A stretch of 64,000 nucleotides of DNA from Candidatus Hydrogenedens sp. GTDB taxonomy: Bacteria > Hydrogenedentota > Hydrogenedentia > Hydrogenedentales > Hydrogenedentaceae. The notes under the pieces were generated by a model that saw only the letters and a list, made by a program, of their open reading frames with translations, made no database searches and was not told the DNA's origin. Made by a program: the position numbers and the translations under genes. Below are positions 1 to 64,000 of the stretch, one piece after another. Location of the stretch: positions 190,013-254,012 of the forward strand of contig JBMFRC010000004.1 in the NCBI GenBank assembly GCA_049968235.1, read 5' to 3'. How positions within the stretch are numbered: position 1 is the first letter of the stretch; each line of letters opens with the position of its first letter.

Positions 1-1
1 A

Positions 2-168
2 CTTATTCAGACATTGATAAAAATTAATGATGAAATATATCAAATAGTGTTAAAACAAAAAGAAAATCTTCAAAAAGAAATGGGTGACTTTTTCTCACTA
101 AAAAGTCGGTTTGAAAAATACAATCCACAGGGGAAAAAGTTATCGGAAAATGTAGATTATGATGTCTA
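2..168 (+). CDS. C-terminal fragment (about 55 aa visible) of an upstream gene of unknown function. It reads ...KINDEIYQIVLKQKENLQKEMGDFFSLKSRFEKYNPQGKKLSENVDYDV and overlaps the kinase start by about 10 nt.
   Basis: Frame 2 is open from the window edge to a TAA at about 166-168. The other two plus-strand frames have early stops. Confidence 0.35.
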
Positions 169-1331
169 AACCTACAGAAAAAATGGTTTCTATTTCTCAG
201 ATAGATTTAGAGAACCTTACAAAAGCATTAGAAGAATTTACCAAAACCAGTCAATCATGGGAGCAGGCATATTCATTACTACAAAAAAGGATTTCCGAAC
301 TTAACCATGAATTGGAATTAAAAAATCATGAATTAGCAATGACATCCGAATATTTAGGTAATCTTCTGGAATCTATATCGGATGGTGTTATTGCAGTAGA
401 TCTGGAGGATAAAATAAATCGTTTTAACCGTTCTGCTTCGCTTATTTCGGGATATAAATCTTCGGAAGTTTTAGGCAAAAAATTTTCTGAAGTTTTTAAC
501 CGCCCCTTCTCTATCGAAGAAAATAATGAGAATACTTATCAACTCTGTTCGAAAACAGGGAGGCTCATTCCTATTACAGAACGAAATTCTTTTATAACAG
601 ATTCACATGGAAATGTAATAGGAAAAGTCAAAGTTTTCCAGGATTTAAGTGAAATTCTTGAGCTAAGGGCGCACATTCAACATAAGGAGAGGTTAGCATT
701 AATAGGAGAAATGTCTGCTACCATTGCTCATGAAATACGCAATCCGTTAGGGGGGATACGCGGATTTGCTTCCTTTCTGGCACAGGACTTACCCGAAGAT
801 GACCCAAGACAAAGATTTGTAAAAAAGATAATGCAAGGAATCCAGACATTAGAACACACTATCAATGATTTATTAGAGTATGCTCGCCCTATAGAATTAA
901 AACAGGAAGTAAGACCTTTATGTGAGTTAATTCGTTCCAGTTTAGAATTTCTATCCTATGATAAAAAGAATATATCCATTCTGGTGGAATGTCCTCCTGA
1001 GATAAAAACTAACTTTGATTTTATCCGCATGAAACAGGTTATCACGAACATTGTTGTAAATGCGGTTCAAAGTATTAGCACACAGGGGATAATTAAGATT
1101 AAAGGCGAAGTAGAAAATAAATTTGTTCGAATAGAAATAAAAGATAATGGCTGTGGAATAAAACCTGAAATACTACCCAAGATTTTTTCCCCATTTTTTT
1201 CGACAAAAGAAAGGGGAACAGGTTTAGGATTAGCCTTGTGTGCTAAAATTGTAGATGCACATGGAGGACAAATTAAAGCAGAAAGTGCTGTGGGCGAAGG
1301 GACTACAATCACAATATGGTTGCCTTTATAG
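159..1331 (+). CDS. Cytoplasmic sensor histidine kinase with a PAS domain, HisKA and HATPase_c domains (NtrB/AtoS-like).
   Basis: H-box ATIAHEIRNPLGGIRGF. N-box VVNAVQS. G-boxes IKDNGCGI and GTGLGLALC. No obvious TM segment. A PAS-like segment lies upstream of the H-box. Confidence 0.85.
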   Translation: MMSKPTEKMVSISQIDLENLTKALEEFTKTSQSWEQAYSLLQKRISELNHELELKNHELAMTSEYLGNLLESISDGVIAVDLEDKINRFNRSASLISGYKSSEVLGKKFSEVFNRPFSIEENNENTYQLCSKTGRLIPITERNSFITDSHGNVIGKVKVFQDLSEILELRAHIQHKERLALIGEMSATIAHEIRNPLGGIRGFASFLAQDLPEDDPRQRFVKKIMQGIQTLEHTINDLLEYARPIELKQEVRPLCELIRSSLEFLSYDKKNISILVECPPEIKTNFDFIRMKQVITNIVVNAVQSISTQGIIKIKGEVENKFVRIEIKDNGCGIKPEILPKIFSPFFSTKERGTGLGLALCAKIVDAHGGQIKAESAVGEGTTITIWLPL

Positions 1332-1363
1332 GAAGAATTCAAATAGTTCAGAAGGGATAAATT

Positions 1364-2755
1364 ATGCCAAAAGCAAAAATTCTTGTAATTGACGATGAGC
1401 CTCTCATGCGTGAATTTATCGAGGAAGCCATGACTCGTGCTGGCTATCGTGTGGTGAGTTCTGGAAGTGGCGCAGAAGGGGTAGAATTGATTAAAACACA
1501 ACCCTTTGATTTGATAATAACGGACTTAAAAATGGAACCGGTTGATGGTATGGAGGTGTTACAAGAAAGTGTTAAGGTCTCCCCGGAGATACCTGTTATC
1601 ATAATGACTGCTTACGCAACAATAGAAACCGCCATCAGGACATTAAAAGCAGGTGCAGTAGATTATCTTGTAAAGCCTTTTACTCCGGAGGCTATTGAAA
1701 TTGCAGTAAAACGGGCTCTGGACAAAGTCAAAATGAACGCAGAAAATAAGTACCTCCGTTCGGAACTGAATGCATATTTAGGTCCTCCTGAAATTATTGG
1801 AAAAAGTAAAATAATGCAAGAATTGCATGAGAAAATAAACAAGATTGCTGATTCTCGTTCCACCGTGCTTATTCGTGGAGAAACTGGAGTAGGAAAAGAG
1901 TTAGTGGCACGGACGATTCATGTCTTAAGTCCTCGAAGAGAAAAACCTTTTATAAAGGTAAATTGTGCCGCTCTTTCTTCAGGTATTCTTGAAAGTGAAC
2001 TTTTCGGGCATGAACGAGGAGCCTTCACTGGTGCTTATGAGAAAAAGATTGGTCGTTTTGAACTTGCCAATGGTGGGTCCTTATTGCTGGATGAAATAAG
2101 TGAGATTCATGTAGACCTTCAGCCCAAACTCCTTCGTGCATTACAGGAACGAGAAATTGAAAGGGTGGGCGGAACAGAGACTATATCTGTAGATGTTCGT
2201 ATTATTGCCACGTCCAATAGAAACCTTGAAGAAGCCATTGAGAAACATTCTTTCCGTCAGGATTTGTTTTACCGCTTAAATGTTATAACGATTTATGTGC
2301 CACCCCTTCGCGAAAGGAAAGAAGACATTCCCGAATTGGCAAATTATTTCTTGAAACGGTTTTCTAAAGAAAATGGGAGAAATGTTGATACCATTACCCC
2401 CAAGGCGATGGAATATTTTATGGAATATGACTGGCCTGGAAATGTTCGTGAATTGCAAAACATAATAGAACGCGCTGTGGTCCTTGCCGGTGATAAGAAA
2501 ACTCTATGTATAAAGGATTTTGAGTTTCTTAAAATAAGGAGTCATAGTGAACATAATGTTTCGCAGATGCAGACAGGTATTACCTTGGCAGAAATGGAAA
2601 AAAATATCATTCTCAAGACATTAGAACATTGTGGAGGTAATAAAACGAAATCGGCTGAGGTTTTAGGCATTAGTGTGCGAACACTTAGAAATAAATTGCA
2701 TGAATATGGATTGGTTAAACCGCAGAAAAATCGAATGGAACGCATTCCAAAATAG
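1364..2755 (+). CDS. Sigma-54-dependent response regulator (NtrC family): REC domain, AAA+ sigma-54 activator domain and Fis-type HTH.
   Basis: ILVIDDE...DLKMEP phospho-acceptor region. Walker A GETGVGKE. ESELFGHERGAFTGA (GAFTGA motif). C-terminal HTH KTKSAEVLGISVRTLRNKLHEYGL. Confidence 0.9.
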   Translation: MPKAKILVIDDEPLMREFIEEAMTRAGYRVVSSGSGAEGVELIKTQPFDLIITDLKMEPVDGMEVLQESVKVSPEIPVIIMTAYATIETAIRTLKAGAVDYLVKPFTPEAIEIAVKRALDKVKMNAENKYLRSELNAYLGPPEIIGKSKIMQELHEKINKIADSRSTVLIRGETGVGKELVARTIHVLSPRREKPFIKVNCAALSSGILESELFGHERGAFTGAYEKKIGRFELANGGSLLLDEISEIHVDLQPKLLRALQEREIERVGGTETISVDVRIIATSNRNLEEAIEKHSFRQDLFYRLNVITIYVPPLRERKEDIPELANYFLKRFSKENGRNVDTITPKAMEYFMEYDWPGNVRELQNIIERAVVLAGDKKTLCIKDFEFLKIRSHSEHNVSQMQTGITLAEMEKNIILKTLEHCGGNKTKSAEVLGISVRTLRNKLHEYGLVKPQKNRMERIPK

Positions 2756-2799
2756 AAATGGAATAAAAAATATCCTATCTTGAAATATAATTATAAAGT

Positions 2800-4983
2800 A
2801 TGAAAAAAAAAGAGACTATATTTTTTCTTTTAATTATTCTTTTTGCGATTGTAATACGGGTTATATATTTCTACTATATCTCACAACAACCTGAATTTTC
2901 ACACCCAATTATAGATCCTCAATTTAACGATTACTGGGCACATAAAATATTGTATCAGGGTAATTATCCATCTCCAACGGGAGATGACCCTATGATAGAA
3001 AATACACCTTATGGAAGACCGCCAGGTTATCCTTTTCTTCTAGCTTTTATATACTTTCTTTTCGGAGATAATTATAATTCTCCGCGGTTAATACAATTTT
3101 TTGTGGGAATTGTAAATGTTTTTTTTATGTATTATTTTGTTTCGAGAATTTTTGTGAGTAAAAAAGCAGGATTAGTTTCTGCATTTTTAATGGCTATCCT
3201 TTGGGAACCTATTTATTTTGAAGGGGAAATAAACTATCCTGTATGGGTAATCTCACTTACAATAGTTCTTTTATTTACCTCATTACGATATCTGCAAATA
3301 AAAACAACAAAATTTGTGATTCTTTCGGGCTTTTTACTAGGAATTATCGCTCTCTTTAGACCCAATGGACTTTTATTGTTACCTATGTATGTTGGAATTG
3401 TGTTTCATATATTTGGGAAACGGAACTTCAAGAAGGCTCTTGCTCATTGCATTCTCTTTTCTGTATCCGTATTCTTAATAATATCTCCTGTTTTTATTAG
3501 AAACTATATAGTCAGTAATGATTTTTTTTTGATTTCGTGTTTTGGGGGGATAAATACATACATAGGTAACAATGCCCAGTCAACGGGGGACAGTCCTACG
3601 GTCCCGAATATAATTCATTTGTGTGGAGTTGATAATTGGGATTGTTTTAATTATCGATTATTAGTAAAAGGTCTTGGGATAAAACAAGAGGGTCGTTACT
3701 ATTCATTCAAGGAGGCTTCTCAGTTCTTTTATAAAAAGGTTTATGAGTATTGGAAAAAAGAACCTATCTCTGCAATCAAATTAACGGCTCGTAAATTCTT
3801 TTTATTTTGGGGTCCTGCTATAGTTTCTGATGGAAAAGTTATTTATCATGACAGGGAAGCAACATTTCTTCGTTTATTGCCCGGTTTTCCTTTTCTGGTG
3901 GGATTATCTTTTTACTTCTTAATTTTGTTTATTCGACAGAGAAATCAATTACCTCCGGAACTTAAAACGCTTCTATTATTTATTTTTACATGGAGTTTTG
4001 TTTATTCGTTATCTGTTATTCCTTTTTTTGTTTCAGAACGATACCGAATCCCTATTATTCCACCTTTATGCATTATAGGGGGAATAGGTACCGTTTTATT
4101 TCTTAGTAATACTGGTAATCAAAATAAGTTAAACAAGTTTAAACAAATTATTATTTGTTTACTATGCCTTACCCTTGTTTATAAGACACCTGTAAAATAT
4201 GAACCGGATACACCTCGATGGTTTTACCATAAAGCCATTGTTTCCTATAAATCTCAAAATGAAAAAGATGCGGTTTACTATGCTAATAAAGCCATTTCAA
4301 AGAACCCCAATTATTCAGAAGTTTATGCCTTTCTTGGTATAATCTCTCTTAATCATCATGAGTTTAAAGAGGCAGAAAATTATTGTTTAAAAGCATTAGA
4401 AAAAAATCCTGATTATGCTATGGCAAATAATAATTTAGGTTATATTATGGAATTAGAAAAGAAATTTGACCTTGCAGAAAAGTATTACTATAAAGCATGT
4501 GAATTAAGTCCTGTATATACCCTGGCATGGATAAACCTCGGGAGAATGTATTTGTATTATCATAACCAGATTAACTTAGCAAAAGATTGTTTCGTAAAAG
4601 TAACTGAGTTAGACCCCAACTCATGGGTTGGATGGTTTCACTTAGGGAATGTATATATACAAATGGGAGAATACTCCTCAGCGGAGAAATTTCTAACAAA
4701 ATCTCTTTCATTAAATCCGGAAAATGCCCTTATTCATAATAATTTTGGTTTTTTATATATACAGAGAAAACAGTATGAAAAAGCGATAGAGTTTTTAAAA
4801 ACAGCATTAGAAAAAGAGCCACAATTTACAGATGCTATGTTTAATCTCGGGAATGCGTTTAAAGAAATGAAGCAATATGAAGAGGCAGAATATTGGTATA
4901 AAAAAGTTTTAGAAATTGACCCACAATTTACAGATGCAGTAGATAAAATCAATGAAATAAATACAAATAAAAAAACTAACTAA
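2800..4983 (+). CDS. GT-C fold membrane glycosyltransferase (ArnT/PMT_2-like, subfamily A) fused to C-terminal TPR repeats.
   Basis: Polytopic N-terminus with NDYWAHKIL...RPPGYPFLLA, parallel to the ArnT-type loop of the paralogs at 4997 and 30979. The C-terminal third carries canonical TPR repeats (AxxNLGxxY...). Confidence 0.7.
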   Translation: MKKKETIFFLLIILFAIVIRVIYFYYISQQPEFSHPIIDPQFNDYWAHKILYQGNYPSPTGDDPMIENTPYGRPPGYPFLLAFIYFLFGDNYNSPRLIQFFVGIVNVFFMYYFVSRIFVSKKAGLVSAFLMAILWEPIYFEGEINYPVWVISLTIVLLFTSLRYLQIKTTKFVILSGFLLGIIALFRPNGLLLLPMYVGIVFHIFGKRNFKKALAHCILFSVSVFLIISPVFIRNYIVSNDFFLISCFGGINTYIGNNAQSTGDSPTVPNIIHLCGVDNWDCFNYRLLVKGLGIKQEGRYYSFKEASQFFYKKVYEYWKKEPISAIKLTARKFFLFWGPAIVSDGKVIYHDREATFLRLLPGFPFLVGLSFYFLILFIRQRNQLPPELKTLLLFIFTWSFVYSLSVIPFFVSERYRIPIIPPLCIIGGIGTVLFLSNTGNQNKLNKFKQIIICLLCLTLVYKTPVKYEPDTPRWFYHKAIVSYKSQNEKDAVYYANKAISKNPNYSEVYAFLGIISLNHHEFKEAENYCLKALEKNPDYAMANNNLGYIMELEKKFDLAEKYYYKACELSPVYTLAWINLGRMYLYYHNQINLAKDCFVKVTELDPNSWVGWFHLGNVYIQMGEYSSAEKFLTKSLSLNPENALIHNNFGFLYIQRKQYEKAIEFLKTALEKEPQFTDAMFNLGNAFKEMKQYEEAEYWYKKVLEIDPQFTDAVDKINEINTNKKTN

Positions 4984-4996
4984 ATATTAAAAGAAT

Positions 4997-7642
4997 ATGG
5001 ATAACGAAAATAAAAAAAATAAAGATTGGGTAATTCTCTCGTGGATACTTTTGTTTGCGTTCTGTTTTCGGATTATTTATCTCTGGCAATTAGTAGATGC
5101 TCCAGACTTTATTGCACTTCGGCAGGACTTGGATGTTCAGGATTATCAGGCAAGAGCGATACTATCCGGAGATTGGACTGTTCGGGAAGGGGTTTCTGAC
5201 CCACATATTCCAACGACGCCGTATTATCGACCTCCGGGTTACCCATACTTCCTTGCAGTTGTATATTATTTTTTTGACGGTTCCTATCTGGCACCGCGAT
5301 TCATTCATTTTTTTCTTGGACTCGTGCATATTGTCCTAATATATTTTTTAGCCAGAATTATATTTAATAGAATCGCAGGTTTATGTGCATCTTTTCTTGT
5401 AGCCACTTATTGGGCTTTTATTTATTATGAAGGAGAAGTAAACGACCCTGCTTTATTTGTTTTTCTTGTCCCCTGTATATTATTTCTGATTTATTATGCT
5501 GTTACTAAGGACTTTATCTTGTATTCTTTTTTCTCAGGCTTATGTATTGGTATATATGCCATCATGAGACCTAATATTCTATCATTTATTCCTTTTTTAT
5601 CATTATGGATTTTGTTCTTTTTTTATAAGCAGAAAAAACTATTTAAGAGTTTCTTTCATATATTTTTTTTGATAATTGCAATTTTTACTGTGATAACTCC
5701 GGTTACAGTTCGGAATTATCTCGTATCGGGTGAATTTGTGCCTATCTCTACTTATTTTGGGGAGAATCTATTGATAGGAAATAGTGAGGATGCTGATGGA
5801 GTAACGCCGTGGTTGCCTTACCTTCAGGAATTAGAAGGAACGGGTAATTGGTCTGTATGGCATTATGATAATGTTGTAAAGGGTTTAGGGAAATTTTTGG
5901 GGAGAGAAGTTTCACATTCCGAAGCATCAAATATTTTTGCTAAAATGGCTATAAATTATATTATTCATCACCCATGGCAAACATTTTTACTCACATGCAA
6001 AAAAGCTATTTTATTCTGGAGTCCACAAGAAATTACAGAGAACAAAGTTGTAGAGGGGGAAAGACAACATTATATACCTCTGAAATATATGCCTCGATTT
6101 CCTATTGTCCTGAGTACATTTTTATTAGGTTTGTTTTTTTTGATAAAAAATATATTTTTCAATAAGACATTTAAAGATACAAATATAAATATTTATTTTC
6201 TAACACTGGTATTGTTGTTTATATTTACATATTTTGCTTCATTTCTTCCCTTTTTTGTAAATGCAAGGGCTCGTGTTCCGATATTGGGATTGATGTTCAT
6301 CATCGGCGGATACACATTTTCAGAAATTCGGTATTTATTTGTTAAGAGAAGAATAACTCCCGCTCTCATAAGTATTTTTGTTTTAGTAATACTTTTTCTC
6401 ATAACTCATATTGATATTATTCCCTATAAACCGGATATGTGCCGTTGGCATTATGACCGTGCTGACTCTTATCTCCGTGTAGGTCGTGTTGATGAAGCAT
6501 TACAGGAAGTACATGCTCTTATGTCTCGTCCGGAACGTCCTATGACTTACATGCCATTCCGGCTGGGACATGCACTTGCAAAGTTAAATTATTCCGAATT
6601 AGCTATAGATTTATTACGACTGGCACTTAGTCCTGACCCTTCAGAACAGCCTTCTATGTATAGAGAAGATATTTACTATCATATCGGTGCTTTATTTATG
6701 AAATTAAAAAGATATGATGAAGCCATCAAAGAATTTGAAAATGCTTTATCTTTAAATCCCAAAGACCCGAGAGTTCATAATGACCTAGGTGTCATTTACA
6801 AAGAACGCAATGACTTAGTAAAAGCCGAACAAGAATATAAATATGCTATTGATACAGAACCAGAATTTAATCTTGCTATAGCAAACTTGACAGAATTGTA
6901 TATTCAACAGAAAAAATACGCTGAAGCGATTGAATTGCTGGGAAATAGCCTAAAATTACAGCCTCAAAATACAGAGTTACTTTATAATTTAGGATTTGTT
7001 TATCATAATTCGGGACAACTTGAAAAAGCACTTTCCTATTACCAACAAGTATTATCTCATGATAGTAAGGAACCTAATACACTTAATAATATGGCTATGA
7101 TTTATTTAGAAAAAAATGACCTGGAAAAAGCCAAAAATACCCTGTTATGGTGTATATGCAAGAATTCCTATTTTACACTCGCATATGCGAATATGGGGGA
7201 CATTTTATATTCAGAAAACCAACTACCAAAAGCCCTATATTATTATGATAAAGGGCTTGAAACGAATTATGAACATATAGGACTTTGCGCTGCGTTAGCC
7301 TTACTTTATACAGAAATGGGTAATGCCGAGAAAGGGATTGTGGAATTAATGGATGTTTTAAAAAAACATCCAGAGTCCACCAATTTATGGTTTGCTCTGG
7401 GAAATATCTATAAAAATAGTAATCAAAATAATGAGGCTATTGGTGCTTATAATAAAGTATTAGATATAGATAGTTCTTATACATCGGCGTATAGAAATTT
7501 GATGGAAATTTATTTAAATAAAGGAGATGTTAATAAAACACTGGAAATCTTTGAAAAAGCGAAACAAAACATTAAAGATTCTGAACAAATAGAATATTTA
7601 TCCTCTCTTATCCTGGAAAAACAAGGAAATACCAATAAATGA
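4997..7642 (+). CDS. GT-C fold membrane glycosyltransferase (ArnT/PMT_2-like, subfamily A) fused to a long TPR array.
   Basis: VQDYQARAILSGDWTVREG...YYRPPGYPYFLA resembles the ArnT D-x-RYA-x-I-x-x-GDW / KPP-x-YW region. Roughly 12 TM helices, then about 10 TPR repeats. Clear paralog of 2800 and 30979. Confidence 0.75.
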   Translation: MDNENKKNKDWVILSWILLFAFCFRIIYLWQLVDAPDFIALRQDLDVQDYQARAILSGDWTVREGVSDPHIPTTPYYRPPGYPYFLAVVYYFFDGSYLAPRFIHFFLGLVHIVLIYFLARIIFNRIAGLCASFLVATYWAFIYYEGEVNDPALFVFLVPCILFLIYYAVTKDFILYSFFSGLCIGIYAIMRPNILSFIPFLSLWILFFFYKQKKLFKSFFHIFFLIIAIFTVITPVTVRNYLVSGEFVPISTYFGENLLIGNSEDADGVTPWLPYLQELEGTGNWSVWHYDNVVKGLGKFLGREVSHSEASNIFAKMAINYIIHHPWQTFLLTCKKAILFWSPQEITENKVVEGERQHYIPLKYMPRFPIVLSTFLLGLFFLIKNIFFNKTFKDTNINIYFLTLVLLFIFTYFASFLPFFVNARARVPILGLMFIIGGYTFSEIRYLFVKRRITPALISIFVLVILFLITHIDIIPYKPDMCRWHYDRADSYLRVGRVDEALQEVHALMSRPERPMTYMPFRLGHALAKLNYSELAIDLLRLALSPDPSEQPSMYREDIYYHIGALFMKLKRYDEAIKEFENALSLNPKDPRVHNDLGVIYKERNDLVKAEQEYKYAIDTEPEFNLAIANLTELYIQQKKYAEAIELLGNSLKLQPQNTELLYNLGFVYHNSGQLEKALSYYQQVLSHDSKEPNTLNNMAMIYLEKNDLEKAKNTLLWCICKNSYFTLAYANMGDILYSENQLPKALYYYDKGLETNYEHIGLCAALALLYTEMGNAEKGIVELMDVLKKHPESTNLWFALGNIYKNSNQNNEAIGAYNKVLDIDSSYTSAYRNLMEIYLNKGDVNKTLEIFEKAKQNIKDSEQIEYLSSLILEKQGNTNK

Positions 7643-8790
7643 CACATTGTGATGAAATAGAACTAAGCGTTGTATTACCTTGTTTGAATGAAGAACGGAC
7701 TATTGGACAATGTGTACAGAAAACACAAAAGGTTTTCGATAAATATCATATTAAAGGTGAAATTATTGTCGCAGATAATAATTCTACGGATAGTTCCTCA
7801 TCAATTGCGGAACAAGCAGGTGCGAAGGTAGTCAAGGTAATTACTCCTGGATACGGGAATACTCTTCGAAACGGTATAAAAGAAGCAAAAGGGAAATATA
7901 TAATCTTTTTTGATTCTGATTTATCCTATGACCCTGAGGATATTCCTCAAATATTAGAGAAATTACGAGAAGGTTATCCTATTGTTCTGGGGTCTAGGAA
8001 AAAAGGAACGATTGATAGAGGCTCTATGCCATGGTTACATAGATATATAGGCACTCCGATAATGACTTTACTTGCGAATATTTTTTTTAAGGCACATATA
8101 ACGGATATTAATTCGGGTATGCGTGGTATGTCCCGAAAAGTATTTGATGAATTAGATTTACATTCGGAAGGCATGGAATTTGCTTCTGAAATGATAGCAA
8201 AAGCACATTGGACCCAAACTAAAATAGCGGAAGTTCCTATTCATTTTCACTGTGACCAGAGGGGAAGGCGTCCACATTTACATTCTGTTCGTGATGGATG
8301 GAGACATTTACAACTTATGTTTCATTATTGTTCTATTAATTGGTTTCTTATACCGGGTTTTATATTGTTATTTTTTTCATACCTTGTATTTTTTATTCTG
8401 CCTCAGTATATGGATATTTATACATCCTTTTTTATTTCTTTACTAACCAACATTATTGCAACCCAAATTTTATTGATTGGAGTCATTGCTCAGGGTAGAG
8501 TTCGTGGTTCAAAGTTTAGATACATTCCATCAAAATATCTCCTTTTTTTATCCCGAATAATCAAAGTCGAAAAGGGTATGTTTTTGGGTTTAGGGATATG
8601 TTTTTTAGGCATGTTTTTAATGCTTTATACTCTTCGTTCAGGAATAAACATGCCAGATATAACTATAAAAATATTTTTTGGGGGTATTCTATGTTTTGTT
8701 CAGGGGGTTCAGGTTTTATTTAGTTCCATTTTAATCGGGCTGTTTGGAATTCGTGTTTCAGAAGAGGAAGAATTTTTTAGAAAATCTTAG
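7639..8790 (+). CDS. GT2 family glycosyltransferase, polyprenyl-phosphate sugar synthase type (DPM1/ArnC/GtrB-like), with C-terminal TM helices.
   Basis: VVLPCLNEERTI N-terminal GT2 signature. DSD (DxD) motif in FFDSDLSYDPEDI. Hydrophobic C-terminal tail. The ATGA 4-nt overlap with the upstream gene suggests translational coupling. Confidence 0.8.
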   Translation: MTHCDEIELSVVLPCLNEERTIGQCVQKTQKVFDKYHIKGEIIVADNNSTDSSSSIAEQAGAKVVKVITPGYGNTLRNGIKEAKGKYIIFFDSDLSYDPEDIPQILEKLREGYPIVLGSRKKGTIDRGSMPWLHRYIGTPIMTLLANIFFKAHITDINSGMRGMSRKVFDELDLHSEGMEFASEMIAKAHWTQTKIAEVPIHFHCDQRGRRPHLHSVRDGWRHLQLMFHYCSINWFLIPGFILLFFSYLVFFILPQYMDIYTSFFISLLTNIIATQILLIGVIAQGRVRGSKFRYIPSKYLLFLSRIIKVEKGMFLGLGICFLGMFLMLYTLRSGINMPDITIKIFFGGILCFVQGVQVLFSSILIGLFGIRVSEEEEFFRKS

Positions 8791-8805
8791 AGTTATAATA
8801 AAGAT

Positions 8806-10269
8806 ATGAAACATGTTGTATTTGTAATGCCACCATATCCTTATTCTCGTTCCATTGGACAGGAGGAAGGAAAAAGGCAAATTGGGTTAATGCCGCCTTT
8901 AGGTGTTGGGTATCTTACTGCATACTTAGAGCGGACAGGGAAATACCAATGTTATTTTGTCGATGCAGTTGCGGAGAGGTTATCTATTGAGGAAACTGTT
9001 TCTCGTATTCTATCATTCGAACCGGATGTAATTGGAATTTCATCTTTTACGACTTTTCTTCTCAATACTTCATATCAACTTGCACGAAGATTAAAAGAAG
9101 AATGTCCTTCGATTCCATTGTTAATGGGAGGTCCTCACACTACTTCTTTCGGGGAACAGGTGTTGAAAGACTGTCCGTATATTGATTATGTCATTCCGGG
9201 AGATGCTGAAGTTCCTCTTTTAGAGTTATTAGAAAAGATTTTTTGTGGAGATATACCGGATAAGGTAAAAGGCATCATTTATAAAAATGAAAAAGATGAA
9301 ATCGTAGATACGGGCTGTTCTATCCCTGTAGATGATATTGATACTCTACCTTTCCCCTCACGACACATTTATAACCATGAGTTATATGAGCCTTTACCGA
9401 GTTTAAGTCCCAAACGCCCTGCCATGTCGATGATTACAGCACGGGGTTGTCCATGGGCACGATGTAAATTTTGTTATCAGGGAGGGAAATATGCATCTCC
9501 ATTTCGTCGTCGGTCTCCGGAAAATGTTGTGGCAGAATTAAAATACCTTATTGAAAAATATAATGTAAAAAATATTGTATTCTGGGATGATAATTTTTGT
9601 ATCTTTCCTGAATGGATACATAAATTTTGCTCCCTTATAAAACAGGGGAAAATAAAATTAGATTGGTCTGTTTTATCGCGTGTAAATACAGTAACACCGG
9701 AAATGTTAAATGAAATGGCAGAAGTAGGTTGTTACAGTATTCAATTTGGTATTGAATCCGGAAATGAGGAAATACTTAAACTTATTCGAAAAGGTCACAC
9801 ATTAGAACAATGTCGAAATGCAGTCCGCTGGGCAAAATCCGCTGGTATGGAGACAAGGGCTTTCTTTGTTTTGGGTTTTCCTACGGAGACCCCAGCAATG
9901 AGTGAAGAGACTATTCGTTTTGCATGTGAATTAAATATCGATTATGTTGTTTTCTTTTCGTATTATGTAGCACCCGGAACACTTCTTGCCGAGATTGCTA
10001 TGAGAGAAGGGCAGTGTTTTGAATTTATAGGACAACATTTACCTTCTTACCTTCCTAATACCTATCCTGATTTGGAGACATTAACAAAGAAAGTACAATC
10101 CGCCTATCGAAGATATTACCTCAGACCTCGATATTTCGCTCGAACTATTACAAGAACGATTCGTCGTCCCCATCATTTGAAAAATCAAATAAAGGCATTT
10201 AATTATTGGCTTGGATTGAGTTTAAAAAAATGGACTCACAACAAAAATTCAACAGTTAACATAACCTAA
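8806..10269 (+). CDS. B12-binding-domain radical SAM protein (class B-like).
   Basis: N-terminal Rossmann-like B12-binding region (PPLGVGYLTAYL...DVIGISSFTT). The cysteine cluster reads GCPWARCKFC, i.e. CX4CX2C rather than the canonical CX3CX2C. The radical SAM core follows. Confidence 0.75.
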   Translation: MKHVVFVMPPYPYSRSIGQEEGKRQIGLMPPLGVGYLTAYLERTGKYQCYFVDAVAERLSIEETVSRILSFEPDVIGISSFTTFLLNTSYQLARRLKEECPSIPLLMGGPHTTSFGEQVLKDCPYIDYVIPGDAEVPLLELLEKIFCGDIPDKVKGIIYKNEKDEIVDTGCSIPVDDIDTLPFPSRHIYNHELYEPLPSLSPKRPAMSMITARGCPWARCKFCYQGGKYASPFRRRSPENVVAELKYLIEKYNVKNIVFWDDNFCIFPEWIHKFCSLIKQGKIKLDWSVLSRVNTVTPEMLNEMAEVGCYSIQFGIESGNEEILKLIRKGHTLEQCRNAVRWAKSAGMETRAFFVLGFPTETPAMSEETIRFACELNIDYVVFFSYYVAPGTLLAEIAMREGQCFEFIGQHLPSYLPNTYPDLETLTKKVQSAYRRYYLRPRYFARTITRTIRRPHHLKNQIKAFNYWLGLSLKKWTHNKNSTVNIT

Positions 10270-10285
10270 AAATAAAGGATAAACT

Positions 10286-11755
10286 ATGAGAACAAATATG
10301 TTCTTTTATTACTTCATAACAGGATTTCTATTCTCAATAATCTTTCAACAAATAGGAATAACCGAAGAAATATATAATATAGGAAACCGACGAGAAATTT
10401 TTATTGATAATAAATTAATTGATAAATTAGAGAATATATCATTTAAGTTATGTGAGCCTATTCCTGCTGAGAAGGTTTTATATTTTGATAAACCGTGGGA
10501 GGGTAAACACAGTGGATATGTGACCTTAATCCATGACCAAGACATTTATCGCCTCTATTACAGAGGACTTCCTGTTTCAAAAGCCGATGGCTCAAATGCA
10601 GAAGTTACCTGTTATGCAGAAAGCACAGATGGTATTCATTTCATTAAACCATCTTTGGGACTCTTTGAAATAGCAGGTTCAAAAGACAATAATGTAATTC
10701 TTGCTAATGATCCACCTTTTTCACATAATTTTGCTCCTTTTATAGACGAAAAGCCCAACATTCCCAAGGAAGAACGATATAAAGCAGTGGCAGGGACTTT
10801 TGATAGTGGTTTATATACCTTCGTTTCCCCAGATGGAATCCGATGGCGGAAATTATCAGAGAAACCTATACTTAAAGGGGCATCATGGAAAGATTTTGCC
10901 TTTGATTCTCAAAATGTAGCTTTTTGGTCTATTTTAGAACAAAAGTATATTTTGTATTTTCGCACCTGGAATGGTCCCAATCAAGAATATCGTTGGGTAA
11001 GTCGAACAACCAGTTCAGATTTTTTAAATTGGGAAAAACCTGTAGTAATGGATAAAGGAAATGCACCATGGGAACATATATATACCAATCAGACAATCCC
11101 TTATTTTAATGCTCCACACCTATATGTTTCAATATCAGCCCGATTTGTCCCTGGATGTAAAGTATTATTACAAGAAGAAATAAAATCCATAGGGGTTGAT
11201 ATAGATTACAGTCATGATTGTTCCGATGTAATATTCATGAGTAGTCGAGGGGATAATATATATAGCCGATTTTTTTTAAATGCTTTCTTAAAACCTGAAT
11301 ATCCTTTAGAAAACTGGGTATCCAGAACCAATTATCCTGTGCGAGGCATTGTTCCTGCAGGTGATTATCAAATGGCTTTTTATATTCAAAAAAATTATGC
11401 ACAGGACACTGCATATATTCAGCGATATTTACTTCGTCTGGATGGTTTTTCCTGTCTTTCCGCAGGATATGCAGAAGGTATTATTACCACTGTGCCGTTA
11501 ATTTTCAAAGGGGATAATCTGTTTCTTAACTTTGTTACCTCTGCTATAGGTTATATAAATGTAGAAGTTCAGGATATAAATGGAAATTCCATATCGGGAT
11601 ATGAGTTTAGTAATTCCATACCGTTGAAAGGAAATCGGATTAATTTCAAAGTATCATGGAATGATACTAATAATTTATCTTCATTGCAGGGAGCACCTAT
11701 TCGATTATCTTTTAAGATGAAAGATGCAGATTTATATGCAATCCAATTTAAGTAA
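10286..11755 (+). CDS. Exported hypothetical protein with BNR/Asp-box-like repeats; possibly a sialidase-like beta-propeller or glycoside hydrolase fold.
   Basis: Hydrophobic N-terminal signal. Three S-x-D-G/x-x-x-W/F motifs (STDGIHF, SPDGIRW, SSDFLNW). No catalytic assignment is possible from the sequence. Confidence 0.45.
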   Translation: MRTNMFFYYFITGFLFSIIFQQIGITEEIYNIGNRREIFIDNKLIDKLENISFKLCEPIPAEKVLYFDKPWEGKHSGYVTLIHDQDIYRLYYRGLPVSKADGSNAEVTCYAESTDGIHFIKPSLGLFEIAGSKDNNVILANDPPFSHNFAPFIDEKPNIPKEERYKAVAGTFDSGLYTFVSPDGIRWRKLSEKPILKGASWKDFAFDSQNVAFWSILEQKYILYFRTWNGPNQEYRWVSRTTSSDFLNWEKPVVMDKGNAPWEHIYTNQTIPYFNAPHLYVSISARFVPGCKVLLQEEIKSIGVDIDYSHDCSDVIFMSSRGDNIYSRFFLNAFLKPEYPLENWVSRTNYPVRGIVPAGDYQMAFYIQKNYAQDTAYIQRYLLRLDGFSCLSAGYAEGIITTVPLIFKGDNLFLNFVTSAIGYINVEVQDINGNSISGYEFSNSIPLKGNRINFKVSWNDTNNLSSLQGAPIRLSFKMKDADLYAIQFK

Positions 11756-11757
11756 TT

Positions 11758-11764
11758 AAGGAGG
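11758..11764 (+). promoter_or_regulatory. Shine-Dalgarno AAGGAGG, 7 nt upstream of the ATG at 11772.
   Basis: Read directly from the sequence. Shows that SD-dependent initiation is used in this genome. Confidence 0.7.
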
Positions 11765-11771
11765 TATAACT

Positions 11772-12845
11772 ATGCTTTATAAAGCATTAACATTACTTCT
11801 TGTTTTTTTCTTAAACCAACAAAACATTTTAGAAAAACCTCCTTTTTATAAGGATAAGAATAATTTGCTTTATTACATTGGAAATGGAGGAGAAATTCAT
11901 GAGATAACGAGTTTAAAAGAATGGGATATAAGGAAAAATCATATACTTCAAAATATGCTTCTTGTAATGGGTCCATTGCCAGACCGTTCCCATTTACCTC
12001 CTCTGGATGTGAAAGTTGAATCTACAGAGGATATGGGGTCATATTGGCGAAAGAAAATTACATTTAATGCTGAAAAAAATGATAGATTACCTGCTTATTT
12101 GTTGGTACCTAAAAATGTTAATGGTAAAAGACCTGCTATTGTATGTTTACATCAAACTATAGATATTGGGAAAGCCGGTCCTGTGGGTATCGGTGATTCT
12201 AAGAATCGACATCTGGCAAAAGAACTTGCTGAAAGAGGATATATTGTTATTGTCCCGGATTATCCGGGCTTTGGCGATTATAAGATTGATGTATATTCAA
12301 TGGGATATGCAAGTGCCACTGCGAAAGGTATTGGGAATCACCGTCGTTGCATTGACCTGCTACAAACAATGATTGAAGTGGATAAAGATAAAATTGGCGC
12401 TATTGGACATTCTTTAGGTGGACACAACACTCTTTTTTTAGGGGCATTTGATAAACGGATTAAAGTAATGGTTACCAGTTGCGGTTTTACCAGTATGAGA
12501 AAATATTATAATGGTGACTTAACAGGGTGGTCTCATAAAGGTTATATGCCAAGAATAAAAGAACAATATCAATGCAATCCGGACTTACTCCCTTTTGATT
12601 TTACGGAAGTTCTCGGGATATTAGCTCCCCGCCCCGTATTTATTAACGCCCCCATACATGACAATAATTTTGAAGTAACAGGTGTAGATGATTGCGTTAA
12701 TTCTGCGCAAAGGATTTATACCCTTTATAAGGCAGAAGAAAACTTAAAAGGAATTCATCCGGATTGTGGACATGATTTCCCCCCTGAAATCCGAGAAGAA
12801 GCCTATCGTTTTTTAGATAAACATTTAGGCTGGAACCCTAAATAG
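11772..12845 (+). CDS. Secreted alpha/beta-hydrolase fold serine hydrolase (dienelactone hydrolase/esterase-like).
   Basis: Signal peptide. Nucleophile elbow GHSLGG (GxSxG). Conserved downstream CGHD (His) region. Confidence 0.65.
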   Translation: MLYKALTLLLVFFLNQQNILEKPPFYKDKNNLLYYIGNGGEIHEITSLKEWDIRKNHILQNMLLVMGPLPDRSHLPPLDVKVESTEDMGSYWRKKITFNAEKNDRLPAYLLVPKNVNGKRPAIVCLHQTIDIGKAGPVGIGDSKNRHLAKELAERGYIVIVPDYPGFGDYKIDVYSMGYASATAKGIGNHRRCIDLLQTMIEVDKDKIGAIGHSLGGHNTLFLGAFDKRIKVMVTSCGFTSMRKYYNGDLTGWSHKGYMPRIKEQYQCNPDLLPFDFTEVLGILAPRPVFINAPIHDNNFEVTGVDDCVNSAQRIYTLYKAEENLKGIHPDCGHDFPPEIREEAYRFLDKHLGWNPK

Positions 12846-12846
12846 A

Positions 12847-15060
12847 TTATCTGCCTTCACTTCCTAATTTTGCTGTTAAATATTCCTCAAAAAAAGACTC
12901 AATAAAAATTCCTTTATCTTTCAATTCATAATATTCCCGCAATGCTTTTTTATAATTCTTTTCTATGAAAATGGAATCAAGAAGATTTTTCCATGACCGG
13001 TATTGCCCATTTTCACATTGTATAGCGGAATAGAACCAATTTTTTGCTTCTTCCTCATTACCTTGAGATAGTGAAATAACACCTAAGGCAATTCGTGGAA
13101 GAGCAATATCAGGATTTATATGGATAATAAAGCGAAGTTTTTCTTGTGTGGTTTTCATATCGCCGTTTATCGATGTCATTATAGCATCAAAACATAGGTA
13201 TGCCAATTTCAAATCTTTATCTAACAGAATCGCTTTTTGAAGGAAATATTCTTTATATCCCGGATTTATGTTTCTCTGACTTATCTGATAATATCTCAGG
13301 GATTTTGTAAGTGTGGTGATATTTCCCCCACTTTTGAGAGTATTATATAAATTCTGAAATTGCAATTTTTGTAATGGGTCATTATTAATCAATTTCTCAA
13401 TTAGATACATTGCACACTCTTTGTGATTGGTTTCGACATTGGCAAGGGCAAAATCAGATATTGTAAATTTAAGGGAATCATTTTCAAATTCTTTGCCTGC
13501 CTGATGAGAATATCCACCTCCTTGTTGGAATAGTACTTTATATAATCGGATAGGTTCTATACCGTATAAATCATAAGTTTCATATTGAATTTGGTTGTTA
13601 CTTAACAAACATTCCAATTCAGGGGAACCAAAATCGCCGAAATAAAAGGAGATATAAACAAACCATATTTTATCCGACAAACAACTTGATTTTCTTTGAA
13701 ATAGTTCATGAATAATTGGAATGAACGTGCTTATATCTTCAACAAAGGACACCGGTATTTTTTCATTTTTAAGATTAAATGTAAAGACATCTTTATTGAT
13801 TGCTTGATACACAAATACAGGGGAGTTCTCTTTATCTGAATTTTGTTTTTCTATAAAATGAACTGTATCTTGCCAATTTGTTCTTTGGGGTCCCGGAAGA
13901 GTAATGATTAATTGATAACACAATATTAATATCAAGAAGATTAATAGTAAATAACCAATAATTTTGTGCTTATTTATTTTTATTAAACTACCATAAAGCA
14001 AATATATTGCAAGGCTACAATATAAGGTATATCTTGGGAATATACATGGTCTCCATATAATAGACAGGACATATAATAATAACGGGGGGATTAAGATTAT
14101 TAACAATAAAAGAACTATTCCATACCTTAATTTTAATTCACTTTCATTATCAACATGCCTAAAAACAAACCTAAAACTTAAAATCATCACTATTGTAGTT
14201 ATAACCAATAGAGAAGCATCAAATATAGAATGTATATTTATAAAATATTTGGGGATAACTTCTTCTATAACTCTTACCTGATATGTCATTTTTACTGCGT
14301 CATCAGCAAATAAATCTCCAAGAAATTCAAATAGTGTCGGTATTTTAAACCAGGAAGACTGTTCCGATGAATAATAATGTATACTTGATATATACACGAT
14401 TGAGGGAATACTAATTAATATTTGAGATGCAATAAAGTAGTATTTCTTATAATCGCTTGTATAAAAAACATAAAATATCCATACTATTTCGATTATAAGG
14501 ATAATTACAGCAAAAGGATGTGTCCATAATAAAAGGATGTTTATTAATGTTAAAGTAATCCAATTTTTTCTATTACGATTCTCAGAATATAAAAGCAAAA
14601 AATATATGGACAGAGTAAACAAAAGTGTTAATAAAACATACATTCGTATTCCCTGTCCAAAAAAACGATGAATCGGAGATATAGCGAAAAAAAATCCCGC
14701 CAACAAGCCCATCTTTTCTGAATTGAATCTTCGACCTATAAGGAATAGAACAGGGATAGTCATTACACTTAACAGAATGGATAGTAAACGCAGACCTATA
14801 ACAGAGGGGGAAACATAATGCCAGAAAAGGTATTCGAGTATATAATAAACAGGCATAGTGGCAGGGTCATAAAGAGGATTTAAGAAAAGGAATTCCTTTA
14901 ATGATTCAGCATTAATATGCACTAAACTGGAATACTCATCCCACCAGACCGATTCATCTGAAATGTTATATATACGAATAACAAAAGCCAATAGGACAAT
15001 AAGTGAACAATAAACTAACACGTGTATTTTATGTTTTTTTTGTCCTTTTATTTTTTCCAC
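12847..15060 (-). CDS. GT-C fold membrane glycosyltransferase (PMT_2-like, subfamily B with a WWDEY loop motif) carrying a C-terminal TPR-like region.
   Basis: After the first TM helix comes WWDEYSSLVHIN (a DE motif in loop 1, typical of PMT/ArnT-type GT-C enzymes). Many TM helices follow, then TPR-like C-terminal repeats. Convergent with the gene at 11772, with a 1-nt gap. Confidence 0.7.
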   Translation of the reverse strand: MEKIKGQKKHKIHVLVYCSLIVLLAFVIRIYNISDESVWWDEYSSLVHINAESLKEFLFLNPLYDPATMPVYYILEYLFWHYVSPSVIGLRLLSILLSVMTIPVLFLIGRRFNSEKMGLLAGFFFAISPIHRFFGQGIRMYVLLTLLFTLSIYFLLLYSENRNRKNWITLTLINILLLWTHPFAVIILIIEIVWIFYVFYTSDYKKYYFIASQILISIPSIVYISSIHYYSSEQSSWFKIPTLFEFLGDLFADDAVKMTYQVRVIEEVIPKYFINIHSIFDASLLVITTIVMILSFRFVFRHVDNESELKLRYGIVLLLLIILIPPLLLYVLSIIWRPCIFPRYTLYCSLAIYLLYGSLIKINKHKIIGYLLLIFLILILCYQLIITLPGPQRTNWQDTVHFIEKQNSDKENSPVFVYQAINKDVFTFNLKNEKIPVSFVEDISTFIPIIHELFQRKSSCLSDKIWFVYISFYFGDFGSPELECLLSNNQIQYETYDLYGIEPIRLYKVLFQQGGGYSHQAGKEFENDSLKFTISDFALANVETNHKECAMYLIEKLINNDPLQKLQFQNLYNTLKSGGNITTLTKSLRYYQISQRNINPGYKEYFLQKAILLDKDLKLAYLCFDAIMTSINGDMKTTQEKLRFIIHINPDIALPRIALGVISLSQGNEEEAKNWFYSAIQCENGQYRSWKNLLDSIFIEKNYKKALREYYELKDKGIFIESFFEEYLTAKLGSEGR
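14728..15033. repeat. About 300-bp segment duplicated at 22608..22890 (roughly 90% identity, one internal indel).
   Basis: Direct DNA comparison, e.g. gatagtaaacgcagacctataacagagggggaaacataatgccagaaaaggtattcgagtatataataaacaggcatagtggcagggtcataaagaggatttaagaaaaggaattcctttaatga occurs in both copies. Confidence 0.8.
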
Positions 15061-15364
15061 AAGAAAGCCTTAAATCACAAGTTATAAGATAGAATTACAT
15101 ACTTACAGTTTAGCAATTGGGTGTTCGTGAATTCCATAGCCCCTTTGTAGCACGATGAATAAATATAAATGTTCAATATCAACAGGAAATAAGACATTTA
15201 TAAAAGTATATAGCAATAAGAAATAAGATAAAGCAGATAATATTAGAAAGCAAGAAGGAGAAATATATACTTGCGATTAAGTATCACCTAAATGCGAATA
15301 CTATTCTGCAAAAACGAAAGATGATTAAAGAACCGAAAGAACCTATAAAACAATCGTAAAACTG

Positions 15365-15983
15365 TTGTATCTACGCCCGAGGATGATAATGAAAGTAGAA
15401 GAATTGAGAAAACTTGATGATAAATCATCACGATCCCATAAACTACGAACCGTGTTCAATCTGAAGAATGACCAGAAAGCAGAGAATGTTAAAGCATTTT
15501 TAGATGAGTTGATGGCAGTCTATCCTTATCCAATACGAATGATACCGACCAATAATGGTAAGGAATCTACTAACTGCTTCTGCCGGGGTAGAAAACAACC
15601 CTCCGGTAAATATATCTTTGGGCACCTCTGTCAGAGACTCGTTATAGGATACTGACTGACTTTCCCTATACACCGGAAATAAATGGTTAGTAGAAGGTTT
15701 TAATGGTATAATAACAGAAATATTAAAACAACATTATTTCACGGATTACAAAAAGTCGATGGATAAATCAAACCAGTATACCTATTGTTATAATTATGTT
15801 CATAAACAACAATTATTAAACAACAAAAGCCCAGCAGAGGCATTAGGTAAATGGTATAATAAAAAATCTTTCCTTTTTCGCCCTCTTTTATTCTATCAAA
15901 TTACATCTTTTCAAAACCTAGCAATTAATTACTATGAGAAAGAAAATCAGACGCAAAGTTATCCCTCAAACCTATTAAACTGA
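15365..15983 (+). mobile_element. Degenerate IS transposase remnant (rve/DDE integrase core, IS3/IS481-superfamily-like). It is 5'-truncated and frameshifted, so it is a pseudogene.
   Basis: Fragment 1 reads ...IRMIPTNNGKEST (the DNG-x-EF region). After a frame change, a second frame reads LTDFPYTPEINGLVEGFNGIITEIL...YNYVHKQQLLNNKSPAEALGKW, matching the PQTNGxVERFN...YNxxRPHxaLgxxTPxE C-terminus. No intact ORF and no N-terminal HTH/DD region. Confidence 0.6.
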
Positions 15984-18249
15984 GTACTTGTTGATACCGC
16001 ATTTCCATTATCTTATTATTAGAGATAACAGGTTCTTTATGCAAAATCTTTCTAAGTTCTTGTTCACTCTTCCATTTATATGGGAAACAGCCCAAGGGAA
16101 GTATACATTGCGAATCTTCCAATTTATGTTTCGCAAAATGGTTTAAGTAATGAGCTGGACAAAAACCATAGTTCATCAATTTTTCAGATTCTTTGGCGAG
16201 AGATCTGTAGTCCTTACTCTTCAAAGCGTTCCAAATAGGTCTCATTGTATAGTAGAAAAATATATTTAACCTTTTGCACTTATTAAATACTTTTTCTGCC
16301 TCATCAGGATTAGTTTCCAAAAGAGATAATGCATATGGAAAACTTATCCAGGAGATAATATCTATTCCTGGCTTTAATAAATTTTCAATCCAGCAAGATT
16401 TCCCAATGGATATCCAATCCATAGCCACCTGAATATACGAGCCTCTTTCAGGTGTCTCGTCTGGATTTATATAGTGGGACAAAATAATCCCATCTAAAGA
16501 ATTTACCTCATTTTCAAAGCATAGTTTAAGGTTGGCCATCAATTCCTCAGGAAGTTCCTTTTTTAACCGAAAGTCTGAAGTTTTTCCGTCAACAATATTC
16601 TTAAGGTTATCTTCTACTCGAAACCCGAAATACGCTAAACCTTCAAAAAATGGAAATTCCTTCACAGTAAAATAAATAAGGTGATTCTCCTCCCACTCTT
16701 TCCTTATTGACGGTGCTAATATCCCATATTCTGTCCTCAGAACGACCCACACCGTATATTCCGAAGGAAGATGCTTAATAAGGTATACGAGGGCATCAGT
16801 GGCTAAATGGAGGGACCCCGCAGAAATTAAGACAGGCTCTTTCTGTTTTAGTCTGGAGCACCAGTGATAGTAAAAAATTGGTGTAATCTCCTGATGAGCA
16901 ATAATGAATATATCTTTACCGCTTACATCTTGGGACAAAAGGTCTGTGCATTCATTCCAGGCAGTATATGGCTTCCCTTGTTGATACATAAGATATTGAA
17001 GAAAAATATATCCCAGCACAACCAAAACCAATAATACCTTCAAAATTCTCTTAGAAGAAGCCCACCTAAAAACCAAATTAATCAGTAGCCCCCACCGAAT
17101 AATCAAAGCAGGCAAAAGAAAGCGGAGTGTCATTACAGGAATCTTTGACACCAGGGTAAATCCTACAAAAAACAATGGCATCAAAAACGCTAAACATATT
17201 AGCGTAAACTCCGGAAGTTCGTCATGTATTGTCTTATCCTTGATACGAGAAAACATCTCCACCAAAAAATAAAATAGTAGAATCAACTCAAAGACAACAT
17301 TCCCGCCCTTAAGGGAATAAACCAATATTTTGTCGACAGCACTTGCAATCATATTAGTAAAATCACTATAGCCAAAGATGGAGAAAATTAAAATTGCAAA
17401 CGATGCAAATCGGGGAACTTCATCATCATAAATCCCAAACACATAATTAAAAATAGTAAATAAACAAATTTGAGGTGTATATGCTACATTAGAAGGCATA
17501 GCAAACAAATCGAGATAAAGCAAAACTAAACAACCCATAAGTAGATTTAACAAACCGAGCATCAGAATTTTTTTCGACCTGTTATTGAGGAAAAAGTAAA
17601 TGATAATCCCCGCCTCAAAGAAGAGTAACCACATATAAATATAATAGGTCAGCAGTAATAAGAGATTTACAAAAATTAGGAGTAAACATTGAGATGTTCT
17701 TATTTCTCCTTCATTCCTTTTGATAAGATTAAAAAATAAATAAAGAGAGCAGATAGAAAGGGAAAAACCCGACGCATGAGGTCTTAAAAGCATACTGTAC
17801 CATAAAAAAGTTGGAATAGTAGCGATTGTCATTGCGGATAAAAAACAAACAATTTCATTCCGGAAAAAAATCTTGAATAATCGGTAGCCAAAAATAACAG
17901 TAAATATACTTGCAATTATAGAGAACAATCTAAAAGATTCCGGAGATATACCCAGCAACTTCACAAATATATAAAATATAGTCAAATAAACAGGGGCAAC
18001 TTCAGGTCCCTGCGTTCCCACCATTTGGATAAAAGTGTACAAATCCTGAACCTTCAAATATGCTACTCCCCAAAAATACTCATCAAACCATATAGAAGGC
18101 TTTTGAGATAAGAACAAAATTAATAAGCAGGTGAGAACTACAAGAATACCTATCGGCAAATACCTTTTTTTTACTAATATCAAAGAGTTATCCATACCTA
18201 TCTCCAAATTACATAATATCTCGAATTCGTATGAGGTCCATAATCTCAC
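15925..18249 (-). CDS. GT-C fold membrane glycosyltransferase (PMT_2-like, subfamily B, WFDEY motif) with a distinct Cys-containing C-terminal domain.
   Basis: WFDEYFWGVAYL after TM1, then polytopic. The C-terminal roughly 330 aa is shared with the 18209 paralog (…HFAKHKLEDSQCILPLGCFPYKW). Confidence 0.7.
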   Translation of the reverse strand: MRLWTSYEFEILCNLEIGMDNSLILVKKRYLPIGILVVLTCLLILFLSQKPSIWFDEYFWGVAYLKVQDLYTFIQMVGTQGPEVAPVYLTIFYIFVKLLGISPESFRLFSIIASIFTVIFGYRLFKIFFRNEIVCFLSAMTIATIPTFLWYSMLLRPHASGFSLSICSLYLFFNLIKRNEGEIRTSQCLLLIFVNLLLLLTYYIYMWLLFFEAGIIIYFFLNNRSKKILMLGLLNLLMGCLVLLYLDLFAMPSNVAYTPQICLFTIFNYVFGIYDDEVPRFASFAILIFSIFGYSDFTNMIASAVDKILVYSLKGGNVVFELILLFYFLVEMFSRIKDKTIHDELPEFTLICLAFLMPLFFVGFTLVSKIPVMTLRFLLPALIIRWGLLINLVFRWASSKRILKVLLVLVVLGYIFLQYLMYQQGKPYTAWNECTDLLSQDVSGKDIFIIAHQEITPIFYYHWCSRLKQKEPVLISAGSLHLATDALVYLIKHLPSEYTVWVVLRTEYGILAPSIRKEWEENHLIYFTVKEFPFFEGLAYFGFRVEDNLKNIVDGKTSDFRLKKELPEELMANLKLCFENEVNSLDGIILSHYINPDETPERGSYIQVAMDWISIGKSCWIENLLKPGIDIISWISFPYALSLLETNPDEAEKVFNKCKRLNIFFYYTMRPIWNALKSKDYRSLAKESEKLMNYGFCPAHYLNHFAKHKLEDSQCILPLGCFPYKWKSEQELRKILHKEPVISNNKIMEMRYQQVLSLIGLRDNFASDFLSHSN

Positions 18250-20458
18250 CGTATCGGGTTTCTATTTTTTGATTCACTGTTTTATTAGGCTCTTTAAGCA
18301 AAATATCCCTTAATCTACTCTCACTATTTGTAGTGAATGGGAAAACACCTATGGGGAGAACACATTTTGAACCTTCTAACTTATGTTCCGCAAGATGATA
18401 AAACACATAAGCAAAAAAATAACCGTCATTTAGGAGCCTCTCAGATTCTTTCTTCAATAATGAATACTCATTCTTTTTAAGGTATTCCCAAATATTGGAA
18501 AACACAAAAGCAAAGTAAGGATTTTGCCCTTTTAGTCTCCGAAATATTTCCTCAGCCACATTCTGATTTTCCAACTCTGATAAAGCATACCCAAAAGTTA
18601 CCCAAGAAGTTAGTTTCTGATATTGCTTTAAAAGAATTCTTGCCCAATCCGACTTTCCTAATCTTATAAGGTCGAGGATTATATGTATAACATTAGTCAT
18701 GCCTATTTCATCCCCAAAATCCCTATAGCGAGCCAATATAATTTTCTCTTCCTCCGTAAACTCATTCTTAAGATTAGCCTGGAGCAGGGGCACCAATGGA
18801 CTAGACGAGTATAAGGATTCTTCTACATAAGGCGACTCTTCCTTCACCTTAAGATTTTCCTCGACGGAAAATATATAACACAAAATCCCTTCCCAAGAAG
18901 GGAATCTTGCCAAGGAGTATCTTAAATTGTATTCATCATAAACGGCGGTCATTTTTTGTTCGAAACTTGGGTCCCACTTAGTATTGTATATAATGCATAT
19001 CTTATGTTCAGGGGGAAGTTGCTTAACCAAATAGAGGAGGAAATCCAGAGAAGTATCTAAAGAATCCGAGGTAAAGATAGAAGGAAACTTTCTCCTTGTC
19101 TTTTCCCGCCAATTGTATTTGAACACAGCACAATCCACATCTGAACCACAAATTATGATGTCATCTTCTCTGAGGTTTTCATTAACATATTGAACGCATC
19201 CTTCCCAATCCGTATAAATACTATTTGCTCTAAACAAAAGATATTGATGTAATGCCCATATTAAAATAACAGCAACAACAAACCACTTTAGTAGAACTTT
19301 TTTAGTATTCCAATTATTCAACATAATAAACAACCAACAGAACTTTGCAACATAACAAACTAAAATATATCGAGCCACCAGAACATTACCACCAGAAATA
19401 AAAGACCAGCCGGCGAAAACAATAGGGCATACAAAGGCAAGTAAGTATATAAATAACAGTTTTTCATCGAATGTCCAAAAGCCTTTTATCAATTTCCAAG
19501 TTGTAGCTAGGAACGAAGCGAAAAGTACCAACGCAATCAATCCGCCTCCAACATTTAAAACTACTAACGGAGCAACATCACATATCTTTTGAATCATCGG
19601 TGGAGGTACATTCGGAGCAATAATCGGCTGAATATAAACACTCCAAGAAACATAAGAAGGCACTTCAAAATTTCTCACCCCAAAAATTATTTCCAACACC
19701 TCCAAAAATGAGTAATTTAAGGGAAGTGCCAAAAACTGGTTGCCATAAAAAACATAAACCAAATACATAAAACCTAAAGAAAAAACTATCAGGTTGAGGA
19801 TAGTAGGAAGTAAATACACAAATTTATCTCTAATTACCCTTAGGAAAAGCAAAAAAATCTCAACAGCAATAATCCAAATAAAGAGATAGTGTGATAAAAC
19901 CATAAAAATATTAATTACAGGAAGAGAAAAAATAAAAAAAAGTGAATTTTTCCTCTCCGAAGACAAACAGCGAATAAGTAAATATAATGAGATAAAAGCA
20001 AACATCTGAACTATGGAGTGATACCTCAAAGAAAAGGCATTCCACAAAAATAGGGGAAAGGATACAAATAATAAACTCGCGGCGAGAGCATATCTTCGTG
20101 GTAACAAACTTTTTGCAATAAGGTAGATAAAATTGGCACTCACAATGTTAAAAAGAACTATTACCCATCGAAAAGATTCCACTGAAACACCTAACCTTCC
20201 ACAAATTAAATAAAGGAAAAAAAAATAAAGAGGAGGGCCCTGGGGGCCATAAGATAAGATATACAGATAAAAAGTAGTGAAACTCGGAACATTTAGGTAG
20301 TCTAACCCTCCTAAATACTCATCTCCCCAAACAGACGGCTTTTGAGCGATTAATAATATAAATGTTAATGTTATAATCGACAATAATAAGTGTTCAATAC
20401 TTCCTATCCGACGGGACAAGTTCCAATATTTACCTATATATATCATGTTAAAATCCAA
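18209..20458 (-). CDS. GT-C fold membrane glycosyltransferase (PMT_2-like, subfamily B, VWGDEY motif); tandem paralog of 15925.
   Basis: VWGDEYLGGLDYL loop motif. Polytopic. C-terminal domain homologous to that of 15925 (…HLAEHKLEGSKCVLPIGVFPF). Its 3' end overlaps the start of 15925 by about 40 nt. Confidence 0.7.
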   Translation of the reverse strand: MDFNMIYIGKYWNLSRRIGSIEHLLLSIITLTFILLIAQKPSVWGDEYLGGLDYLNVPSFTTFYLYILSYGPQGPPLYFFFLYLICGRLGVSVESFRWVIVLFNIVSANFIYLIAKSLLPRRYALAASLLFVSFPLFLWNAFSLRYHSIVQMFAFISLYLLIRCLSSERKNSLFFIFSLPVINIFMVLSHYLFIWIIAVEIFLLFLRVIRDKFVYLLPTILNLIVFSLGFMYLVYVFYGNQFLALPLNYSFLEVLEIIFGVRNFEVPSYVSWSVYIQPIIAPNVPPPMIQKICDVAPLVVLNVGGGLIALVLFASFLATTWKLIKGFWTFDEKLLFIYLLAFVCPIVFAGWSFISGGNVLVARYILVCYVAKFCWLFIMLNNWNTKKVLLKWFVVAVILIWALHQYLLFRANSIYTDWEGCVQYVNENLREDDIIICGSDVDCAVFKYNWREKTRRKFPSIFTSDSLDTSLDFLLYLVKQLPPEHKICIIYNTKWDPSFEQKMTAVYDEYNLRYSLARFPSWEGILCYIFSVEENLKVKEESPYVEESLYSSSPLVPLLQANLKNEFTEEEKIILARYRDFGDEIGMTNVIHIILDLIRLGKSDWARILLKQYQKLTSWVTFGYALSELENQNVAEEIFRRLKGQNPYFAFVFSNIWEYLKKNEYSLLKKESERLLNDGYFFAYVFYHLAEHKLEGSKCVLPIGVFPFTTNSESRLRDILLKEPNKTVNQKIETRYGEIMDLIRIRDIM

Positions 20459-20761
20459 TCATCATCATTATCATAGAGTATAAAACCCCAACTAAATAGG
20501 AGTAATATATGAAGAGAAGTTTTAACAAATCAATTCAATAGTACTATACAACAAATCGTAAATATCCATCTATAAAACTACTAATAACAACTAAGTTCAA
20601 AAAAATTTCAATTAGAGTGGTAAGAACATAAAACAAAAATCTGTCAGTTTGTAATGGTAGTATTTGGAGGATGAAAATTATAATACACGTTTTGTAGTAT
20701 AATAAAGGAATATATTGTGTTATGTTTGTGTTTTATTGAAAAAAAGGGTAAAAGATAGTTT

Positions 20762-22300
20762 ATGAATGTTTTATTAGTTTCACTCCAAAAAAATTTTAGT
20801 ATTATTGGCTTAAAACTCTTACACGAGATATTACGCAGAGAGGGCTTTAATTCTAACATTTTATACATACCGGGCTTCCCACAGGATTCAAAAAATCTCG
20901 ATTCTCTAAAAGGATATATAAAAGATTTTTCACCAGAATGGATAGGGGTAAGTCTTACATCAACAGAGTATAAATATGCAAGGGATTTTACATTATTTAT
21001 GAAAAAAAACTTTGACATCCCGGTAATATGGGGTGGAGTAGAACCTACTGTTTCGCCCGAGCACTGTATAGATTATGCTGACTATGTGTGTATAGGAGAA
21101 GGGGAGAAAGCAGTTATAGATATTTCAAATGTTATAAAAAATGGTAAAAAGTTAGAAAATATTAACAATTTAGCATTCAGAGATGGAAAAGAAATTCATA
21201 GAAATCCATTAAACCCTTTAATTGAGAACTTGGATGAGTTACCTTTTATACCTCGTGTACCCTCTAACTCATTCTTGTTATACAAAGGTAAATTACTAGA
21301 ACTAACTCATAAACTGGTTAGAAAAAATACAGTACTCCACGCAAGCATTTACAGAGTCATAAATAGCCGCGGATGTCCAATGCACTGTACTTTTTGCATA
21401 AATTCCTTCTACTTTGATTTGTATCCCACCTATCATTTTAGGACTGCTTCACCTAAACACATAATAGAAGGTATAGTCCGTGGTCTGCAGGAGCCACTAC
21501 CAGTTGCAGTTATATCATTTTTAGATGAAAACTTCTTCGCCCGCAAAAAAGAAGACTTGGACATGTTCTTCAAACTATACAAGGAAAGGGTAAACATCCC
21601 GTATATCATCTATTCTTCCCCGAATTACATCACCGATGAAAATCTTGAAAAGGCAATTGATTCAGGACTACGAGGTATTCAAATAGGTTTACAGAGCGGA
21701 AGTGAATCAGTCTGCAAAAACATTTACAAAAGGACTGTCTCCATCAAAAAATTCTTGGAAAGTGTAGAAAGAGTAAAAAGATATGATGTTGTCCCTAATA
21801 TTGATGTCATCTGCGATAACCCATTCGAGACACTCGAAGATGACTTAGCGACAATCGAAGTTTTGTGCAAAATTCCAAAACCTTACTTTTTCTATCTGCT
21901 TTCTTTAACATTCTTTGAAGGTATCCCTCTGAGAAAAATAGCTGAAGAAAAAAAACCCGAAGTTCTTCATGACCCACATGTAAAAGATATCCTCATAACC
22001 AAACCTACAACCGTAAACAGACTAAAACATTTAGCTGGCATATCTCCGTCTAAAATTGTCATGTTCTTCAGCAAGTGGTATAAGAAAAATCCTGATTCAG
22101 TAATACTAAAAATACTTGTAGAAATTTGCTTTTGGTTCACACTAATTTTCATCCAACCATTTGTATTTCTCTGGATACTTTATATCTTTAGCAAAAAGTC
22201 TATAAAGCAAATGTTAAAGTATCTTTACTATTTTGTCGATTTCCGTATATTCAAAACCTTCAACTTCTGGCGAACTTCTAAAGACACAGCCCAAACATAA
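20762..22300 (+). CDS. B12-binding-domain radical SAM protein with a hydrophobic C-terminal tail.
   Basis: N-terminal B12-binding-like region. Canonical cluster RGCPMHCTFC (CX3CX2C). C-terminal TM segments (ILVEICFWFTLIFIQPFVFLWILYIF). Confidence 0.75.
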   Translation: MNVLLVSLQKNFSIIGLKLLHEILRREGFNSNILYIPGFPQDSKNLDSLKGYIKDFSPEWIGVSLTSTEYKYARDFTLFMKKNFDIPVIWGGVEPTVSPEHCIDYADYVCIGEGEKAVIDISNVIKNGKKLENINNLAFRDGKEIHRNPLNPLIENLDELPFIPRVPSNSFLLYKGKLLELTHKLVRKNTVLHASIYRVINSRGCPMHCTFCINSFYFDLYPTYHFRTASPKHIIEGIVRGLQEPLPVAVISFLDENFFARKKEDLDMFFKLYKERVNIPYIIYSSPNYITDENLEKAIDSGLRGIQIGLQSGSESVCKNIYKRTVSIKKFLESVERVKRYDVVPNIDVICDNPFETLEDDLATIEVLCKIPKPYFFYLLSLTFFEGIPLRKIAEEKKPEVLHDPHVKDILITKPTTVNRLKHLAGISPSKIVMFFSKWYKKNPDSVILKILVEICFWFTLIFIQPFVFLWILYIFSKKSIKQMLKYLYYFVDFRIFKTFNFWRTSKDTAQT

Positions 22301-22607
22301 GAAAATCAACCTGGTCTCAAGCACAATTAGAATATTCGATAACGACAAGTGTATTGGGTACCACGAAGAAATTCAAAATTTAGCAAGTTAATATCTAAAA
22401 CTAAAAAAACTCCTTTCATCAGTCTGCGAATAATCAATTCATTTAATTAAAAAGTATTCAGCCCACTTTATTACCACTTCACAATTAAAATAAAGAATAT
22501 ATATCCAATATTAAGAGGACGATATGAGAATTTAAGAAACGATAGAATTTGAAGGAGTTTACTACCCACCTTCTGCTGAGTAAAAAAAACAGCCCTCAGG
22601 AAAATAT

Positions 22608-22890
22608 ATCTTCGACCTATAAGAAATTGGACATAGATAGTAAACGCAGACCTATAACAGAGGGGGAAACATAATGCCAGAAAAGGTATTCGAGTATATA
22701 ATAAACAGGCATAGTGGCAGGGTCATAAAGAGGATTTAAGAAAAGGAATTCCTTTAATGACCCAGCATTTATATGAACTAAACTGGAATACTCATCCCAC
22801 CACCCTGATTCATCTGAAGTTTTATATATACAAATAACAAAAGCCAATAAAATAATAAGCAAACAAAAAACAAACACTTGTATATTATGT
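22608..22890. repeat. Second copy of the roughly 300-bp GT-C 5'-end segment (partner of 14728..15033).
   Basis: Direct DNA comparison, as for the partner copy. Confidence 0.8.
22617..22877 (-). pseudogene. Truncated 5' fragment (about aa 14-100) of a subfamily-B GT-C glycosyltransferase gene; a duplicate of the 5' end of the gene at 12847..15060.
   Basis: The translation VFVFCLLIILLAFVICIYKTSDESGWWDEYSSLVHINAGSLKEFLFLNPLYDPATMPVYYILEYLFWHYVSPSVIGLRLLS is nearly identical to the N-terminus of the intact paralog. It terminates after MSNFL. The ORF track start is a GTG. Confidence 0.7.
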
Positions 22891-23389
22891 CTCTTAGGTA
22901 ATAATCCGGGATTTTGGATTATTTCCCCTGTCTTATCCTTCCAGTAAATCCCATTAATATTCTGTAATGACTCTTTTTCCGGAAAAGTTTCTATAATCTG
23001 CTTTAATGCAATTTCGCCTTCCCCGGGACCAGAATATCTATATCTACATCGTCAAAGACACCTTTTCGGACTGCAGAAGCATGTGGTCATCCTACAATAA
23101 TCCATGCAGAAGGACAGGCTGTTCTAAGCATAGGAATTAATGAAGGCAATAAATAGGCAAAGGTTGTAAAAGTAGATATACCTATAATATCGGGATTAAA
23201 TTCTTTAATACGCCCGCATAATTCTTCTACGCTATAATTTTCTAATCTTTGATTTAATATGCCTATATCAATATCTCTTAACGCCCTTCGGAGATACGCC
23301 GAAAGATAAAGTAAACCCATAGGAGGTGTGGCTAATGGATATAAAGGCCTTCGTAAACCCAGATTAACTAAAAACAATCTTTTCTTCAT
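22878..23389 (-). pseudogene. Decayed 5' portion of a third B12-binding radical SAM gene. It has an in-frame stop and a frameshift, and it is fused in frame to the GT-C fragment at 22877.
   Basis: MKKRLFLVNLGL...PPMGLLYLSAYL...NPDIIGISTFTTF aligns to the N-terminus of the 8806 protein. After the stop (IIVG*), PHASA...IDILVPG and then, in another frame, GEGEIALKQIIETFPEKESLQNINGIYWKDKTGEIIQNPGLLPKRHNIQ. These continue the alignment (GGPHTT...IDYVIPGDAEVPLLELLEKIF..IPDKVKGIIYKNEKDEIVDTG..PFPSRHIYNHE). Confidence 0.6.
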
Positions 23390-23439
23390 TTATCTCGGAC
23401 CTAAATAGTTAAAATTATACACCAAATTTTTTTATCATT

Positions 23440-24612
23440 TCAGATAGCATGGAAAAATTTTTCATAGGTATGTGCTGGTATAGCATGAAATTTACATAAA
23501 ATCCATACCAACCATTTAAATTTTCGAAGTAAGGGATAATACGAGGGATAGTCTGTAAAGTACTTATTGGGTGCATTAATAATTGCCTCAAATTCTTCAC
23601 GACTTATACCTTGTTTTCTTAAACAATGTTCAACTCGTTCTTCATCTTCAAAAAATGGAACTTCTCGTAACGCTCTTAATGCGGATTCGCGAGATATTAC
23701 ACCCGTTCTGACTTTTGCAGATAGTTCTACTACACGCCAGTCAAAACCGAATTTTCTCCGGGCATAATAGTAAACCAGAGTAAACAGTTCATTATCCAGG
23801 TGATGTTGCCCTGTATCCTGCCAATCAAATTTCTCTTTTAATAATTTCTCTACTTTTTCCCCCGTATCATCATAGTAATTGGTAATATTTATTACACGGA
23901 TTCTTTTCCAGAGAATCCAATAAATCATATCCTTTAATTCTACATTTTGAAAATGCTTTAACGGTATTGTGCAATATCGTTTGACAATAGCACGCGTATA
24001 TTTCCCGTCAATGTAGTTCCATTTCAATGGCGTTATCCCTTCTTCACGGAAGGAATGACTTAAAATAATGTAATGGACATTCTCGGCAACTGCAGTTCGA
24101 TATAAACTACTTGCAATGCCTATATCATCTGTTAGGTCAATATAAGGGACACAGGCGCGGATAGTTGCATTAGTCAATTCTCGTGATTCAGGCCAGTCCA
24201 TAATTATTGTATGTAATTCTACATCTAATTTATCGCAGAGTTTGGCAAGGTTTGTTTTGGCAATTTCCGAGTCCCAACCGTTATCAAAATGAACAGCCAG
24301 AGGACGCAATTTCATTATTTCCTTAACATAATATAAACAATAAGAAGTATCTCTCCCACCACTGACCCCAACTATACAATCGTATTTTTTTTCTTTTCCA
24401 TCGTTTCTTATCTTCTCTGCAATTTTTTGCAATATCATTGCTCCTTTTTCGCCGGTAGGAAAACGCCTATCCAATTTATCATGTATGTGGCAGAAATTAC
24501 ATATACCTTGATGATCTAAATAAACTCCCGGAATAGATGTATCCATAACACATCGTTTGCATAATGTTTTATCTTCATTTTGTCGAAACATATATCTACC
24601 AACTCTATTCAT
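23440..24612 (-). CDS. N-acetyl sugar amidotransferase (PP-loop ATP pyrophosphatase; WbuX/WbpG/LfnA/PseA family).
   Basis: N-terminal Cys4 zinc ribbon (CKRCVMDTS...CNFC). PP-loop VGVSGGRDTSY (SGGxDS). Followed by hisF/hisH paralogs, as in known acetamidino-sugar loci. Confidence 0.8.
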   Translation of the reverse strand: MNRVGRYMFRQNEDKTLCKRCVMDTSIPGVYLDHQGICNFCHIHDKLDRRFPTGEKGAMILQKIAEKIRNDGKEKKYDCIVGVSGGRDTSYCLYYVKEIMKLRPLAVHFDNGWDSEIAKTNLAKLCDKLDVELHTIIMDWPESRELTNATIRACVPYIDLTDDIGIASSLYRTAVAENVHYIILSHSFREEGITPLKWNYIDGKYTRAIVKRYCTIPLKHFQNVELKDMIYWILWKRIRVINITNYYDDTGEKVEKLLKEKFDWQDTGQHHLDNELFTLVYYYARRKFGFDWRVVELSAKVRTGVISRESALRALREVPFFEDEERVEHCLRKQGISREEFEAIINAPNKYFTDYPSYYPLLRKFKWLVWILCKFHAIPAHTYEKFFHAI

Positions 24613-25427
24613 AATCGTGATAATTCTAAATCAATCGGTTTTTTGGGGTCTCTTTTCCGAACATGTTCAGGTCGAAAATGCTCTAATAATTGTTCTTCTG
24701 TAGGATAAGTTATTAATACTGTTCTTCGAGGACCGTAAAAAAGGAAGAATGCCCCACATGCTACTGCAGAAACTCCCGAAAAATAATAGGCATCCGCTAA
24801 ATCTTTTACAGAACCTGCACCTCCGCAAGCAATTACAGGAATCTGGACATTATCTACAATCACTTTTATTAATTCCAAATCATATCCTTCAAGAGTCCCA
24901 TCTCTATCAATACTTGTAATTAATATTTCACCTGCTCCTTCTTCCTCCGCTCTTTTCGCCAATTCGATTGGATTCAATCCTGTTGATTTTCGTCCTCCAT
25001 GTGTGAATACTTCATATTTGCCATTTACTCTACGGACATCAATGGATACTACAATACATTGTCTTCCAAACTGTTCAGCGGATTTTTTTAATAAATCGGG
25101 AACCTCAATTACAGAAGTGTTAAGGACCACTCTATCAGCCCCTGCATTCAGTAATTCTCTTATGGTATTAATATCACGAATTCCGCCTCCAACTGTAAAC
25201 GGCATGGATGTTTCCGCAGATATTTGTTTCACTATCTCTATTTCTGGAGAGCGATTTTCAAGTGTTGCTACAATATCTAACAAGATTAATTCATCTACAT
25301 TATGTTGATTAAAAACACGAGCTGCATTAATGGGACAACCCACATATTTCGGATTGGTAAATTGGATTGTTTTTTCCAATCCCCAATGTCGTAATAAAAG
25401 GACAGGTATCACTCTAACTTTTAGCAT
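24609..25427 (-). CDS. Imidazole glycerol phosphate synthase cyclase subunit paralog (HisF-like; WbuZ/HisF2-type, LPS-associated).
   Basis: (beta/alpha)8 HisF signatures (VIPVLLL..., DELILLDI, GGGIR, VIACGGAG). 4-nt overlap with the upstream gene. Confidence 0.85.
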   Translation of the reverse strand: MLKVRVIPVLLLRHWGLEKTIQFTNPKYVGCPINAARVFNQHNVDELILLDIVATLENRSPEIEIVKQISAETSMPFTVGGGIRDINTIRELLNAGADRVVLNTSVIEVPDLLKKSAEQFGRQCIVVSIDVRRVNGKYEVFTHGGRKSTGLNPIELAKRAEEEGAGEILITSIDRDGTLEGYDLELIKVIVDNVQIPVIACGGAGSVKDLADAYYFSGVSAVACGAFFLFYGPRRTVLITYPTEEQLLEHFRPEHVRKRDPKKPIDLELSRL

Positions 25428-26109
25428 TCAATACCTCGTTTAAAAAATTTTGTATTAACATTGTACCACTGATATAACTCTTTTCGGGATGAAATTGAGT
25501 TCCATAAATATTCTTGTTTTGATATAAGGAAATAAATGGAATTCCATATTCCGTTATTCCCAGTTTTCCATTAATTTCCTTAAATGGAACAAAATAAGAA
25601 TGAGCAAAATAAAAATTAGGGGTTTCTATCATTCCGGATAACAATGATAATTCTTCTTTATAAACCTTTACATCGTTCCAACCGATATGTGGTACGCGAA
25701 TAGGGTCTTTAACTACATCTCGTATATGACAAACTCTTGCAGGTATCCATCCTAATCCCTTTGATTTTCCTTCCTCACTGAATTCTGTCATAATTTGAAA
25801 GCCTAAACAAATACCCAAGACGGGCTTTTTTAATTCTAATACATAATGATTTAATCTTCTGGTCAAGCCTATCTTTGTAAGGAAATCCATAGCACTTCCG
25901 CAAGCACCAACTCCAGGTAAGACAATTGCATCGAATTTATCCAACTCAATTTCATTACTAACAACTTCAATAGCAACTCCGGTTTTAGCAAAACAACGAT
26001 ATACTGAATGTATATTTCCTGCGGAGTAATCAATAATTCCAATTTTTATATTTTTATCTTGAAATATTTTCATTCCCACGGAAACTATCCTTGTTTTGTG
26101 CCACCACAA
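25414..26109 (-). CDS. Glutamine amidotransferase subunit paralog (HisH-like; WbuY/HisH2-type).
   Basis: Class I GATase: GVGACGSAM catalytic Cys region, and His/Glu in ...GTQFHPEKS. Confidence 0.85.
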   Translation of the reverse strand: MWWHKTRIVSVGMKIFQDKNIKIGIIDYSAGNIHSVYRCFAKTGVAIEVVSNEIELDKFDAIVLPGVGACGSAMDFLTKIGLTRRLNHYVLELKKPVLGICLGFQIMTEFSEEGKSKGLGWIPARVCHIRDVVKDPIRVPHIGWNDVKVYKEELSLLSGMIETPNFYFAHSYFVPFKEINGKLGITEYGIPFISLYQNKNIYGTQFHPEKSYISGTMLIQNFLNEVLNAKS

Positions 26110-27799
26110 AATTATTCAAAAACAGGTAATCCAGTCCTGACTCTATAAATGTCTGTAAGGCTTCTTCTGGAGTCCGAACAATGGGTGATTCATGCATATT
26201 GAAACTTGTATTCAGTATTACACTGGTTCCTGTTAATTCCTTATAATTTTTTAATATTTTATAAAAAGTCGGATTATTTTCTTTTTTTACAAGTTGGGCT
26301 CGCGTTGTTCCATCTATATGTACAACGGCACCATGTTGTTCTTTCATCTTTTGTGTACTTCGAAAACAGCATGTCATAAATTCACCTGCATGCCTTGCTT
26401 TTTCATATCCTATCAAAAACTGTTCCGCGTCCTCATATAAAAGAGCCGGAGCAAAAGGCATAAAATCACTTCGTTTTAACATAATGTTTAACTTTCCTGT
26501 TATATCCCGCATTGTAGAATCACATAAGATAGAACGATTACCTAAAGCACGTGGTCCCCATTCCATTTTATCATAAAATCGTGCAATAATTTTTTTATGA
26601 TAAAGACTTTCTGCTATAAATTGAAATATTTTTGTATCATCAAATTCCTGAAATGGAAGATTATATTTAAGTATTGCTGATTTAATTTCTTCGTTACTAA
26701 AACAATCTCCCCAAAATGCGTGCGGGAGGGGCTGGGGATTGAAATGGAATTGCGAACATATAGCCCCCAGGCTCAGTCCCCCATCTCCCATGTTTGGATA
26801 TACAAATAATTCTTCGACTTCTGGTAATTCATGTATTTTTTGATTTAGCAACACATTAGCAAATACTCCTCCTGCAACGGCTACCTTATTAAGTCCTGTT
26901 TTCTTTAGCCAATATTGAATTAAAGAACCAATTGTCTGTTCTAAGATATTTTGTGACCATGCACATAAATCCTCTCTTGAATATTTTTGTAATAATTGCA
27001 AAAGCCAGTCTCTTAATTTTTTACCATGAGGACCTTTGTATAAGAGAAGATTTTCATTCCATGAAAATGGGTTTTCATCTTTAATTTTGGATGCATCTCC
27101 ATGGGCAGAAAGTCCCGTAAGTTTTCCTTCATCTCTACAAGGAACAAAGCCTAATACCTCTGTTAAATTTTCAAAAAATAGGCCAAAAGAACTTTTAGCA
27201 GAGGATTTCCATAACCTTGTTATAATATTTCCATGTCCTTGAGAAACAGTTAAGGATAGTCCATCCCCCATTCCATCTGCAGTAACAATAAGTGCATTAT
27301 CATACCCCGAACAGAAATAACTTCCCCATGCATGGGCTTCGTGATGCTCAATAAAATAAATAGGGATATGAGGAGGAAGAAAGGGTAATCGCTTATGAAT
27401 TATTTTTTTCAAAATGACAGATAATTTTTTTTTCATTCCTTCGGATGGATTCATATAACTAATAGGATTATAAGAAACAGCCCATTCTGTAATATTACTC
27501 CAATATGTTTTACTTTTTTGATTTTTTTCTCGCCTTGAAAGAAATGCTTTTTTTTGTAAATTTGGGAATAAGCGAAAAAATGGGAATGGGGTTACAAATC
27601 CAGAGACACATACTCCTTCTATATCTTTCCAGGTTAAACCTGTTTGTTTTAAGGCATTTTCTAACGATAGGTATGGAAAGCCTCCCTCATTTTTTCTTTG
27701 TGTGTATCGTTCCTCGTTGGACATAAATAAAATTTTATCATCATCACAAAGAGTAACACCCGCGTCAAAAAAATCTTCACTAATTCCCAATATAATCAT
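26054..27799 (-). CDS. Carbamoyltransferase (NodU/CmcH/TobZ family O-carbamoyltransferase).
   Basis: N-terminal ILGISEDFFDAGVTLCDDDKILFMSNEERYTQRKNEGGFPY. Metal-binding IEHHEAHAWGSY. YrdC/Kae1-like architecture across 581 aa. Confidence 0.85.
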   Translation of the reverse strand: MIILGISEDFFDAGVTLCDDDKILFMSNEERYTQRKNEGGFPYLSLENALKQTGLTWKDIEGVCVSGFVTPFPFFRLFPNLQKKAFLSRREKNQKSKTYWSNITEWAVSYNPISYMNPSEGMKKKLSVILKKIIHKRLPFLPPHIPIYFIEHHEAHAWGSYFCSGYDNALIVTADGMGDGLSLTVSQGHGNIITRLWKSSAKSSFGLFFENLTEVLGFVPCRDEGKLTGLSAHGDASKIKDENPFSWNENLLLYKGPHGKKLRDWLLQLLQKYSREDLCAWSQNILEQTIGSLIQYWLKKTGLNKVAVAGGVFANVLLNQKIHELPEVEELFVYPNMGDGGLSLGAICSQFHFNPQPLPHAFWGDCFSNEEIKSAILKYNLPFQEFDDTKIFQFIAESLYHKKIIARFYDKMEWGPRALGNRSILCDSTMRDITGKLNIMLKRSDFMPFAPALLYEDAEQFLIGYEKARHAGEFMTCCFRSTQKMKEQHGAVVHIDGTTRAQLVKKENNPTFYKILKNYKELTGTSVILNTSFNMHESPIVRTPEEALQTFIESGLDYLFLNNFVVAQNKDSFRGNENISR

Positions 27800-27829
27800 G
27801 AATAATCAATCCTTTGAATTGAAAACAAT

Positions 27830-28816
27830 TTATATCCATAGAGCATTCCAGATTGCAGAAGGATTTAAATTCCATATTAAAGCAAGTTCTACTATCGGTG
27901 CACACCAACAGGTTGCACAACCTATAGGAACTGTTAATTGTTTTATTGACTTCTCGAAATTTTTTTCTGTTTCTTTTTTCTGTTTATACAGTTTTCGTGT
28001 TCCAAACAAGTGGCAGGAAAGTATCGTTCCATCCGGTTCTATTGTATATGTTAACCGACCTGCACAACACCATATTTTCGTGGGATGAGGCCAGTTGCTT
28101 AAATATTTTAAGCCTGCAAATGAATTGCGTACAGGTGCCCCCTGTTTTTTATTTTTTATAATGTACTGTATCGTATCAAAATACTCATCTTTATTAGGAG
28201 CAATTGGATTGGGTTTTAATGATGAATCCAGATGTAGAGTTGCAGGTTGAAACATTACTTTAATATGTTCTTCCTGAGCCTTTTGCAAAACATAATCTAT
28301 TGTTTTTATATTTAGTTTTGAAATTACACATAAAAAAGATGTAGATATATTTTTCATTTTGCAATATTTTACAACCTCAAATAAATGTTTGTAGGTCCCT
28401 TTACCTCGGATTTCATCATGTATCTCTTCGGGACCATCAAAACTTAAATTAATATGGTCAATATACTTCTCAATTCCGTCATGTTTTTCTATGTTTACCC
28501 CCGTAGAACTTAAAAAAATGTTCAATCCAAGTGATTTTGAATGTTGCAAAATTGTCATTATATCTTTTTTAATTAATGGTTCTCCTCCACCAAATGTAAT
28601 CCATCTTACACCTGATTTGTATAAGATTGTTAATCTTTCTATAATTTCTTCCGTATCTAACTCATTTATAGAAACTTCACGAGAACCACAGTAAAGGCAC
28701 TGATAAGGACAACGAAAAGTTAAATTCCATTCTACAAACAATGGTGCATTTATCCCTAATATTTTTGTTTTTATCCATGATTTTAAGAGTGCAGGGACGT
28801 TTTTTATTTTCTTCAT
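27830..28816 (-). CDS. Radical SAM enzyme with a C-terminal SPASM/twitch-type auxiliary Cys cluster domain.
   Basis: FRCPYQCLYCGS (CX3CX2C). C-terminal CCAGR...SCHLF...GCATCWCAP cysteine-rich region typical of SPASM domains. Confidence 0.8.
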   Translation of the reverse strand: MKKIKNVPALLKSWIKTKILGINAPLFVEWNLTFRCPYQCLYCGSREVSINELDTEEIIERLTILYKSGVRWITFGGGEPLIKKDIMTILQHSKSLGLNIFLSSTGVNIEKHDGIEKYIDHINLSFDGPEEIHDEIRGKGTYKHLFEVVKYCKMKNISTSFLCVISKLNIKTIDYVLQKAQEEHIKVMFQPATLHLDSSLKPNPIAPNKDEYFDTIQYIIKNKKQGAPVRNSFAGLKYLSNWPHPTKIWCCAGRLTYTIEPDGTILSCHLFGTRKLYKQKKETEKNFEKSIKQLTVPIGCATCWCAPIVELALIWNLNPSAIWNALWI

Positions 28817-29745
28817 TGAATACTTTCTTCCAAATGAATCTTTTTATATAATTTCAATCGAAATAGTGCTAACCAACCTACGGGAATCCATATCCAGAAT
28901 GTAATTATACGAAACAGTCCTATAACAAGGATTATTTCTGGCAACTGAACCTTAAGCCAGTGCAGAGAAATACTCATTGTTGTTTCAACAATCCCAATTC
29001 CTCCGGGGATTCCGCTACATATTGCGAGGAAGAGATTTCCCAACACAATCATTTCTGCTTGAGTTAAATATATTCCTGATTCTTTTCCTCCTAACAATAA
29101 ATAAAAAATAAGACCGTTAACAGCCCAACCTATTGAACAACCTATGCAAAATATGATGAGGAATAAAGGATGTGATAAATCATCTGCCAGTGATATTTTG
29201 AATTTTGATAACAAGGGCTTTGACATTTTAATGAATAAAGGGAACATAATTAATATTAAAAGTGAAAGAATTATCGGCAGGAGAAAAGTATTCGCATAAA
29301 ATCCTAAGGACATAATTATTATTAAAAATGCTCCTTCAAAAACACATAATAAAAATAGAAATTCTAAAGACATTGCCTTTGAGAGGGAAATATCTGTTGT
29401 TTTTGTAATTATATATCCTCTTAAAGCCCTTCCTAACTGTGCGGGCAATATAATTCCTGCTCCAGAACTCAGGTAAATCCAAACTGACTTCATTATAGGA
29501 ACATTTGCAGAATACTTTTTGAGCATACATCTCCATAAATAATAATCCAATATCCAGTCTAACAACCGTAAAGAACATGCAAACAGGAACAATCGCCATC
29601 TATTTATAATTAAATTCTTTATATCTGTAAGATTCTCTTCTCTTATCTGATAAATTCCAAAACAAGTTATTACAAAAAGAAGAACAAAACCAGATATATG
29701 TAGTAAATTTAATATTTTGTCTTTATTTTTTATAAAATTAAACAT
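28813..29745 (-). CDS. Polytopic membrane protein, flippase-like (UPF0104 / LPG-synthase-TM-region family-like).
   Basis: About 8 TM helices. Gly-rich segments (GIPGGIGIVETT). ATGA overlap with the downstream rSAM/SPASM gene. Confidence 0.5.
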   Translation of the reverse strand: MFNFIKNKDKILNLLHISGFVLLFVITCFGIYQIREENLTDIKNLIINRWRLFLFACSLRLLDWILDYYLWRCMLKKYSANVPIMKSVWIYLSSGAGIILPAQLGRALRGYIITKTTDISLSKAMSLEFLFLLCVFEGAFLIIIMSLGFYANTFLLPIILSLLILIMFPLFIKMSKPLLSKFKISLADDLSHPLFLIIFCIGCSIGWAVNGLIFYLLLGGKESGIYLTQAEMIVLGNLFLAICSGIPGGIGIVETTMSISLHWLKVQLPEIILVIGLFRIITFWIWIPVGWLALFRLKLYKKIHLEESIQ

Positions 29746-29769
29746 TAGTTAAATTATTTTAATTTAGGA

Positions 29770-30966
29770 TTGTATATGATACCACGACGATGGATACATA
29801 TTTTACCTGCTGAATATAACGAAGTTCTAAATCCTTCCCCGGAAGTACTATCCAATTACGATATTATTTCCCGATGGGAAAATGAGTTCCGTTCTTTTAT
29901 AGGTTCTCCAAATGCTGTTTCTTTGCCCTCTGGAAGAGTTGGACTAAAACTTATATTACAACATTTGAATCTTAAAGAGAATGACGAAATAATTATTCCT
30001 GCACTCACATTGAAAGCACTGGTAAGTATTATAACATCATCAGGACTAAAACCTGTTTGTGCAGATATAAACCCTAAAACATTAAATATAGACCCTGAAT
30101 CGGTTCAGAATTTAATTTCACCCCGAACAAAAGCTATAATCGCTTTACATACTTTTGGGAATCCTTGCTTAATTGAAAAAATATGCAAAATAGGTCAGGA
30201 AAATAATATCCCTGTTATTGAAGATACTGCTCATGCTTGTGGTGCCAGAATTCAGAATCAATTTGCGGGGACATTCGGATATGCTGGTTTTTTTAGTTTT
30301 GATATATCCAAGCCCGTAAATACATACGGGGGTGGAATGGTTACCAGTGAAGATTCGTCACTTATTGACTTCATTCGAGAATACAATAAAAAACTTATTA
30401 TAGATACAGTTGAAATAACCAGGAAAGCAAAGTCTATTAAGTTAGAACAGACGTTATATAACATAAAACTCATGTATCCTATTCTTTATTTAAGACTGTT
30501 CCGACCCTTTTTTAAGTCCCTTGAGTTTGTATACCGTAAAATTCAAAGTGTCCCTCCCGAGAATGTTCAGTTTACACCTCTACAAGCAAGTATAGGCATA
30601 GAAAAATTACCTTTCTTAAGTTCAAAAGTAGAACAAAGAAATGAAGTGGCACAATTATATCGTAAGTTATTATCTGATAAAATTAATATTCCTTATGTAA
30701 GACCTGATTGTATACCTTCTTATTACATGTTTGTTGTTATTCTTCCTAAAAAATCTCATAATATCTGTTCTTCCCTTCTTTTTCGTGGTATTGATACTGC
30801 ATTTGAGGAAGAAATAATTGATGATGTTTCTCTAATAATTGAAAAATCACATTGTCCAAACGCTAATAAGGTATACCCAAATTTGTTAGCCTTACCTTTC
30901 TATGATGGTATTTCACAAGATACTATTGAATATATCTGTAATTGTTTAAATAAACTTGTGGAATAA
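29770..30966 (+). CDS. DegT/DnrJ/EryC1/StrS family PLP-dependent sugar aminotransferase/dehydratase.
   Basis: Conserved FSFDISKP PLP-lysine region, plus ALHTFGNP and EDTAHACGA motifs. The true start may be the MIPRRW Met at about 29776. Confidence 0.85.
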   Translation: MYMIPRRWIHILPAEYNEVLNPSPEVLSNYDIISRWENEFRSFIGSPNAVSLPSGRVGLKLILQHLNLKENDEIIIPALTLKALVSIITSSGLKPVCADINPKTLNIDPESVQNLISPRTKAIIALHTFGNPCLIEKICKIGQENNIPVIEDTAHACGARIQNQFAGTFGYAGFFSFDISKPVNTYGGGMVTSEDSSLIDFIREYNKKLIIDTVEITRKAKSIKLEQTLYNIKLMYPILYLRLFRPFFKSLEFVYRKIQSVPPENVQFTPLQASIGIEKLPFLSSKVEQRNEVAQLYRKLLSDKINIPYVRPDCIPSYYMFVVILPKKSHNICSSLLFRGIDTAFEEEIIDDVSLIIEKSHCPNANKVYPNLLALPFYDGISQDTIEYICNCLNKLVE

Positions 30967-30978
30967 AATAAAAAACTA

Positions 30979-33900
30979 TTAATCGGAAAGACCGATTCGT
31001 TTAATTCTTTGCTTTATATCGTCATTTTGAGGATTGAGGCTTATAACTTCTGAAAATACTTTTTTTGCATTATTTTTATCGTTTATTTTGAGGTATGTTT
31101 CCCCTAATTCTATTAACACTTCTGTAAGTGTTTCTAGTGGGACATCTTTTACTTTTAGTTTTTGAACTGCTTCTTGAAAAAGTTGTATTGCCTGTTGATA
31201 ATCACCTATCTCTTTTTTAAATTCAGCATAAGTTGCCCAGCCTTCACCATCACCGGGGTATATATCCAACGCAGTTTTATAAGCCTTCTCTGCCTCCTCG
31301 TATCTTTTCTGCTTTCTATACAAATTTCCTAAATTCCTCCATGCAAGAGGAAATTTGTATTCTAAATTTATCGCTTCCTTTAAATGTTCTTCTGCTAAAT
31401 CAAACATACCCACCTGAAAAGCATAAAATCCTAAGGCATTGTGCAGGTTATGGTCATGAGGCTGTTTTTCTAATGCTTTTTCAAAATAAGGAATTACTTT
31501 TTCCAATTCCCCTTTTACATAAAAGGCATCAGCAATATTATATAGAGCGTTTATTAGGTCGGGTTTTATGGATAATGATTTTTGATAAAGTTCTATTGCT
31601 TTGTCAATATCCCCCGACACAAAAGCATGATACCCTAAATTATTATATGCCAGCGGATTTTTATCGTCTATTTTCAGAGCTTTGTTATACATTTCTTCCG
31701 CTTCTTTTGTTTTCCCTAATCGGTCGTATAAAACTCCTAGGTCATAAGGGACATAAGAATTATTTGGGCTATTTATCATCGCCTTCCGGTATAAGTCTAT
31801 TGCTTGCTCTGTATTCCCCTTCTTTTCTGCCAACTGTGCTAGGTTATAGTATGCCAATTCATCATCAAGTCTTATTTTTAAGGCTTCATAAAATTTACTT
31901 TCCGCTTCTTCCCACTTATTTAACTTGACTAATAAACTCCCCCAGTTGTTCAATACTAAAGTAAAATCAGGAACAATTTCTAATGCCTTTTTAAAGTGCT
32001 CTATGGCTTCTTCAGGTTTATCGTCTTGTATTAAGATTGCTAATTCTCGATGTGCTCGTGCATCCTTCGCATTCATTTCTATTGCTTTTTCAAAATATGC
32101 TATCGCTTCTTCTTTTTTTCCCATCCTTGACAATACCTGTCCTGTCATATAATATACATTCTGAGAGGAGGGGTCAATATTTAATGCTAACTTTAATTTT
32201 TCTAATGACTTTTCATACTCTCCTTTATTAGCATAAATAGCACCCATTTTGGCTATAACATAAGAAAACTGAGGATAGGCTTCTAACGCTTTTTCATAAC
32301 AGGTAATCGCTTGTTCATAGTCTTTCCTCATTTCCATAATCTCTCCCAACTCATTCCATGCCCGAGCATCCCTAACATTTAGTTCTATTGCTTTTCGAAA
32401 ATAAACCTCCGCTTCATCCATTTTTTTCTGTTTCTTTAAAGCACATCCTAAAAGATAAATACTGTCTTGATATTCCGGATTTAGTTGAATTGCCTTTTTA
32501 AAATTATTCACAGCCTCTTGTAAGTTATCTTTGGCAAAAAGAATCCTTCCCAATCGCTCATAGGCATAGGCAAAATCGGGTTTAGCAGATACTGCTCGTC
32601 GGTAATATTCTTCTGCTGTATCCCATTCGCCATCATCCGCATGAATATTCCCCAATTCACAGAGTGCTCTTGCATCCTCTGGATTTAAATCTATCGCTTT
32701 TAACAAAGTATCTCTCGCTTCTTCAATTCGACCTATATTCCTCAATTCTCGACCTATAAGAAAATATACATCTTGATATGAAGGGTCTGTCTCCAACGCC
32801 TTTTTGTAAAAAGTCAGAGCATCTTCAGACCGTCCTTGTGATGAGAGTATTCTGCCATATTTATCCAGGACATAAGTAAAATCGGGTATAATTTGCAGAG
32901 CCTTTTCATAATGTATAAGTGCTTCCTTCCAATTTCCCTGGTGTTCAAGAATTTCTCCTATCTCGTTGTGGGCACGGGCATCATTCGGATTTAATTCAAG
33001 CGACTTTATAAAATATTTCTCTGCCTTCACTTCATCTTTTAATGCAAGATAAGTTTTTCCAAGATAATAAAACATATCTTGATAATCGGGGGCTAATCGG
33101 ATGCCTTTCTCGAACTGTTCTTTTGCCTCGTGAAAATAACCCGATTTAAATAAGTCCTTGCCTAACCGATGATGCATATAGGGTAAACTTTTAGGCATGT
33201 AAAGAAGTGTCTGTGCTTCTTCCAGAGCCTTTTGAATTTCTCCTCTTCTTAAATACGAATCGGCTCGTTGATAATGCCACCTTGCCAAATCTGGTTCAAA
33301 GGGAACCCATCGGATAGAAATAAGAATAAAGCATACAAGGAGTAGTGACAACCAACGCGTTAAAGATAAAGTATCTTTATTTTTTATACATACCCACAAA
33401 AAATAAATAAAGTTTGCACCTATTAAAAAGAACAAAGGGAGAACAGGAACGCGTGCTCTCCCATTCACAAAAAACATCAAGAAACTGCCTAAATAAGTGA
33501 TAATAAATAAATAAATTAACAATAACAATTCGTTAGAATATGAACTATTCGATAGAAAAAGAAATTTTGAAATATTGTCTTTGCTTAACCCAGATTTTAT
33601 GTTTAAAAAAATAAGAATTGTGCCTGCAATAAAAAGCCCGCCTGCCCATGGAAAAGTGGGGAGATATTTCAGAGGAGGGTAATGTTTTATTTCGTAATAC
33701 ACAACTTTATTACAGGTAATTTCGATAGGACACCACAGTAAAATTGCTTTTTTAATAATCTGTATAATTGTTTTTTCAGGATGCGTTTTAATATATTCCA
33801 ATGCTTTCTTTGTAAATATCATTGAAGCATCTGCATGTTTCAAGTTTTTTATCCCCAATTCTTTACCCAATCCTTTTACCACATTCACATAATCACGGGC

Positions 33901-34749
33901 AGTCCAGTTTCCAGTACCTTCTAATTTTTGTAAATATTGATTCCATGGAGTTGTGCCGTCTGCTTCCGGATTATTACCTATAAAAAGATTTTCCCCAAAG
34001 TATGTAGAAATAAGCACCCACTCACCTGATGCAATATAGTTACGGAGTGTAATAGGTATGATAGGGATAAAAGTAAAGATAAAAAGCACAACCCATGATG
34101 GAATAAAAGAAAAATATTTTTTTTCTTTGAATGTAATCCATACCATCCATAAGGCTATAAAAGGTCCAAAGGACAAAATATTCGGTCTCATAGTTGCATA
34201 AGTACCAATGGACAAGCCCAGAGGAATGCACCAGTACCATTTTTTATGGATACTCCAACGATATAGGACATAAAAGATAAAAACAACCAAAAAAACGAAT
34301 AAAGCGGGGTCGTTTACTTCTCCTTCCCAATATATAAAGACACTATAGGTAGAAAGTAAAAAACTGAAAATTAATCCTACAATTTCATTAAATATTGCTT
34401 TCCCTAAATAAAATGAGAGCAAAACTGTCAGGACACCTGCTATGGCATTAAAAATACGGGGGGTCAGGTAACTATCTGAAATAAAACGATAAAGAAAACT
34501 TAGAAAATATCCATGACCTGGTGGACGAAAAAAAGGTGTTGTGCGCATTTCGGGGTCGGTTACACCTTCAGGAACACTCCAATCGCCTGTTACTATTGCA
34601 CGAGCAAAGTAATCTTGAACCTCCGGGTCCTGTTGTAGTGCTGAATAATCGGGAGCATGTTTATATACTTCATAAAGATACCAAATTCTCAGAAACACCG
34701 CTATTAGAATGATTAGAAATAAAACAAACCTAACTTTATTTTCCTTCAC
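30979..34749 (-). CDS. Giant (1256 aa) GT-C fold membrane glycosyltransferase (ArnT/PMT_2-like, subfamily A) fused to about 20 TPR repeats.
   Basis: VQDYFARAIVTGDWSVPEG...FFRPPGHGYFLS. Clear paralog of 4997. The C-terminal roughly 800 aa is almost entirely TPR motifs. Confidence 0.75.
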   Translation of the reverse strand: MKENKVRFVLFLIILIAVFLRIWYLYEVYKHAPDYSALQQDPEVQDYFARAIVTGDWSVPEGVTDPEMRTTPFFRPPGHGYFLSFLYRFISDSYLTPRIFNAIAGVLTVLLSFYLGKAIFNEIVGLIFSFLLSTYSVFIYWEGEVNDPALFVFLVVFIFYVLYRWSIHKKWYWCIPLGLSIGTYATMRPNILSFGPFIALWMVWITFKEKKYFSFIPSWVVLFIFTFIPIIPITLRNYIASGEWVLISTYFGENLFIGNNPEADGTTPWNQYLQKLEGTGNWTARDYVNVVKGLGKELGIKNLKHADASMIFTKKALEYIKTHPEKTIIQIIKKAILLWCPIEITCNKVVYYEIKHYPPLKYLPTFPWAGGLFIAGTILIFLNIKSGLSKDNISKFLFLSNSSYSNELLLLIYLFIITYLGSFLMFFVNGRARVPVLPLFFLIGANFIYFLWVCIKNKDTLSLTRWLSLLLVCFILISIRWVPFEPDLARWHYQRADSYLRRGEIQKALEEAQTLLYMPKSLPYMHHRLGKDLFKSGYFHEAKEQFEKGIRLAPDYQDMFYYLGKTYLALKDEVKAEKYFIKSLELNPNDARAHNEIGEILEHQGNWKEALIHYEKALQIIPDFTYVLDKYGRILSSQGRSEDALTFYKKALETDPSYQDVYFLIGRELRNIGRIEEARDTLLKAIDLNPEDARALCELGNIHADDGEWDTAEEYYRRAVSAKPDFAYAYERLGRILFAKDNLQEAVNNFKKAIQLNPEYQDSIYLLGCALKKQKKMDEAEVYFRKAIELNVRDARAWNELGEIMEMRKDYEQAITCYEKALEAYPQFSYVIAKMGAIYANKGEYEKSLEKLKLALNIDPSSQNVYYMTGQVLSRMGKKEEAIAYFEKAIEMNAKDARAHRELAILIQDDKPEEAIEHFKKALEIVPDFTLVLNNWGSLLVKLNKWEEAESKFYEALKIRLDDELAYYNLAQLAEKKGNTEQAIDLYRKAMINSPNNSYVPYDLGVLYDRLGKTKEAEEMYNKALKIDDKNPLAYNNLGYHAFVSGDIDKAIELYQKSLSIKPDLINALYNIADAFYVKGELEKVIPYFEKALEKQPHDHNLHNALGFYAFQVGMFDLAEEHLKEAINLEYKFPLAWRNLGNLYRKQKRYEEAEKAYKTALDIYPGDGEGWATYAEFKKEIGDYQQAIQLFQEAVQKLKVKDVPLETLTEVLIELGETYLKINDKNNAKKVFSEVISLNPQNDDIKQRIKRIGLSD

Positions 34750-34818
34750 ACACTTTTCCTTACAAATCTACTGGAGCAAATAACTCAAAAAATATAGTAA
34801 GAAGATACAAATTTTACA

Positions 34819-34971
34819 TTACAAAGCGTATATAAACGGCGAAATAACTCCAGCATTTCCTGCAAAGATAAATAAGGCAGCCAGTAATAGTAGGGTTATG
34901 ATAATAGGTGCGAGCCAATATTTCTTTCGAACCTTTAGAAAATCCCAAAATTCCTTTAATAATTCTTTCAT
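34819..34971 (-). CDS. Small (50 aa) single-TM membrane protein resembling the SxtK/DUF5989 family. Not in the ORF track.
   Basis: My own translation: MKELLKEFWDFLKVRKKYWLAPIIITLLLLAALFIFAGNAGVISPFIYAL. GGAGG lies 8 nt upstream of this ATG. A longer MEALF- start is possible at 34986. The FLKxRKKxWLxPII...LLL pattern matches my recollection of DUF5989. Confidence 0.45.
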   Translation of the reverse strand: MKELLKEFWDFLKVRKKYWLAPIIITLLLLAALFIFAGNAGVISPFIYAL

Positions 34972-35058
34972 GAACAATGCCTCCATAGTTTTACTTTATA
35001 ATTTATTATACAAAATTGTCTATTTTAATGGGAAAAGAGTAAAGCCAATCTATATAAG

Positions 35059-35673
35059 TTATTTTTCGACGCTTTTCAGTTTTATCAAAAAAGGCATAAT
35101 AAGTTCCTGAATTCTTATCCCTATTTCTTCAACTCTTCTTGAATATAAATGATATGCAACTAACGAAGGAATTGCAATAATTAATCCGGCCACTGTTGTT
35201 ATCAGTGCTTTGGATATACCCTGTGCCAACATCTGTGCATTTCCGAGACCACCTATCGTAATCACATTAAATATATCAACCATCCCTAAAACTGTCCCAA
35301 GTAAACCCAGCAAGGGACTGATTACAGATATTATTTGTAGCACAGTAAGACCGCGTTCTAAGTAGGACAACTGAGTCCTACCTAATGTATTAATATGTTC
35401 GACAAGAACATCTTTAGGTTCATTACGAAGATTAATTACCTCACTAACAAGAATACCAAGAGGTGAAACTTTCCGCTGAGATAGAGAACGGATAGTTTCA
35501 AGTTCTTTTAACATGTTCGGGTAAGAAAGTAATTGAGTAAGTTCATCAGGTATATTTTTTTTCATTCTCAATGCAAAAAAACGTTCAAATATTATAGCCA
35601 ATGCTATAACAGAGCATATCGCAAGAGGATACATAACCCAACCACCTTGATATAGCATATTCATCCAACTCAT
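35059..35673 (-). CDS. MotA/TolQ/ExbB family proton-channel protein.
   Basis: Three TM segments with the typical ExbB/TolQ C-terminal half (...LGLLGTVLGMVDIF...AQGISKALITTVAGL). Confidence 0.8.
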   Translation of the reverse strand: MSWMNMLYQGGWVMYPLAICSVIALAIIFERFFALRMKKNIPDELTQLLSYPNMLKELETIRSLSQRKVSPLGILVSEVINLRNEPKDVLVEHINTLGRTQLSYLERGLTVLQIISVISPLLGLLGTVLGMVDIFNVITIGGLGNAQMLAQGISKALITTVAGLIIAIPSLVAYHLYSRRVEEIGIRIQELIMPFLIKLKSVEK

Positions 35674-35691
35674 ATGAATCTCCTTTAATTA

Positions 35692-36657
35692 CTACAAAAA
35701 ACTAAATGTCCACCGAATTTGTAAATTTCTATTCTTGTATATATCAGGAACCTGAAAAGGAAACGGCGAAAAAGGTGCTGATTTCTGCAATGCTTGTTTA
35801 CAAATACCTGCAAACAATAGGTCTTCAGGTTCACCGATAATATCTATTTTAACAATTTTACCTTCTGAACTTATCTCGCAATCAATCACGACTTCTGTTG
35901 GTTTTGTCCCTGAATATCGAGTTAATAAATAATGTAACCAGTATTTTTCAACTTTCCGTTGAATTTCCTTTAAATAGGGTGCCAACTGGTCTTGAATCGC
36001 TTCAAAACCAAGTATCCCCTCTTTTTTTACCTGGTTATAAATCTTTCCCTGTGGGTTCTGGAATGCCTTCCCTGAATATTCAGGTTCTACAATCTCTTCT
36101 GGACTTTGCTCTTTTATTAATTTTTCATCATTCGTATTATCTTCTTTTTTAGGGAGTATTGTTCCCCCTTTTTCTCTATGAAGTATTGCTCCCATAGGAA
36201 GATTATTTTTCACTGCTTCTTTATGTTGTATCTTAGTTGTTTTTTTTGTTTGAGGAATAATATTAGCCACCTGCATTTTTTCCGTTTCAGAACCTAATGT
36301 TTCAATTTTTGGATTTTCAACTAATGGTGGTCCCGGAATATCTCCCTCACTTTTAACAGGAGCAGAAGAAATAGAATTAGCCTCTGCAATATTTTCAGTT
36401 TTTGAGGGCACTTCATCTGTTGGTTCTATAACTTCTACCAGTTTTTTTATTGTATTTTGCTGTTCCTGCTTTACAAATTCGACTCTTATAGACTTCTCTT
36501 TTGAAATATACGGGGTTGGTTGGGAATATAAAGATGTCTTTATTAGAATTCCAAGAATACAACAATGGATTATTAGGGAAAACAATATATAAACAGATAT
36601 TGTTTTCGTATAAGATATTTGTTTCCTATTTGGAGCCGAAAAATAAATGCCATTCAT
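35692..36657 (-). CDS. TonB-like energy transducer: N-terminal TM anchor, Pro/Glu/Lys-rich spacer, and a C-terminal TonB-type domain.
   Basis: TM anchor ISVYILFSLIIHCCILGILI. Low-complexity P/E/K-rich middle. C-terminal roughly 90 aa with alternating hydrophobic pattern (VVIDCEISSEGKIVKIDIIG...). Confidence 0.6.
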   Translation of the reverse strand: MNGIYFSAPNRKQISYTKTISVYILFSLIIHCCILGILIKTSLYSQPTPYISKEKSIRVEFVKQEQQNTIKKLVEVIEPTDEVPSKTENIAEANSISSAPVKSEGDIPGPPLVENPKIETLGSETEKMQVANIIPQTKKTTKIQHKEAVKNNLPMGAILHREKGGTILPKKEDNTNDEKLIKEQSPEEIVEPEYSGKAFQNPQGKIYNQVKKEGILGFEAIQDQLAPYLKEIQRKVEKYWLHYLLTRYSGTKPTEVVIDCEISSEGKIVKIDIIGEPEDLLFAGICKQALQKSAPFSPFPFQVPDIYKNRNLQIRWTFSFL

Positions 36658-36678
36658 TAGAAATTTCTATTTTCTGGT

Positions 36679-37722
36679 TTACTTGCCCGATTTAAGAAAA
36701 ACAATTTTCTCGTTTTCAATATAATACGAATATGATATATCCAACCACTGAAAAGTCAACAAATCCAAGGCTAATTTAAGTTTCATTTTATTTAAGTAAC
36801 ACGGATTCACAGGCAAGTTTTCGGTTCCGGGCATCATCTCAATGGTAAGCCCTGTTTGATTTGCAAGCACGGGAGCCACTTTAGATAATGGTAACGCTCC
36901 CTCATAAAAAGGAAGGGTTACTTTCTTATCTAATGGAACATATCTGGGTAAGGAAATAATTACTTCTTTATCTAATGAAGTTTCTTTTGTCCCCACATTA
37001 AAAATTTTACAATCAACAAGTTGGGTTTTTCGCATATTTAATATAGTATAGAAAAATATAAAATCGTCGGTAGCACACCATTGAATATTCTGAGGAACAA
37101 TACGGGCACTTTTCAATATCATTTCCAATGCTACACTTAAAGACTTCTGTGAGATAACAATCTCTCCCACAGGTAATTCTGCTATGCTATTATCTGCAAC
37201 AATATTACAACCATAAGTAAAATTAAGACTATTTAGAACATTAAATAATTTTGTTCCTGCTCCAAATCCTGCAGTTACTGTTATATGTTCATATTTTGAG
37301 GGTAATTTATCAGATAGGGATAATCGTGTTAGATTTTCATATATAGATTGTTCCGTCGGGTATAAAAAATAATAACCATTTATTTCCTGTAAGGACATGT
37401 TTGTCGTTGATGATATTTGTTGAATTAAATTTCCTATTTCTTTTTCAGGCTTATCAATTTGAACCCATCGTGTTTCAGCACCATTAACAACTGAAATGGA
37501 TAAAGGATAGTCCCCTCCTAATTTTCTAATCACGACATTTAATAAAGCGGACTCCTTAATAAGGTCAAATACATTCTCATTTTGTATAATCTCTTCTTGA
37601 AAATTATTTTGTTCTTCCTTTGGAGTAGATTTGCAGGATATACCAGCAATAAGGGAAAGAAATGATACAATGATAAAACACAATAATTTTTTTTGCATAG
37701 GATTTCTTATAAAAGTCTGCAT
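36679..37722 (-). CDS. Hypothetical exported protein or lipoprotein; first gene of the TonB/ExbB operon.
   Basis: Signal peptide ending ...LIAGISCKS. No recognisable domain. Confidence 0.5.
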   Translation of the reverse strand: MQTFIRNPMQKKLLCFIIVSFLSLIAGISCKSTPKEEQNNFQEEIIQNENVFDLIKESALLNVVIRKLGGDYPLSISVVNGAETRWVQIDKPEKEIGNLIQQISSTTNMSLQEINGYYFLYPTEQSIYENLTRLSLSDKLPSKYEHITVTAGFGAGTKLFNVLNSLNFTYGCNIVADNSIAELPVGEIVISQKSLSVALEMILKSARIVPQNIQWCATDDFIFFYTILNMRKTQLVDCKIFNVGTKETSLDKEVIISLPRYVPLDKKVTLPFYEGALPLSKVAPVLANQTGLTIEMMPGTENLPVNPCYLNKMKLKLALDLLTFQWLDISYSYYIENEKIVFLKSGK

Positions 37723-37812
37723 AGTTTTTAATTATGTAATTACAGGTCAAATATCATACAATCTTATATCATATAACGAAAAAAAGTAAAAATTCTTTTC
37801 TTGTAAAAAACT

Positions 37813-38415
37813 ATGTTTCAGTTATCTGTTTATATTCTATTCTGGTGTTTGATTAATGGAGCACAAACTTTTTATGGTGAAGTTCCTGAAAATATTCCCA
37901 CTTTTTTGATAAAAATTCAACGAGAACAAAGCGAGTTTTATGGAGGTATTATTGTTCAGGGACAATGGGTAGATAATGCTTCCCTGCCTGAATTGAAAAG
38001 CAAATCGGTTGAAATTGTTGTAGATACACCCTGGGAAACGCCCCAAATTCATCGTCGTGAATTAGGTCACCGAATTGAACTTTCGTATGAAGCACCTGTA
38101 TTACGTAAAAAAAGACTGGAAGACGGCTGGAAAAAAGCAGGTTATGTACTTTTAGATAATCCACAGGGGAAAAAAGTTATTAAAGAGACTACTTATAAAC
38201 AAGCATTACAGGCAATAGAAATGGCTCAATCTATCTATCAGCAAAATCAGCCACCTGAATTATTGTATAGTCCAAGTGGGGTTGCATTTGATTCTAATAC
38301 CAATAAAAATACTTTTATGAAACAGTGGATTTTCCATATTTTGATAGTAGTTTCAGGGATATTGTGTTTATCTTTCATTATTTGGAAGTTTTTGTTAACC
38401 TCTCATTCCTCGTAA
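37813..38415 (+). CDS. Hypothetical protein with an N-terminal signal peptide and a C-terminal TM anchor.
   Basis: Hydrophobic N-terminus and C-terminus (WIFHILIVVSGILCLSFIIW). Confidence 0.45.
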   Translation: MFQLSVYILFWCLINGAQTFYGEVPENIPTFLIKIQREQSEFYGGIIVQGQWVDNASLPELKSKSVEIVVDTPWETPQIHRRELGHRIELSYEAPVLRKKRLEDGWKKAGYVLLDNPQGKKVIKETTYKQALQAIEMAQSIYQQNQPPELLYSPSGVAFDSNTNKNTFMKQWIFHILIVVSGILCLSFIIWKFLLTSHSS

Positions 38416-38435
38416 AATATCTCTCCTATATTAAC

Positions 38436-40076
38436 TCAAATTAACCCTTTAATCTCATAAGCCACAATGAATTGTTCTTTATTCTTTACCTTAAAGGTAC
38501 CAATGGGAGAACCTCTAACCCTTCCTTTTAATTCTGCCCATGCTTCATTTCCCACAACAACTGTTCCCGGATTTGCCATATCACACAAATGTTTTGCTGA
38601 ATTTACCCTATCCCCAACAACGGTATATTCCATTCGTTTCGGAGAACCAATAAATCCTGCAACTACTTCACCCGTTTCAATACCAATACCCAATTGGAAG
38701 GCAGGTTTCCCCTCAGAAATTCTTAAAACATTCAGTTCCTCATTTCTTTTTAATATATCTAATGAAGCACAAACAGCAGCGTATGTATCATCCCCTGTAG
38801 AGATAGGTGCACCAAATATAGCCATAATCTCATCACCTATATATTTATCTAATGTCCCATTCCATGCAAAAATAATTTCTGTCATTGCGGTAAAATGTTC
38901 ATTTAATAAAAAGAGTAATTCTTGTGGAGAAAGTCGTTCCGCCATTTGTGAAGAACCTCGAATGTCGCAAAACATTGTAGTAACTCTTTTCTTTTCTCCC
39001 CCCAATTGAATTGCAGAACCTTTACTTATAATTTGTTCTACAACAATATCAGGAAGAAATCGTCGGAAGTTCTCTCTCTTGCGTTCTTCCTCAATCATCT
39101 TTGTATTTAATTGAGCATTTTCTATAGCAAGGGCAATCTGATTTCCCATCGAACAGAATAGTTCCAAATCATCCTCATCAAAAAAAGCCTTTTTCCTAAT
39201 TGAATCAATATAAATAGAACCTAAAATTCTATCTTCAATTCGTAAAGGGACACACATAGCACTTATTATTTTCCGTGCAATAACACTCTCCCTATTTCCA
39301 AACTCCATATCCGCTGAACGGTCCATCATAAGTACAGGTTCCCCCTCAATTGCAGATTTCCCGGCGATGCCCATACTCGGTGAACTTGCTTCTAACCCGG
39401 AATCCATTGCCCGAGATACTTTGGTAACTAATGCATTTTTAGTTTCATCCTTCAAAAGAATAAAACCTCGCTCAGCACCCAGAACTTCTATCACAAGGTC
39501 TAATACCTGAGCAAGTTTTGAATCTAAATGATGTGCAGAACCCATAATCTGAGTTGCTTTGTATAACGCATCTAACCGTCGATATGCACGACTTAGTTTC
39601 TTTATATCAATTGACGGAGTAATTACTTCCTTTGCTTTTTGAAGGGTCGGTTCTGTTTGGTCTCGAGATATTTTAAATAGAGTATTTTTAACTTCTTCTA
39701 TTTCTTCTCGAACATGTTCCATTCGGTTTATATATTTACTTTCATGGCTATCCTTTTTCTGAGAATCTTTCAAATCTTTTTTAGGAATATCGTCTCTAAA
39801 AACAATTCTGCATTTACTGCCCAGCCATATTTCATCCAGATGTTTAAGTTTCTGTTCTATAATTCTTTGTCGATTGACATAGGTCCCATTCAAACTTTTC
39901 AGGTCTGTAATAATATAGGCTCCATCTTTCATATAAATCTTTGCATGATGTCGAGATATTTCTTCTGTGGACAAAACCACATCACAATCATTCGACCTAC
40001 CTAAAATTATCTCTTTCTCTTCAATAGGGACCGTCTGTGTTGAAATTCCTTGTTGTTCAATAATCAAGAAAGGCAC
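38436..40076 (-). CDS. FHA domain - GAF domain - class III adenylate/guanylate cyclase (CHD) three-domain signalling protein.
   Basis: FHA: GRSNDCDVVL...SRHHAKIY...DLKSLNGTYVN. Central GAF-like region. C-terminal cyclase core VTTMFCDIRGSS...FGAP...GDxVN. Confidence 0.85.
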   Translation of the reverse strand: MPFLIIEQQGISTQTVPIEEKEIILGRSNDCDVVLSTEEISRHHAKIYMKDGAYIITDLKSLNGTYVNRQRIIEQKLKHLDEIWLGSKCRIVFRDDIPKKDLKDSQKKDSHESKYINRMEHVREEIEEVKNTLFKISRDQTEPTLQKAKEVITPSIDIKKLSRAYRRLDALYKATQIMGSAHHLDSKLAQVLDLVIEVLGAERGFILLKDETKNALVTKVSRAMDSGLEASSPSMGIAGKSAIEGEPVLMMDRSADMEFGNRESVIARKIISAMCVPLRIEDRILGSIYIDSIRKKAFFDEDDLELFCSMGNQIALAIENAQLNTKMIEEERKRENFRRFLPDIVVEQIISKGSAIQLGGEKKRVTTMFCDIRGSSQMAERLSPQELLFLLNEHFTAMTEIIFAWNGTLDKYIGDEIMAIFGAPISTGDDTYAAVCASLDILKRNEELNVLRISEGKPAFQLGIGIETGEVVAGFIGSPKRMEYTVVGDRVNSAKHLCDMANPGTVVVGNEAWAELKGRVRGSPIGTFKVKNKEQFIVAYEIKGLI

Positions 40077-40153
40077 GATATCCCAACTCCTTTTAATAAC
40101 ATACCATTATAGGAATTGATATTTACATTTAACATGAAAATTTTTCTGAATCG

Positions 40154-42697
40154 TTAAGGAATATAAGGTTCTATAGATATTTTATCTGAAGCAATTCCTT
40201 GAAGTTTCGCTGTAAACTCCCAGGCTGCACCTTGATTATATATAGCCATTAACAACACATTGTCTTTTTGTAATTTAATGTTAAATTGGTCCTGGTCAGG
40301 AGTCATGGTTCTTCCCTCTGCAAAAGAATGAACCCGTATTCCATTGAGCCATACTTTAACACCATCATTACTTCCCAATAACATCTTTGCTTCAACAGGT
40401 TCAGGTACTGTAATCTTGCACGCAACATAGGCAACGCATTCTACCTCACCCCCGGAATATTCAGCCAGGTCTGCATAAATCAAACCTTCTCCACGAACCT
40501 TTAATGGTAAGATACGCCAATCCTTAACAGAATTTATTTCTGTTTCGGGGGGGAAAGAAACTTCATCAAATAATCGCCTTGCTCCATAATCTTCCATTCG
40601 ATATGGACCACTTATACTCCATGAACAGATATATTCCCCTTTATTTTTCAATCCATTCAACAAATTTTCTAACTCCTTCGCCTGATTATCTTTCAGGTTA
40701 GGGAGCATTTCTTCTAAAATGGGTATTGTTCTTGAAGGATAAGAGAAACTGATATTCTTCGCCACAGTAAATCTTGCATTTGCCCAATCTGCTTTTACTG
40801 CATCGTTGATGTTCATTCCTTCTATGAAATCCAATACCTCTAACATAGTTAATTTTGCAAGACCACCCAAAATATTTTTTTGGAGTGAAGGATTATTTCC
40901 TGCCATTTTCCAGAGATTTATATAGTAATCATATTTTTGCTTATCTGTTAGATTTAATGTCCTTAATATATTTAAGGAACTTAAAATTCCGGCATTCTTA
41001 ATCTCTTCATTGGTCTCTTTTGAAATTTCACTTACTATCTTTTGCAAAGTATCTGCATCATCACATTGCCCTAAAGATTGTAAGATACTTACTTTTAAAT
41101 TAGGTTCACCTGACCATAAATCTTTAAGCATTGCACATGCTTCTGGGCTTTTAATATTGCCTAATAAGGTTATTAAAGATTTCTTTTGTAAATCATTTTT
41201 ACATTTCTTCCATTGCTCTGTTATAAGCATTATTTTACGACCTTCATCACCTGTTCTATCAATAATTAAAGAAATAGCAGGTATGTAAGCAGAACTATTT
41301 TCTGCATTCGCCATAAGTTTATCAAATAGAAACGGCAAATCCGATTCGTTTCCCAGAACTGCATAATAATTCAATGCTTCATCAAAAATATCTTTGTCAT
41401 CTTTGGATATTGCATCACGAATAACTTCTTTTGCTTCCATTGACCTGCGCTCTGTTAGTAGGTCAACGGCTAATCTTTTAACATCGGCATTCCCCTTCTG
41501 GATTTTTTCAATCAAGTATTTGTTTGCATCGGGATTGTCCAATTTTATTAATGCATCTTTGGCTATTTCTTTAATTTCACGAGAACCATTCATCGCAATA
41601 TTCATTAACGGTTTCATGGCACGATTATCTCCCATTCGGCCAAGACATTGAATTGCGGATATTTTTACTTCTCCATCTACATTTTCGGCAAGGTTTACAA
41701 CCTCTGAAATAGCACCTGTAATTTTGCGAGAAGCAATTACTTCTAATATTCCCAGTTGAAGCCTTGAATTTGCTGTTTTTAATGTATTTACACATTTTTC
41801 CATAAGTAATTTATCGGGGAAAGATTTATCTTTCAATAAATCAATACCGGTCGAAGAGAGGATTACATCTTCATTTCCAATACTTTGCCAAACTTCATTA
41901 AAAGCCTCCTTGCCTTTTAACTGGACTAATCCTCTCAGAGCATACCCTCTACTTACAGGCATTGTCTTATCATTGGCAAATATGGATGAATAAATTTGTA
42001 AAGCCATATCTTTTTCAGACAAATCTTCTGCTAATTGACCGGCAATTTTCAAGAGAGCAGACTGCACATTAGAATTTTCGAGCATAGATTTATTTTTAGC
42101 CCAGTTCCATAGTATATTCCCTGCTTCTTTTCCACCTATAGAACCAAGTGCAATTACCGCAGAATTTTGTATTTTTTGTGATGGGTTCTCCAGATATTGG
42201 GATAATACTTCAATAGATAGAGAATCTTTTCTTCTTCCCAGCGAGTTGATAAGAGCGATTTTATCATCTTCAGGGGTAGATTCTTGTTTCAATACCTGTA
42301 TAAGAGATTGTGTTGCTTCTTTGCCGGGGATTTGCTCTAATATTCGGCAACCGATATCAATCGTTTCCTTATCTTTTAATAATGGTTCAATTCCCGGAAC
42401 TGCGGATGGTGTAGCAATTACAACTAATTGGCGAGCAAGAAATCTCTTCCCATCAATAGAACATTTTGGTAAAATTGCTACAAGTTGTTTTGATAACTGC
42501 TCCTGTTTCGCAGGATTATTTTGAGTTGTTTTTACTGCCTCTAAAATAGGCTCTAATGGTTCACGGTTCATACCAAACTTATAGGTTTGCAAATAATTTA
42601 GGGCATCTTTAATGTTTGGAATCTCCTGAGCGGAGATAATGGATGTTAAGAATATCAATGTCAGGAATATGTTCATTAAAATGTAATTATTTTTCAT
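40154..42697 (-). CDS. Secreted HEAT/PBS-lyase-like repeat protein with a C-terminal roughly 170-aa domain of unknown function.
   Basis: Signal peptide. Repeated ...LG.IG...A...L... HEAT-like units through most of the length. The C-terminal segment (CSWSISGPYRMEDYG...) is not assignable. Confidence 0.65.
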   Translation of the reverse strand: MKNNYILMNIFLTLIFLTSIISAQEIPNIKDALNYLQTYKFGMNREPLEPILEAVKTTQNNPAKQEQLSKQLVAILPKCSIDGKRFLARQLVVIATPSAVPGIEPLLKDKETIDIGCRILEQIPGKEATQSLIQVLKQESTPEDDKIALINSLGRRKDSLSIEVLSQYLENPSQKIQNSAVIALGSIGGKEAGNILWNWAKNKSMLENSNVQSALLKIAGQLAEDLSEKDMALQIYSSIFANDKTMPVSRGYALRGLVQLKGKEAFNEVWQSIGNEDVILSSTGIDLLKDKSFPDKLLMEKCVNTLKTANSRLQLGILEVIASRKITGAISEVVNLAENVDGEVKISAIQCLGRMGDNRAMKPLMNIAMNGSREIKEIAKDALIKLDNPDANKYLIEKIQKGNADVKRLAVDLLTERRSMEAKEVIRDAISKDDKDIFDEALNYYAVLGNESDLPFLFDKLMANAENSSAYIPAISLIIDRTGDEGRKIMLITEQWKKCKNDLQKKSLITLLGNIKSPEACAMLKDLWSGEPNLKVSILQSLGQCDDADTLQKIVSEISKETNEEIKNAGILSSLNILRTLNLTDKQKYDYYINLWKMAGNNPSLQKNILGGLAKLTMLEVLDFIEGMNINDAVKADWANARFTVAKNISFSYPSRTIPILEEMLPNLKDNQAKELENLLNGLKNKGEYICSWSISGPYRMEDYGARRLFDEVSFPPETEINSVKDWRILPLKVRGEGLIYADLAEYSGGEVECVAYVACKITVPEPVEAKMLLGSNDGVKVWLNGIRVHSFAEGRTMTPDQDQFNIKLQKDNVLLMAIYNQGAAWEFTAKLQGIASDKISIEPYIP

Positions 42698-42715
42698 TTT
42701 TTATCTCCTTTTTGT

Positions 42716-44044
42716 TTAACCTAATGTCCAGGGTGCTCTCATAGAAGGTTGCATCATACGGTTGGCTTCATCATCGTTGATAAACATTTCTTTTTCAGGG
42801 TCCCAATTTAATTTTCGTCCGAGTCTCATCGCAATATTTGCCATATGACACATAGTTGCTGTGTGATAACCTACTTCAACAGGAGCCGTCGGGTCTTTGC
42901 GGGATTTAACGCATTCGATAAAATTCTTATGGTGACCCTTACTTCTTCCTAAATGTATTTCATTTGGGGCTATGGTTTCTTGAAGTAATGAAGGAGGATT
43001 TGCACGGAGGTCACCTCCATGAATATAAATAAAAATCCAGCCCTTATCACCCTCAAATTTAATCCCGCGAGGACCTATACTCTTCCCTAACAATTCGACA
43101 CCATTAGCATATTCAAATCGAAATTCATAACTCATTGCAGTATTAAATAATCCTTCTTTCGGGAAGAAACCTTTTCCTTCTACAGAGATAGGGAAAGTAT
43201 CATCCGTTCCGTTACCTAATTGACCTAAATCTATAATATGAGCACCACGGTCTGTCATTTCTCCACCACTATAGTCTAGAATATAACGGAACCAGAAATG
43301 GCATCTTTTTTCGGTATAGGGTTCTTTTGGAGCAGGTCCCAGCCAGAAGTCATAATCAAAACCGGGAGGTATGGGCATTTCGGGCTGTGGAGGAATTGGA
43401 GTATGATTATCTACAGGCATATTTACTCGTATCGTATGTAATTTCCCTATTCTTCCATTCCTTACCAATTCGCATGCATACCTTGCGTTGTCACGGGAAC
43501 GCTCATGACTACCTGTCTGAAATACTCTGCGATATTTACGAACTGCTTCTACTACTGCTTTACCTTCCGGAATAGAATTTGCCAATGGTTTTTCGCAATA
43601 AATATCTTTTCCTGACTGAGCAGACATAATAGATATAATAGGATGCCAATGGTCAGGAGTTGCTATCATTACTGCATCTACATCTTTGCGTGCAATTACA
43701 TCTCTAAAATCGTGATACACATCACAACCTTTGTAATTTGGTATATTTTTCTTCTCTGCATAAAAATCATTTACTATCTTTTGGGCTTCCTGTGCATGAT
43801 TGTCATCTACATCACAAACAGCAACCACTTGCACTTCAGGTAGATTTAAAAAAGCCTTCATATCATATTTACCCTGACCTCCAACGCCAATACAGGCAAC
43901 TGTAATCCGTTCATTAGGCAAAGCAGATGGTTCTGCTCCCCAAACATAGGAAGGGATAATCATTGGTGCAACAGATATTCCTGCCGTTCCCATAAGAACA
44001 TTTTTCATAAATGTCCTTCGTGAATAATAATTTGTTTTATTCAT
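42716..44044 (-). CDS. Tat-exported Gfo/Idh/MocA family NAD-binding oxidoreductase (GH109-like architecture).
   Basis: Twin-arginine signal SRRTFMKNVLMGTAGISVA. Rossmann motif GVGGQG. Gfo/Idh/MocA EKP motif (YCEKPLA). Confidence 0.85.
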   Translation of the reverse strand: MNKTNYYSRRTFMKNVLMGTAGISVAPMIIPSYVWGAEPSALPNERITVACIGVGGQGKYDMKAFLNLPEVQVVAVCDVDDNHAQEAQKIVNDFYAEKKNIPNYKGCDVYHDFRDVIARKDVDAVMIATPDHWHPIISIMSAQSGKDIYCEKPLANSIPEGKAVVEAVRKYRRVFQTGSHERSRDNARYACELVRNGRIGKLHTIRVNMPVDNHTPIPPQPEMPIPPGFDYDFWLGPAPKEPYTEKRCHFWFRYILDYSGGEMTDRGAHIIDLGQLGNGTDDTFPISVEGKGFFPKEGLFNTAMSYEFRFEYANGVELLGKSIGPRGIKFEGDKGWIFIYIHGGDLRANPPSLLQETIAPNEIHLGRSKGHHKNFIECVKSRKDPTAPVEVGYHTATMCHMANIAMRLGRKLNWDPEKEMFINDDEANRMMQPSMRAPWTLG

Positions 44045-44211
44045 AGGATAAACTCCAATTTAATTTTAATAACCAATATCTATTTTTTACCCAATAAAAA
44101 AATATATAGCAATTTTAATGCAAATAGAGGTGTTAAATAAAGCAAGCGACTACTCTAAAATAATCTATCACAAGGAAGAATGTATCTTATAAGAATTTTT
44201 CACTTTTGGAA

Positions 44212-45762
44212 CTATTTTACTTCTAAAAGTGATTGGGCTGTAACGGTCTTTATTTGATACCATGCTCGGAACAAAGAGACTCGTGCAGAAGCAAGCCTTC
44301 CCTCTGCTTCAATTAAATCTTTCTGTGCCTGATTTAACCGCACCAAAGATGTCTGCCCTGCTTTATATTCCTGTTCCACCAAATCTCTATTTTTTCTGAC
44401 ATATTGGGCATTTTCTCTTTGTAGTTTTAACTGTTCCTGTGCAGATTTTAATTCCTGAAGGGTACTTTGGACATCTGTTATAACATCAATTCTCCCTGCA
44501 TAGTAATTTTGCTCCGCTTCCCGAAGTTTTGCCCTTGCTTCTGCGCGTAATGCGCGATTTTTACCACCCGTAAAGAGGTTATATGAGACATCTACACTTA
44601 CCGTAGTAGCAAAGTCATCGGAACGAAATTCACTATCTACAGTCCGTGTCGCTGAACGGGATAAAGAGACTCCTATTTGTGGGAATAAAGTAGAACGACT
44701 TTGCCCAACCTGTGCTTCGGTTTGTTGAACAATTAATGTCAACATCTTCAAATCAGGTCTGCTTTGTAAGGCAAGTGATAATAATTCGTCCACATTCGGA
44801 GTTTCCAAATCTTTATCGGTTTCATCTTTTAAAGGTGTTAACTTTACATTATCTGGAAGTACACCTGTATTCAAACCCATTACACCTGCTAAGGATATTC
44901 GTGCAATTTCACGATTTTGACGAGCATTTATAATTTGTGCTTCTGCGGACCTCAATAGAACTTCAAAATTTAGGACATCGCTTAAAGAACCTGCTCCTAA
45001 TTCTTGTTTTACTTTTGCTTCATAGAGTTGTCTTTCGTTAAATGCTTTATCTGCTTCTGCTATACGAAGATTCTCCTCTGCTAATTGCACAGCATAAAAA
45101 CTATTTGCTACTGCAGATAATAACATACGGATGGCTTCCTGTTGGGATTCTTCCGTTGCCTTTTCACCTAATTTTGCAAGAGCAACAGAATATTTACGGG
45201 CAAAACCATCAAATAAGGTATAGCGAATGATAAAATTTATTGCATAGTTATTTTGTGATTCCGGAATGCTATTACTTGCTTGATATGCAGAAATCCACGA
45301 GTTTAATACGGTCTCCCATGGGATTGAGGATAGAATATCTGAACCAGTTGTTCCTCCGGCACTTCTAAGAACAGATTGAGAGATTGTATTTGAACTCTGT
45401 TGCCAAACAGCATTCTGTGAATGACGGATAGCAGTATCTGACAACTCTGTGTGTGAAGCGGTATAATTGGCAATAATTTGTGGATAGTACTGAGATAATG
45501 CTTGTTTAACCTTCTGTCGGGCTTGCTCTATCCGTTCGGACACTGCCTTTAATGAGGGGTTCTGTTCTAATGCTATTTTTTGTGCTGTTTGCAGGTCTAA
45601 ATATTCAGGAAGTTCCTGTGTAATCGGGGGAGTATTTCCTGATTGTAATGGGAATGTATCTGTATTTGTATCTTGTGAACTACCTGAAAAACACACGAAT
45701 ATACATAAACTTCCAATCCATATACAGAATAATTTTTTAATATCGAAATTTGCGAATTCCAT
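44212..45762 (-). CDS. TolC-like outer membrane efflux protein (OMF), partner of the RND pump.
   Basis: Signal peptide. Two OEP repeat halves rich in Q/A/L coiled-coil segments. Confidence 0.8.
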   Translation of the reverse strand: MEFANFDIKKLFCIWIGSLCIFVCFSGSSQDTNTDTFPLQSGNTPPITQELPEYLDLQTAQKIALEQNPSLKAVSERIEQARQKVKQALSQYYPQIIANYTASHTELSDTAIRHSQNAVWQQSSNTISQSVLRSAGGTTGSDILSSIPWETVLNSWISAYQASNSIPESQNNYAINFIIRYTLFDGFARKYSVALAKLGEKATEESQQEAIRMLLSAVANSFYAVQLAEENLRIAEADKAFNERQLYEAKVKQELGAGSLSDVLNFEVLLRSAEAQIINARQNREIARISLAGVMGLNTGVLPDNVKLTPLKDETDKDLETPNVDELLSLALQSRPDLKMLTLIVQQTEAQVGQSRSTLFPQIGVSLSRSATRTVDSEFRSDDFATTVSVDVSYNLFTGGKNRALRAEARAKLREAEQNYYAGRIDVITDVQSTLQELKSAQEQLKLQRENAQYVRKNRDLVEQEYKAGQTSLVRLNQAQKDLIEAEGRLASARVSLFRAWYQIKTVTAQSLLEVK

Positions 45763-46354
45763 ATTGTTTTATTAACTCCTCTGTTTGTTGTAATTTTTCG
45801 GGGGGAACATTTTCAATACGATGACCTATTTTTCGTGCTGGGACCCCTGCCCATATTTCCAGAGGTCCTACTTTCGTATCCTCTACAAGGACACTACCCA
45901 CACCAATAATAGCACCATCTCCAATTTCTACCCCTGGATGTATATAACATCGGCTTCCTACAAGGACATCATCTCCGATAATAATCGGTTTGGCTATATG
46001 GGGTGTTAAAGCAAAATGCTCTTTTGTCCCCCAGAATACATGATTTGTATCTCGAATAACTGTAAATTCCGCAACAGCGGTATTACTTCCAATTTGTATC
46101 AATGCTGTAGATTCTAAAATTGTATAGTAACTCAATAGTGAATGGGTCCCCATTATTATTTTTCCTTCTTTATGAGTGCGAAGTATCACATAATCCCGAA
46201 ACCGGCAATAATCCCCGCACTCCACATGTCCCTCTATGGTAAAGTGTTTTCCTTGAATACGACATTTTTTTCCTTTCCTGGCAAATTTCAAGCCATGATA
46301 ATAACTTCGCCAGCGAACTAAAAAAGCCTCAAACATGTTATACAATTCCTCCAA
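45737..46354 (-). CDS. Hexapeptide-repeat (left-handed beta-helix) acetyltransferase (WbbJ/WcaF-like).
   Basis: IGDDVLVGSRCYIHPGVEIGDGAIIGVGSVLVED hexapeptide repeats. Sits between the RND and OMF genes and overlaps the OMF start by about 26 nt. Confidence 0.75.
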   Translation of the reverse strand: MEELYNMFEAFLVRWRSYYHGLKFARKGKKCRIQGKHFTIEGHVECGDYCRFRDYVILRTHKEGKIIMGTHSLLSYYTILESTALIQIGSNTAVAEFTVIRDTNHVFWGTKEHFALTPHIAKPIIIGDDVLVGSRCYIHPGVEIGDGAIIGVGSVLVEDTKVGPLEIWAGVPARKIGHRIENVPPEKLQQTEELIKQYGIRKFRY

Positions 46355-46363
46355 TATCTATTT

Positions 46364-49300
46364 TCATAAGGAACTATTTTCTAATTGCTGTTTTTGTTCT
46401 AACATTGAAAATACAGGCTCTACTTCTTCAGGTTTTGGAATTCTTCGATTTCTAATTGTATATGCTAATCTTCGAATATCATTTAATACACCAATAATAG
46501 CAGGTATAAATAGAAGTGTAACACTAGTCGCAAACACTAATCCTATAGCTAACGAGACTGCCATCGGTTTCAGGAACTGTGCTTGCATATCTCGTGTAAA
46601 AAGCAAACTTATAAGCCCTCCAAATGTAGTAACTGAAGTTAAGAAAATAGCACGAAATCTTCTCTTACCCGCCTGGAGAATAGAAGAAATAAAACTATTC
46701 CCTTCGCCAAGGTTTGCATTAAAGCAATCAACAAAAACAATAGCATCATTAACAACTACTCCGGAAAGGGCAACAATACCGAATAGACTCATAAGTGTAA
46801 CAGTTTGTCCGAACAATAAATGTCCAATCAATGCGCCTACAACTCCAAATGGAATGGTAAGCATAATTAATAGCGGTTGAGAATAAGAATGGAATATCGA
46901 GGAAATAATTAGGAAAATTAATAACAATGCAATAGGAAAACCCACTTTTAAGGAGCTAAGGGCATCACTACTATTTTGTTGAGGTCCTTCAAACGACCAT
47001 ATTAATCCCGGATATTTCCTTTGGAGCAATGGGAGGAAATTACTTGTTAAATCGCCAATAATTTCTGTTGAATTTGCTTTTGTTGTTTCTATATCTGCTG
47101 TTACGACAACTCTTCGCATCCCATCAACACGGGTTATTGAAGAAAATCCAGGAGTATAATCTACATCAGCAACAGCAAATAAAGGAACTTCATATCCTTG
47201 ATTGGTTCGTATGCGAACTTGATTTAATATAGAAAGATAACTTCGGTCCTCACGGGGATAACGAACCCGTATGCGAATATCATCTCTACCTCTTTGTATT
47301 CGGACAGCCTCTTCTCCGAAGAAGCCACCCGCTAATTGTCTTCCTAATGAATCCAGAGTTATCCCCAATGTTTGTGCCTCTGGTTTCAGATAAAATCTCG
47401 CTTCAATTTTTGCAGGTCGATAATCATCCTCAATTTGATAAACTCCATCATAAGTTTTAAGTTTCTCTTTTATCTCCTGGCTTGCACGAATCAGATCTTG
47501 AAGGTTTTCACTCCTTAACCACAACTCAATACCTGTTCCACGGGGACCTCCTCCACTTACATCATATTTCTGTTTTAATGTTCCGGGGATAGTCCCTGTT
47601 TCTTTTGCCCACATGGAAGATAATTTCTTGGCATGAATCCCTCTTCGTTCTGTGGGTAACAATTCTACACGGATTTCACCTACATTACTCCCCCCCTGAG
47701 CCGAAAAACCGCTACTGCTCTGACCCACAACACTGTAAACATTCTGAACTAAAGGTTCACCACTTATTGTTGTTGTTTTTTCTACTAATCGTTTCAAGGC
47801 GGATTCCATCCTCTTCACCGCATCTTTTGTAACATGAAACGGTGTCCCGGAGGGAAACTCAACCTGTGCCATTAAATAGTCCCCATCAGCCTCAGTAAAA
47901 ACTTCAAATTTAATAATTTGCCCCCGAACAAGTCCCATTATTGTTAATAATATAGCAATAGAGGCAGTTAACGAAATGTAACGATGCCTTAACATGGCAT
48001 TTAAAAACGGAAGATATATTTTGTCAACAAAAGCATCAAGGGAATCGCTGAAGAACCATCTTAATTTTTTCAGAGGATGTTTCCGATTATCCGAATTCGA
48101 AATGGTATGAGATAAATCAGGCAAGTCATTAAGGTGAGCGGGGAGTAAGAAGAGAGATTCAAATAGTGATACACTCAACGCTGATATAACAACAATTGGT
48201 AAAATACGGATAAACTTACCCATAATTCCACTTACAAACATTAATGGGATAAATGCGGCTATTGTTGTTGTTACAGCCCCTATCACGGGCAGCCCCACTT
48301 CTTCTACACCCGTTAACGCCGCTTTCATGGGTGGCAATCCTCGCTGGCGATGATAGTATATTGCCTCTCCTATAACAATCGCATCATCAACCAACATACC
48401 TAATACCATGATTAGTCCAAACAATGACATCATATTTATAGTATCCCCATGAATATACATAATACTGATAGCCCCAGCAAAGGAAATAGGAATACCTAAA
48501 GTAACGAAAAAGGACAAACGAGCATCCATTAATAACAACAACATCAAAATAACGATAACTAACCCTTGAACACCATTCATTTCAAGCAAATTTAACCGGG
48601 CTCGAATGAGCCGGGCACTATCGTTCCACACGGAGATTTTTACACCCGGAGGCAATTGTTTTTGTTTCGCCTCTACATATTTATGGACCGCATCGGATAT
48701 AGCTATATCATCTTCCTCCTGTGTTTTGAAACATGAAATCAAAACTGATTTTTCTCCATTAAAATCTGCCTCTAAGGGGTCTTCATTAAAATCATCTCGT
48801 ATTTCCGCTACTTGGTCCAGAGTAATCACTTCACCTGTAGGTTTGGCTAATACTACTATCTTAGCCAATTCATCCGCATAATATTTTCTACCTATTGTTC
48901 GAATACGTATTTCGGCTCCTTTAGAACGAATAAGTCCCCCAGAAATGTTTAAGTTTCCGGAACGAATTGCTGATGCCACCTGTGAAAATGTTAACCCCAA
49001 CTTTTGAAGTTTTTCTTCGGAAATTTCAATTCCTATTTCATACTGTTTCGCACCAAAAATAAAAACCTGTGATAGTTCCGGAAGTGCCTGTAATTCATCT
49101 TTTATCTGTTCTGCCCACTCTTTTAAGATTTTATCGGGTAAATTTCCGGATAATGCAACCTGAATAACTTCACGGCGAATAGTTACTTCATTTGTTATTG
49201 GTTTCTCTGCGTCTTTTGGAAATGTAGAAATAGAATCAATGGCATTACGAACCTTATCATATACCTTACTTAAATCATAACTATCCATTACCTCAATATT

Positions 49301-49576
49301 TGCCATCCCCATATTTTCCGAAGCAACGGTAGTATATCGTTTAATTCCTTCCACAGTATCCAGTGATTCTTCAATTTTACGACAGATGCCTTCCTCAACT
49401 TCTTCAGGGTCTGCACCGGGATAAATTACCTGCACTGTTATCATATCTAAAGAAAATTCAGGGAACAACTCTCTTCGAATTAATAAGAGAGAAATTATTC
49501 CCCCAATTAGGATAACTGCAGTCAGTATATTTGCAAAAACACGGTTTCCAACAAAATACCCTAAGAACTGATTCAT
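46364..49576 (-). CDS. RND family efflux transporter (AcrB/HAE1-type), inner membrane subunit.
   Basis: 1070 aa. 12-TM pseudo-twofold architecture with two large periplasmic loops and typical AcrB N-terminus (…FVGNRVFANILTAVILIGG). Confidence 0.9.
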   Translation of the reverse strand: MNQFLGYFVGNRVFANILTAVILIGGIISLLLIRRELFPEFSLDMITVQVIYPGADPEEVEEGICRKIEESLDTVEGIKRYTTVASENMGMANIEVMDSYDLSKVYDKVRNAIDSISTFPKDAEKPITNEVTIRREVIQVALSGNLPDKILKEWAEQIKDELQALPELSQVFIFGAKQYEIGIEISEEKLQKLGLTFSQVASAIRSGNLNISGGLIRSKGAEIRIRTIGRKYYADELAKIVVLAKPTGEVITLDQVAEIRDDFNEDPLEADFNGEKSVLISCFKTQEEDDIAISDAVHKYVEAKQKQLPPGVKISVWNDSARLIRARLNLLEMNGVQGLVIVILMLLLLMDARLSFFVTLGIPISFAGAISIMYIHGDTINMMSLFGLIMVLGMLVDDAIVIGEAIYYHRQRGLPPMKAALTGVEEVGLPVIGAVTTTIAAFIPLMFVSGIMGKFIRILPIVVISALSVSLFESLFLLPAHLNDLPDLSHTISNSDNRKHPLKKLRWFFSDSLDAFVDKIYLPFLNAMLRHRYISLTASIAILLTIMGLVRGQIIKFEVFTEADGDYLMAQVEFPSGTPFHVTKDAVKRMESALKRLVEKTTTISGEPLVQNVYSVVGQSSSGFSAQGGSNVGEIRVELLPTERRGIHAKKLSSMWAKETGTIPGTLKQKYDVSGGGPRGTGIELWLRSENLQDLIRASQEIKEKLKTYDGVYQIEDDYRPAKIEARFYLKPEAQTLGITLDSLGRQLAGGFFGEEAVRIQRGRDDIRIRVRYPREDRSYLSILNQVRIRTNQGYEVPLFAVADVDYTPGFSSITRVDGMRRVVVTADIETTKANSTEIIGDLTSNFLPLLQRKYPGLIWSFEGPQQNSSDALSSLKVGFPIALLLIFLIISSIFHSYSQPLLIMLTIPFGVVGALIGHLLFGQTVTLMSLFGIVALSGVVVNDAIVFVDCFNANLGEGNSFISSILQAGKRRFRAIFLTSVTTFGGLISLLFTRDMQAQFLKPMAVSLAIGLVFATSVTLLFIPAIIGVLNDIRRLAYTIRNRRIPKPEEVEPVFSMLEQKQQLENSSL

Positions 49577-50922
49577 GAAACAGATTCCTTATCTCCCGAT
49601 TTCTGGATTTCTAATAGTGAATTTTCTATTGGATTAATCAAACGCGTTGTAACAACAACAGTTCCTGGATTAAGACCACTCACAATAACTTCATCACCTT
49701 GAATATATAATCTTTCCACCTGAACCGATTTCAATCGGTCATTCTCTGCGGTATATACTGTCCCTTCAAAACTTACAGCGGTGTCCGGTAACCGATATAC
49801 ACTTGATAATGTTTTGCCCGGAATTTTTACCTGACAGAACATACCCTGAACCAGTGGCATTTTATCATCAGACACCGAAAAAATATTTTCCTTTTCAATA
49901 CGAACAACTGCATAAATAGTCCTGGTTTTCTCGTCATATCTTTCGACACGATGTAGTAACCCTTTCCATTTATGATTTTCTTTATCTTCTGTCCATAGAA
50001 TTTCACATTCTTTAGGCTCTAATGGTGGAAACCATGCAGAATCAATATTTATATTATCCTTTTGAAATGGAAGCCACTGTGTTGCCTGTTTCGCATCTAA
50101 AGGGACGGATATTTCCAGAATGGAATCATCTGAAAGTGTCATTACAACAGAACCAGGGGTTACATATTGTCCTGCTTCAAGATTCACTGTTTTAATCCGT
50201 GCATTAAAAGAAACCTTTACCTGGGTTCGCGATAAATTTATTTCTGCCTGAGATAACTGAGATTCTGCATTTTTCACTGCTTCCTCTGATTCCCTGACTC
50301 GTAAAGGATACAAATCGATAGATTGAACTAATAAATTATAAGCGTCTAATGCTTGATTATATGCCCGTTCCGTTTGCTCAACATTGGATTGCGTACCTAC
50401 TTTATCTCGTTCAAATAACTGTTTCACTCGTTGGAATTCTGAATAAGCAAGATCTTTAGTACGCTCTAATGTTTTAAGCCGTTCTTTATCGGAGGCAAAC
50501 TGTTCTTGTGTTCTTTTCAATGCCTGCTTTGCCTGTTCCAAACTTGCCTGCGCAGATTTTAGTCGAACTTGATAATCACTGGGGTCTATTTCAAATAAGA
50601 CTTCCCCGGCAGGGATAACCTCACCGGCTTCCAATCTTGGATGAATACGAATAACACGCCCTGATACTTCCGGCGCTATAGGGACCGTTGCTAAGGTTCG
50701 AACTTCTCCAAATCCATTTAATATAATCGGAACATTTTCCGGTTGCACCTGAATTACATCAACAGGGATGGGACGTTCTTCCTGTTCTGCTTGTGCTGGA
50801 GGTTTACGAAAGGAAGAAAAGAAAACAAAAGAAATTATTCCCAACAGCAAAATTAGAATAGCGATTACAAATGAGAATAATTTTGCAAATGTAATATATT
50901 TTTTTACTTCTTCGTTACTCAT
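49573..50922 (-). CDS. RND efflux periplasmic adaptor (membrane fusion protein, HlyD/AcrA family).
   Basis: N-terminal TM anchor, long coiled-coil hairpin, beta-barrel C-terminus. ATGA overlap with the RND gene. Confidence 0.85.
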   Translation of the reverse strand: MSNEEVKKYITFAKLFSFVIAILILLLGIISFVFFSSFRKPPAQAEQEERPIPVDVIQVQPENVPIILNGFGEVRTLATVPIAPEVSGRVIRIHPRLEAGEVIPAGEVLFEIDPSDYQVRLKSAQASLEQAKQALKRTQEQFASDKERLKTLERTKDLAYSEFQRVKQLFERDKVGTQSNVEQTERAYNQALDAYNLLVQSIDLYPLRVRESEEAVKNAESQLSQAEINLSRTQVKVSFNARIKTVNLEAGQYVTPGSVVMTLSDDSILEISVPLDAKQATQWLPFQKDNINIDSAWFPPLEPKECEILWTEDKENHKWKGLLHRVERYDEKTRTIYAVVRIEKENIFSVSDDKMPLVQGMFCQVKIPGKTLSSVYRLPDTAVSFEGTVYTAENDRLKSVQVERLYIQGDEVIVSGLNPGTVVVTTRLINPIENSLLEIQKSGDKESVS

Positions 50923-50936
50923 AAAACTTCCTCACT

Positions 50937-51410
50937 TTATTTATTGTTATTCTGAACAGACATTAAGTATTCTCTTATCTTTTTATAAACATCAACCCAT
51001 TGGGAGGATGTTTCATCACCTAAACCTTTTAATAATTCACCTATACCTTTTAACACTTGATTTTCATGCCATTTCATAGATTCACTGGCTTCCGGACTTA
51101 ACCTTATTTGAATTTCTCGACGGTCCTCAGATGACTGCTCACGAACTACCAGTCCCAATTCTACCAATCGGTCCAACATGAGACTTGCCGCAGAAGGGGA
51201 TACATTAAGATATTCCGACAATTCTTTTAAGTTTAAAGGCTCAAAGTTTTTTATCGTCATTAACATATGAAACTGGGGCATAGTAAGGTTATGCTCGAAC
51301 TTTAATTTTTCCTTTTCAGGGGAACAGCAATGAAACCGGCTATGTATCCATTTCTGAATCATTTGAATTGTTTTTAATATCTCATAGGCTGACTGTTCAT
51401 ATCGTTCCAT
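50937..51410 (-). CDS. MarR family transcriptional regulator.
   Basis: Winged HTH LTMPQFHMLMTIKNF...LSEYLNVSPSAASLMLDRLVELGLV. Confidence 0.8.
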   Translation of the reverse strand: MERYEQSAYEILKTIQMIQKWIHSRFHCCSPEKEKLKFEHNLTMPQFHMLMTIKNFEPLNLKELSEYLNVSPSAASLMLDRLVELGLVVREQSSEDRREIQIRLSPEASESMKWHENQVLKGIGELLKGLGDETSSQWVDVYKKIREYLMSVQNNNK

Positions 51411-51449
51411 TATGCATCTCCAACAATTTGTGTAATGCTATCTCTATCT

Positions 51450-51827
51450 TTATATTTTTTTCTTAACTACTTCAATAATTTCATGGACTAATTCGTCCGT
51501 AACAACTGTTTTCCCTTTTTCAACACCTAAATCTGTTATCACAATATGTTCAAATGGTATTTGTCTCTTCTCAAATATTTTCTTCCCACAGGAAACAGGA
51601 CAACCATCTATTACTACATTCCTATCTGCTCCCAAAGCAGATTGGATAAAACCTGAAGAATCAGAGGCTACTCCAGAAAGGCATGAACCACGACATACCT
51701 TCTCTTTTACTAAATTTCTCATAACCCGGTCTGCAATCAGGCCTGTGTTAGCAATACCTGAACATGCGTAAACAAGAATAGTGCCTTTTTCATCAGAACA
51801 ATTACATTGTATAAAATCAATTCCTTT
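51450..51827 (-). CDS. DGC-domain (putative metal-binding) small protein. The ORF track reports 51450..51722, but the conserved N-terminal Cys segment extends upstream with no canonical start codon.
   Basis: The VIDGCPVSCGKK DGC motif lies in the annotated part. Upstream and in frame: ...GIDFIQCNCSDEKGTILVYACSGIANTGLIADRV(M)RNL..., open to about 51827. Confidence 0.5.
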   Translation of the reverse strand, partial: KGIDFIQCNCSDEKGTILVYACSGIANTGLIADRVMRNLVKEKVCRGSCLSGVASDSSGFIQSALGADRNVVIDGCPVSCGKKIFEKRQIPFEHIVITDLGVEKGKTVVTDELVHEIIEVVKKKI

Positions 51828-52001
51828 TTAAATAATTTATCAAATTATTTTATAATAAAATAATTAAAAAATCAAATTATTTTTTTTATTTATTATTTAA
51901 CTATCAAAATATTTTATTTTTTTATTAATAAACATTTGAAATAGACAAAAAGTTCCCTTTCTATATTTTTTACCGTTATAATATTGAATAAATGATTATA
52001 T
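51828..52001. promoter_or_regulatory. AT-rich divergent intergenic region with a 13-bp perfect direct repeat ATCAAATTATTTT (51839-51851 and 51871-51883) and a TATAAT-like -10 box at about 51975.
   Basis: Read directly from the sequence. Lies between the DGC/MarR side and the AmmeMemoRadiSam operon. Confidence 0.4.
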
Positions 52002-52985
52002 TTGATTAAGATGACTACATTAATAAAATGTGAACTTTGTCCTCGTTATTGCATTCTTGAAGATGGTCAAAAGGGGGAGTGTCGTATTCGCATAAATATA
52101 GAGGGGAAACTTTATACTGTTACTTATGGGCATCCTTGTTCTATTCACATTGACCCTGTTGAAAAAAAACCTCTATATCATTTTTTACCGGGGACACCTA
52201 TCCTATCCCTTGCTACGGTAGGTTGTAATCTTCATTGCAAAAATTGCCAAAATTGGGAAATATCTCAGACAGAACCATACCAATTAGTAACGGAATATGT
52301 AGAACCTGATAAAATTTCCGATCTGGCTGTTCAGTATCATTGTCCTTCCATCGCTTATACCTATACGGAACCACTGGCTTATTATGAATACACTTACGAG
52401 TGCTGTAAAATATCTATTGAAAAAGAATTAAAAAATGTTCTTGTAACTGCGGGATATATTAATGAAGAACCTTACAAACGATTACTACCTTTTATCCATT
52501 CTGCAAACATAGATTTAAAAGGCTTTTCGGAGGAATTTTACAGAACTGTATGCGATGGAACGCTAAAACCTGTATTAAGAACACTGGAATTAACTAAAAA
52601 TGCAGGGGTTGAATTAGAGGTTACAAATTTAGTCATTCCAACATTAAATGATAAAGATGAAGACCTAAAAAAACTTTGTGAATGGGTCGCACATAATTTG
52701 GGGAAAGATACACCGTTGCATTTTTCCCAATTTTATCCACGATATAAAATGACACATTTACCTCCAACACCATTAGAGACTCTTCTAAAAGCACGTCAAA
52801 TTGCTTTAAATGAAGGTTTACAATTTGTATATATCGGTAATATTATTCACAGAGAAAGTTCAAATACCTATTGTCCTTCCTGTAAAACTTTACTTGTTGA
52901 GCGATATGGTTTTAGTGTGCTTCAAAATAATATTTCACAGGGGAAATGTCCCAAATGTAACACGGAGATATATGGAGTATGGTAA
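52002..52985 (+). CDS. AmmeMemoRadiSam system radical SAM enzyme.
   Basis: Family-specific N-terminal Cys motif CELCPRYCILEDGQKGECRIR, followed by ...EKKPLYHF...GCNLHCKNCQNWEISQ (CX3CX2C). Confidence 0.85.
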   Translation: MIKMTTLIKCELCPRYCILEDGQKGECRIRINIEGKLYTVTYGHPCSIHIDPVEKKPLYHFLPGTPILSLATVGCNLHCKNCQNWEISQTEPYQLVTEYVEPDKISDLAVQYHCPSIAYTYTEPLAYYEYTYECCKISIEKELKNVLVTAGYINEEPYKRLLPFIHSANIDLKGFSEEFYRTVCDGTLKPVLRTLELTKNAGVELEVTNLVIPTLNDKDEDLKKLCEWVAHNLGKDTPLHFSQFYPRYKMTHLPPTPLETLLKARQIALNEGLQFVYIGNIIHRESSNTYCPSCKTLLVERYGFSVLQNNISQGKCPKCNTEIYGVW

Positions 52986-53198
52986 TAAATAGACGAAGAT
53001 TTTTATCATATATTTTAACTGCTGTAATTACGAAACAGGGTATTAAAAAACCCTCATTAATCCGGCAAACTTACGCAATACCTCTTTACAATAAGGAACT
53101 TTCTAAATATAATAAGAAAAGTATTTTTTCGTCCAAACCTTCACCATGGATGGGTTAAAATTTAATATAATAAAACAGAATAAATAAGGGGATATTTA

Positions 53199-54734
53199 AT
53201 GAAATATTATTATTTTATTATTTTGTTCTTTCTATTCATTGTTGTTATTCCATTTGCATGTGGTGATAATTCTAATTCGGATAAGGAAAAAGAAATGCAG
53301 TTACCAAAAGTTTATAAATCATTAATAGCAGGTCAATGGTATGATGCATCTCCCGAGAAACTTAGACAGCAAATTTCGGAGATGTTTAATAATGCTAATG
53401 TAGAATCCGCAGGAAATGTGATAGGGCTTATATTACCTCATGCGGGTTATACATACTCAGGATTAACTGCATGTAAAGGAATTAAAACAACGGAAAAATC
53501 TTTACACTCAAGAATAATTATATTAGGGACAAGTCACAGAGCACCTTTAGAGAATATAGTAAGTGTTCCATCTGTGGATTTTTATGAAACTCCATTAGGA
53601 CAAATACCTCTTGACGTGGATACTATTCAAGAATTAAAAAAATTCCCATATTTTAAGGAAGTTCCTTTAGCACAACAGGGAGAGCATAGCGTTGAAATTG
53701 AACTGCCATTGTTACAATACTTAAAAAAAGATTTTAAATTAATCCCTTTAATTTGTGGACGATTGGATATTGAAACGACAGAAAAAATAGCCCGGATATT
53801 ACAAAATTACATAGATGAAAAAACATTGGTTATTGCCAGTAGCGATTTTACTCATTACGGACACAATTACAATTATGTCCCTTTTAGTGAGAATATTCCG
53901 GAAAATATTAAAGAATTAGATATGGGAGCATATCAATATATAGAGAAACGAGATGTGAAGGGATTTTATGAATATATCAAAAGAACAGAAATTACTATTT
54001 GTGGTCCGTATGGGATTGGAGTTTTGATGTATCTATTACCCGAAAATACTCAAACAAAACTTTTAGAATATAAACAATCCGGTGAAATTGTAAATGATTA
54101 TCAGAATTCTGTAAGTTATTTCAGTATTGTTTTTACCGGGACATGTGAAAAGAAAGAAAGGACTCCTATGAATAGTTCAACGACATTAACATCTGAAGAG
54201 AAAAAAGATTTATTAAAATTGGCACGCTGGACACTTGAATATGTGTTAGAACATAACAAATTGCCTGCGGATAACGAAATACCTATTAAAATAACAGAAA
54301 CAATGAAAACGCCACGCGCCGCATTTGTTACATTAAAAATAAATGATGATTTACGAGGTTGTATCGGTGAAATTTTTGCAACGAAATCTATGTATAGGTC
54401 GGTTCTTCAGAATGCATATAATGCAGGCTTTAAAGACCCCCGATTTTATCCTATTACAAAGGATGAACTACCTAAGATTAAAATTGATATATCCCTTCTA
54501 ACACATCCCAAAAAAATAAATCATTATACCGAGATTGAATTAGGCAAACATGGAATTATTCTAAAAAAAGGGTATAACCAGGCTTTATTCCTACCACAGG
54601 TAGCCCCGGAACAGAATTGGAATTTACAGCAAACTCTGGAACATCTGTCTATGAAAGCGGGTTTACCGCCGGATGGATATAAAGAAGGTGCTGAATTTGA
54701 AGTTTTTGAAGCAGAGGTATTCCACGAAGAGTAA
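53199..54734 (+). CDS. Fusion of a Memo-like domain (AmmeMemoRadiSam protein B) and an AMMECR1 domain (protein A), with an N-terminal signal peptide or lipoprotein-like leader.
   Basis: Memo motifs AGQWY, PHAGYTYSG, GTSH, SSDFTHYG. AMMECR1 motif LRGCIGE in the C-terminal half. Leader MKYYYFIILFFLFIVVIPFACGDNSNSDKEKE. AAGGGGA SD before the first ATG. An alternative internal start (MQLPKV, about 53295) would remove the leader. Confidence 0.8.
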   Translation: MKYYYFIILFFLFIVVIPFACGDNSNSDKEKEMQLPKVYKSLIAGQWYDASPEKLRQQISEMFNNANVESAGNVIGLILPHAGYTYSGLTACKGIKTTEKSLHSRIIILGTSHRAPLENIVSVPSVDFYETPLGQIPLDVDTIQELKKFPYFKEVPLAQQGEHSVEIELPLLQYLKKDFKLIPLICGRLDIETTEKIARILQNYIDEKTLVIASSDFTHYGHNYNYVPFSENIPENIKELDMGAYQYIEKRDVKGFYEYIKRTEITICGPYGIGVLMYLLPENTQTKLLEYKQSGEIVNDYQNSVSYFSIVFTGTCEKKERTPMNSSTTLTSEEKKDLLKLARWTLEYVLEHNKLPADNEIPIKITETMKTPRAAFVTLKINDDLRGCIGEIFATKSMYRSVLQNAYNAGFKDPRFYPITKDELPKIKIDISLLTHPKKINHYTEIELGKHGIILKKGYNQALFLPQVAPEQNWNLQQTLEHLSMKAGLPPDGYKEGAEFEVFEAEVFHEE

Positions 54735-54736
54735 TT

Positions 54737-57700
54737 GTGAAGAAATATTTTTTACCCATTGCATTAGGTTTCTTTTCAATCACAGCACAAGCATTGCTTG
54801 TGCGTGATTTTCTACATTGTATCGAAGAAAATGAACTTTCATTAGGTATTCTTTATTTTTTCTGGTTCTTGTGGATTATCCCCGGTTCTCTTGTGGGAAA
54901 ACTTTTATATAAATATTCCCATCTTTTTCCTGTTATCTCCCTTTTTTATATTCCATCATGGCTATGGGGACACTTTTTGGTTCGTAATTCGCGAGATATC
55001 TCAGGCATCGCTACCTATGAACTTTTTGACATTCATTCTCTTTTTTTATACTCCGCAATAGCACCTGCAGGAATAAGTTTTCTTACAGGATTTTTATTTA
55101 CCCATTGTTCCTTATGGTGGCAGGATAATTTTACATATGGAGAAAGCAATTCCAAACCTTCGACGGTAGTTCGTTATGTATATGCTTATGAGGCTTTCGG
55201 CGCAGTATTAGGTGGAATTACTACTTCATTTAGTATTTACCTCGGATTTTCCCATTGGATACCTTTTTGTATTTCCGTAGGATTCCTAATTATTTCCTCT
55301 CTTTTATTATTGGACTATCCATTTTTGAAAAAGGCATTTCTTATCATTCTTCTCCCCTTACTCCTGCTATCAGCATTCCTGCTGGAAACATGGGAAAATA
55401 AATCTTTGTGGGAATATATTACAAAAAATGAAAATTTTAAGGGAAAAATAATTACCCAAAAGGGAGAATATTTATATGGATATGATACCAACCAATTTAT
55501 ACTTTTAAGAAATCTCAAACCTACATTAAGGTTTCCAAATCAAGAATATGGCTTACAGTTACTATCTACTTTTATTGCTCAGAAAAACGATGCTACAAAC
55601 ATTTTACTCATTGGAGAGCCTTTCGTTTATACATTACCTTATCTAATAAATATTAAGAGCATCGAAAAAATTTTATGGATACCTTTTGATTTTGAATTAT
55701 CTACAAAAATTATTTCACTATTGCCTGAAAATTCCCTATTCAATAATAAAAAACTCATTTTCCCGCATAATGAACCTCGTTCTTTTTTGAAAAGCACTAA
55801 TGACAAGTTTGACATTATTCTTGTTTATACGGATAACCCACAAACTATTTCTTCTAATCAATACTTAACAGATAGTTTTTTTAGTTTACTCAAAATTCAC
55901 CTTACAGATAAAGGCATGGCAGGGATTCGAATGTCGGGAGGAGAAAATTTTTTAGGTGGAGAAATATCAGCACTTGGTTCGTCTATATATTTTACTTTCC
56001 AACAGGTATTCAAAGTTAACGCACTAAAACCCGGTGAAGAAACCTGGTTATTTGGCTCTTTGAATTACCCTATAAGTGAACATGTGCCGACCCTTGAACA
56101 ACGATTGTCTAACATATCAGAACAAATCCCGGAAATCAAACCCGGTATCGTAAGAGATCTATATCCCGCTGATAGAATTATTTTTCAAAAAAATCGCTAC
56201 GAGGAAATTAAGAAATTTATCCGTGAAGATTATTTGATTAATACGGAAGACAAATATCTCGGTTTTCTGTATAGCAATCTTTTTTATCTCTGGAAGCAGG
56301 GCTATTCGGGACTGTTAGATAAAATTGATATTATTAAGCAAATTACTCTTTTCCTTTTATTTTCATCTCCTTTATGCTTCTTATTAGCACGCTGGATATA
56401 CAAAAGGAAGTCAATCCGAAAAGGGAAAGAAAAAATTTTTGCTACTACTTTAGAAACATATTTCGCTATTCTTGCTATTGGGACCATTGGCATGGGAATT
56501 TCTATTCTTCTACTTATACAATTTCAATACTGTTATGGAACACTCTCAACTTATATTGGTCTCTTATCATCAATGTTTATGCTGGGACTTTCAACAAGTC
56601 CCATTACCTTTAATTCATTGTATGCGGATAAAAATCATAAGCAATCGTTTTTTGTTGTTTTCTCTCTTTTTTCTATCTGTGCTATTTATACACTTGCGAT
56701 ACTTTTTGAATTGTCCGTTCATTTTTATACCTACCTCGTTATACTCTTTTTATGGGGGCTTTCGTTAGGCTTTCTTCTCTCCATGTTTCTTAATACATTA
56801 GATAAAGAATCAACTACTTCTCAGATTGCGGTAAATTTAGAGATATGGGACCACCTTGGAGCAGGGCTAGGGGCTTTTATATTTCCAATTATTCTACTCC
56901 CTCTGTTCGGATTGCAGTTTTCTGTCGGATTTATTCTCTTATCTCTGCTACTGGTTCTTTTATTTATACCTCTTCTTCAAACAATTCCTGTCTGTAAGTC
57001 TTCATCGTGGGGAAGAGTTTACGGCTATACCTTATTCCCCATCCTTGTATTATGTTTTATCTCTACGGAGATATATCATCGTTCCACAGTTCCCTTACCA
57101 GGAGATGCATTTACAAAAATTGCTCAAGAATTATCTGATGGTGGAAAACTTCAACTTGAAACAATAACGCTTCCTGATAATAGACAACTCCGTTATTATA
57201 CAGTTACAAAAAAAGATGAAAATCAGAATAAAAATATCTCATATATTTTTTCTACTGCTTCATTATTTAAGGTAATTGGATATGGTGGGGAAATGGATAT
57301 CGCCGTTAAGGTATCTCGGGAAGGAAATATTGAAAACATTAAAGTTATTCAATCCAATGAAACCCCTGATTATTTGTCCCGGGTTGAAGATTACTTCTTT
57401 TTATATAAAGGGAAAAATATATTTCAGCCTGAAAGTATCTCGGAAATAGATAGTGTAAGTGGAGCAACAACAACCGCTGATGCTGTGAAGCGTGCTGTCC
57501 AATTTGCGGGAAAAGAATTTGCACAAATTATCCAGAGCAACAACATAACTCAAACAAAAACATCGTTCAATTATGATTTTTCTGCCCCAACGACATACTC
57601 CATATATATCTTCCTCTTATTTATTCTTCTGGCTATAATTTTTCGATTTTTCCATAGTGACTTACTACGGACATTATGGTTAATCTGTGTAGTATTGATT

Positions 57701-58294
57701 TTAGGTTTCTGGCTAAATATCCAATATGGTCTATATTTTATCGTTCAACTTTTATATGTGGATAAGTTACAATTTCATTTAAATGTCCCAACCCTTTTAA
57801 TTATTGGTATTCCTGTGCTCATTTTAATAAACGGCAATATTTATTGTGGGTATTTATGTCCATTTGGAGCGTTGTCCGAACTAATAAGCAAACTGGATTG
57901 GATAAACAAAAAAATAATCCCAACAAAACAAACATGGTATATAACCCGACAGTTTAAATACATTCTTGCTTTTGTATTTTTCTCTACATATTTTTTTAAG
58001 AGAGAAGTAAAAATGATAGATATTGACCCTTTGCTTTCCTTTTTTACTCTGGATATATCAAACTATATAACAATATTTGGAATTTGTGTTTTATTGGCAA
58101 GTTTTTTATATAACCGTTTTTGGTGTAGGGTACTTTGTCCCACAGGTGCTTTTTTAAGTTTAATTCAATCTCTTCGAATATTTTCATTTTTCTGGCAAAA
58201 AACTTTCCCTACACATTGTGACCTTGGAATATCAAGACCTGAAGAAATAGACTGTATTCAATGTAATCGGTGTTATAAACATGAAAAAAAATGA
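54737..58294 (+). CDS. Giant (1185 aa) polytopic membrane fusion protein. N-terminal TM block, degenerate spermidine-synthase-like (PABS/MTase-fold) segment, second TM block, FMN-binding (FMN_bind) domain, and a NapH/NosR-type TM domain with two CX3CP motifs plus a C-terminal CxxCxxC Fe-S motif.
   Basis: SpeE-like: NILLIGEPFVY...DKFDIILVYTDNPQT...FFSLLKIHLTDKGMAGI. FMN_bind: DSVSGATTTADAVKRAV. CX3CP: CGYLCPFGAL and WCRVLCPTGAF. Terminal HCDLGISRPEEIDCIQCNRC. Starts 2 nt after the Memo-AMMECR1 stop. Confidence 0.6.
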   Translation: MKKYFLPIALGFFSITAQALLVRDFLHCIEENELSLGILYFFWFLWIIPGSLVGKLLYKYSHLFPVISLFYIPSWLWGHFLVRNSRDISGIATYELFDIHSLFLYSAIAPAGISFLTGFLFTHCSLWWQDNFTYGESNSKPSTVVRYVYAYEAFGAVLGGITTSFSIYLGFSHWIPFCISVGFLIISSLLLLDYPFLKKAFLIILLPLLLLSAFLLETWENKSLWEYITKNENFKGKIITQKGEYLYGYDTNQFILLRNLKPTLRFPNQEYGLQLLSTFIAQKNDATNILLIGEPFVYTLPYLINIKSIEKILWIPFDFELSTKIISLLPENSLFNNKKLIFPHNEPRSFLKSTNDKFDIILVYTDNPQTISSNQYLTDSFFSLLKIHLTDKGMAGIRMSGGENFLGGEISALGSSIYFTFQQVFKVNALKPGEETWLFGSLNYPISEHVPTLEQRLSNISEQIPEIKPGIVRDLYPADRIIFQKNRYEEIKKFIREDYLINTEDKYLGFLYSNLFYLWKQGYSGLLDKIDIIKQITLFLLFSSPLCFLLARWIYKRKSIRKGKEKIFATTLETYFAILAIGTIGMGISILLLIQFQYCYGTLSTYIGLLSSMFMLGLSTSPITFNSLYADKNHKQSFFVVFSLFSICAIYTLAILFELSVHFYTYLVILFLWGLSLGFLLSMFLNTLDKESTTSQIAVNLEIWDHLGAGLGAFIFPIILLPLFGLQFSVGFILLSLLLVLLFIPLLQTIPVCKSSSWGRVYGYTLFPILVLCFISTEIYHRSTVPLPGDAFTKIAQELSDGGKLQLETITLPDNRQLRYYTVTKKDENQNKNISYIFSTASLFKVIGYGGEMDIAVKVSREGNIENIKVIQSNETPDYLSRVEDYFFLYKGKNIFQPESISEIDSVSGATTTADAVKRAVQFAGKEFAQIIQSNNITQTKTSFNYDFSAPTTYSIYIFLLFILLAIIFRFFHSDLLRTLWLICVVLILGFWLNIQYGLYFIVQLLYVDKLQFHLNVPTLLIIGIPVLILINGNIYCGYLCPFGALSELISKLDWINKKIIPTKQTWYITRQFKYILAFVFFSTYFFKREVKMIDIDPLLSFFTLDISNYITIFGICVLLASFLYNRFWCRVLCPTGAFLSLIQSLRIFSFFWQKTFPTHCDLGISRPEEIDCIQCNRCYKHEKK

Positions 58295-58595
58295 TTTTAT
58301 TTTTTTTACCGTTTCATTACTTTATGTTATTGCCTTTTTTGTCATTTTTATCTATCATATTCTACCTGAAAAATTACCAACAGAATTATCTTATATACAA
58401 ACAGAAGGGGATTCTATAAAACCGACAGGAACTGCAACGGATATTGAAAAAATTAAAAGCATGATACAAAACAATCAACTTTCTGATAAGGAAGCGTTGT
58501 TTTACAAAAAATTGCAGGAAGAGGGAAAAAAAAATCCTCAAAAACATCAACAAATCCGTAATCGTTGGAGACGAGGTAAACAAAGAGATAATTAG
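58281..58595 (+). CDS. Small membrane-anchored hypothetical protein (single N-terminal TM, Lys/Gln-rich tail).
   Basis: FFTVSLLYVIAFFVIFIYHIL TM segment. Overlaps the giant ORF by 14 nt. Confidence 0.4.
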   Translation: MKKNDFIFFTVSLLYVIAFFVIFIYHILPEKLPTELSYIQTEGDSIKPTGTATDIEKIKSMIQNNQLSDKEALFYKKLQEEGKKNPQKHQQIRNRWRRGKQRDN

Positions 58596-58677
58596 TCTTG
58601 TTTTAAAATATAAATTCTTTTTAAAATTTGTTAACATAAAAGCCAATTTCCGAAGTAAATCTGCAGGAGTTATTTTA

Positions 58678-60849
58678 ATGAATCACGAACAAACAACTAT
58701 CTTTTCCGAAATTCAAACATTAGATTTATTAGAAAAATATAAAATACCTGTGGCAGGATTTCGCATCTGTCATAATTTAAATGAAGTTGTTTCGTCTGCA
58801 CAAGAATTAGGATTCCCGATAACTATAAAAGGCATGGTGGAAGGGATTGCCCATAAAAGCGATTGGGGATTAGTAAAAACAGATATAAAATCAGAAGAAG
58901 ATTTACTCAAAGTAGTGAAAGAGATTCAAAACAACGCACAAGATAAGTGTTTATCCGGATTTTTATTACAAAAACATATTTATGGTAAACGAGAACTTAT
59001 CGTGGGGGGGATGAAACATAATGAATATGGTTTATGTGTTTACATTGGAATAGGCGGTATTTTCGTAGAAGCGTTAGAGGATGCATCTTTTCGTTCTGTT
59101 CCCATTCGTGAAATTGACCTACAAGAAATGATTTATGAATTGCATTTCAAAAAAATCTTTCAATCATTTCGTGGAGACCCTCCTGTTGATATACAAAAAC
59201 TTTTCCAGGTAGTAAAATCCATTGAAAATCTATTAAATAATGAAAAAGAAATCAGTCAATTTGAACTTAATCCCATTTTAATACATTGCGACACACCCAT
59301 TGCAGTAGATGCCCTTGCAATTAAAGGGGATATCATAATAACTGATAAACAATCTGAGATAATATCGCTTGATTTTAATAAATTATTAAGACTATTTGAA
59401 CCGGAAAGTATAGCCATTGTTGGTATAACAGATACTCCAATTAAATGGGGCTTTCGTGTCCTGTTCAATACTTTAGAAGGTGGGTATACCGGAAAAATAT
59501 ATGGCGTTAATCCGAAGCGAAGTGAGGTCCTAAATATTCCTTGTTATCCCTCTATTTTGGATATACCCGAAGTGGTTGATTTAGCAGTTATTATTGTCCC
59601 TCCACATGCGGTTCTACCTTCAGTTCAGGAATGTGTTCAAAAGGGTATTCAAGTCGTTCTTGTTATAACGGCAGGTTTTGGAGAATTGAATGATGAAGAG
59701 GCTCAATCTGCTCAGGAGAAATTAAGACAAATTGCTCGAGAAAATGACCTATATCTTATCGGTCCTAATTGTGCGGGTGTGGTTAGTCCAGTTCCTAAAA
59801 AACTATACTGTTCCATGATAGGAAGATACCCACAACCTGGTGGTTTAAGTATTCTATCACAAAGTGGAAACATTGGAAACACGGCTATGAGTTGGGCGAT
59901 GGAACATCATTTAGGACTATCACGATTTATCAGCACAGGCAACGAAGCAGTTATTAAAAATTACCACTACCTGAACTTTTTTGGTTCTGACCCTAAAACA
60001 AAAGTGATATTTTCTTATATTGAAAGTGCTAAAGATATTCGGATTTTCTTTGATGAATTAAAACATGTAACGAAGAAAAAACCGGTTATAGTATTGAAAG
60101 GAGGCAAAACCCATGCGGGTTCTCGTGCCGCTTCTTCCCACACTGGAGCATTAGCTACTGATTACCGATTATTTCGCGGAATTTGTGTTCAACAAGGGGG
60201 AATCTTAACTGAAGATATTTATGAAGCAATGGAAACAGCTCATCTTCTTTCGAATGTTCCACTTCCTCGAGGCAGAAATGTAGGTATTTTATCTCAGGGA
60301 GGTGGTTGGGGTGTGATTTCTGCAGATGTATGCACAAAAGCAGGTTTAAATGTTGTTCCTCTTTCTGAAAATACATTAAAAAAATTAGATGCTATTATGC
60401 CTAAATGGTGGAATCGGACAAATCCTGTAGATATGGTCGCAGGAACAGATATGGACTTATTTAAAAATTCTATGGAGATATTGATACAGGACGAAGAAAT
60501 CGATATTTTGGTTATCTTAGGTATTGGCTACATCGCAAGTGCTTATGTGCGTTTACAAAATTCGGAACGAGCAAAAAGTTTGAGGCTTGATAAATTATCT
60601 GAATTTGGAACCCAATTGGAGATAAAGGATGCAGAAGAAATTGCAAGACTTATGCAAACATACCAAAAACCCATTATAGTAGCTTCTGATACGACCATTT
60701 TATCACATGGTCAAAATATAAACCCCGTATTAAAAAAACTTGAAGAAATGAACATCTATGTTTTTCAAAATCCAAACAGCATGGCAAAAGCCATCGCTCA
60801 TCTTTGCCAATACAGCGAATATATCCGGGCTACTCCTCGCATTTTTTAA
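58678..60849 (+). CDS. NDP-forming acyl-CoA synthetase (acetate--CoA ligase, ADP-forming family), with domains in beta-alpha order: ATP-grasp first, then CoA-binding/ligase-CoA.
   Basis: N-terminal ATP-grasp (LLEKYKIPVAGF...GFPITIKG). Then CoA-binding Rossmann SIAIVGITDTPIKWGFRV. Then the ligase-CoA domain. GGAG SD upstream. Confidence 0.75.
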   Translation: MNHEQTTIFSEIQTLDLLEKYKIPVAGFRICHNLNEVVSSAQELGFPITIKGMVEGIAHKSDWGLVKTDIKSEEDLLKVVKEIQNNAQDKCLSGFLLQKHIYGKRELIVGGMKHNEYGLCVYIGIGGIFVEALEDASFRSVPIREIDLQEMIYELHFKKIFQSFRGDPPVDIQKLFQVVKSIENLLNNEKEISQFELNPILIHCDTPIAVDALAIKGDIIITDKQSEIISLDFNKLLRLFEPESIAIVGITDTPIKWGFRVLFNTLEGGYTGKIYGVNPKRSEVLNIPCYPSILDIPEVVDLAVIIVPPHAVLPSVQECVQKGIQVVLVITAGFGELNDEEAQSAQEKLRQIARENDLYLIGPNCAGVVSPVPKKLYCSMIGRYPQPGGLSILSQSGNIGNTAMSWAMEHHLGLSRFISTGNEAVIKNYHYLNFFGSDPKTKVIFSYIESAKDIRIFFDELKHVTKKKPVIVLKGGKTHAGSRAASSHTGALATDYRLFRGICVQQGGILTEDIYEAMETAHLLSNVPLPRGRNVGILSQGGGWGVISADVCTKAGLNVVPLSENTLKKLDAIMPKWWNRTNPVDMVAGTDMDLFKNSMEILIQDEEIDILVILGIGYIASAYVRLQNSERAKSLRLDKLSEFGTQLEIKDAEEIARLMQTYQKPIIVASDTTILSHGQNINPVLKKLEEMNIYVFQNPNSMAKAIAHLCQYSEYIRATPRIF

Positions 60850-60899
60850 ATTATTTTTTACTAATTAAAATATTTTTTTTTACTTTCAATCTTAAATTA

Positions 60900-61760
60900 T
60901 TACTTGGCAATTCGTGGTTTAATAATGTGCTCTATCCAATTGATAAATTCGCATTCGCGGATTTTATCGTCAATTAAATCGTCATCAATCTTATATTGCC
61001 AGCGAATATATTTCAGGGAAGGATTTTCATATACCATTTCGAGGCGTGTTACATATATCATCATGTCTTCGTGGTCACGGAACATTCCTTGTTGGATAAG
61101 TTTAGGTTCACGGGCGATAATTAACCTTGCGACCTCGTGAAGGTTATATTCGGGATGATATTGGGTTGCCCAGAAAATTCCTTTTTTATAATGCACTTCG
61201 CATGCTTGAACAGTACTCCAATCGTTGCCCGCCAATAAGATTGCACCATCGGCTAATTTTGTTACTTGGTCATCGTGGCTGACGAAATGAGAATATACCT
61301 CAGGCTTTCCCTTAAACATGGGATGTTTCTTCCCTTCTTCTGTCAATCGGATTTTTGTCGCAATTCCCATTTCTCTACCTCTGGGGTGAGGTTCTACTTT
61401 TCCACCGGCGGAGTAATTGGCTAACTGAATTCCCCAACAACTTCCTATTTGAGGAATACCTGCTTCATAACAACGCTGACACAAACGGATATGGGCTTGA
61501 ACGCGAGGGTCATCTTCATGATAAATCGTCAGATTACATCCCGGCCAGATAACACCTGTGTATTGGCTTAATTGTTCATCGGTCGGTGGAACAGCCCCTT
61601 CATCACTACTGTACCAGATGTAATATTCTGCCTCTGGTAAATATTTTACAAGTAAATCTGCATAAAGCACTCCGGCAAGTTTCATTCCTACCTGATCGAA
61701 TTGTTCACGGCTCTTTATGGGATAGCCATCTACTATAAGAAATCGAGGGACTTTAGTCAT
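60900..61760 (-). CDS. Class I glutamine amidotransferase-like protein.
   Basis: Nucleophile elbow IGSCWGIQL and a YHPE His/Glu pair. Family assignment is uncertain. Confidence 0.5.
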   Translation of the reverse strand: MTKVPRFLIVDGYPIKSREQFDQVGMKLAGVLYADLLVKYLPEAEYYIWYSSDEGAVPPTDEQLSQYTGVIWPGCNLTIYHEDDPRVQAHIRLCQRCYEAGIPQIGSCWGIQLANYSAGGKVEPHPRGREMGIATKIRLTEEGKKHPMFKGKPEVYSHFVSHDDQVTKLADGAILLAGNDWSTVQACEVHYKKGIFWATQYHPEYNLHEVARLIIAREPKLIQQGMFRDHEDMMIYVTRLEMVYENPSLKYIRWQYKIDDDLIDDKIRECEFINWIEHIIKPRIAK

Positions 61761-61814
61761 ATGAACTACTCCTTTACTACTTTTTTATTTTTCTTTATTC
61801 ATAAAAAACATTAT

Positions 61815-62576
61815 TTAGTTATCTGTGTCCATTTCTTGAATAATACGGGGTAAATCTTCATATTTTTTGCAAACAGCATCCGGACACGTTCCTTCTAAAG
61901 GTCTTTCTTTTACGGCTGTTAAAAGCACACCTCTTGCACCTACAGATTGTGGTCCTAAAATATCATTGTGCGGACGGTCTCCGACATGCACGATATTTTT
62001 TAATTCAATATTAAAATGGCGGGCTACCGCTTCAAAAACAGCCGGATGTGGCTTGGATACTCCTATTTCGTCCGAAAAGACAAAATAGTCAAAATAGGTA
62101 TACATGCCTGCTTCTTGTAATAAAATTCTCAAATTCCTGCCGGGTGTAAAAATAGCGTCTGATATGATAGATAATTTATATTGTTTGCTTAATTTTTGTA
62201 ATGCATCTACAGCCCCCGGAACAGGGTCAGGCATATATTGGATTTCCATATCTTCATATGATTCTACTATCTCATTAAAAACATCTTCAGGTAGAGAACG
62301 ACCTAATCCTTCCAGTAGAACAGAAACTCGTTCTGCAACAGTCCATGTAACGAGTTGGTCATGCCATACTTTACGAAAGGCTGAATCCACTACATCGAAA
62401 GCAGTATCAACGATGTTACGGTCAATAGGTGATATTTTTGATAACGCATTATGAAGCATTTCTCGTCGTGCAACTTTCTTGCTTTTCAATCCCGCCTTTG
62501 TTCTTTTAGGTTCATCACTATCATCTACAAAAAGGCAATCCCACAAATCAAAAGTAATAACTTTAACTTTCGCCAC
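61815..62576 (-). CDS. HAD superfamily hydrolase.
   Basis: Motif I ITFDLWDCLF (DxD). Motif IV HVGDRPHNDI. Confidence 0.8.
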   Translation of the reverse strand: MAKVKVITFDLWDCLFVDDSDEPKRTKAGLKSKKVARREMLHNALSKISPIDRNIVDTAFDVVDSAFRKVWHDQLVTWTVAERVSVLLEGLGRSLPEDVFNEIVESYEDMEIQYMPDPVPGAVDALQKLSKQYKLSIISDAIFTPGRNLRILLQEAGMYTYFDYFVFSDEIGVSKPHPAVFEAVARHFNIELKNIVHVGDRPHNDILGPQSVGARGVLLTAVKERPLEGTCPDAVCKKYEDLPRIIQEMDTDN

Positions 62577-62661
62577 TATTCATTCTCCAGTTTGTAATAA
62601 TAAAAAAAACATTTTTTATGTATGAAATTAAAGAAGGGAAAAAGATGTACAATTATAACAA

Positions 62662-63525
62662 CTATGAACGCCATTTGAAAACAGTTATAACCGGGAAGTG
62701 GTCTGATGGATACCTGCCTTCCTTGTTATTGATGATTGTCTCGCATTTAATCGGATGGAATGGTCCTTGATATAAAATCCAATCGATGCGATAATCAGAA
62801 TTCAGGTCCGGGTCTTTAAATCCACACCATGTTGTTAAAGGACCTAATTTTTCATCTGCTTTTAACCATGAGTCGTTAAAGCCATTATTAACAAAAATCT
62901 TCCACGGTTCTGATTTTTCACCTACCGCATTAAAATCGCCTGTAATTATCACTGGCAAGTTTTCATTTTCCTTTTTGATTCTATTGCAAATAATTTCTGC
63001 TCCTTTTTGACGCGCTATTTCCCCTTTATGGTCAAGGTGCGTATTAATATAAAGAATTTCTTTACCCGAAGGTTTATGTTTTAATTTCAACCAGGTAACA
63101 ATTCGTGTGCAGGCGGTATCCCATGATTTGGAGCCTGGCTCTTCTGGGGTTTCTGAAATCCAGAAATATTTTGTGTCTAAAACTTCCCATAAATCTTTTT
63201 TATAAAATATGGTCGTTTGTTCACTGGAACCATCTTTTTCTCTACCCCTTCCCACATAGGAATATGAAGGAATTTTTTCTGCAATATATTTTGCTTGGAA
63301 ATCAAGGCACTCCTGTGTTCCCAATAAGTCTGGGTCATGATTTTTAATTACTTCGACGAGAATATCCTTTCTTTTATTCCAGTGATTGGGACCGTCCATA
63401 GCAGTGCCATAACGAAGATTGAAAGTCATTATTGAAATTGTTTCTTCTGCAAAAGTATGTTCTTGGAAGAAACAAATGTTAAAAAGAATAAGAAACAAAA
63501 AAATAAAGAATGTTGTCTGTTTCAT
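62662..63525 (-). CDS. Exported endonuclease/exonuclease/phosphatase (EEP) family protein.
   Basis: Signal peptide. IMTFNLRYG N-terminal motif, GTQE, and terminal SDHFPV motif. Confidence 0.8.
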   Translation of the reverse strand: MKQTTFFIFLFLILFNICFFQEHTFAEETISIMTFNLRYGTAMDGPNHWNKRKDILVEVIKNHDPDLLGTQECLDFQAKYIAEKIPSYSYVGRGREKDGSSEQTTIFYKKDLWEVLDTKYFWISETPEEPGSKSWDTACTRIVTWLKLKHKPSGKEILYINTHLDHKGEIARQKGAEIICNRIKKENENLPVIITGDFNAVGEKSEPWKIFVNNGFNDSWLKADEKLGPLTTWCGFKDPDLNSDYRIDWILYQGPFHPIKCETIINNKEGRYPSDHFPVITVFKWRS

Positions 63526-63634
63526 ATCATTTTCCTTTTTATATTATTTCATCATTAAACTTAAATCTTACGAAATGATTTTTTCATTTATCAAATTAAG
63601 GTATAAACAAATCCATTCAAATCATAGCATGAAT

Positions 63635-63670
63635 AAAAAAGCACAGATTACATAAAAATGTAACCTGTGC
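63635..63670 (-). terminator. Intrinsic terminator: 12-bp stem (one mismatch), 6-nt loop, followed by a T-tract on the minus strand.
   Basis: gcacagattaca-taaaaa-tgtaacctgtgc (63641-63670). A6 on the plus strand at 63635-63640, which is T6 on the minus strand just 3' of the stem. Confidence 0.55.
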
Positions 63671-63698
63671 TTGGAAAAGTAGTAATTATTGCCCTACT

Positions 63699-63794
63699 TT
63701 ACTTTTTGCAGCCGGCTTTCTTTGCAGGAGCTTTCTTTGCAGCGGCTTTCTTTGCAGGAGCCTTCTTTGCAGCGGCCTTTTTTTCTGTAGCCAT
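63699..63794 (-). CDS. Tiny (31 aa) Lys/Ala-repeat basic protein: MATEKKAAAKKAPAKKAAAKKAPAKKAGCKK. It resembles the histone H1-like / AKKA-repeat nucleoid-associated tails.
   Basis: My own translation. AAGGAGA SD lies 7 nt upstream. The terminator hairpin lies about 30 nt downstream. The underlying DNA is four tandem 15-bp repeats (ctttctttgcagg/cgg). Confidence 0.4.
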   Translation of the reverse strand: MATEKKAAAKKAPAKKAAAKKAPAKKAGCKK

Positions 63795-64000
63795 TTCCAT
63801 TCTCCTTTTTATTAGTTTACATAAATTGTTAGTTACACAGGGTATACGCAACTTTTATATTGTGTATACCGATAATATTTATACTATATATTGATAGTCT
63901 TTGTCAACATAATTTATATTTTTCATTAAATACTTTTATTTTCATATAAAATTATTATTTTATTTATGTTCATTTTTTTCACTAATTTTATCCGAAGGAA

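Follow-up and report, generated by a model that had tools for sequence, protein, structure and literature searches.

The 64,000-nucleotide stretch of Candidatus Hydrogenedens sp. DNA analysed here (the window) encodes a 511-residue fusion of Memo and AMMECR1 (AmmeMemoRadiSam proteins B and A) that begins with a lipoprotein-like signal sequence. The fusion belongs to a conserved module, present in 66 of ~75 informative loci, that also encodes a radical SAM enzyme, a membrane protein of ~1200 residues and a tail peptide. The best reading of these sequences, to which we give a probability of about 0.6, is that the fusion is a Sec/SPII lipoprotein tethered on the periplasmic side of the membrane, where a flavinylated trans-membrane electron conduit would serve it. 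We regard the fusion, which is predicted to be exported and membrane-tethered, as a variant of AmmeMemoRadiSam, a known system of unknown function, and here the Memo-AMMECR1 pair most likely has an extracytoplasmic role. The coordinates of all features are given in Table 1.

Table 1. Features of the fusion gene and its neighbours, in window coordinates.
Feature	Coordinates	Strand	Evidence
AmmeMemoRadiSam radical SAM enzyme, 327 aa	52002..52985	+	TIGR04337, 387 bits vs cut-off 220
Sigma-70-like promoter match, TTTACA-17-TATAAT	53085..53113	+	11/12 positions
Shine-Dalgarno AAGGGGA, 6-nt spacer, ATG 53199	53186..53192	+	sequence
Fusion ORF: signal peptide, linker, Memo domain, AMMECR1 domain	53199..54734	+	Pfam and NCBIfam profiles
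Leader M1-C21: n-region MK, h-region YYYFIILFFLFIVVI, then P-F-A-C21	53199..53261	+	lipobox-like motif
Polar low-complexity tether G22-K37 (GDNSNSDKEKEMQLPK), holding the non-conserved Met33	53262..53309	+	pLDDT, orthologue variation
Memo domain, aa 38-313; metal-site residues H81, H113, D216, H219, C268	53310..54137	+	phmmer, Foldseek
AMMECR1 domain, aa 330-511; LRGCIG motif (C388)	54186..54731	+	1zq7 match, motif
Polytopic membrane protein, 1185 aa	54737..58294	+	Pfam FMN_bind, Fer4_5, weak Spermine_synth
Spermidine-synthase-like domain, aa 222-529, predicted periplasmic	55400..56323	+	PF01564, E = 0.004
FMN_bind domain, aa 848-924, predicted periplasmic	57278..57508	+	PF04205, E = 6e-14
NapH/NosR-like module: two CX3CP (C1037, C1130) and C-terminal Cys cluster, predicted cytoplasmic	57593..58291	+	
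104-aa protein with one TM helix, then tail motif	58281..58595	+	overlaps end of membrane protein gene by 14 nt

Both domains of the fusion, which is 100% identical to an NCBI MAG protein (P0001, Candidatus Hydrogenedens sp.), are assigned with high scores. Pfam places Memo at residues 43-311 (E = 6e-61) and AMMECR1 at residues 339-508 (E = 3e-50), and the NCBIfam models TIGR04336 (protein B, Memo-like; residues 41-312) and TIGR04335 (protein A, AMMECR1-like; residues 338-508) give 228 bits against a cut-off of 26 and 166 bits against a cut-off of 99, respectively. The Memo domain matches human MEMO1 by phmmer (E = 7e-38) and by Foldseek (target-normalised TM-score 0.88, 32% identity), and its PHAGY, SHR, SSDFTHYG and TICG motifs align to PHAGY, SHH, SSDFCHWG and TICG in the human protein, whose metal-site residues are H49, H81, D189, H192 and C244. 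The AMMECR1 domain is related to M. mazei MM0484 (structure 1zq7; E = 7e-37), and both the Memo metal-site residues and the LRGCIG motif are invariant across 80 sequences. In an AF2 model residues 1-32 have pLDDT values below 50 and the remainder is confidently predicted (pLDDT 90.8, pTM 0.86).

The original prediction saw an ambiguity between two start sites for this gene, and both candidate starts are present in the sequence. The longest open reading frame has a good Shine-Dalgarno sequence 6 nt ahead of its ATG and is closed upstream by an in-frame TAA (53181-53183) 15 nt before that ATG, and the internal ATG (53295-53297; MQLPKV) also follows an AAGGAA (53283-53288) at a distance of 6 nt; this Met is residue 33, not 32. 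The ambiguity is only apparent, and the upstream ATG is favoured because its Shine-Dalgarno sequence and ATG are conserved, the internal ATG is absent from relatives and the leader is near-universal. Genomes with a fusion protein 70-88% identical to this one keep the upstream Shine-Dalgarno sequence and ATG (both AAGGGG and ATG in loci L005 and L006) and lack the internal ATG; the Met33 codon is replaced by GTT, AGG and TCT in L005, L006 and L007 (84-88% protein identity), and the position is occupied by Ile, Val, Thr or Ser in close orthologues. The AAGGAA ahead of Met33 simply consists of codons of a Lys/Glu-rich linker, and the leader region changes in the manner of a translated sequence, keeping its Cys and showing synonymous substitutions. 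Translation would thus almost certainly initiate at 53199. Initiation at Met33, which would leave the leader untranslated and yield an ordinary cytosolic AmmeMemoRadiSam B-A fusion, draws on the AAGGAA spacing and on the habit of gene callers of sometimes choosing downstream starts among Memo-AMMECR1 fusions; it is already contradicted by the comparative data above and is extremely unlikely. The orthologues clearly depart from the pattern that had been named as contrary to the prediction, a uniform start at the internal Met with no leader.

The leader, Cys21 (codon 53259-53261) and polar linker anticipated for a lipoprotein-like signal are all found, with a maximum Kyte-Doolittle mean of 3.2 over 15 residues. 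The N-terminus fits a lipoprotein layout, defined as a positive n-region, an h-region of 7-22 residues and a Cys within ~35 residues of the N-terminus, in having an M-K n-region and a 15-residue h-region followed by Cys21. The leader had been described as classic; the lipobox, however, is atypical, with Pro at -3, so that P-F-A-C fails the strict pattern [LVI][ASTVI][GAS]C (PROSITE PS51257) and matches a relaxed pattern alone. We dropped the classic label for the lipobox, as the strict pattern misses this protein and matches 18-19 of the 120 homologues, and after its failure the lipoprotein call was based on conservation of the Cys and on the residue at -1. All 16 members of the Hydrogenedentes-type clade keep the Cys although their leaders otherwise diverge, and more distant Hydrogenedentes-type orthologues match the strict lipobox (VSTSC, IAISC, VLTAC). 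Of 116 sequences, 38 have a Cys at the end of the h-region; the background frequency of Cys is 1.1% per residue. Ser, Ala or Gly occupies -1 in 35 of these 38 Cys-type leaders. The tether varies in length and sequence among orthologues.

Because Pro at -3 makes the lipobox atypical, cleavage by SPase I or retention of an uncleaved leader is also possible for this protein. SPase I could cut after A20-C21-G22 and release a soluble periplasmic protein starting with DNSNSD, since P-F-A-C-G/D suits the -3/-1 rule by having Ala at -3 and Gly at -1, and a Pro that would break the helix lies at -5; plain SPase I signals are present in many distant relatives, with signal-like N-termini in at least 99 of 146 representatives at 36-49% identity, 43 of them of SPase I type (for example ...AASAQA/E). 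Alternatively, the exported protein could keep its leader as a signal anchor, as is predicted for many PVC orthologues. Against both stand the invariance of the Cys in the Hydrogenedentes-type orthologues, the canonical lipoboxes of their distant members and the small residue preceding the Cys in nearly all Cys-type leaders; moreover, the leaders of the homologues are either of the lipobox-Cys or of the uncleaved-anchor type, with at least 11 switches on the tree, an interchange that points to a need for tethering and fits less well with a soluble form. Taken together, the two non-lipoprotein forms are rather unlikely, and the lipoprotein is preferred.

The leader is present far beyond chance. 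Scored as a 15-mer with a Kyte-Doolittle mean of at least 1.8 ahead of the Memo domain, it is found in 115 of 120 database homologues (47-100% identity), the other five being truncated calls, and, among 75 genome loci whose 5' end is complete, in 72. Two database calls listed as leaderless in the representative set were checked in the DNA, and both (P0190/L086 and P0159/L089) have a missed in-frame leader upstream, so their leaderless status was rejected; gene callers sometimes omit the leader, and database statistics on localisation consequently undercount exported members. The only truly leaderless fusions, L076, L080 and L081, have frames bounded by stop codons, and neither the radical SAM gene nor the large membrane protein gene lies next to them; the latter adjoins none of the leaderless fusions (cells of 69, 3, 0 and 3 loci; Fisher p = 3e-4, uncorrected for phylogeny). 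The statement that Memo and AMMECR1 proteins are normally cytosolic thus holds for the stand-alone proteins, but members of the fusion family as a rule carry a signal peptide. The organism can be taken as diderm, because the window contains a canonical lipoprotein (AGISC-KSTPKEEQ), a signal-anchored HlyD adaptor and TolC/AcrB genes.

The direction in which the leader is inserted needs separate consideration, as a reverse (N-out, C-in) anchor would hold Memo-AMMECR1 on the cytoplasmic face, close to the radical SAM enzyme and to the Cys cluster of the downstream neighbour. The points that count against export are those that would favour this arrangement: the radical SAM partner conserved beside the fusion is cytoplasmic, canonical stand-alone Memo and AMMECR1 proteins are cytosolic, and many PVC orthologues have Lys or Arg directly after the Cys or TM helix, where such residues hamper Sec export in E. 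coli. The charge bias of the leaders is nevertheless N-positive, with a mean net charge of +2.3 in the N-terminal flank and +0.7 in the C-terminal flank, the former exceeding the latter in 82 sequences and falling below it in 13. The HlyD adaptor in the window and the periplasmic ApbE of relatives show the same style of anchor with trailing Lys/Arg, the enrichment of a lipobox Cys and the SPase I-type signals in relatives would make no sense for a cytoplasm-facing protein, and the soluble parts of the downstream neighbour are mostly predicted to lie outside. A reverse anchor is therefore improbable, and export of the fusion remains the preferred reading.

The downstream neighbour, whose GTG start lies 2 nt after the fusion stop codon, is found behind the fusion gene in 69 loci. 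As stated in the original prediction, it carries an FMN_bind domain, and this contains a flavinylation motif (D-S-V-S-G-A-T911, 57458-57469) that in its extended form D-S-V-S-G-A-T-T-T fits [S/T]G[A/S]TX[S/T] and is conserved in 42 loci. No ApbE gene was found within the 64-kb window; in six loci (L004, L025, L026, L037, L050 and L065) one is located directly downstream of the large gene. Toward the C-terminus Fer4_5 (PF12801) matches two stretches (E = 2e-12) with the motifs CGYLCP and CRVLCP, and the NCBIfam NosR and NapH models match partially; the NosR model NF046105 covers the C-terminal module only, at 46 bits against a cut-off of 1000, and the protein is NosR-like in architecture, not NosR. 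Relatives carry a precomputed PF01564 match, but membership of the spermidine synthase (SpeE) family fails for this protein, with scores below the cut-offs (17 bits vs 22.9 for PF01564 and 19 bits vs 250 for TIGR00417) and no intact dcSAM loop, the glycine loop being degenerate (ILLIGEPF instead of GGGDG).

Topology was assigned from the helix boundaries of an AF2 model, built with 15 sequences and of moderate confidence (mean pLDDT 77.6), together with counts of Lys and Arg under the positive-inside rule. Loops placed inside have a K+R density of 0.169 and those placed outside one of 0.078; this model predicts that the FMN_bind and spermidine-synthase-like domains, and with them the majority of the soluble parts, are periplasmic and that the Cys module is cytoplasmic. 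A crude Kyte-Doolittle scan for TM helices was rejected, as it gave a self-contradictory topology and missed the helix at 607-628. An outward-facing FMN domain has been demonstrated experimentally for PceC (PMC5928378). The proposal that the fusion acts in the periplasm beside this FMN_bind domain is supported by coupled and conserved synteny, the flavinylation motif, the adjacent ApbE genes of relatives and the topology model; the synteny suggests that the fusion may contact this domain or exchange electrons with it.

The order of radical SAM, fusion and large membrane protein genes is conserved in 66 loci from Hydrogenedentota, Planctomycetota, Verrucomicrobiota, Lentisphaerota and others, and the radical SAM gene lies upstream of the fusion gene in at least 66. 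Its product also matches Pfam Radical_SAM, resembles glycyl-radical activases in NCBIfam profiles and is assigned to the cytoplasm because it has no leader. Modification of the fusion by this enzyme before export was ranked low, since a glycyl-radical-type product would probably not survive unfolded transit through Sec. The 213-bp gap between these two genes contains the sigma-70-like match, which is weak evidence for a promoter in such AT-rich DNA, where 17 sites were found and 10 expected. The tail motif of the 104-residue protein (L67-SDKEALFYKK-77, 58479-58511; conserved form LSDxEAxFYKK) scores E = 3e-16 with an HMM that has matches in 62/62 loci containing the 3' end of the large gene, and PVC genomes encode it as an extension of the large protein, behind an extra TM helix. 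No Pfam or NCBIfam family was found for the small conserved ORFs, and readings of the tail motif as PqqA-like (E-x3-Y) or as a phosphotyrosine peptide for Memo were considered and not adopted.

Sequence features, conservation and gene order are observed here; lipidation, export, electron transfer and topology are deduced from them. These observations can be assembled into a pathway whose steps differ in strength. After initiation at the upstream ATG, residues 1-20 would very probably act as a Sec-type signal that carries the unfolded Memo-AMMECR1 protein across the cytoplasmic membrane. Cys21 would then be modified with diacylglycerol and the leader removed, with signal peptidase II specifically being the probable enzyme, so that a polar tether of ~16 residues would hold the mature protein C21-E511 at the periplasmic surface of the inner membrane. 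At somewhat short of even odds, the mature fusion may work with its translationally coupled neighbour, which would be a trans-membrane electron conduit for the Memo metal site, supplying or removing electrons through a covalently flavinylated periplasmic FMN_bind domain and a cytoplasmic CX3CP/Cys-cluster module. The tail peptide, if it faces the periplasm, could be a further component, a dock or a substrate. The radical SAM enzyme would stay in the cytoplasm. A bolder and unlikely reading is that the four genes encode a trans-membrane redox machine of a kind not described before. Its Memo metal centre, located at the outer membrane surface of the cytoplasmic membrane and fed by the covalently flavinylated domain, would act either on the Tyr-containing tail peptide, with its E-x3-Y spacing, or on a membrane lipid that the cytoplasmic radical SAM enzyme had processed beforehand; if true, it would give the Memo and AMMECR1 domains their first biochemical setting.

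Memo and AMMECR1 are ancient domains for which we know of no assigned reaction, and both have links to human disease. AMMECR1 has been placed among the top-priority uncharacterised archaeal families (PMC6393860). In the literature searched, the term AmmeMemoRadiSam has only incidental mentions and AMMECR1 is not paired with isoprenoid, and AMMECR1 is absent from the top-ranked papers of a search that combined it with periplasm, lipoprotein, signal peptide, FMN-binding and NosR. A large bacterial branch of Memo-AMMECR1 proteins now appears consistently exported or tethered and paired with a flavinylated NapH/NosR-type conduit and a short peptide, which narrows the possible functions to a reaction at the metal site that takes place outside the cytoplasm and requires electrons, and names concrete partners for biochemical reconstitution.

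Several known systems resemble parts of this module. The Memo domain shares the fold and the His/His/Asp/His/Cys metal-site residues of human MEMO1 and the LigB-type (class III) extradiol dioxygenases. MEMO1, for its part, is a stand-alone cytosolic protein, whereas the protein described here is predicted to be exported, is fused to AMMECR1 and comes from strict anaerobes, so that O2-dependent ring cleavage is unlikely. In its targeting the fusion resembles the efflux adaptors, among which AcrA is a lipoprotein and EmrA has a TM anchor: lipobox-Cys and uncleaved anchors interchange freely among its orthologues, as expected if the protein needs only to be fixed to the periplasmic side of the inner membrane. 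The analogy is confined to the logic of targeting, the proteins not being homologous.

The large membrane protein can be compared with the pairs NosR with NosZ and PceC/RdhC with reductive dehalogenase and with the NapH-like clusters described in a flavinylation survey by Meheust et al. 2021 (PMC8238504), in which flavinylated NapH-like proteins are presented as a modular extracytosolic electron-transfer device. Like these it is polytopic, with a predicted outward FMN_bind domain bearing an ApbE motif, CX3CP motifs and a predicted cytoplasmic Cys cluster, and the conduit gene adjoins that of a signal-peptide-bearing enzyme, with ApbE adjacent in some relatives. It differs in that ~15 extra TM helices and a spermidine-synthase-like domain precede FMN_bind, and in that it would serve a Memo-AMMECR1 fusion and not a respiratory reductase or oxidase; neither Memo nor AMMECR1 appears in the main text and part of the supplements of the survey (PMC8238504).

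The closest relationship is with AmmeMemoRadiSam itself, as proteins A and B and the radical SAM enzyme all score above the curated cut-offs (TIGR04335, TIGR04336 and TIGR04337), their genes are adjacent, and the Memo metal-site residues and the LRGCIG motif are intact. AmmeMemoRadiSam is a three-gene system of unknown function, for which there is a contextual analysis by Burroughs et al. 2019. In the present case, by contrast, B and A are fused and have a conserved export or anchor signal, and two further conserved components, the ~1200-residue membrane protein and the tail peptide, are present. A shared cytosolic compartment, which is assumed for the system and is not a formal criterion, is not seen, since the fusion has a signal and the radical SAM enzyme has none; this would place the radical SAM enzyme across the membrane from its presumed partners, and the division of a supposedly unitary system over two compartments would constrain the role that this enzyme can have.

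The Memo-AMMECR1 fusion carries AmmeMemoRadiSam proteins B and A in one chain. Pfam places Memo at residues 43-311 (E = 6e-61) and AMMECR1 at residues 339-508 (E = 3e-50), and the two halves match the NCBIfam models for protein B (TIGR04336, 228 bits, cut-off 26) and protein A (TIGR04335, 166 bits, cut-off 99); the gene to the 5' side encodes the AmmeMemoRadiSam radical SAM enzyme (TIGR04337, 387 bits, cut-off 220). An NCBI MAG protein of Candidatus Hydrogenedens sp. is 100% identical to the fusion, and the G+C content of the window is 31-38%. The Memo metal-site motifs are intact and align with those of human MEMO1 (Foldseek target-normalised TM-score 0.88), for which iron- and copper-bound structures are among those solved.

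Coordinates of the module, its neighbours and related features (window positions unless a homologous locus, L, is named)
Feature	Location	Strand	Remarks
PMT_2/TPR membrane proteins	2800-4983	+	
	30979-34749	-	
	4997-7642	+	probable
	12847-15060	-	probable
Lipobox ORF	36679-37722	-	
TolC-like OEP	44212-45762	-	RND efflux set
AcrB	46364-49576	-	RND efflux set
HlyD adaptor	49573-50922	-	RND efflux set
MarR regulator	50937-51410	-	beyond RND set
DGC-domain protein	51450-51722	-	beyond MarR
Radical SAM enzyme	52002-52985		
Sigma-70-like promoter match	53085-53113	+	TTTACA-17-TATAAT, near consensus
Memo-AMMECR1 fusion	53199-54734	+	511 aa
Polytopic protein	54737-58294	+	1185 aa; GTG start 2 nt past fusion stop
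Spermidine-synthase-like domain	55400-56323		aa 222-529 of polytopic protein
Tail ORF	58281-58595	+	104 aa; 14-nt overlap with 3' end of polytopic protein gene
Acyl-CoA synthetase-type gene	58678-60849	+	ADP-forming; ATP-grasp_5, CoA_binding, Succ_CoA_lig
	L001:15509-17692		as for the window gene
Tail motif elsewhere	L001:15126-15455; L003:15379-15486		60 other loci
Small ORF	L003:9816-9998; L004:9835-9999; L086:7717-7899; L088:516-680		~45 other loci
Missed leader, P0190	L086:7908-8000		in-frame lipoprotein or signal leader 5' of called start
Missed leader, P0159	L089:7890-8000		as for P0190

The fusion begins M-K-YYYFIILFFLFIVVI-P-F-A-C21-GDNSNSDKEKE-M33-QLPKV; AAGGGGA (53186-53192) lies six bases from its ATG, and there is an in-frame TAA 15 nt upstream. 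The leader, the Shine-Dalgarno sequence and the internal methionine of the original prediction are all present on re-reading, although that methionine is residue 33 (codon 53295-53297) and not 32, and the leader is not the classic one described: with proline at -3, P-F-A-C is no textbook lipobox and fails PROSITE PS51257. Alignment with the three closest genomes (88%, 84% and 70% fusion protein identity) shows AAGGGG and the upstream ATG kept in the two closest, the third having a start of its own; in place of the internal ATG stand GTT, AGG and TCT respectively, and the Cys (TGT/TGC) and Gly (GGT/GGA/GGG) codons have only synonymous changes. In the set of 120 database homologues (47-100% identity), I, V, T, S or other residues take position 33, and invariance begins with S41 and W47. 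The prediction would have fallen had orthologues started at the internal methionine and lacked the leader; the internal ATG is unconserved and the leader is kept, and we put translation from the upstream ATG at 53199 at about 95%. In an AlphaFold2 model (80 sequences, pLDDT 90.8, pTM 0.86) residues 1-32 all score below 50 and the rest is confident, so that the folded part is predicted to start just past the linker, as expected if a signal peptide and a tether precede it.

The leader, scored as a 15-residue window of mean Kyte-Doolittle hydropathy ≥1.8 ahead of the Memo domain, is found in 115 of 120 homologues, the other five being truncated calls (such as MVFIIFIPFAC... and MILPVAC...) or a fragment. 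It is also family-wide at the DNA level in 80 loci from GTDB species representatives of Hydrogenedentota, Planctomycetota (Phycisphaerae, Sedimentisphaerales), Verrucomicrobiota/Kiritimatiellia, Lentisphaerota/Victivallales and Aegiribacteria, with some MAGs labelled Nitrospirota or delta-proteobacteria. Both "leaderless" representatives checked on their contigs have an in-frame upstream leader dropped by the gene caller (MKTRAFLCAWILFFALGC in L086 and MNKIFICVLNGCVFFVFCCCLII in L089), and "leaderless" family members in protein databases are thus partly annotation artefacts. Genuinely leaderless fusions, in frames bounded by stop codons, occur in two Pontiella and one Planctomycetaceae MAG (L076, L080, L081); neither radical SAM nor polytopic protein neighbours were found within 8 kb of these, nor of the leader-bearing fusions in L055, L060 and L084.

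The leaders are of two types, one ending in a cysteine of lipobox type and the other an uncleaved transmembrane anchor. Cysteine stands at the end of the h-region in 38 of 116 (background 1.1% per residue), preceded by Ser, Ala or Gly in 35 of the 38. In the Hydrogenedentes-type clade it is kept in 16/16 sequences while the remaining leader diverges, and farther members have the canonical lipoboxes VSTSC, IAISC and VLTAC. We therefore rather favour lipidation of Cys21 with cleavage by signal peptidase II. The alternatives are that signal peptidase I cuts behind A-C-G or that the anchor stays uncleaved; the Pro at -3 and the other leader types of the family speak for these. At least 11 switches between lipobox and anchor are seen on a neighbour-joining tree, an interchange familiar from proteins that need only to be tethered to the inner membrane on its outer face. 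Flanking charge averages +2.3 on the N-terminal and +0.7 on the C-terminal side (N > C in 82 sequences, N < C in 13). Searching 50%-identity representatives exhaustively (E ≤0.001) gave 17,333 relatives. Signal-like N-termini are present in at least 99 of the 146 best fusions that could be classified (36-49% identity): 37 lipobox, 43 plain SPase I type, such as MSIFLSFLVLLYAASAQA/E, and 19 with a long h-region. The cleavable SPase I signals do not admit a reading as anchors that face the cytoplasm.

The TolC-like outer-membrane factor, AcrB and HlyD adaptor, a complete RND efflux set, indicate a diderm organism with a periplasm; the set (44212-51722 region) is not conserved beside the module in L001. 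The N-terminal anchor of the HlyD adaptor, with Arg/Lys after it, resembles the PVC-type fusion anchors, and the lipobox ORF has a canonical lipobox and polar linker (LIAGISC-KSTPKEEQ) resembling C-GDNSNSDKEKE of the fusion. ApbE, a known periplasmic enzyme, has a fusion-like anchor style in Phycisphaerae loci and a lipobox in one Hydrogenedentota locus. Elsewhere in the window, several very large membrane proteins combine long TPR arrays with a PMT_2-type glycosyltransferase region at the N-terminus; glycosyltransferase-like and radical-SAM-like ORFs are scattered among them, which suggests a large envelope-glycosylation region.

The four-gene synteny includes the order radical SAM, fusion, polytopic protein in 66 loci. 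The polytopic neighbour accompanies 69 leader-bearing fusions, is missing from three, and accompanies 0/3 truly leaderless ones (partial loci counted; Fisher p = 3e-4, kinship among loci ignored). It contains FMN_bind (residues 848-924), two Fer4_5/CX3CP motifs, a C-terminal Cys cluster and a weak spermidine-synthase-like domain. Its D-S-V-S-G-A-T-T-T agrees with the ApbE flavinylation consensus [S/T]G[A/S]TX[S/T] and is kept in 42 related loci; in six loci ApbE lies directly 3' of the polytopic protein gene. An AF2 model (15 sequences, pLDDT 77.6) has 20 TM helices; if the N-terminus is placed inside, the loops assigned to the inside have a K+R density of 0.169 and those assigned to the outside one of 0.078, each short outside loop has 0-1 K/R, and the loop following TM8 has seven in 18 residues. 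We infer that the spermidine-synthase-like and FMN_bind domains are outside and the CX3CP motifs and Cys cluster inside; the homologous FMN domain of PceC faces outside by peptide shaving (PMC5928378). A periplasmic spermidine-synthase fold would be unable to use SAM or dcSAM, consistent with its degenerate nucleotide-binding glycine loop (ILLIGEPF). From this loop, together with the periplasmic facing that the helix count and positive-inside rule give, the domain is probably no aminopropyl or methyl transferase.

The tail motif (consensus GQPRDVD-q-ir-mI----LSD-EAeFYKK) is matched by its HMM in 62/62 loci covering the 3' end of the polytopic protein gene, and has no matching family in Pfam or NCBIfam. 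Hydrogenedentota and a few others encode it as an ORF of its own (about 104-120 aa), here one TM helix and then ...TDIEKIKSMIQNNQLSDKEALFYKK...; PVC genomes have it as the C-terminal ~50 residues of a longer polytopic protein, beyond an extra TM helix that comes after the Cys cluster. On this topology the tail should face the periplasm. The motif has an E-x3-Y arrangement and adjoins a radical SAM gene. A small ORF of 54-60 aa between the radical SAM and fusion genes in the four loci tabulated and about 45 others, of no known family and absent from 52986-53198 and from Hydrogenedentota, has an N-terminus resembling a twin-arginine signal (MTRREFI..., ...RRHFLRRLL...) and in L086 and L088 ends in READFYR, the tail-peptide motif. 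That gap in the window holds a promoter match, from which the fusion and the genes 3' of it may be transcribed separately; close relatives also keep another block, TTAAAATTTAATATAAT (about 53154-53170). The acyl-CoA synthetase-type gene 3' of the module is confined to Hydrogenedentota and is likely plain synteny, not a system component.

The fusion would be exported by Sec and sit on the periplasmic side of the inner membrane, where the flavinylated domain could exchange electrons with the Memo metal site; this conduit role is proposed because LigB-type relatives require reduced metal. Ring cleavage that depends on O2 is unlikely, given that the hosts are anaerobic and also depend on a radical SAM enzyme. 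The radical SAM enzyme must be cytoplasmic: it may either prepare a membrane-soluble substrate that is finished outside, or act on a component prior to membrane insertion.

NapH-like flavinylated proteins are a modular extracytosolic electron-transfer device with mostly unknown clients, and the main text and parts of the supplements of that survey make no mention of Memo or AMMECR1 (PMC8238504). We found no AMMECR1 in a periplasmic or FMN-binding context in the open-access literature searched. The polytopic protein has a NosR/NapH-like architecture without being NosR, both models matching only partially (NosR 46 bits, cut-off 1000). For the fusion, "function unknown" is narrowed to a compartment, a partner set and a type of reaction that can be tested. 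The three core genes belong to the AmmeMemoRadiSam system on all criteria tested, and nothing established is overturned; the module is a variant of this uncharacterised system, set apart from those described by a B-A fusion that bears an export or anchor signal, by the added conserved flavinylated conduit and by the added tail peptide.

Follow-up and report, generated by a model that had tools for sequence, protein, structure and literature searches.

A conserved membrane protein that joins an MFS-fold core, a SpeE-fold domain and a NosR/PceC/NapH-type module and is encoded with AmmeMemoRadiSam genes

The window analyzed here, a stretch of 64,000 nucleotides from Candidatus Hydrogenedens sp., contains an open reading frame (54737-58294, + strand) for a protein of 1185 aa. 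This large protein is a conserved single polypeptide composed of a 12-helix core with the MFS fold, an inserted SpeE-fold domain and a NosR/PceC/NapH-type module. Its gene is translationally coupled after genes for a radical SAM enzyme, a peptide of about 60 aa and a Memo-AMMECR1 fusion (Table 1). The AmmeMemoRadiSam triad (TIGR04337, TIGR04336, and TIGR04335) is encoded directly upstream, with all three families passing their curated cutoffs, and the large protein is an added component outside these defining families. Since its gene is nearly always beside the radical SAM, Memo and AMMECR1 genes, it might pass electrons through the membrane to an exported form of this system. We hold, with moderate confidence, that it is dedicated to an extracytoplasmic variant of the AmmeMemoRadiSam system, in which it would be the membrane subunit that conducts electrons and acts as a scaffold.

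Distribution and architecture of the large protein

An earlier note made from the sequence alone had described the protein as an unprecedented domain fusion. The open reading frame and all the motifs in that note were confirmed, but the fusion is not unprecedented in the databases, since full-length orthologues (25-82% identity) with all domains conserved were found in at least 80 independent species genomes. A relative was present in 224 species genomes. Nearly all of the best 80 loci matched across the whole length, and the best 150 representatives of 50%-identity clusters all scored above 700 bits, most of them matching nearly full length. The hosts are mainly Hydrogenedentota, Planctomycetota, Lentisphaerota, Verrucomicrobiota, and Nitrospirota. 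Family members are already in NCBI and JGI under the generic names "4Fe-4S binding protein" or "spermidine synthase," and our literature search found no description of the fusion protein or its gene context. The MFS fold, the conserved operon and the split-off C-terminal module in the next open reading frame go beyond the earlier note.

The note had also raised an assembly chimera or a frameshift artefact joining two genes, which can be dismissed: the whole end-to-end architecture recurs in more than 80 independent assemblies, conservation is even over all domains (83 sequences), base composition is uniform, and nothing was found in favor of an artefact, the sole junction-like feature being a stretch of eight A at the 3' end, at the start of the next open reading frame. 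Across these eight A, the 104-aa open reading frame overlaps the stop of the large one by 14 nt. The tail that it encodes, a TM helix plus a motif, forms the C-terminus of the large protein itself in 65 of 83 orthologues, whereas 12, the window included, have it as an open reading frame of its own; this 3' split, common to loci of different assemblies, also argues against an artefact.

Table 1. Features of the operon and of the large protein (aa numbers refer to the large protein)
Feature	Position	Strand	Basis or remark
AmmeMemoRadiSam-system radical SAM enzyme, 327 aa, CNLHCKNC cluster motif, without export signal	52002..52985	+	TIGR04337 386.7 bits vs cutoff 220
59-aa peptide, MVINRRRFLSYILTAVIT...SKPSPWMG	52979..53158	+	Twin-arginine-type leader, ~12-residue hydrophobic region, basic body, C-terminal W-x-G
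Memo-AMMECR1 fusion, 511 aa, N-terminal signal or lipobox-like leader MKYYYFIILFFLFIVVIPFAC/GDNS	53199..54734	+	Pfam Memo 6e-61, AMMECR1 3e-50
MFS-fold N-half, TM1-6, aa 1-190	54737..55306	+	Invariant R23, E152, G155, G159
Extra helix TM7, aa 195-229, chain out of MFS central loop to the outside	55319..55423	+	Positive-inside analysis, 83 orthologues
SpeE-fold domain, aa 230-526, predicted extracytoplasmic	55424..56314	+	N-terminal beta-hairpin part and Rossmann part
Extra helix TM8, aa 527-555, back to cytoplasm, then K/R-rich loop aa 556-570	56315..56401	+	Positive-inside analysis
MFS-fold C-half, TM9-14, aa 571-746	56447..56974	+	PRK03612 (NCBIfam) membrane region matches aa 574-741
TM15, aa 757-783, out towards FMN domain	57005..57085	+	Topology analysis
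FMN_bind domain, aa 790-935, predicted extracytoplasmic	57104..57541	+	Pfam FMN_bind 5.6e-14
NapH/NosR-type membrane module, TM16-20, aa 953-1152	57593..58192	+	Fer4_5 match, two stretches
C-terminal 4-Cys motif, C1161-x11-C1173-x2-C1176-x2-C1179, predicted cytoplasmic	58217..58273	+	Conserved cysteines
Split-off C-terminal module, 104 aa, one TM helix and outside motif ...TDIEKIKSMIQNNQLSDKEALFYKK	58281..58595	+	HMM from fused tails, E 2e-13

The large protein is predicted to span the inner membrane with about 20 helices (21 counting the split-off open reading frame). The SpeE-fold domain sits within the central loop of the MFS core and is entered and left through the extra helix pair. In the positive-inside analysis of 83 orthologues, K+R in short loops came to 20.9 inside vs 5.2 outside. 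We infer that the N-terminus and every Cys motif are inside, and that the SpeE-like and FMN domains, whose relative orientation the earlier note had left to a structure prediction, are both extracytoplasmic. The FMN_bind domain of PceC is reportedly also outside. This topology agrees with the universal N-in/C-in layout of MFS proteins and with the published placement of FMN_bind outside the cytoplasm in NapH-like proteins (PMC8238504). The MFS assignment comes solely from structural comparison, in which the membrane core is closest to organic-cation transporters; neither TM block gave a match in Pfam. D705-H706 is conserved in the C-half and is the equivalent of E152 in the N-half. A single TM helix at 694-746 was rejected because an internal repeat pairs this segment with TM5 and TM6.

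The earlier note had called the inserted domain SpeE-like and probably non-catalytic, and both parts of the call are supported. Homology to SpeE is clear at the profile level (E 1e-14), and the window protein falls below the cutoffs of Pfam PF01564 (17 bits vs 22.9) and TIGR00417 (18.8 bits vs 249.55). The GGGxG loop is degenerate (G293-E-P-F-V), as it is in several further lineages. In the D-x-x-D-P box, which is Y364-T-D-N-P in the window protein and N-L-P-D in most orthologues, the catalytic first Asp is replaced by Tyr and Asn, respectively, and it is absent in nearly all members. D318, E346, and D359 are retained in the window protein, and all orthologues keep the ribose/adenine-contacting acids D318 and D/E346, most of them with a GxG loop. 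A functional spermidine synthase was rejected for the window protein, because it has neither an intact cofactor loop nor the catalytic Asp and its SpeE-like domain is placed outside by the topology prediction. The note was right to link this half to "fused MFS/spermidine synthase" proteins: relatives of ~700-740 aa consist of that half alone, and two of them (P0016 and P0017) scored 50.6 and 64.9 bits on NF037959 (cutoff 40). The distant full-length orthologue P0015, which has a strong Spermine_synth match with a GGG loop, scored 65.9. The window protein scored 12.9 and does not pass; the MFS-fold membrane domain and the SpeE-fold domain, as in NF037959, are both present in it.

The remaining motifs of the note, an FMN_bind domain with a flavinylated-type Thr, two CX3CP motifs and a C-terminal Cys cluster, were borne out, and together with five helices they form the NosR/PceC/NapH-type module. 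Besides its Pfam match, the FMN_bind domain matches RnfG structures at 1e-11. The SGAT threonine of its flavinylation motif (D-S-V-S-G-A-T) is T911 at nt 57467-57469, and D-x-x-[ST]-G-A-T is retained in 82 of 83 orthologues. Fer4_5 (Pfam, 1.7e-12) matches in two stretches. The CX3CP motifs (C1037/C1041/P1042 and C1130/C1134/P1135) are predicted to be on the cytoplasmic side, and C1037, C1041, P1042, C1130, and C1134 are at least 97% conserved. The four C-terminal cysteines (C1161, C1173, C1176, and C1179) do not vary among 15 sequences, show at least 97% conservation among 83, and are a candidate site for a single [4Fe-4S] cluster. NosR and NapH have two ferredoxin-type CxxCxxCxxxCP motifs at the C-terminus. 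These are absent from the C-terminus of the large protein, which has no CP-terminated motif and instead carries the one group C-x11-CxxCxxC. The cutoffs of NosR (NF046105, 45.9 bits vs 1000) and NapH (TIGR02163, 42.7 bits vs 213) were also missed, and both matches are limited to aa 969-1161. With a single 4-Cys group and scores so far below these cutoffs, cofactor content and electron input are uncertain. A true NosR or NapH orthologue was rejected on family scores, Cys motifs and gene context; no nos, pce, nap, nirS, or exaA gene was seen near the large gene. ApbE adjoins the orthologue at two loci of one lineage (L088 and L089), and none was found among the 10 window open reading frames scanned.

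Gene neighborhood

The Memo-AMMECR1 fusion scored 228.2 bits on TIGR04336 (cutoff 26) and 166 on TIGR04335 (cutoff 99), and the solved structures nearest to it are MEMO1 (1e-38) and archaeal AMMECR1 proteins. A PDB sequence search with the radical SAM enzyme gave no match. The ATG of the peptide gene overlaps the radical SAM stop (ATGGTAA), and the gene junctions in the window are of 7 nt and 2 nt.

Gene context was counted at the 63 orthologous loci with enough flank. A radical SAM gene on the same strand lies upstream of the large gene at 61 of them, the peptide gene at 59, the Memo-AMMECR1 gene at 57, and all three at 55. The radical SAM, Memo-AMMECR1 and large genes are in the same order in four distant loci, and gene order is kept across at least six phyla at ~28% protein identity, with genes that overlap or abut. 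Four of the 63 loci (six among all 85), of the Victivallales/Lentisphaerota type, have no adjacent Memo-AMMECR1 gene, and even there the peptide and radical SAM genes stay with the large gene; at one or two loci the large gene is an orphan. In 71/71 loci Memo and AMMECR1 form one fused protein, which has a hydrophobic leader in 64/64 evaluable copies, with a lipobox-like Cys in 11. Downstream ACD, GATase, HAD, and phosphatase genes were rejected as parts of the system, being syntenic within Hydrogenedentota only.

The peptide is always stand-alone (54-76 aa) and always in the same gene context. In 32 diverse copies R5, R6, F8, A33, W57, and G59 are invariant. The Tat-signal HMMs gave no match to the window peptide; R-R-x-F is invariant in the 32 copies, and the orthologue peptide at locus L001 scored 21.4 on TIGR01409 (cutoff 16.7) and 15.9 on Pfam PF10518 (cutoff 22.7). 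A Tyr-Pro-Gly (YPG) motif is found in most lineages and is absent in the window's own clade. Co-variation between loss of YPG and loss of the SpeE glycine loop was dropped as uninformative, because essentially a single clade accounts for both losses.

Possible roles of the large protein

NapH-like flavinylated proteins are predicted to relay electrons through the membrane, either towards an enzyme outside the cytoplasm or away from it (Meheust et al. 2021, PMC8238504). For the large protein, we model such a conduit on electron transfer from NosR to NosZ and from PceC to PceA. Ferredoxin or quinol would feed electrons in on the cytoplasmic side, through the CX3CP cysteines and a C-terminal Fe-S cluster; on the other face of the membrane they would reach FMN that ApbE has attached covalently to T911, and then the exported Memo-AMMECR1 enzyme, or the flow might be reversed. 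A cationic or amine-type substrate may be bound or delivered, or partners docked, by the MFS core and the SpeE-like domain, which would face outward and is non-catalytic in this organism. Several observations count against this conduit and scaffold role. The radical SAM enzyme has no export signal, and partners on both sides of the membrane need further explanation. The loci without adjacent Memo-AMMECR1, the orphan loci and the lack of ApbE among the 10 scanned open reading frames also count against it.

It is conceivable, though unlikely, that the whole system including the radical SAM enzyme is extracytoplasmic, which would make it the first of its kind. The Tat-leader peptide would carry the folded Fe-S enzyme out by a hitchhiker route, the Fe-S to covalent FMN path would give low-potential electrons as a membrane-tethered flavodoxin surrogate, the MFS core would export S-adenosylmethionine, the Rossmann domain of the SpeE fold would handle an adenosyl compound, and Memo-AMMECR1 would work alongside on an envelope substrate. 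Every component except the radical SAM enzyme indeed has an export or insertion signal of its own, and the one export signal left over is on the tiny peptide whose gene overlaps the radical SAM stop; an unfolded peptide of 35 aa has no obvious need of Tat unless on folded cargo. The persistence of these two genes where Memo-AMMECR1 is not adjacent, the retained D318, D/E346, and mostly GxG residues, and the likeness of the core to organic-cation transporters fit as well. However, our literature search found no Tat-exported radical SAM enzyme and we know of none, the window peptide is below the Tat-signal HMM thresholds, and, with the glycine loop degenerate in this organism as well as in several other lineages, the system cannot depend on adenosyl binding. 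In a weaker form of this reading, the W-x-G peptide may be the substrate, or the precursor of a cofactor, that has long been sought for the Memo/AMMECR1/radical SAM triad.

We also give rather little weight to the peptide being a precursor in which the radical SAM enzyme modifies, inside the cytoplasm, the C-terminal Trp-x-Gly (and Tyr-Pro-Gly). Tat or the MFS core would then export it, and outside it would be completed by AMMECR1 and the dioxygenase-related Memo domain, with the FMN/Fe-S module giving or taking electrons. A small conserved peptide encoded beside a radical SAM gene, never fused to another protein and with W57 and G59 invariant at its extreme C-terminus, is what this would predict, and PQQ, mycofactocin, and the CTQ-bearing subunit of quinohemoprotein amine dehydrogenase are parallels. 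Memo's kinship also fits, as Burroughs et al. are said to have placed it in 2019 in the superfamily of ring-opening extradiol dioxygenases. On the other hand, to our knowledge no precursor peptide has been reported for canonical AmmeMemoRadiSam systems, domain scans of the radical SAM enzyme showed no RRE/PqqD-like peptide-recognition domain, the leader resembles an export signal more than a recognition leader, and YPG is missing in the window's own clade.

It is very unlikely that the large protein works on its own, either as a respiratory or quinol-dehydrogenase-type protein or as a genuine membrane-bound polyamine aminopropyltransferase, and that its place beside the AmmeMemoRadiSam genes has no functional meaning. 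NapH-like flavinylated modules do work with a wide range of oxidoreductases (PMC8238504), the large gene is an orphan at one or two loci, and some orthologues (P0015) retain a strong Spermine_synth match and GGG loop. Against this stand the overlapping or abutting genes in an order kept across at least six phyla at ~28% identity, the loss of the SpeE catalytic Asp in nearly all members and the predicted outside position of the SpeE-like domain, where it would have no access to decarboxylated SAM. Nor were any respiratory reductase genes seen at the loci.

Significance and comparison with known systems

Memo, AMMECR1 and the radical SAM enzyme are a widespread conserved triad without assigned biochemistry, and the human homologues MEMO1 and AMMECR1 are disease-linked. 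Here the triad appears hard-wired to a flavin/Fe-S transmembrane conduit with an MFS fold and gains a conserved peptide. This context suggests that its chemistry consumes or yields electrons and can operate at the outer face of the membrane, where it may act on a cationic or peptide substrate. Memo-AMMECR1 would thus be a new class of partner enzyme for the extracytosolic electron-transfer systems of the flavinylated "NapH-like" type. The "fused MFS/spermidine synthase" family, so far uncharacterised, would gain a first handle from structure and context.

The large protein shares with NosR, PceC and flavinylated "NapH-like" proteins an FMN_bind domain with [ST]GA[ST], here predicted to be extracytoplasmic, followed by a PF12801 multi-helix module, two CX3CP motifs and cysteines on the predicted cytoplasmic side (PMC8238504). 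It differs from NapH-like proteins in the ~780 residues of MFS and SpeE-like scaffold that precede the module and in its proposed partner Memo-AMMECR1, which goes unmentioned in PMC8238504. RnfG and NqrC have a homologous FMN_bind domain with a phosphoester-linked FMN threonine, but they are single-pass subunits of ion-pumping complexes, and genes for partners of the Rnf or Nqr type are absent here. Spermidine synthase (SpeE, PF01564, e.g., Thermus 1uir/3anx) has the GGGxG loop and the catalytic Asp, both lost in the window protein, whose SpeE-like domain is also predicted to be outside the cytoplasm. The layout of a TM block, a SpeE-fold domain and a second TM block is shared with NF037959 and the PRK03612/COG4262 membrane-bound SpeE. 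NF037959-type proteins also share the N-[LV]-P-D-P...NRFYT motif that replaces the SpeE D-x-x-D-P box, but at ~700-740 aa they stop after the second TM block and retain the GGG loop, whereas the large protein continues into FMN_bind, the NapH-like module, the Cys cluster and the tail. Canonical AmmeMemoRadiSam systems, as far as is known, are cytosolic and have three components. The system described here has a single Memo-AMMECR1 protein with an export leader and adds a peptide with a twin-arginine-type leader and a large, putative membrane redox protein.

Architecture and spread of the fusion protein

All of the peptide strings quoted in the earlier note were found within the 1185-aa target protein, and base composition is even along its gene. 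In Pfam, the target matched FMN_bind at aa 848-924 (E 5.6e-14) and Fer4_5 in two stretches (E 1.7e-12), and Spermine_synth at aa 303-394 fell below threshold (17 bits vs 22.9). NCBIfam gave partial matches to RnfG at aa 829-926 and to NosR and NapH at aa 969-1161, and the membrane part of PRK03612, a membrane-bound aminopropyltransferase, matched aa 574-741, the second membrane block of the target. No sequence-level match to Pfam MFS was found in the target. An AlphaFold2 model was built on a 15-sequence alignment (mean pLDDT 80, pTM 0.76). With hhalign, aa 4-184 were homologous to aa 575-739 (93% probability, E 3e-7), and the conserved membrane acid E152 aligned with D705. Judged from this alignment, the repeat is the 6+6 repeat of the MFS fold. 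Between the two halves lie the extra helix TM7, a complete SpeE fold (aa 230-526; Foldseek E 5e-8, TM 0.68, ~290 columns; profile E 1e-14 vs Thermus SpeE) and the second extra helix TM8. The C-terminal half of the MFS core and the helix TM15 are followed by FMN_bind, five helices with two CX3CP motifs, and then C1161-x11-C1173-x2-C1176-x2-C1179. The domains named in the earlier note (FMN_bind, the CX3CP motifs, the SpeE-like part and the terminal cysteines) were assigned correctly; the note was wrong on uniqueness and overlooked the genomic context.

The fusion had been called unprecedented, which does not hold for the databases: of the genomes scanned, one for each species, 224 encode a relative, and nearly all of the best 80 loci aligned end to end. 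The hosts of these 80 loci include Hydrogenedentota, Planctomycetota (Pirellulales, Phycisphaerae, Sedimentisphaerales), Lentisphaerota/Victivallales, Kiritimatiellia and Verrucomicrobiota, and further Nitrospirota, Margulisiibacteriota, Desulfobulbales and some Pseudomonadota bins; the nearest relative is that of Ca. Hydrogenedens terephthalaticus (82%). A word-indexed protein search found full-length homologues at 82% down to 25% identity; their source labels were "4Fe-4S binding protein", "hypothetical protein", "spermidine synthase" and "predicted membrane-bound spermidine synthase". When 1.84 billion cluster representatives were searched exhaustively with a profile, 4665 matched below 1e-30, and every one of the best 150 scored above 700 bits, most with near-full-length alignment. 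Our literature search found no paper describing this fusion architecture. A comparison of 83 full-length orthologues showed even conservation from end to end, reaching at least 97% at each of the eight motif cysteines, at G909-A910-T911 and at a group of residues in the SpeE-like domain; the D-x-x-[ST]-G-A-T motif of FMN_bind is retained in 82 of the 83. Since full-length homologues occur across species and are evenly conserved, the assembly chimera that the earlier note had wished to exclude is ruled out.

An extra TM helix with the motif ...PRDVD...I..MI....LSD.EA.FYKK is fused C-terminally in 65/83 orthologues and is a separate ORF in 12 loci, the window included. An HMM made from the fused tails matched the 104-aa ORF of the window (E 2e-13). 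At the junction (~58278-58294; CATGAAAAAAAATGA) there are eight consecutive A, and one A fewer there would join both frames. The split is real, because a split with its own ATG is common to assemblies at 30-82% identity. One lineage (contigs of ERZ1426840) has two gene calls for the big protein, of 139 aa and 1035 aa; as in the window, there is a 14-nt overlap between its stop and another ORF, here of 77 aa.

Features of the window discussed in the text
Feature	Position	Strand	Remarks
Second radical SAM cluster	24609-30966		second radical SAM gene at 27830-28816 (-)
Divergent genes	49573-51722	-	DGC-domain protein, 90 aa (Pfam DGC 9e-18); by-eye MarR-type regulator (157 aa) and by-eye HlyD-type efflux adaptor (449 aa), beside a 1070-aa ORF
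Peptide ORF, 59 aa	52979-53158	+	ATG overlaps radical SAM stop codon
Target ORF, 1185 aa	54737-58294	+	single uninterrupted ORF, GTG start
Split-off C-terminal module, 104 aa	58281-58595	+	one TM helix and LSDKEALFYKK; 14-nt overlap with target stop
ADP-forming acyl-CoA synthetase-type protein, 723 aa	58678-60849	+	ATP-grasp part N-terminal (ATP-grasp_5, CoA_binding, Succ_CoA_lig)

SpeE-like insert and predicted topology

In the alignment with Thermus SpeE, the GGGEG loop corresponds to G293-E-P-F-V in the window protein and the D-L-T-D-P box to Y-T-D-N-P. Across the family, G293 is the sole invariant residue of the glycine loop, which reads G-S-G-L-G in planctomycetes, and the first (catalytic) box Asp is replaced by Asn in 63/83 orthologues. 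Residues retained in the 83 orthologues are D318, D/E346, D359, N374, R375, N404 and E409. A distant full-length orthologue, P0015, still has the GGG loop and matches Spermine_synth at 75.6 bits, and thus the degenerate state in the clade of the window is derived. With the glycine loop degenerate and the first box Asp lost, the sequence agrees with the earlier suggestion of a non-catalytic part, and we infer that the SpeE-like domain is not a transferase in the window organism.

Topology was predicted by taking helices from the AlphaFold2 model and counting K+R in the loops of the 83 orthologues. Mean positive charge in short loops was 20.9 for "inside" and 5.2 for "outside". The assigned topology also agrees with the strongly basic loop at aa 556-570 after TM8, with the N-in/C-in orientation universal to MFS proteins, and with PceC, whose FMN_bind lies outside. 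FMN_bind is likewise outside in NapH-like proteins (PMC8238504). The prediction therefore puts the SpeE-like and FMN domains together on the outer side of the membrane, a point that the earlier note had asked to be checked, and places the two CX3CP motifs and the four C-terminal cysteines on the cytoplasmic side.

Conserved gene neighbourhood

The target is preceded by two genes, one for an AmmeMemoRadiSam radical SAM enzyme (TIGR04337, 387 bits) and the other for a Memo-AMMECR1 fusion (TIGR04336, 228 bits; TIGR04335, 166 bits), and the GTG of the target begins 2 nt past the Memo-AMMECR1 stop codon. The gene order is the same in the loci of four distant homologues. Clustering of all locus ORFs revealed a conserved ORF of ~60 aa between the two upstream genes. 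Once redundancy was removed, 63 loci had 3.2 kb or more of sequence before the target; the radical SAM gene precedes it in 61 and Memo-AMMECR1 in 57, and both together with the peptide in 55; the peptide ORF is conserved in 59. In four Victivallales/Lentisphaerota-type loci of the 63 (six of 85), the radical SAM gene and peptide are adjacent and Memo-AMMECR1 is not. In L088 and L089, two loci of one such Victivallales lineage, ApbE is convergent to the target and is followed by a multihaem cytochrome-like gene (~11100-14189). The big protein of L018 and L069 has no radical SAM, peptide or Memo-AMMECR1 gene upstream (for L069 the sequence upstream covers just 2.7 kb), and in L063 the radical SAM gene lies downstream on the opposite strand.

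Memo and AMMECR1 were fused in 71/71 cases. A basic-then-hydrophobic leader opens each of the 64 evaluable copies (MKYYYFIILFFLFIVVIPFAC|GD in the window), 11 of which have a lipobox-like Cys, and thus Memo-AMMECR1 is predicted to be exported or anchored outside. The peptide is never fused and occurs always in this gene context. Its invariant residues in 32 diverse copies (R5, R6, F8, A33, W57, G59) form, as read from the alignment, an R-R-x-F twin-arginine-type leader and a W-x-G C-terminus. One orthologue passed the TIGR01409 Tat-signal cutoff; the window peptide had no match to Tat-signal HMMs, and the mature part belongs to no Pfam or NCBIfam family.

The ACD, GATase, HAD and phosphatase genes downstream are syntenic within Hydrogenedentota only, and it is only there that the acyl-CoA synthetase-type gene is conserved beside the system; the MarR-like regulator ORF is syntenic in close relatives only. 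Elsewhere in the window, the second radical SAM gene is clustered with an LPG_synthase_TM-family membrane protein, a carbamoyltransferase, HisF/HisH-like proteins and a DegT-type aminotransferase, an arrangement that resembles a locus for modifying envelope glycans or lipids.

Proposed function and comparison with known systems

The conserved genes constitute a five-gene, predicted-extracytoplasmic AmmeMemoRadiSam module centred on the MFS/SpeE-like/FMN/NapH-like fusion protein. We propose that the C-terminal third would act as a transmembrane electron-transfer module of the NosR/PceC/NapH type, passing electrons from cytoplasmic Fe-S (the four-Cys group, possibly also the CX3CP cysteines) to covalent FMN outside. 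Its client may be the exported Memo-AMMECR1, as NosZ is for NosR, and the MFS core and outward SpeE-like domain might serve to dock partners, or else to bind a cationic or amine-type substrate or deliver it. We hold this model as a whole, an electron conduit serving exported Memo-AMMECR1 with MFS/SpeE-like substrate handling or docking, to be somewhat better than an even bet.

Its main difficulty is that the radical SAM enzyme has no export signal. This would be accounted for if the folded enzyme were exported by hitchhiking on the Tat-leader peptide, with the big protein giving electrons and perhaps SAM. We consider this unlikely; a literature search found no case of a radical SAM enzyme exported by Tat, and several lineages have a degenerate adenosyl-binding loop. 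The missing signal is also addressed if the peptide serves as a precursor, modified at its Trp-x-Gly end before export and then finished outside. We consider this about equally unlikely; no recognition domain was found, and the leader resembles an export signal. It is improbable that the target is an autonomous respiratory protein or a true aminopropyltransferase, given the conserved operon and the lost catalytic residues.

The target was rejected as a NosR/NapH orthologue: scores are far under the cutoffs, no nos/nap genes were seen nearby, and it has a single Cys group, whereas NosR/NapH have two. The electron-conduit model would, by analogy, give it the same mode of action as flavinylated NapH-like systems. 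The "fused MFS/spermidine synthase" family NF037959 is the source of its N-terminal two-thirds; stand-alone members of that family (~700-740 aa) have the same layout and N-[LV]-P-D-P motif. In the PDB, only MEMO1 and "hypothetical" AMMECR1 structures matched the partners, and none matched the radical SAM enzyme. Burroughs et al. (J Biol Chem 2019) reportedly tied Memo contexts to nucleotide-base and isoprenoid modification. The upstream partner genes fall within the family definitions of AmmeMemoRadiSam, and the module sets concrete, testable constraints on this long-uncharacterised conserved system.
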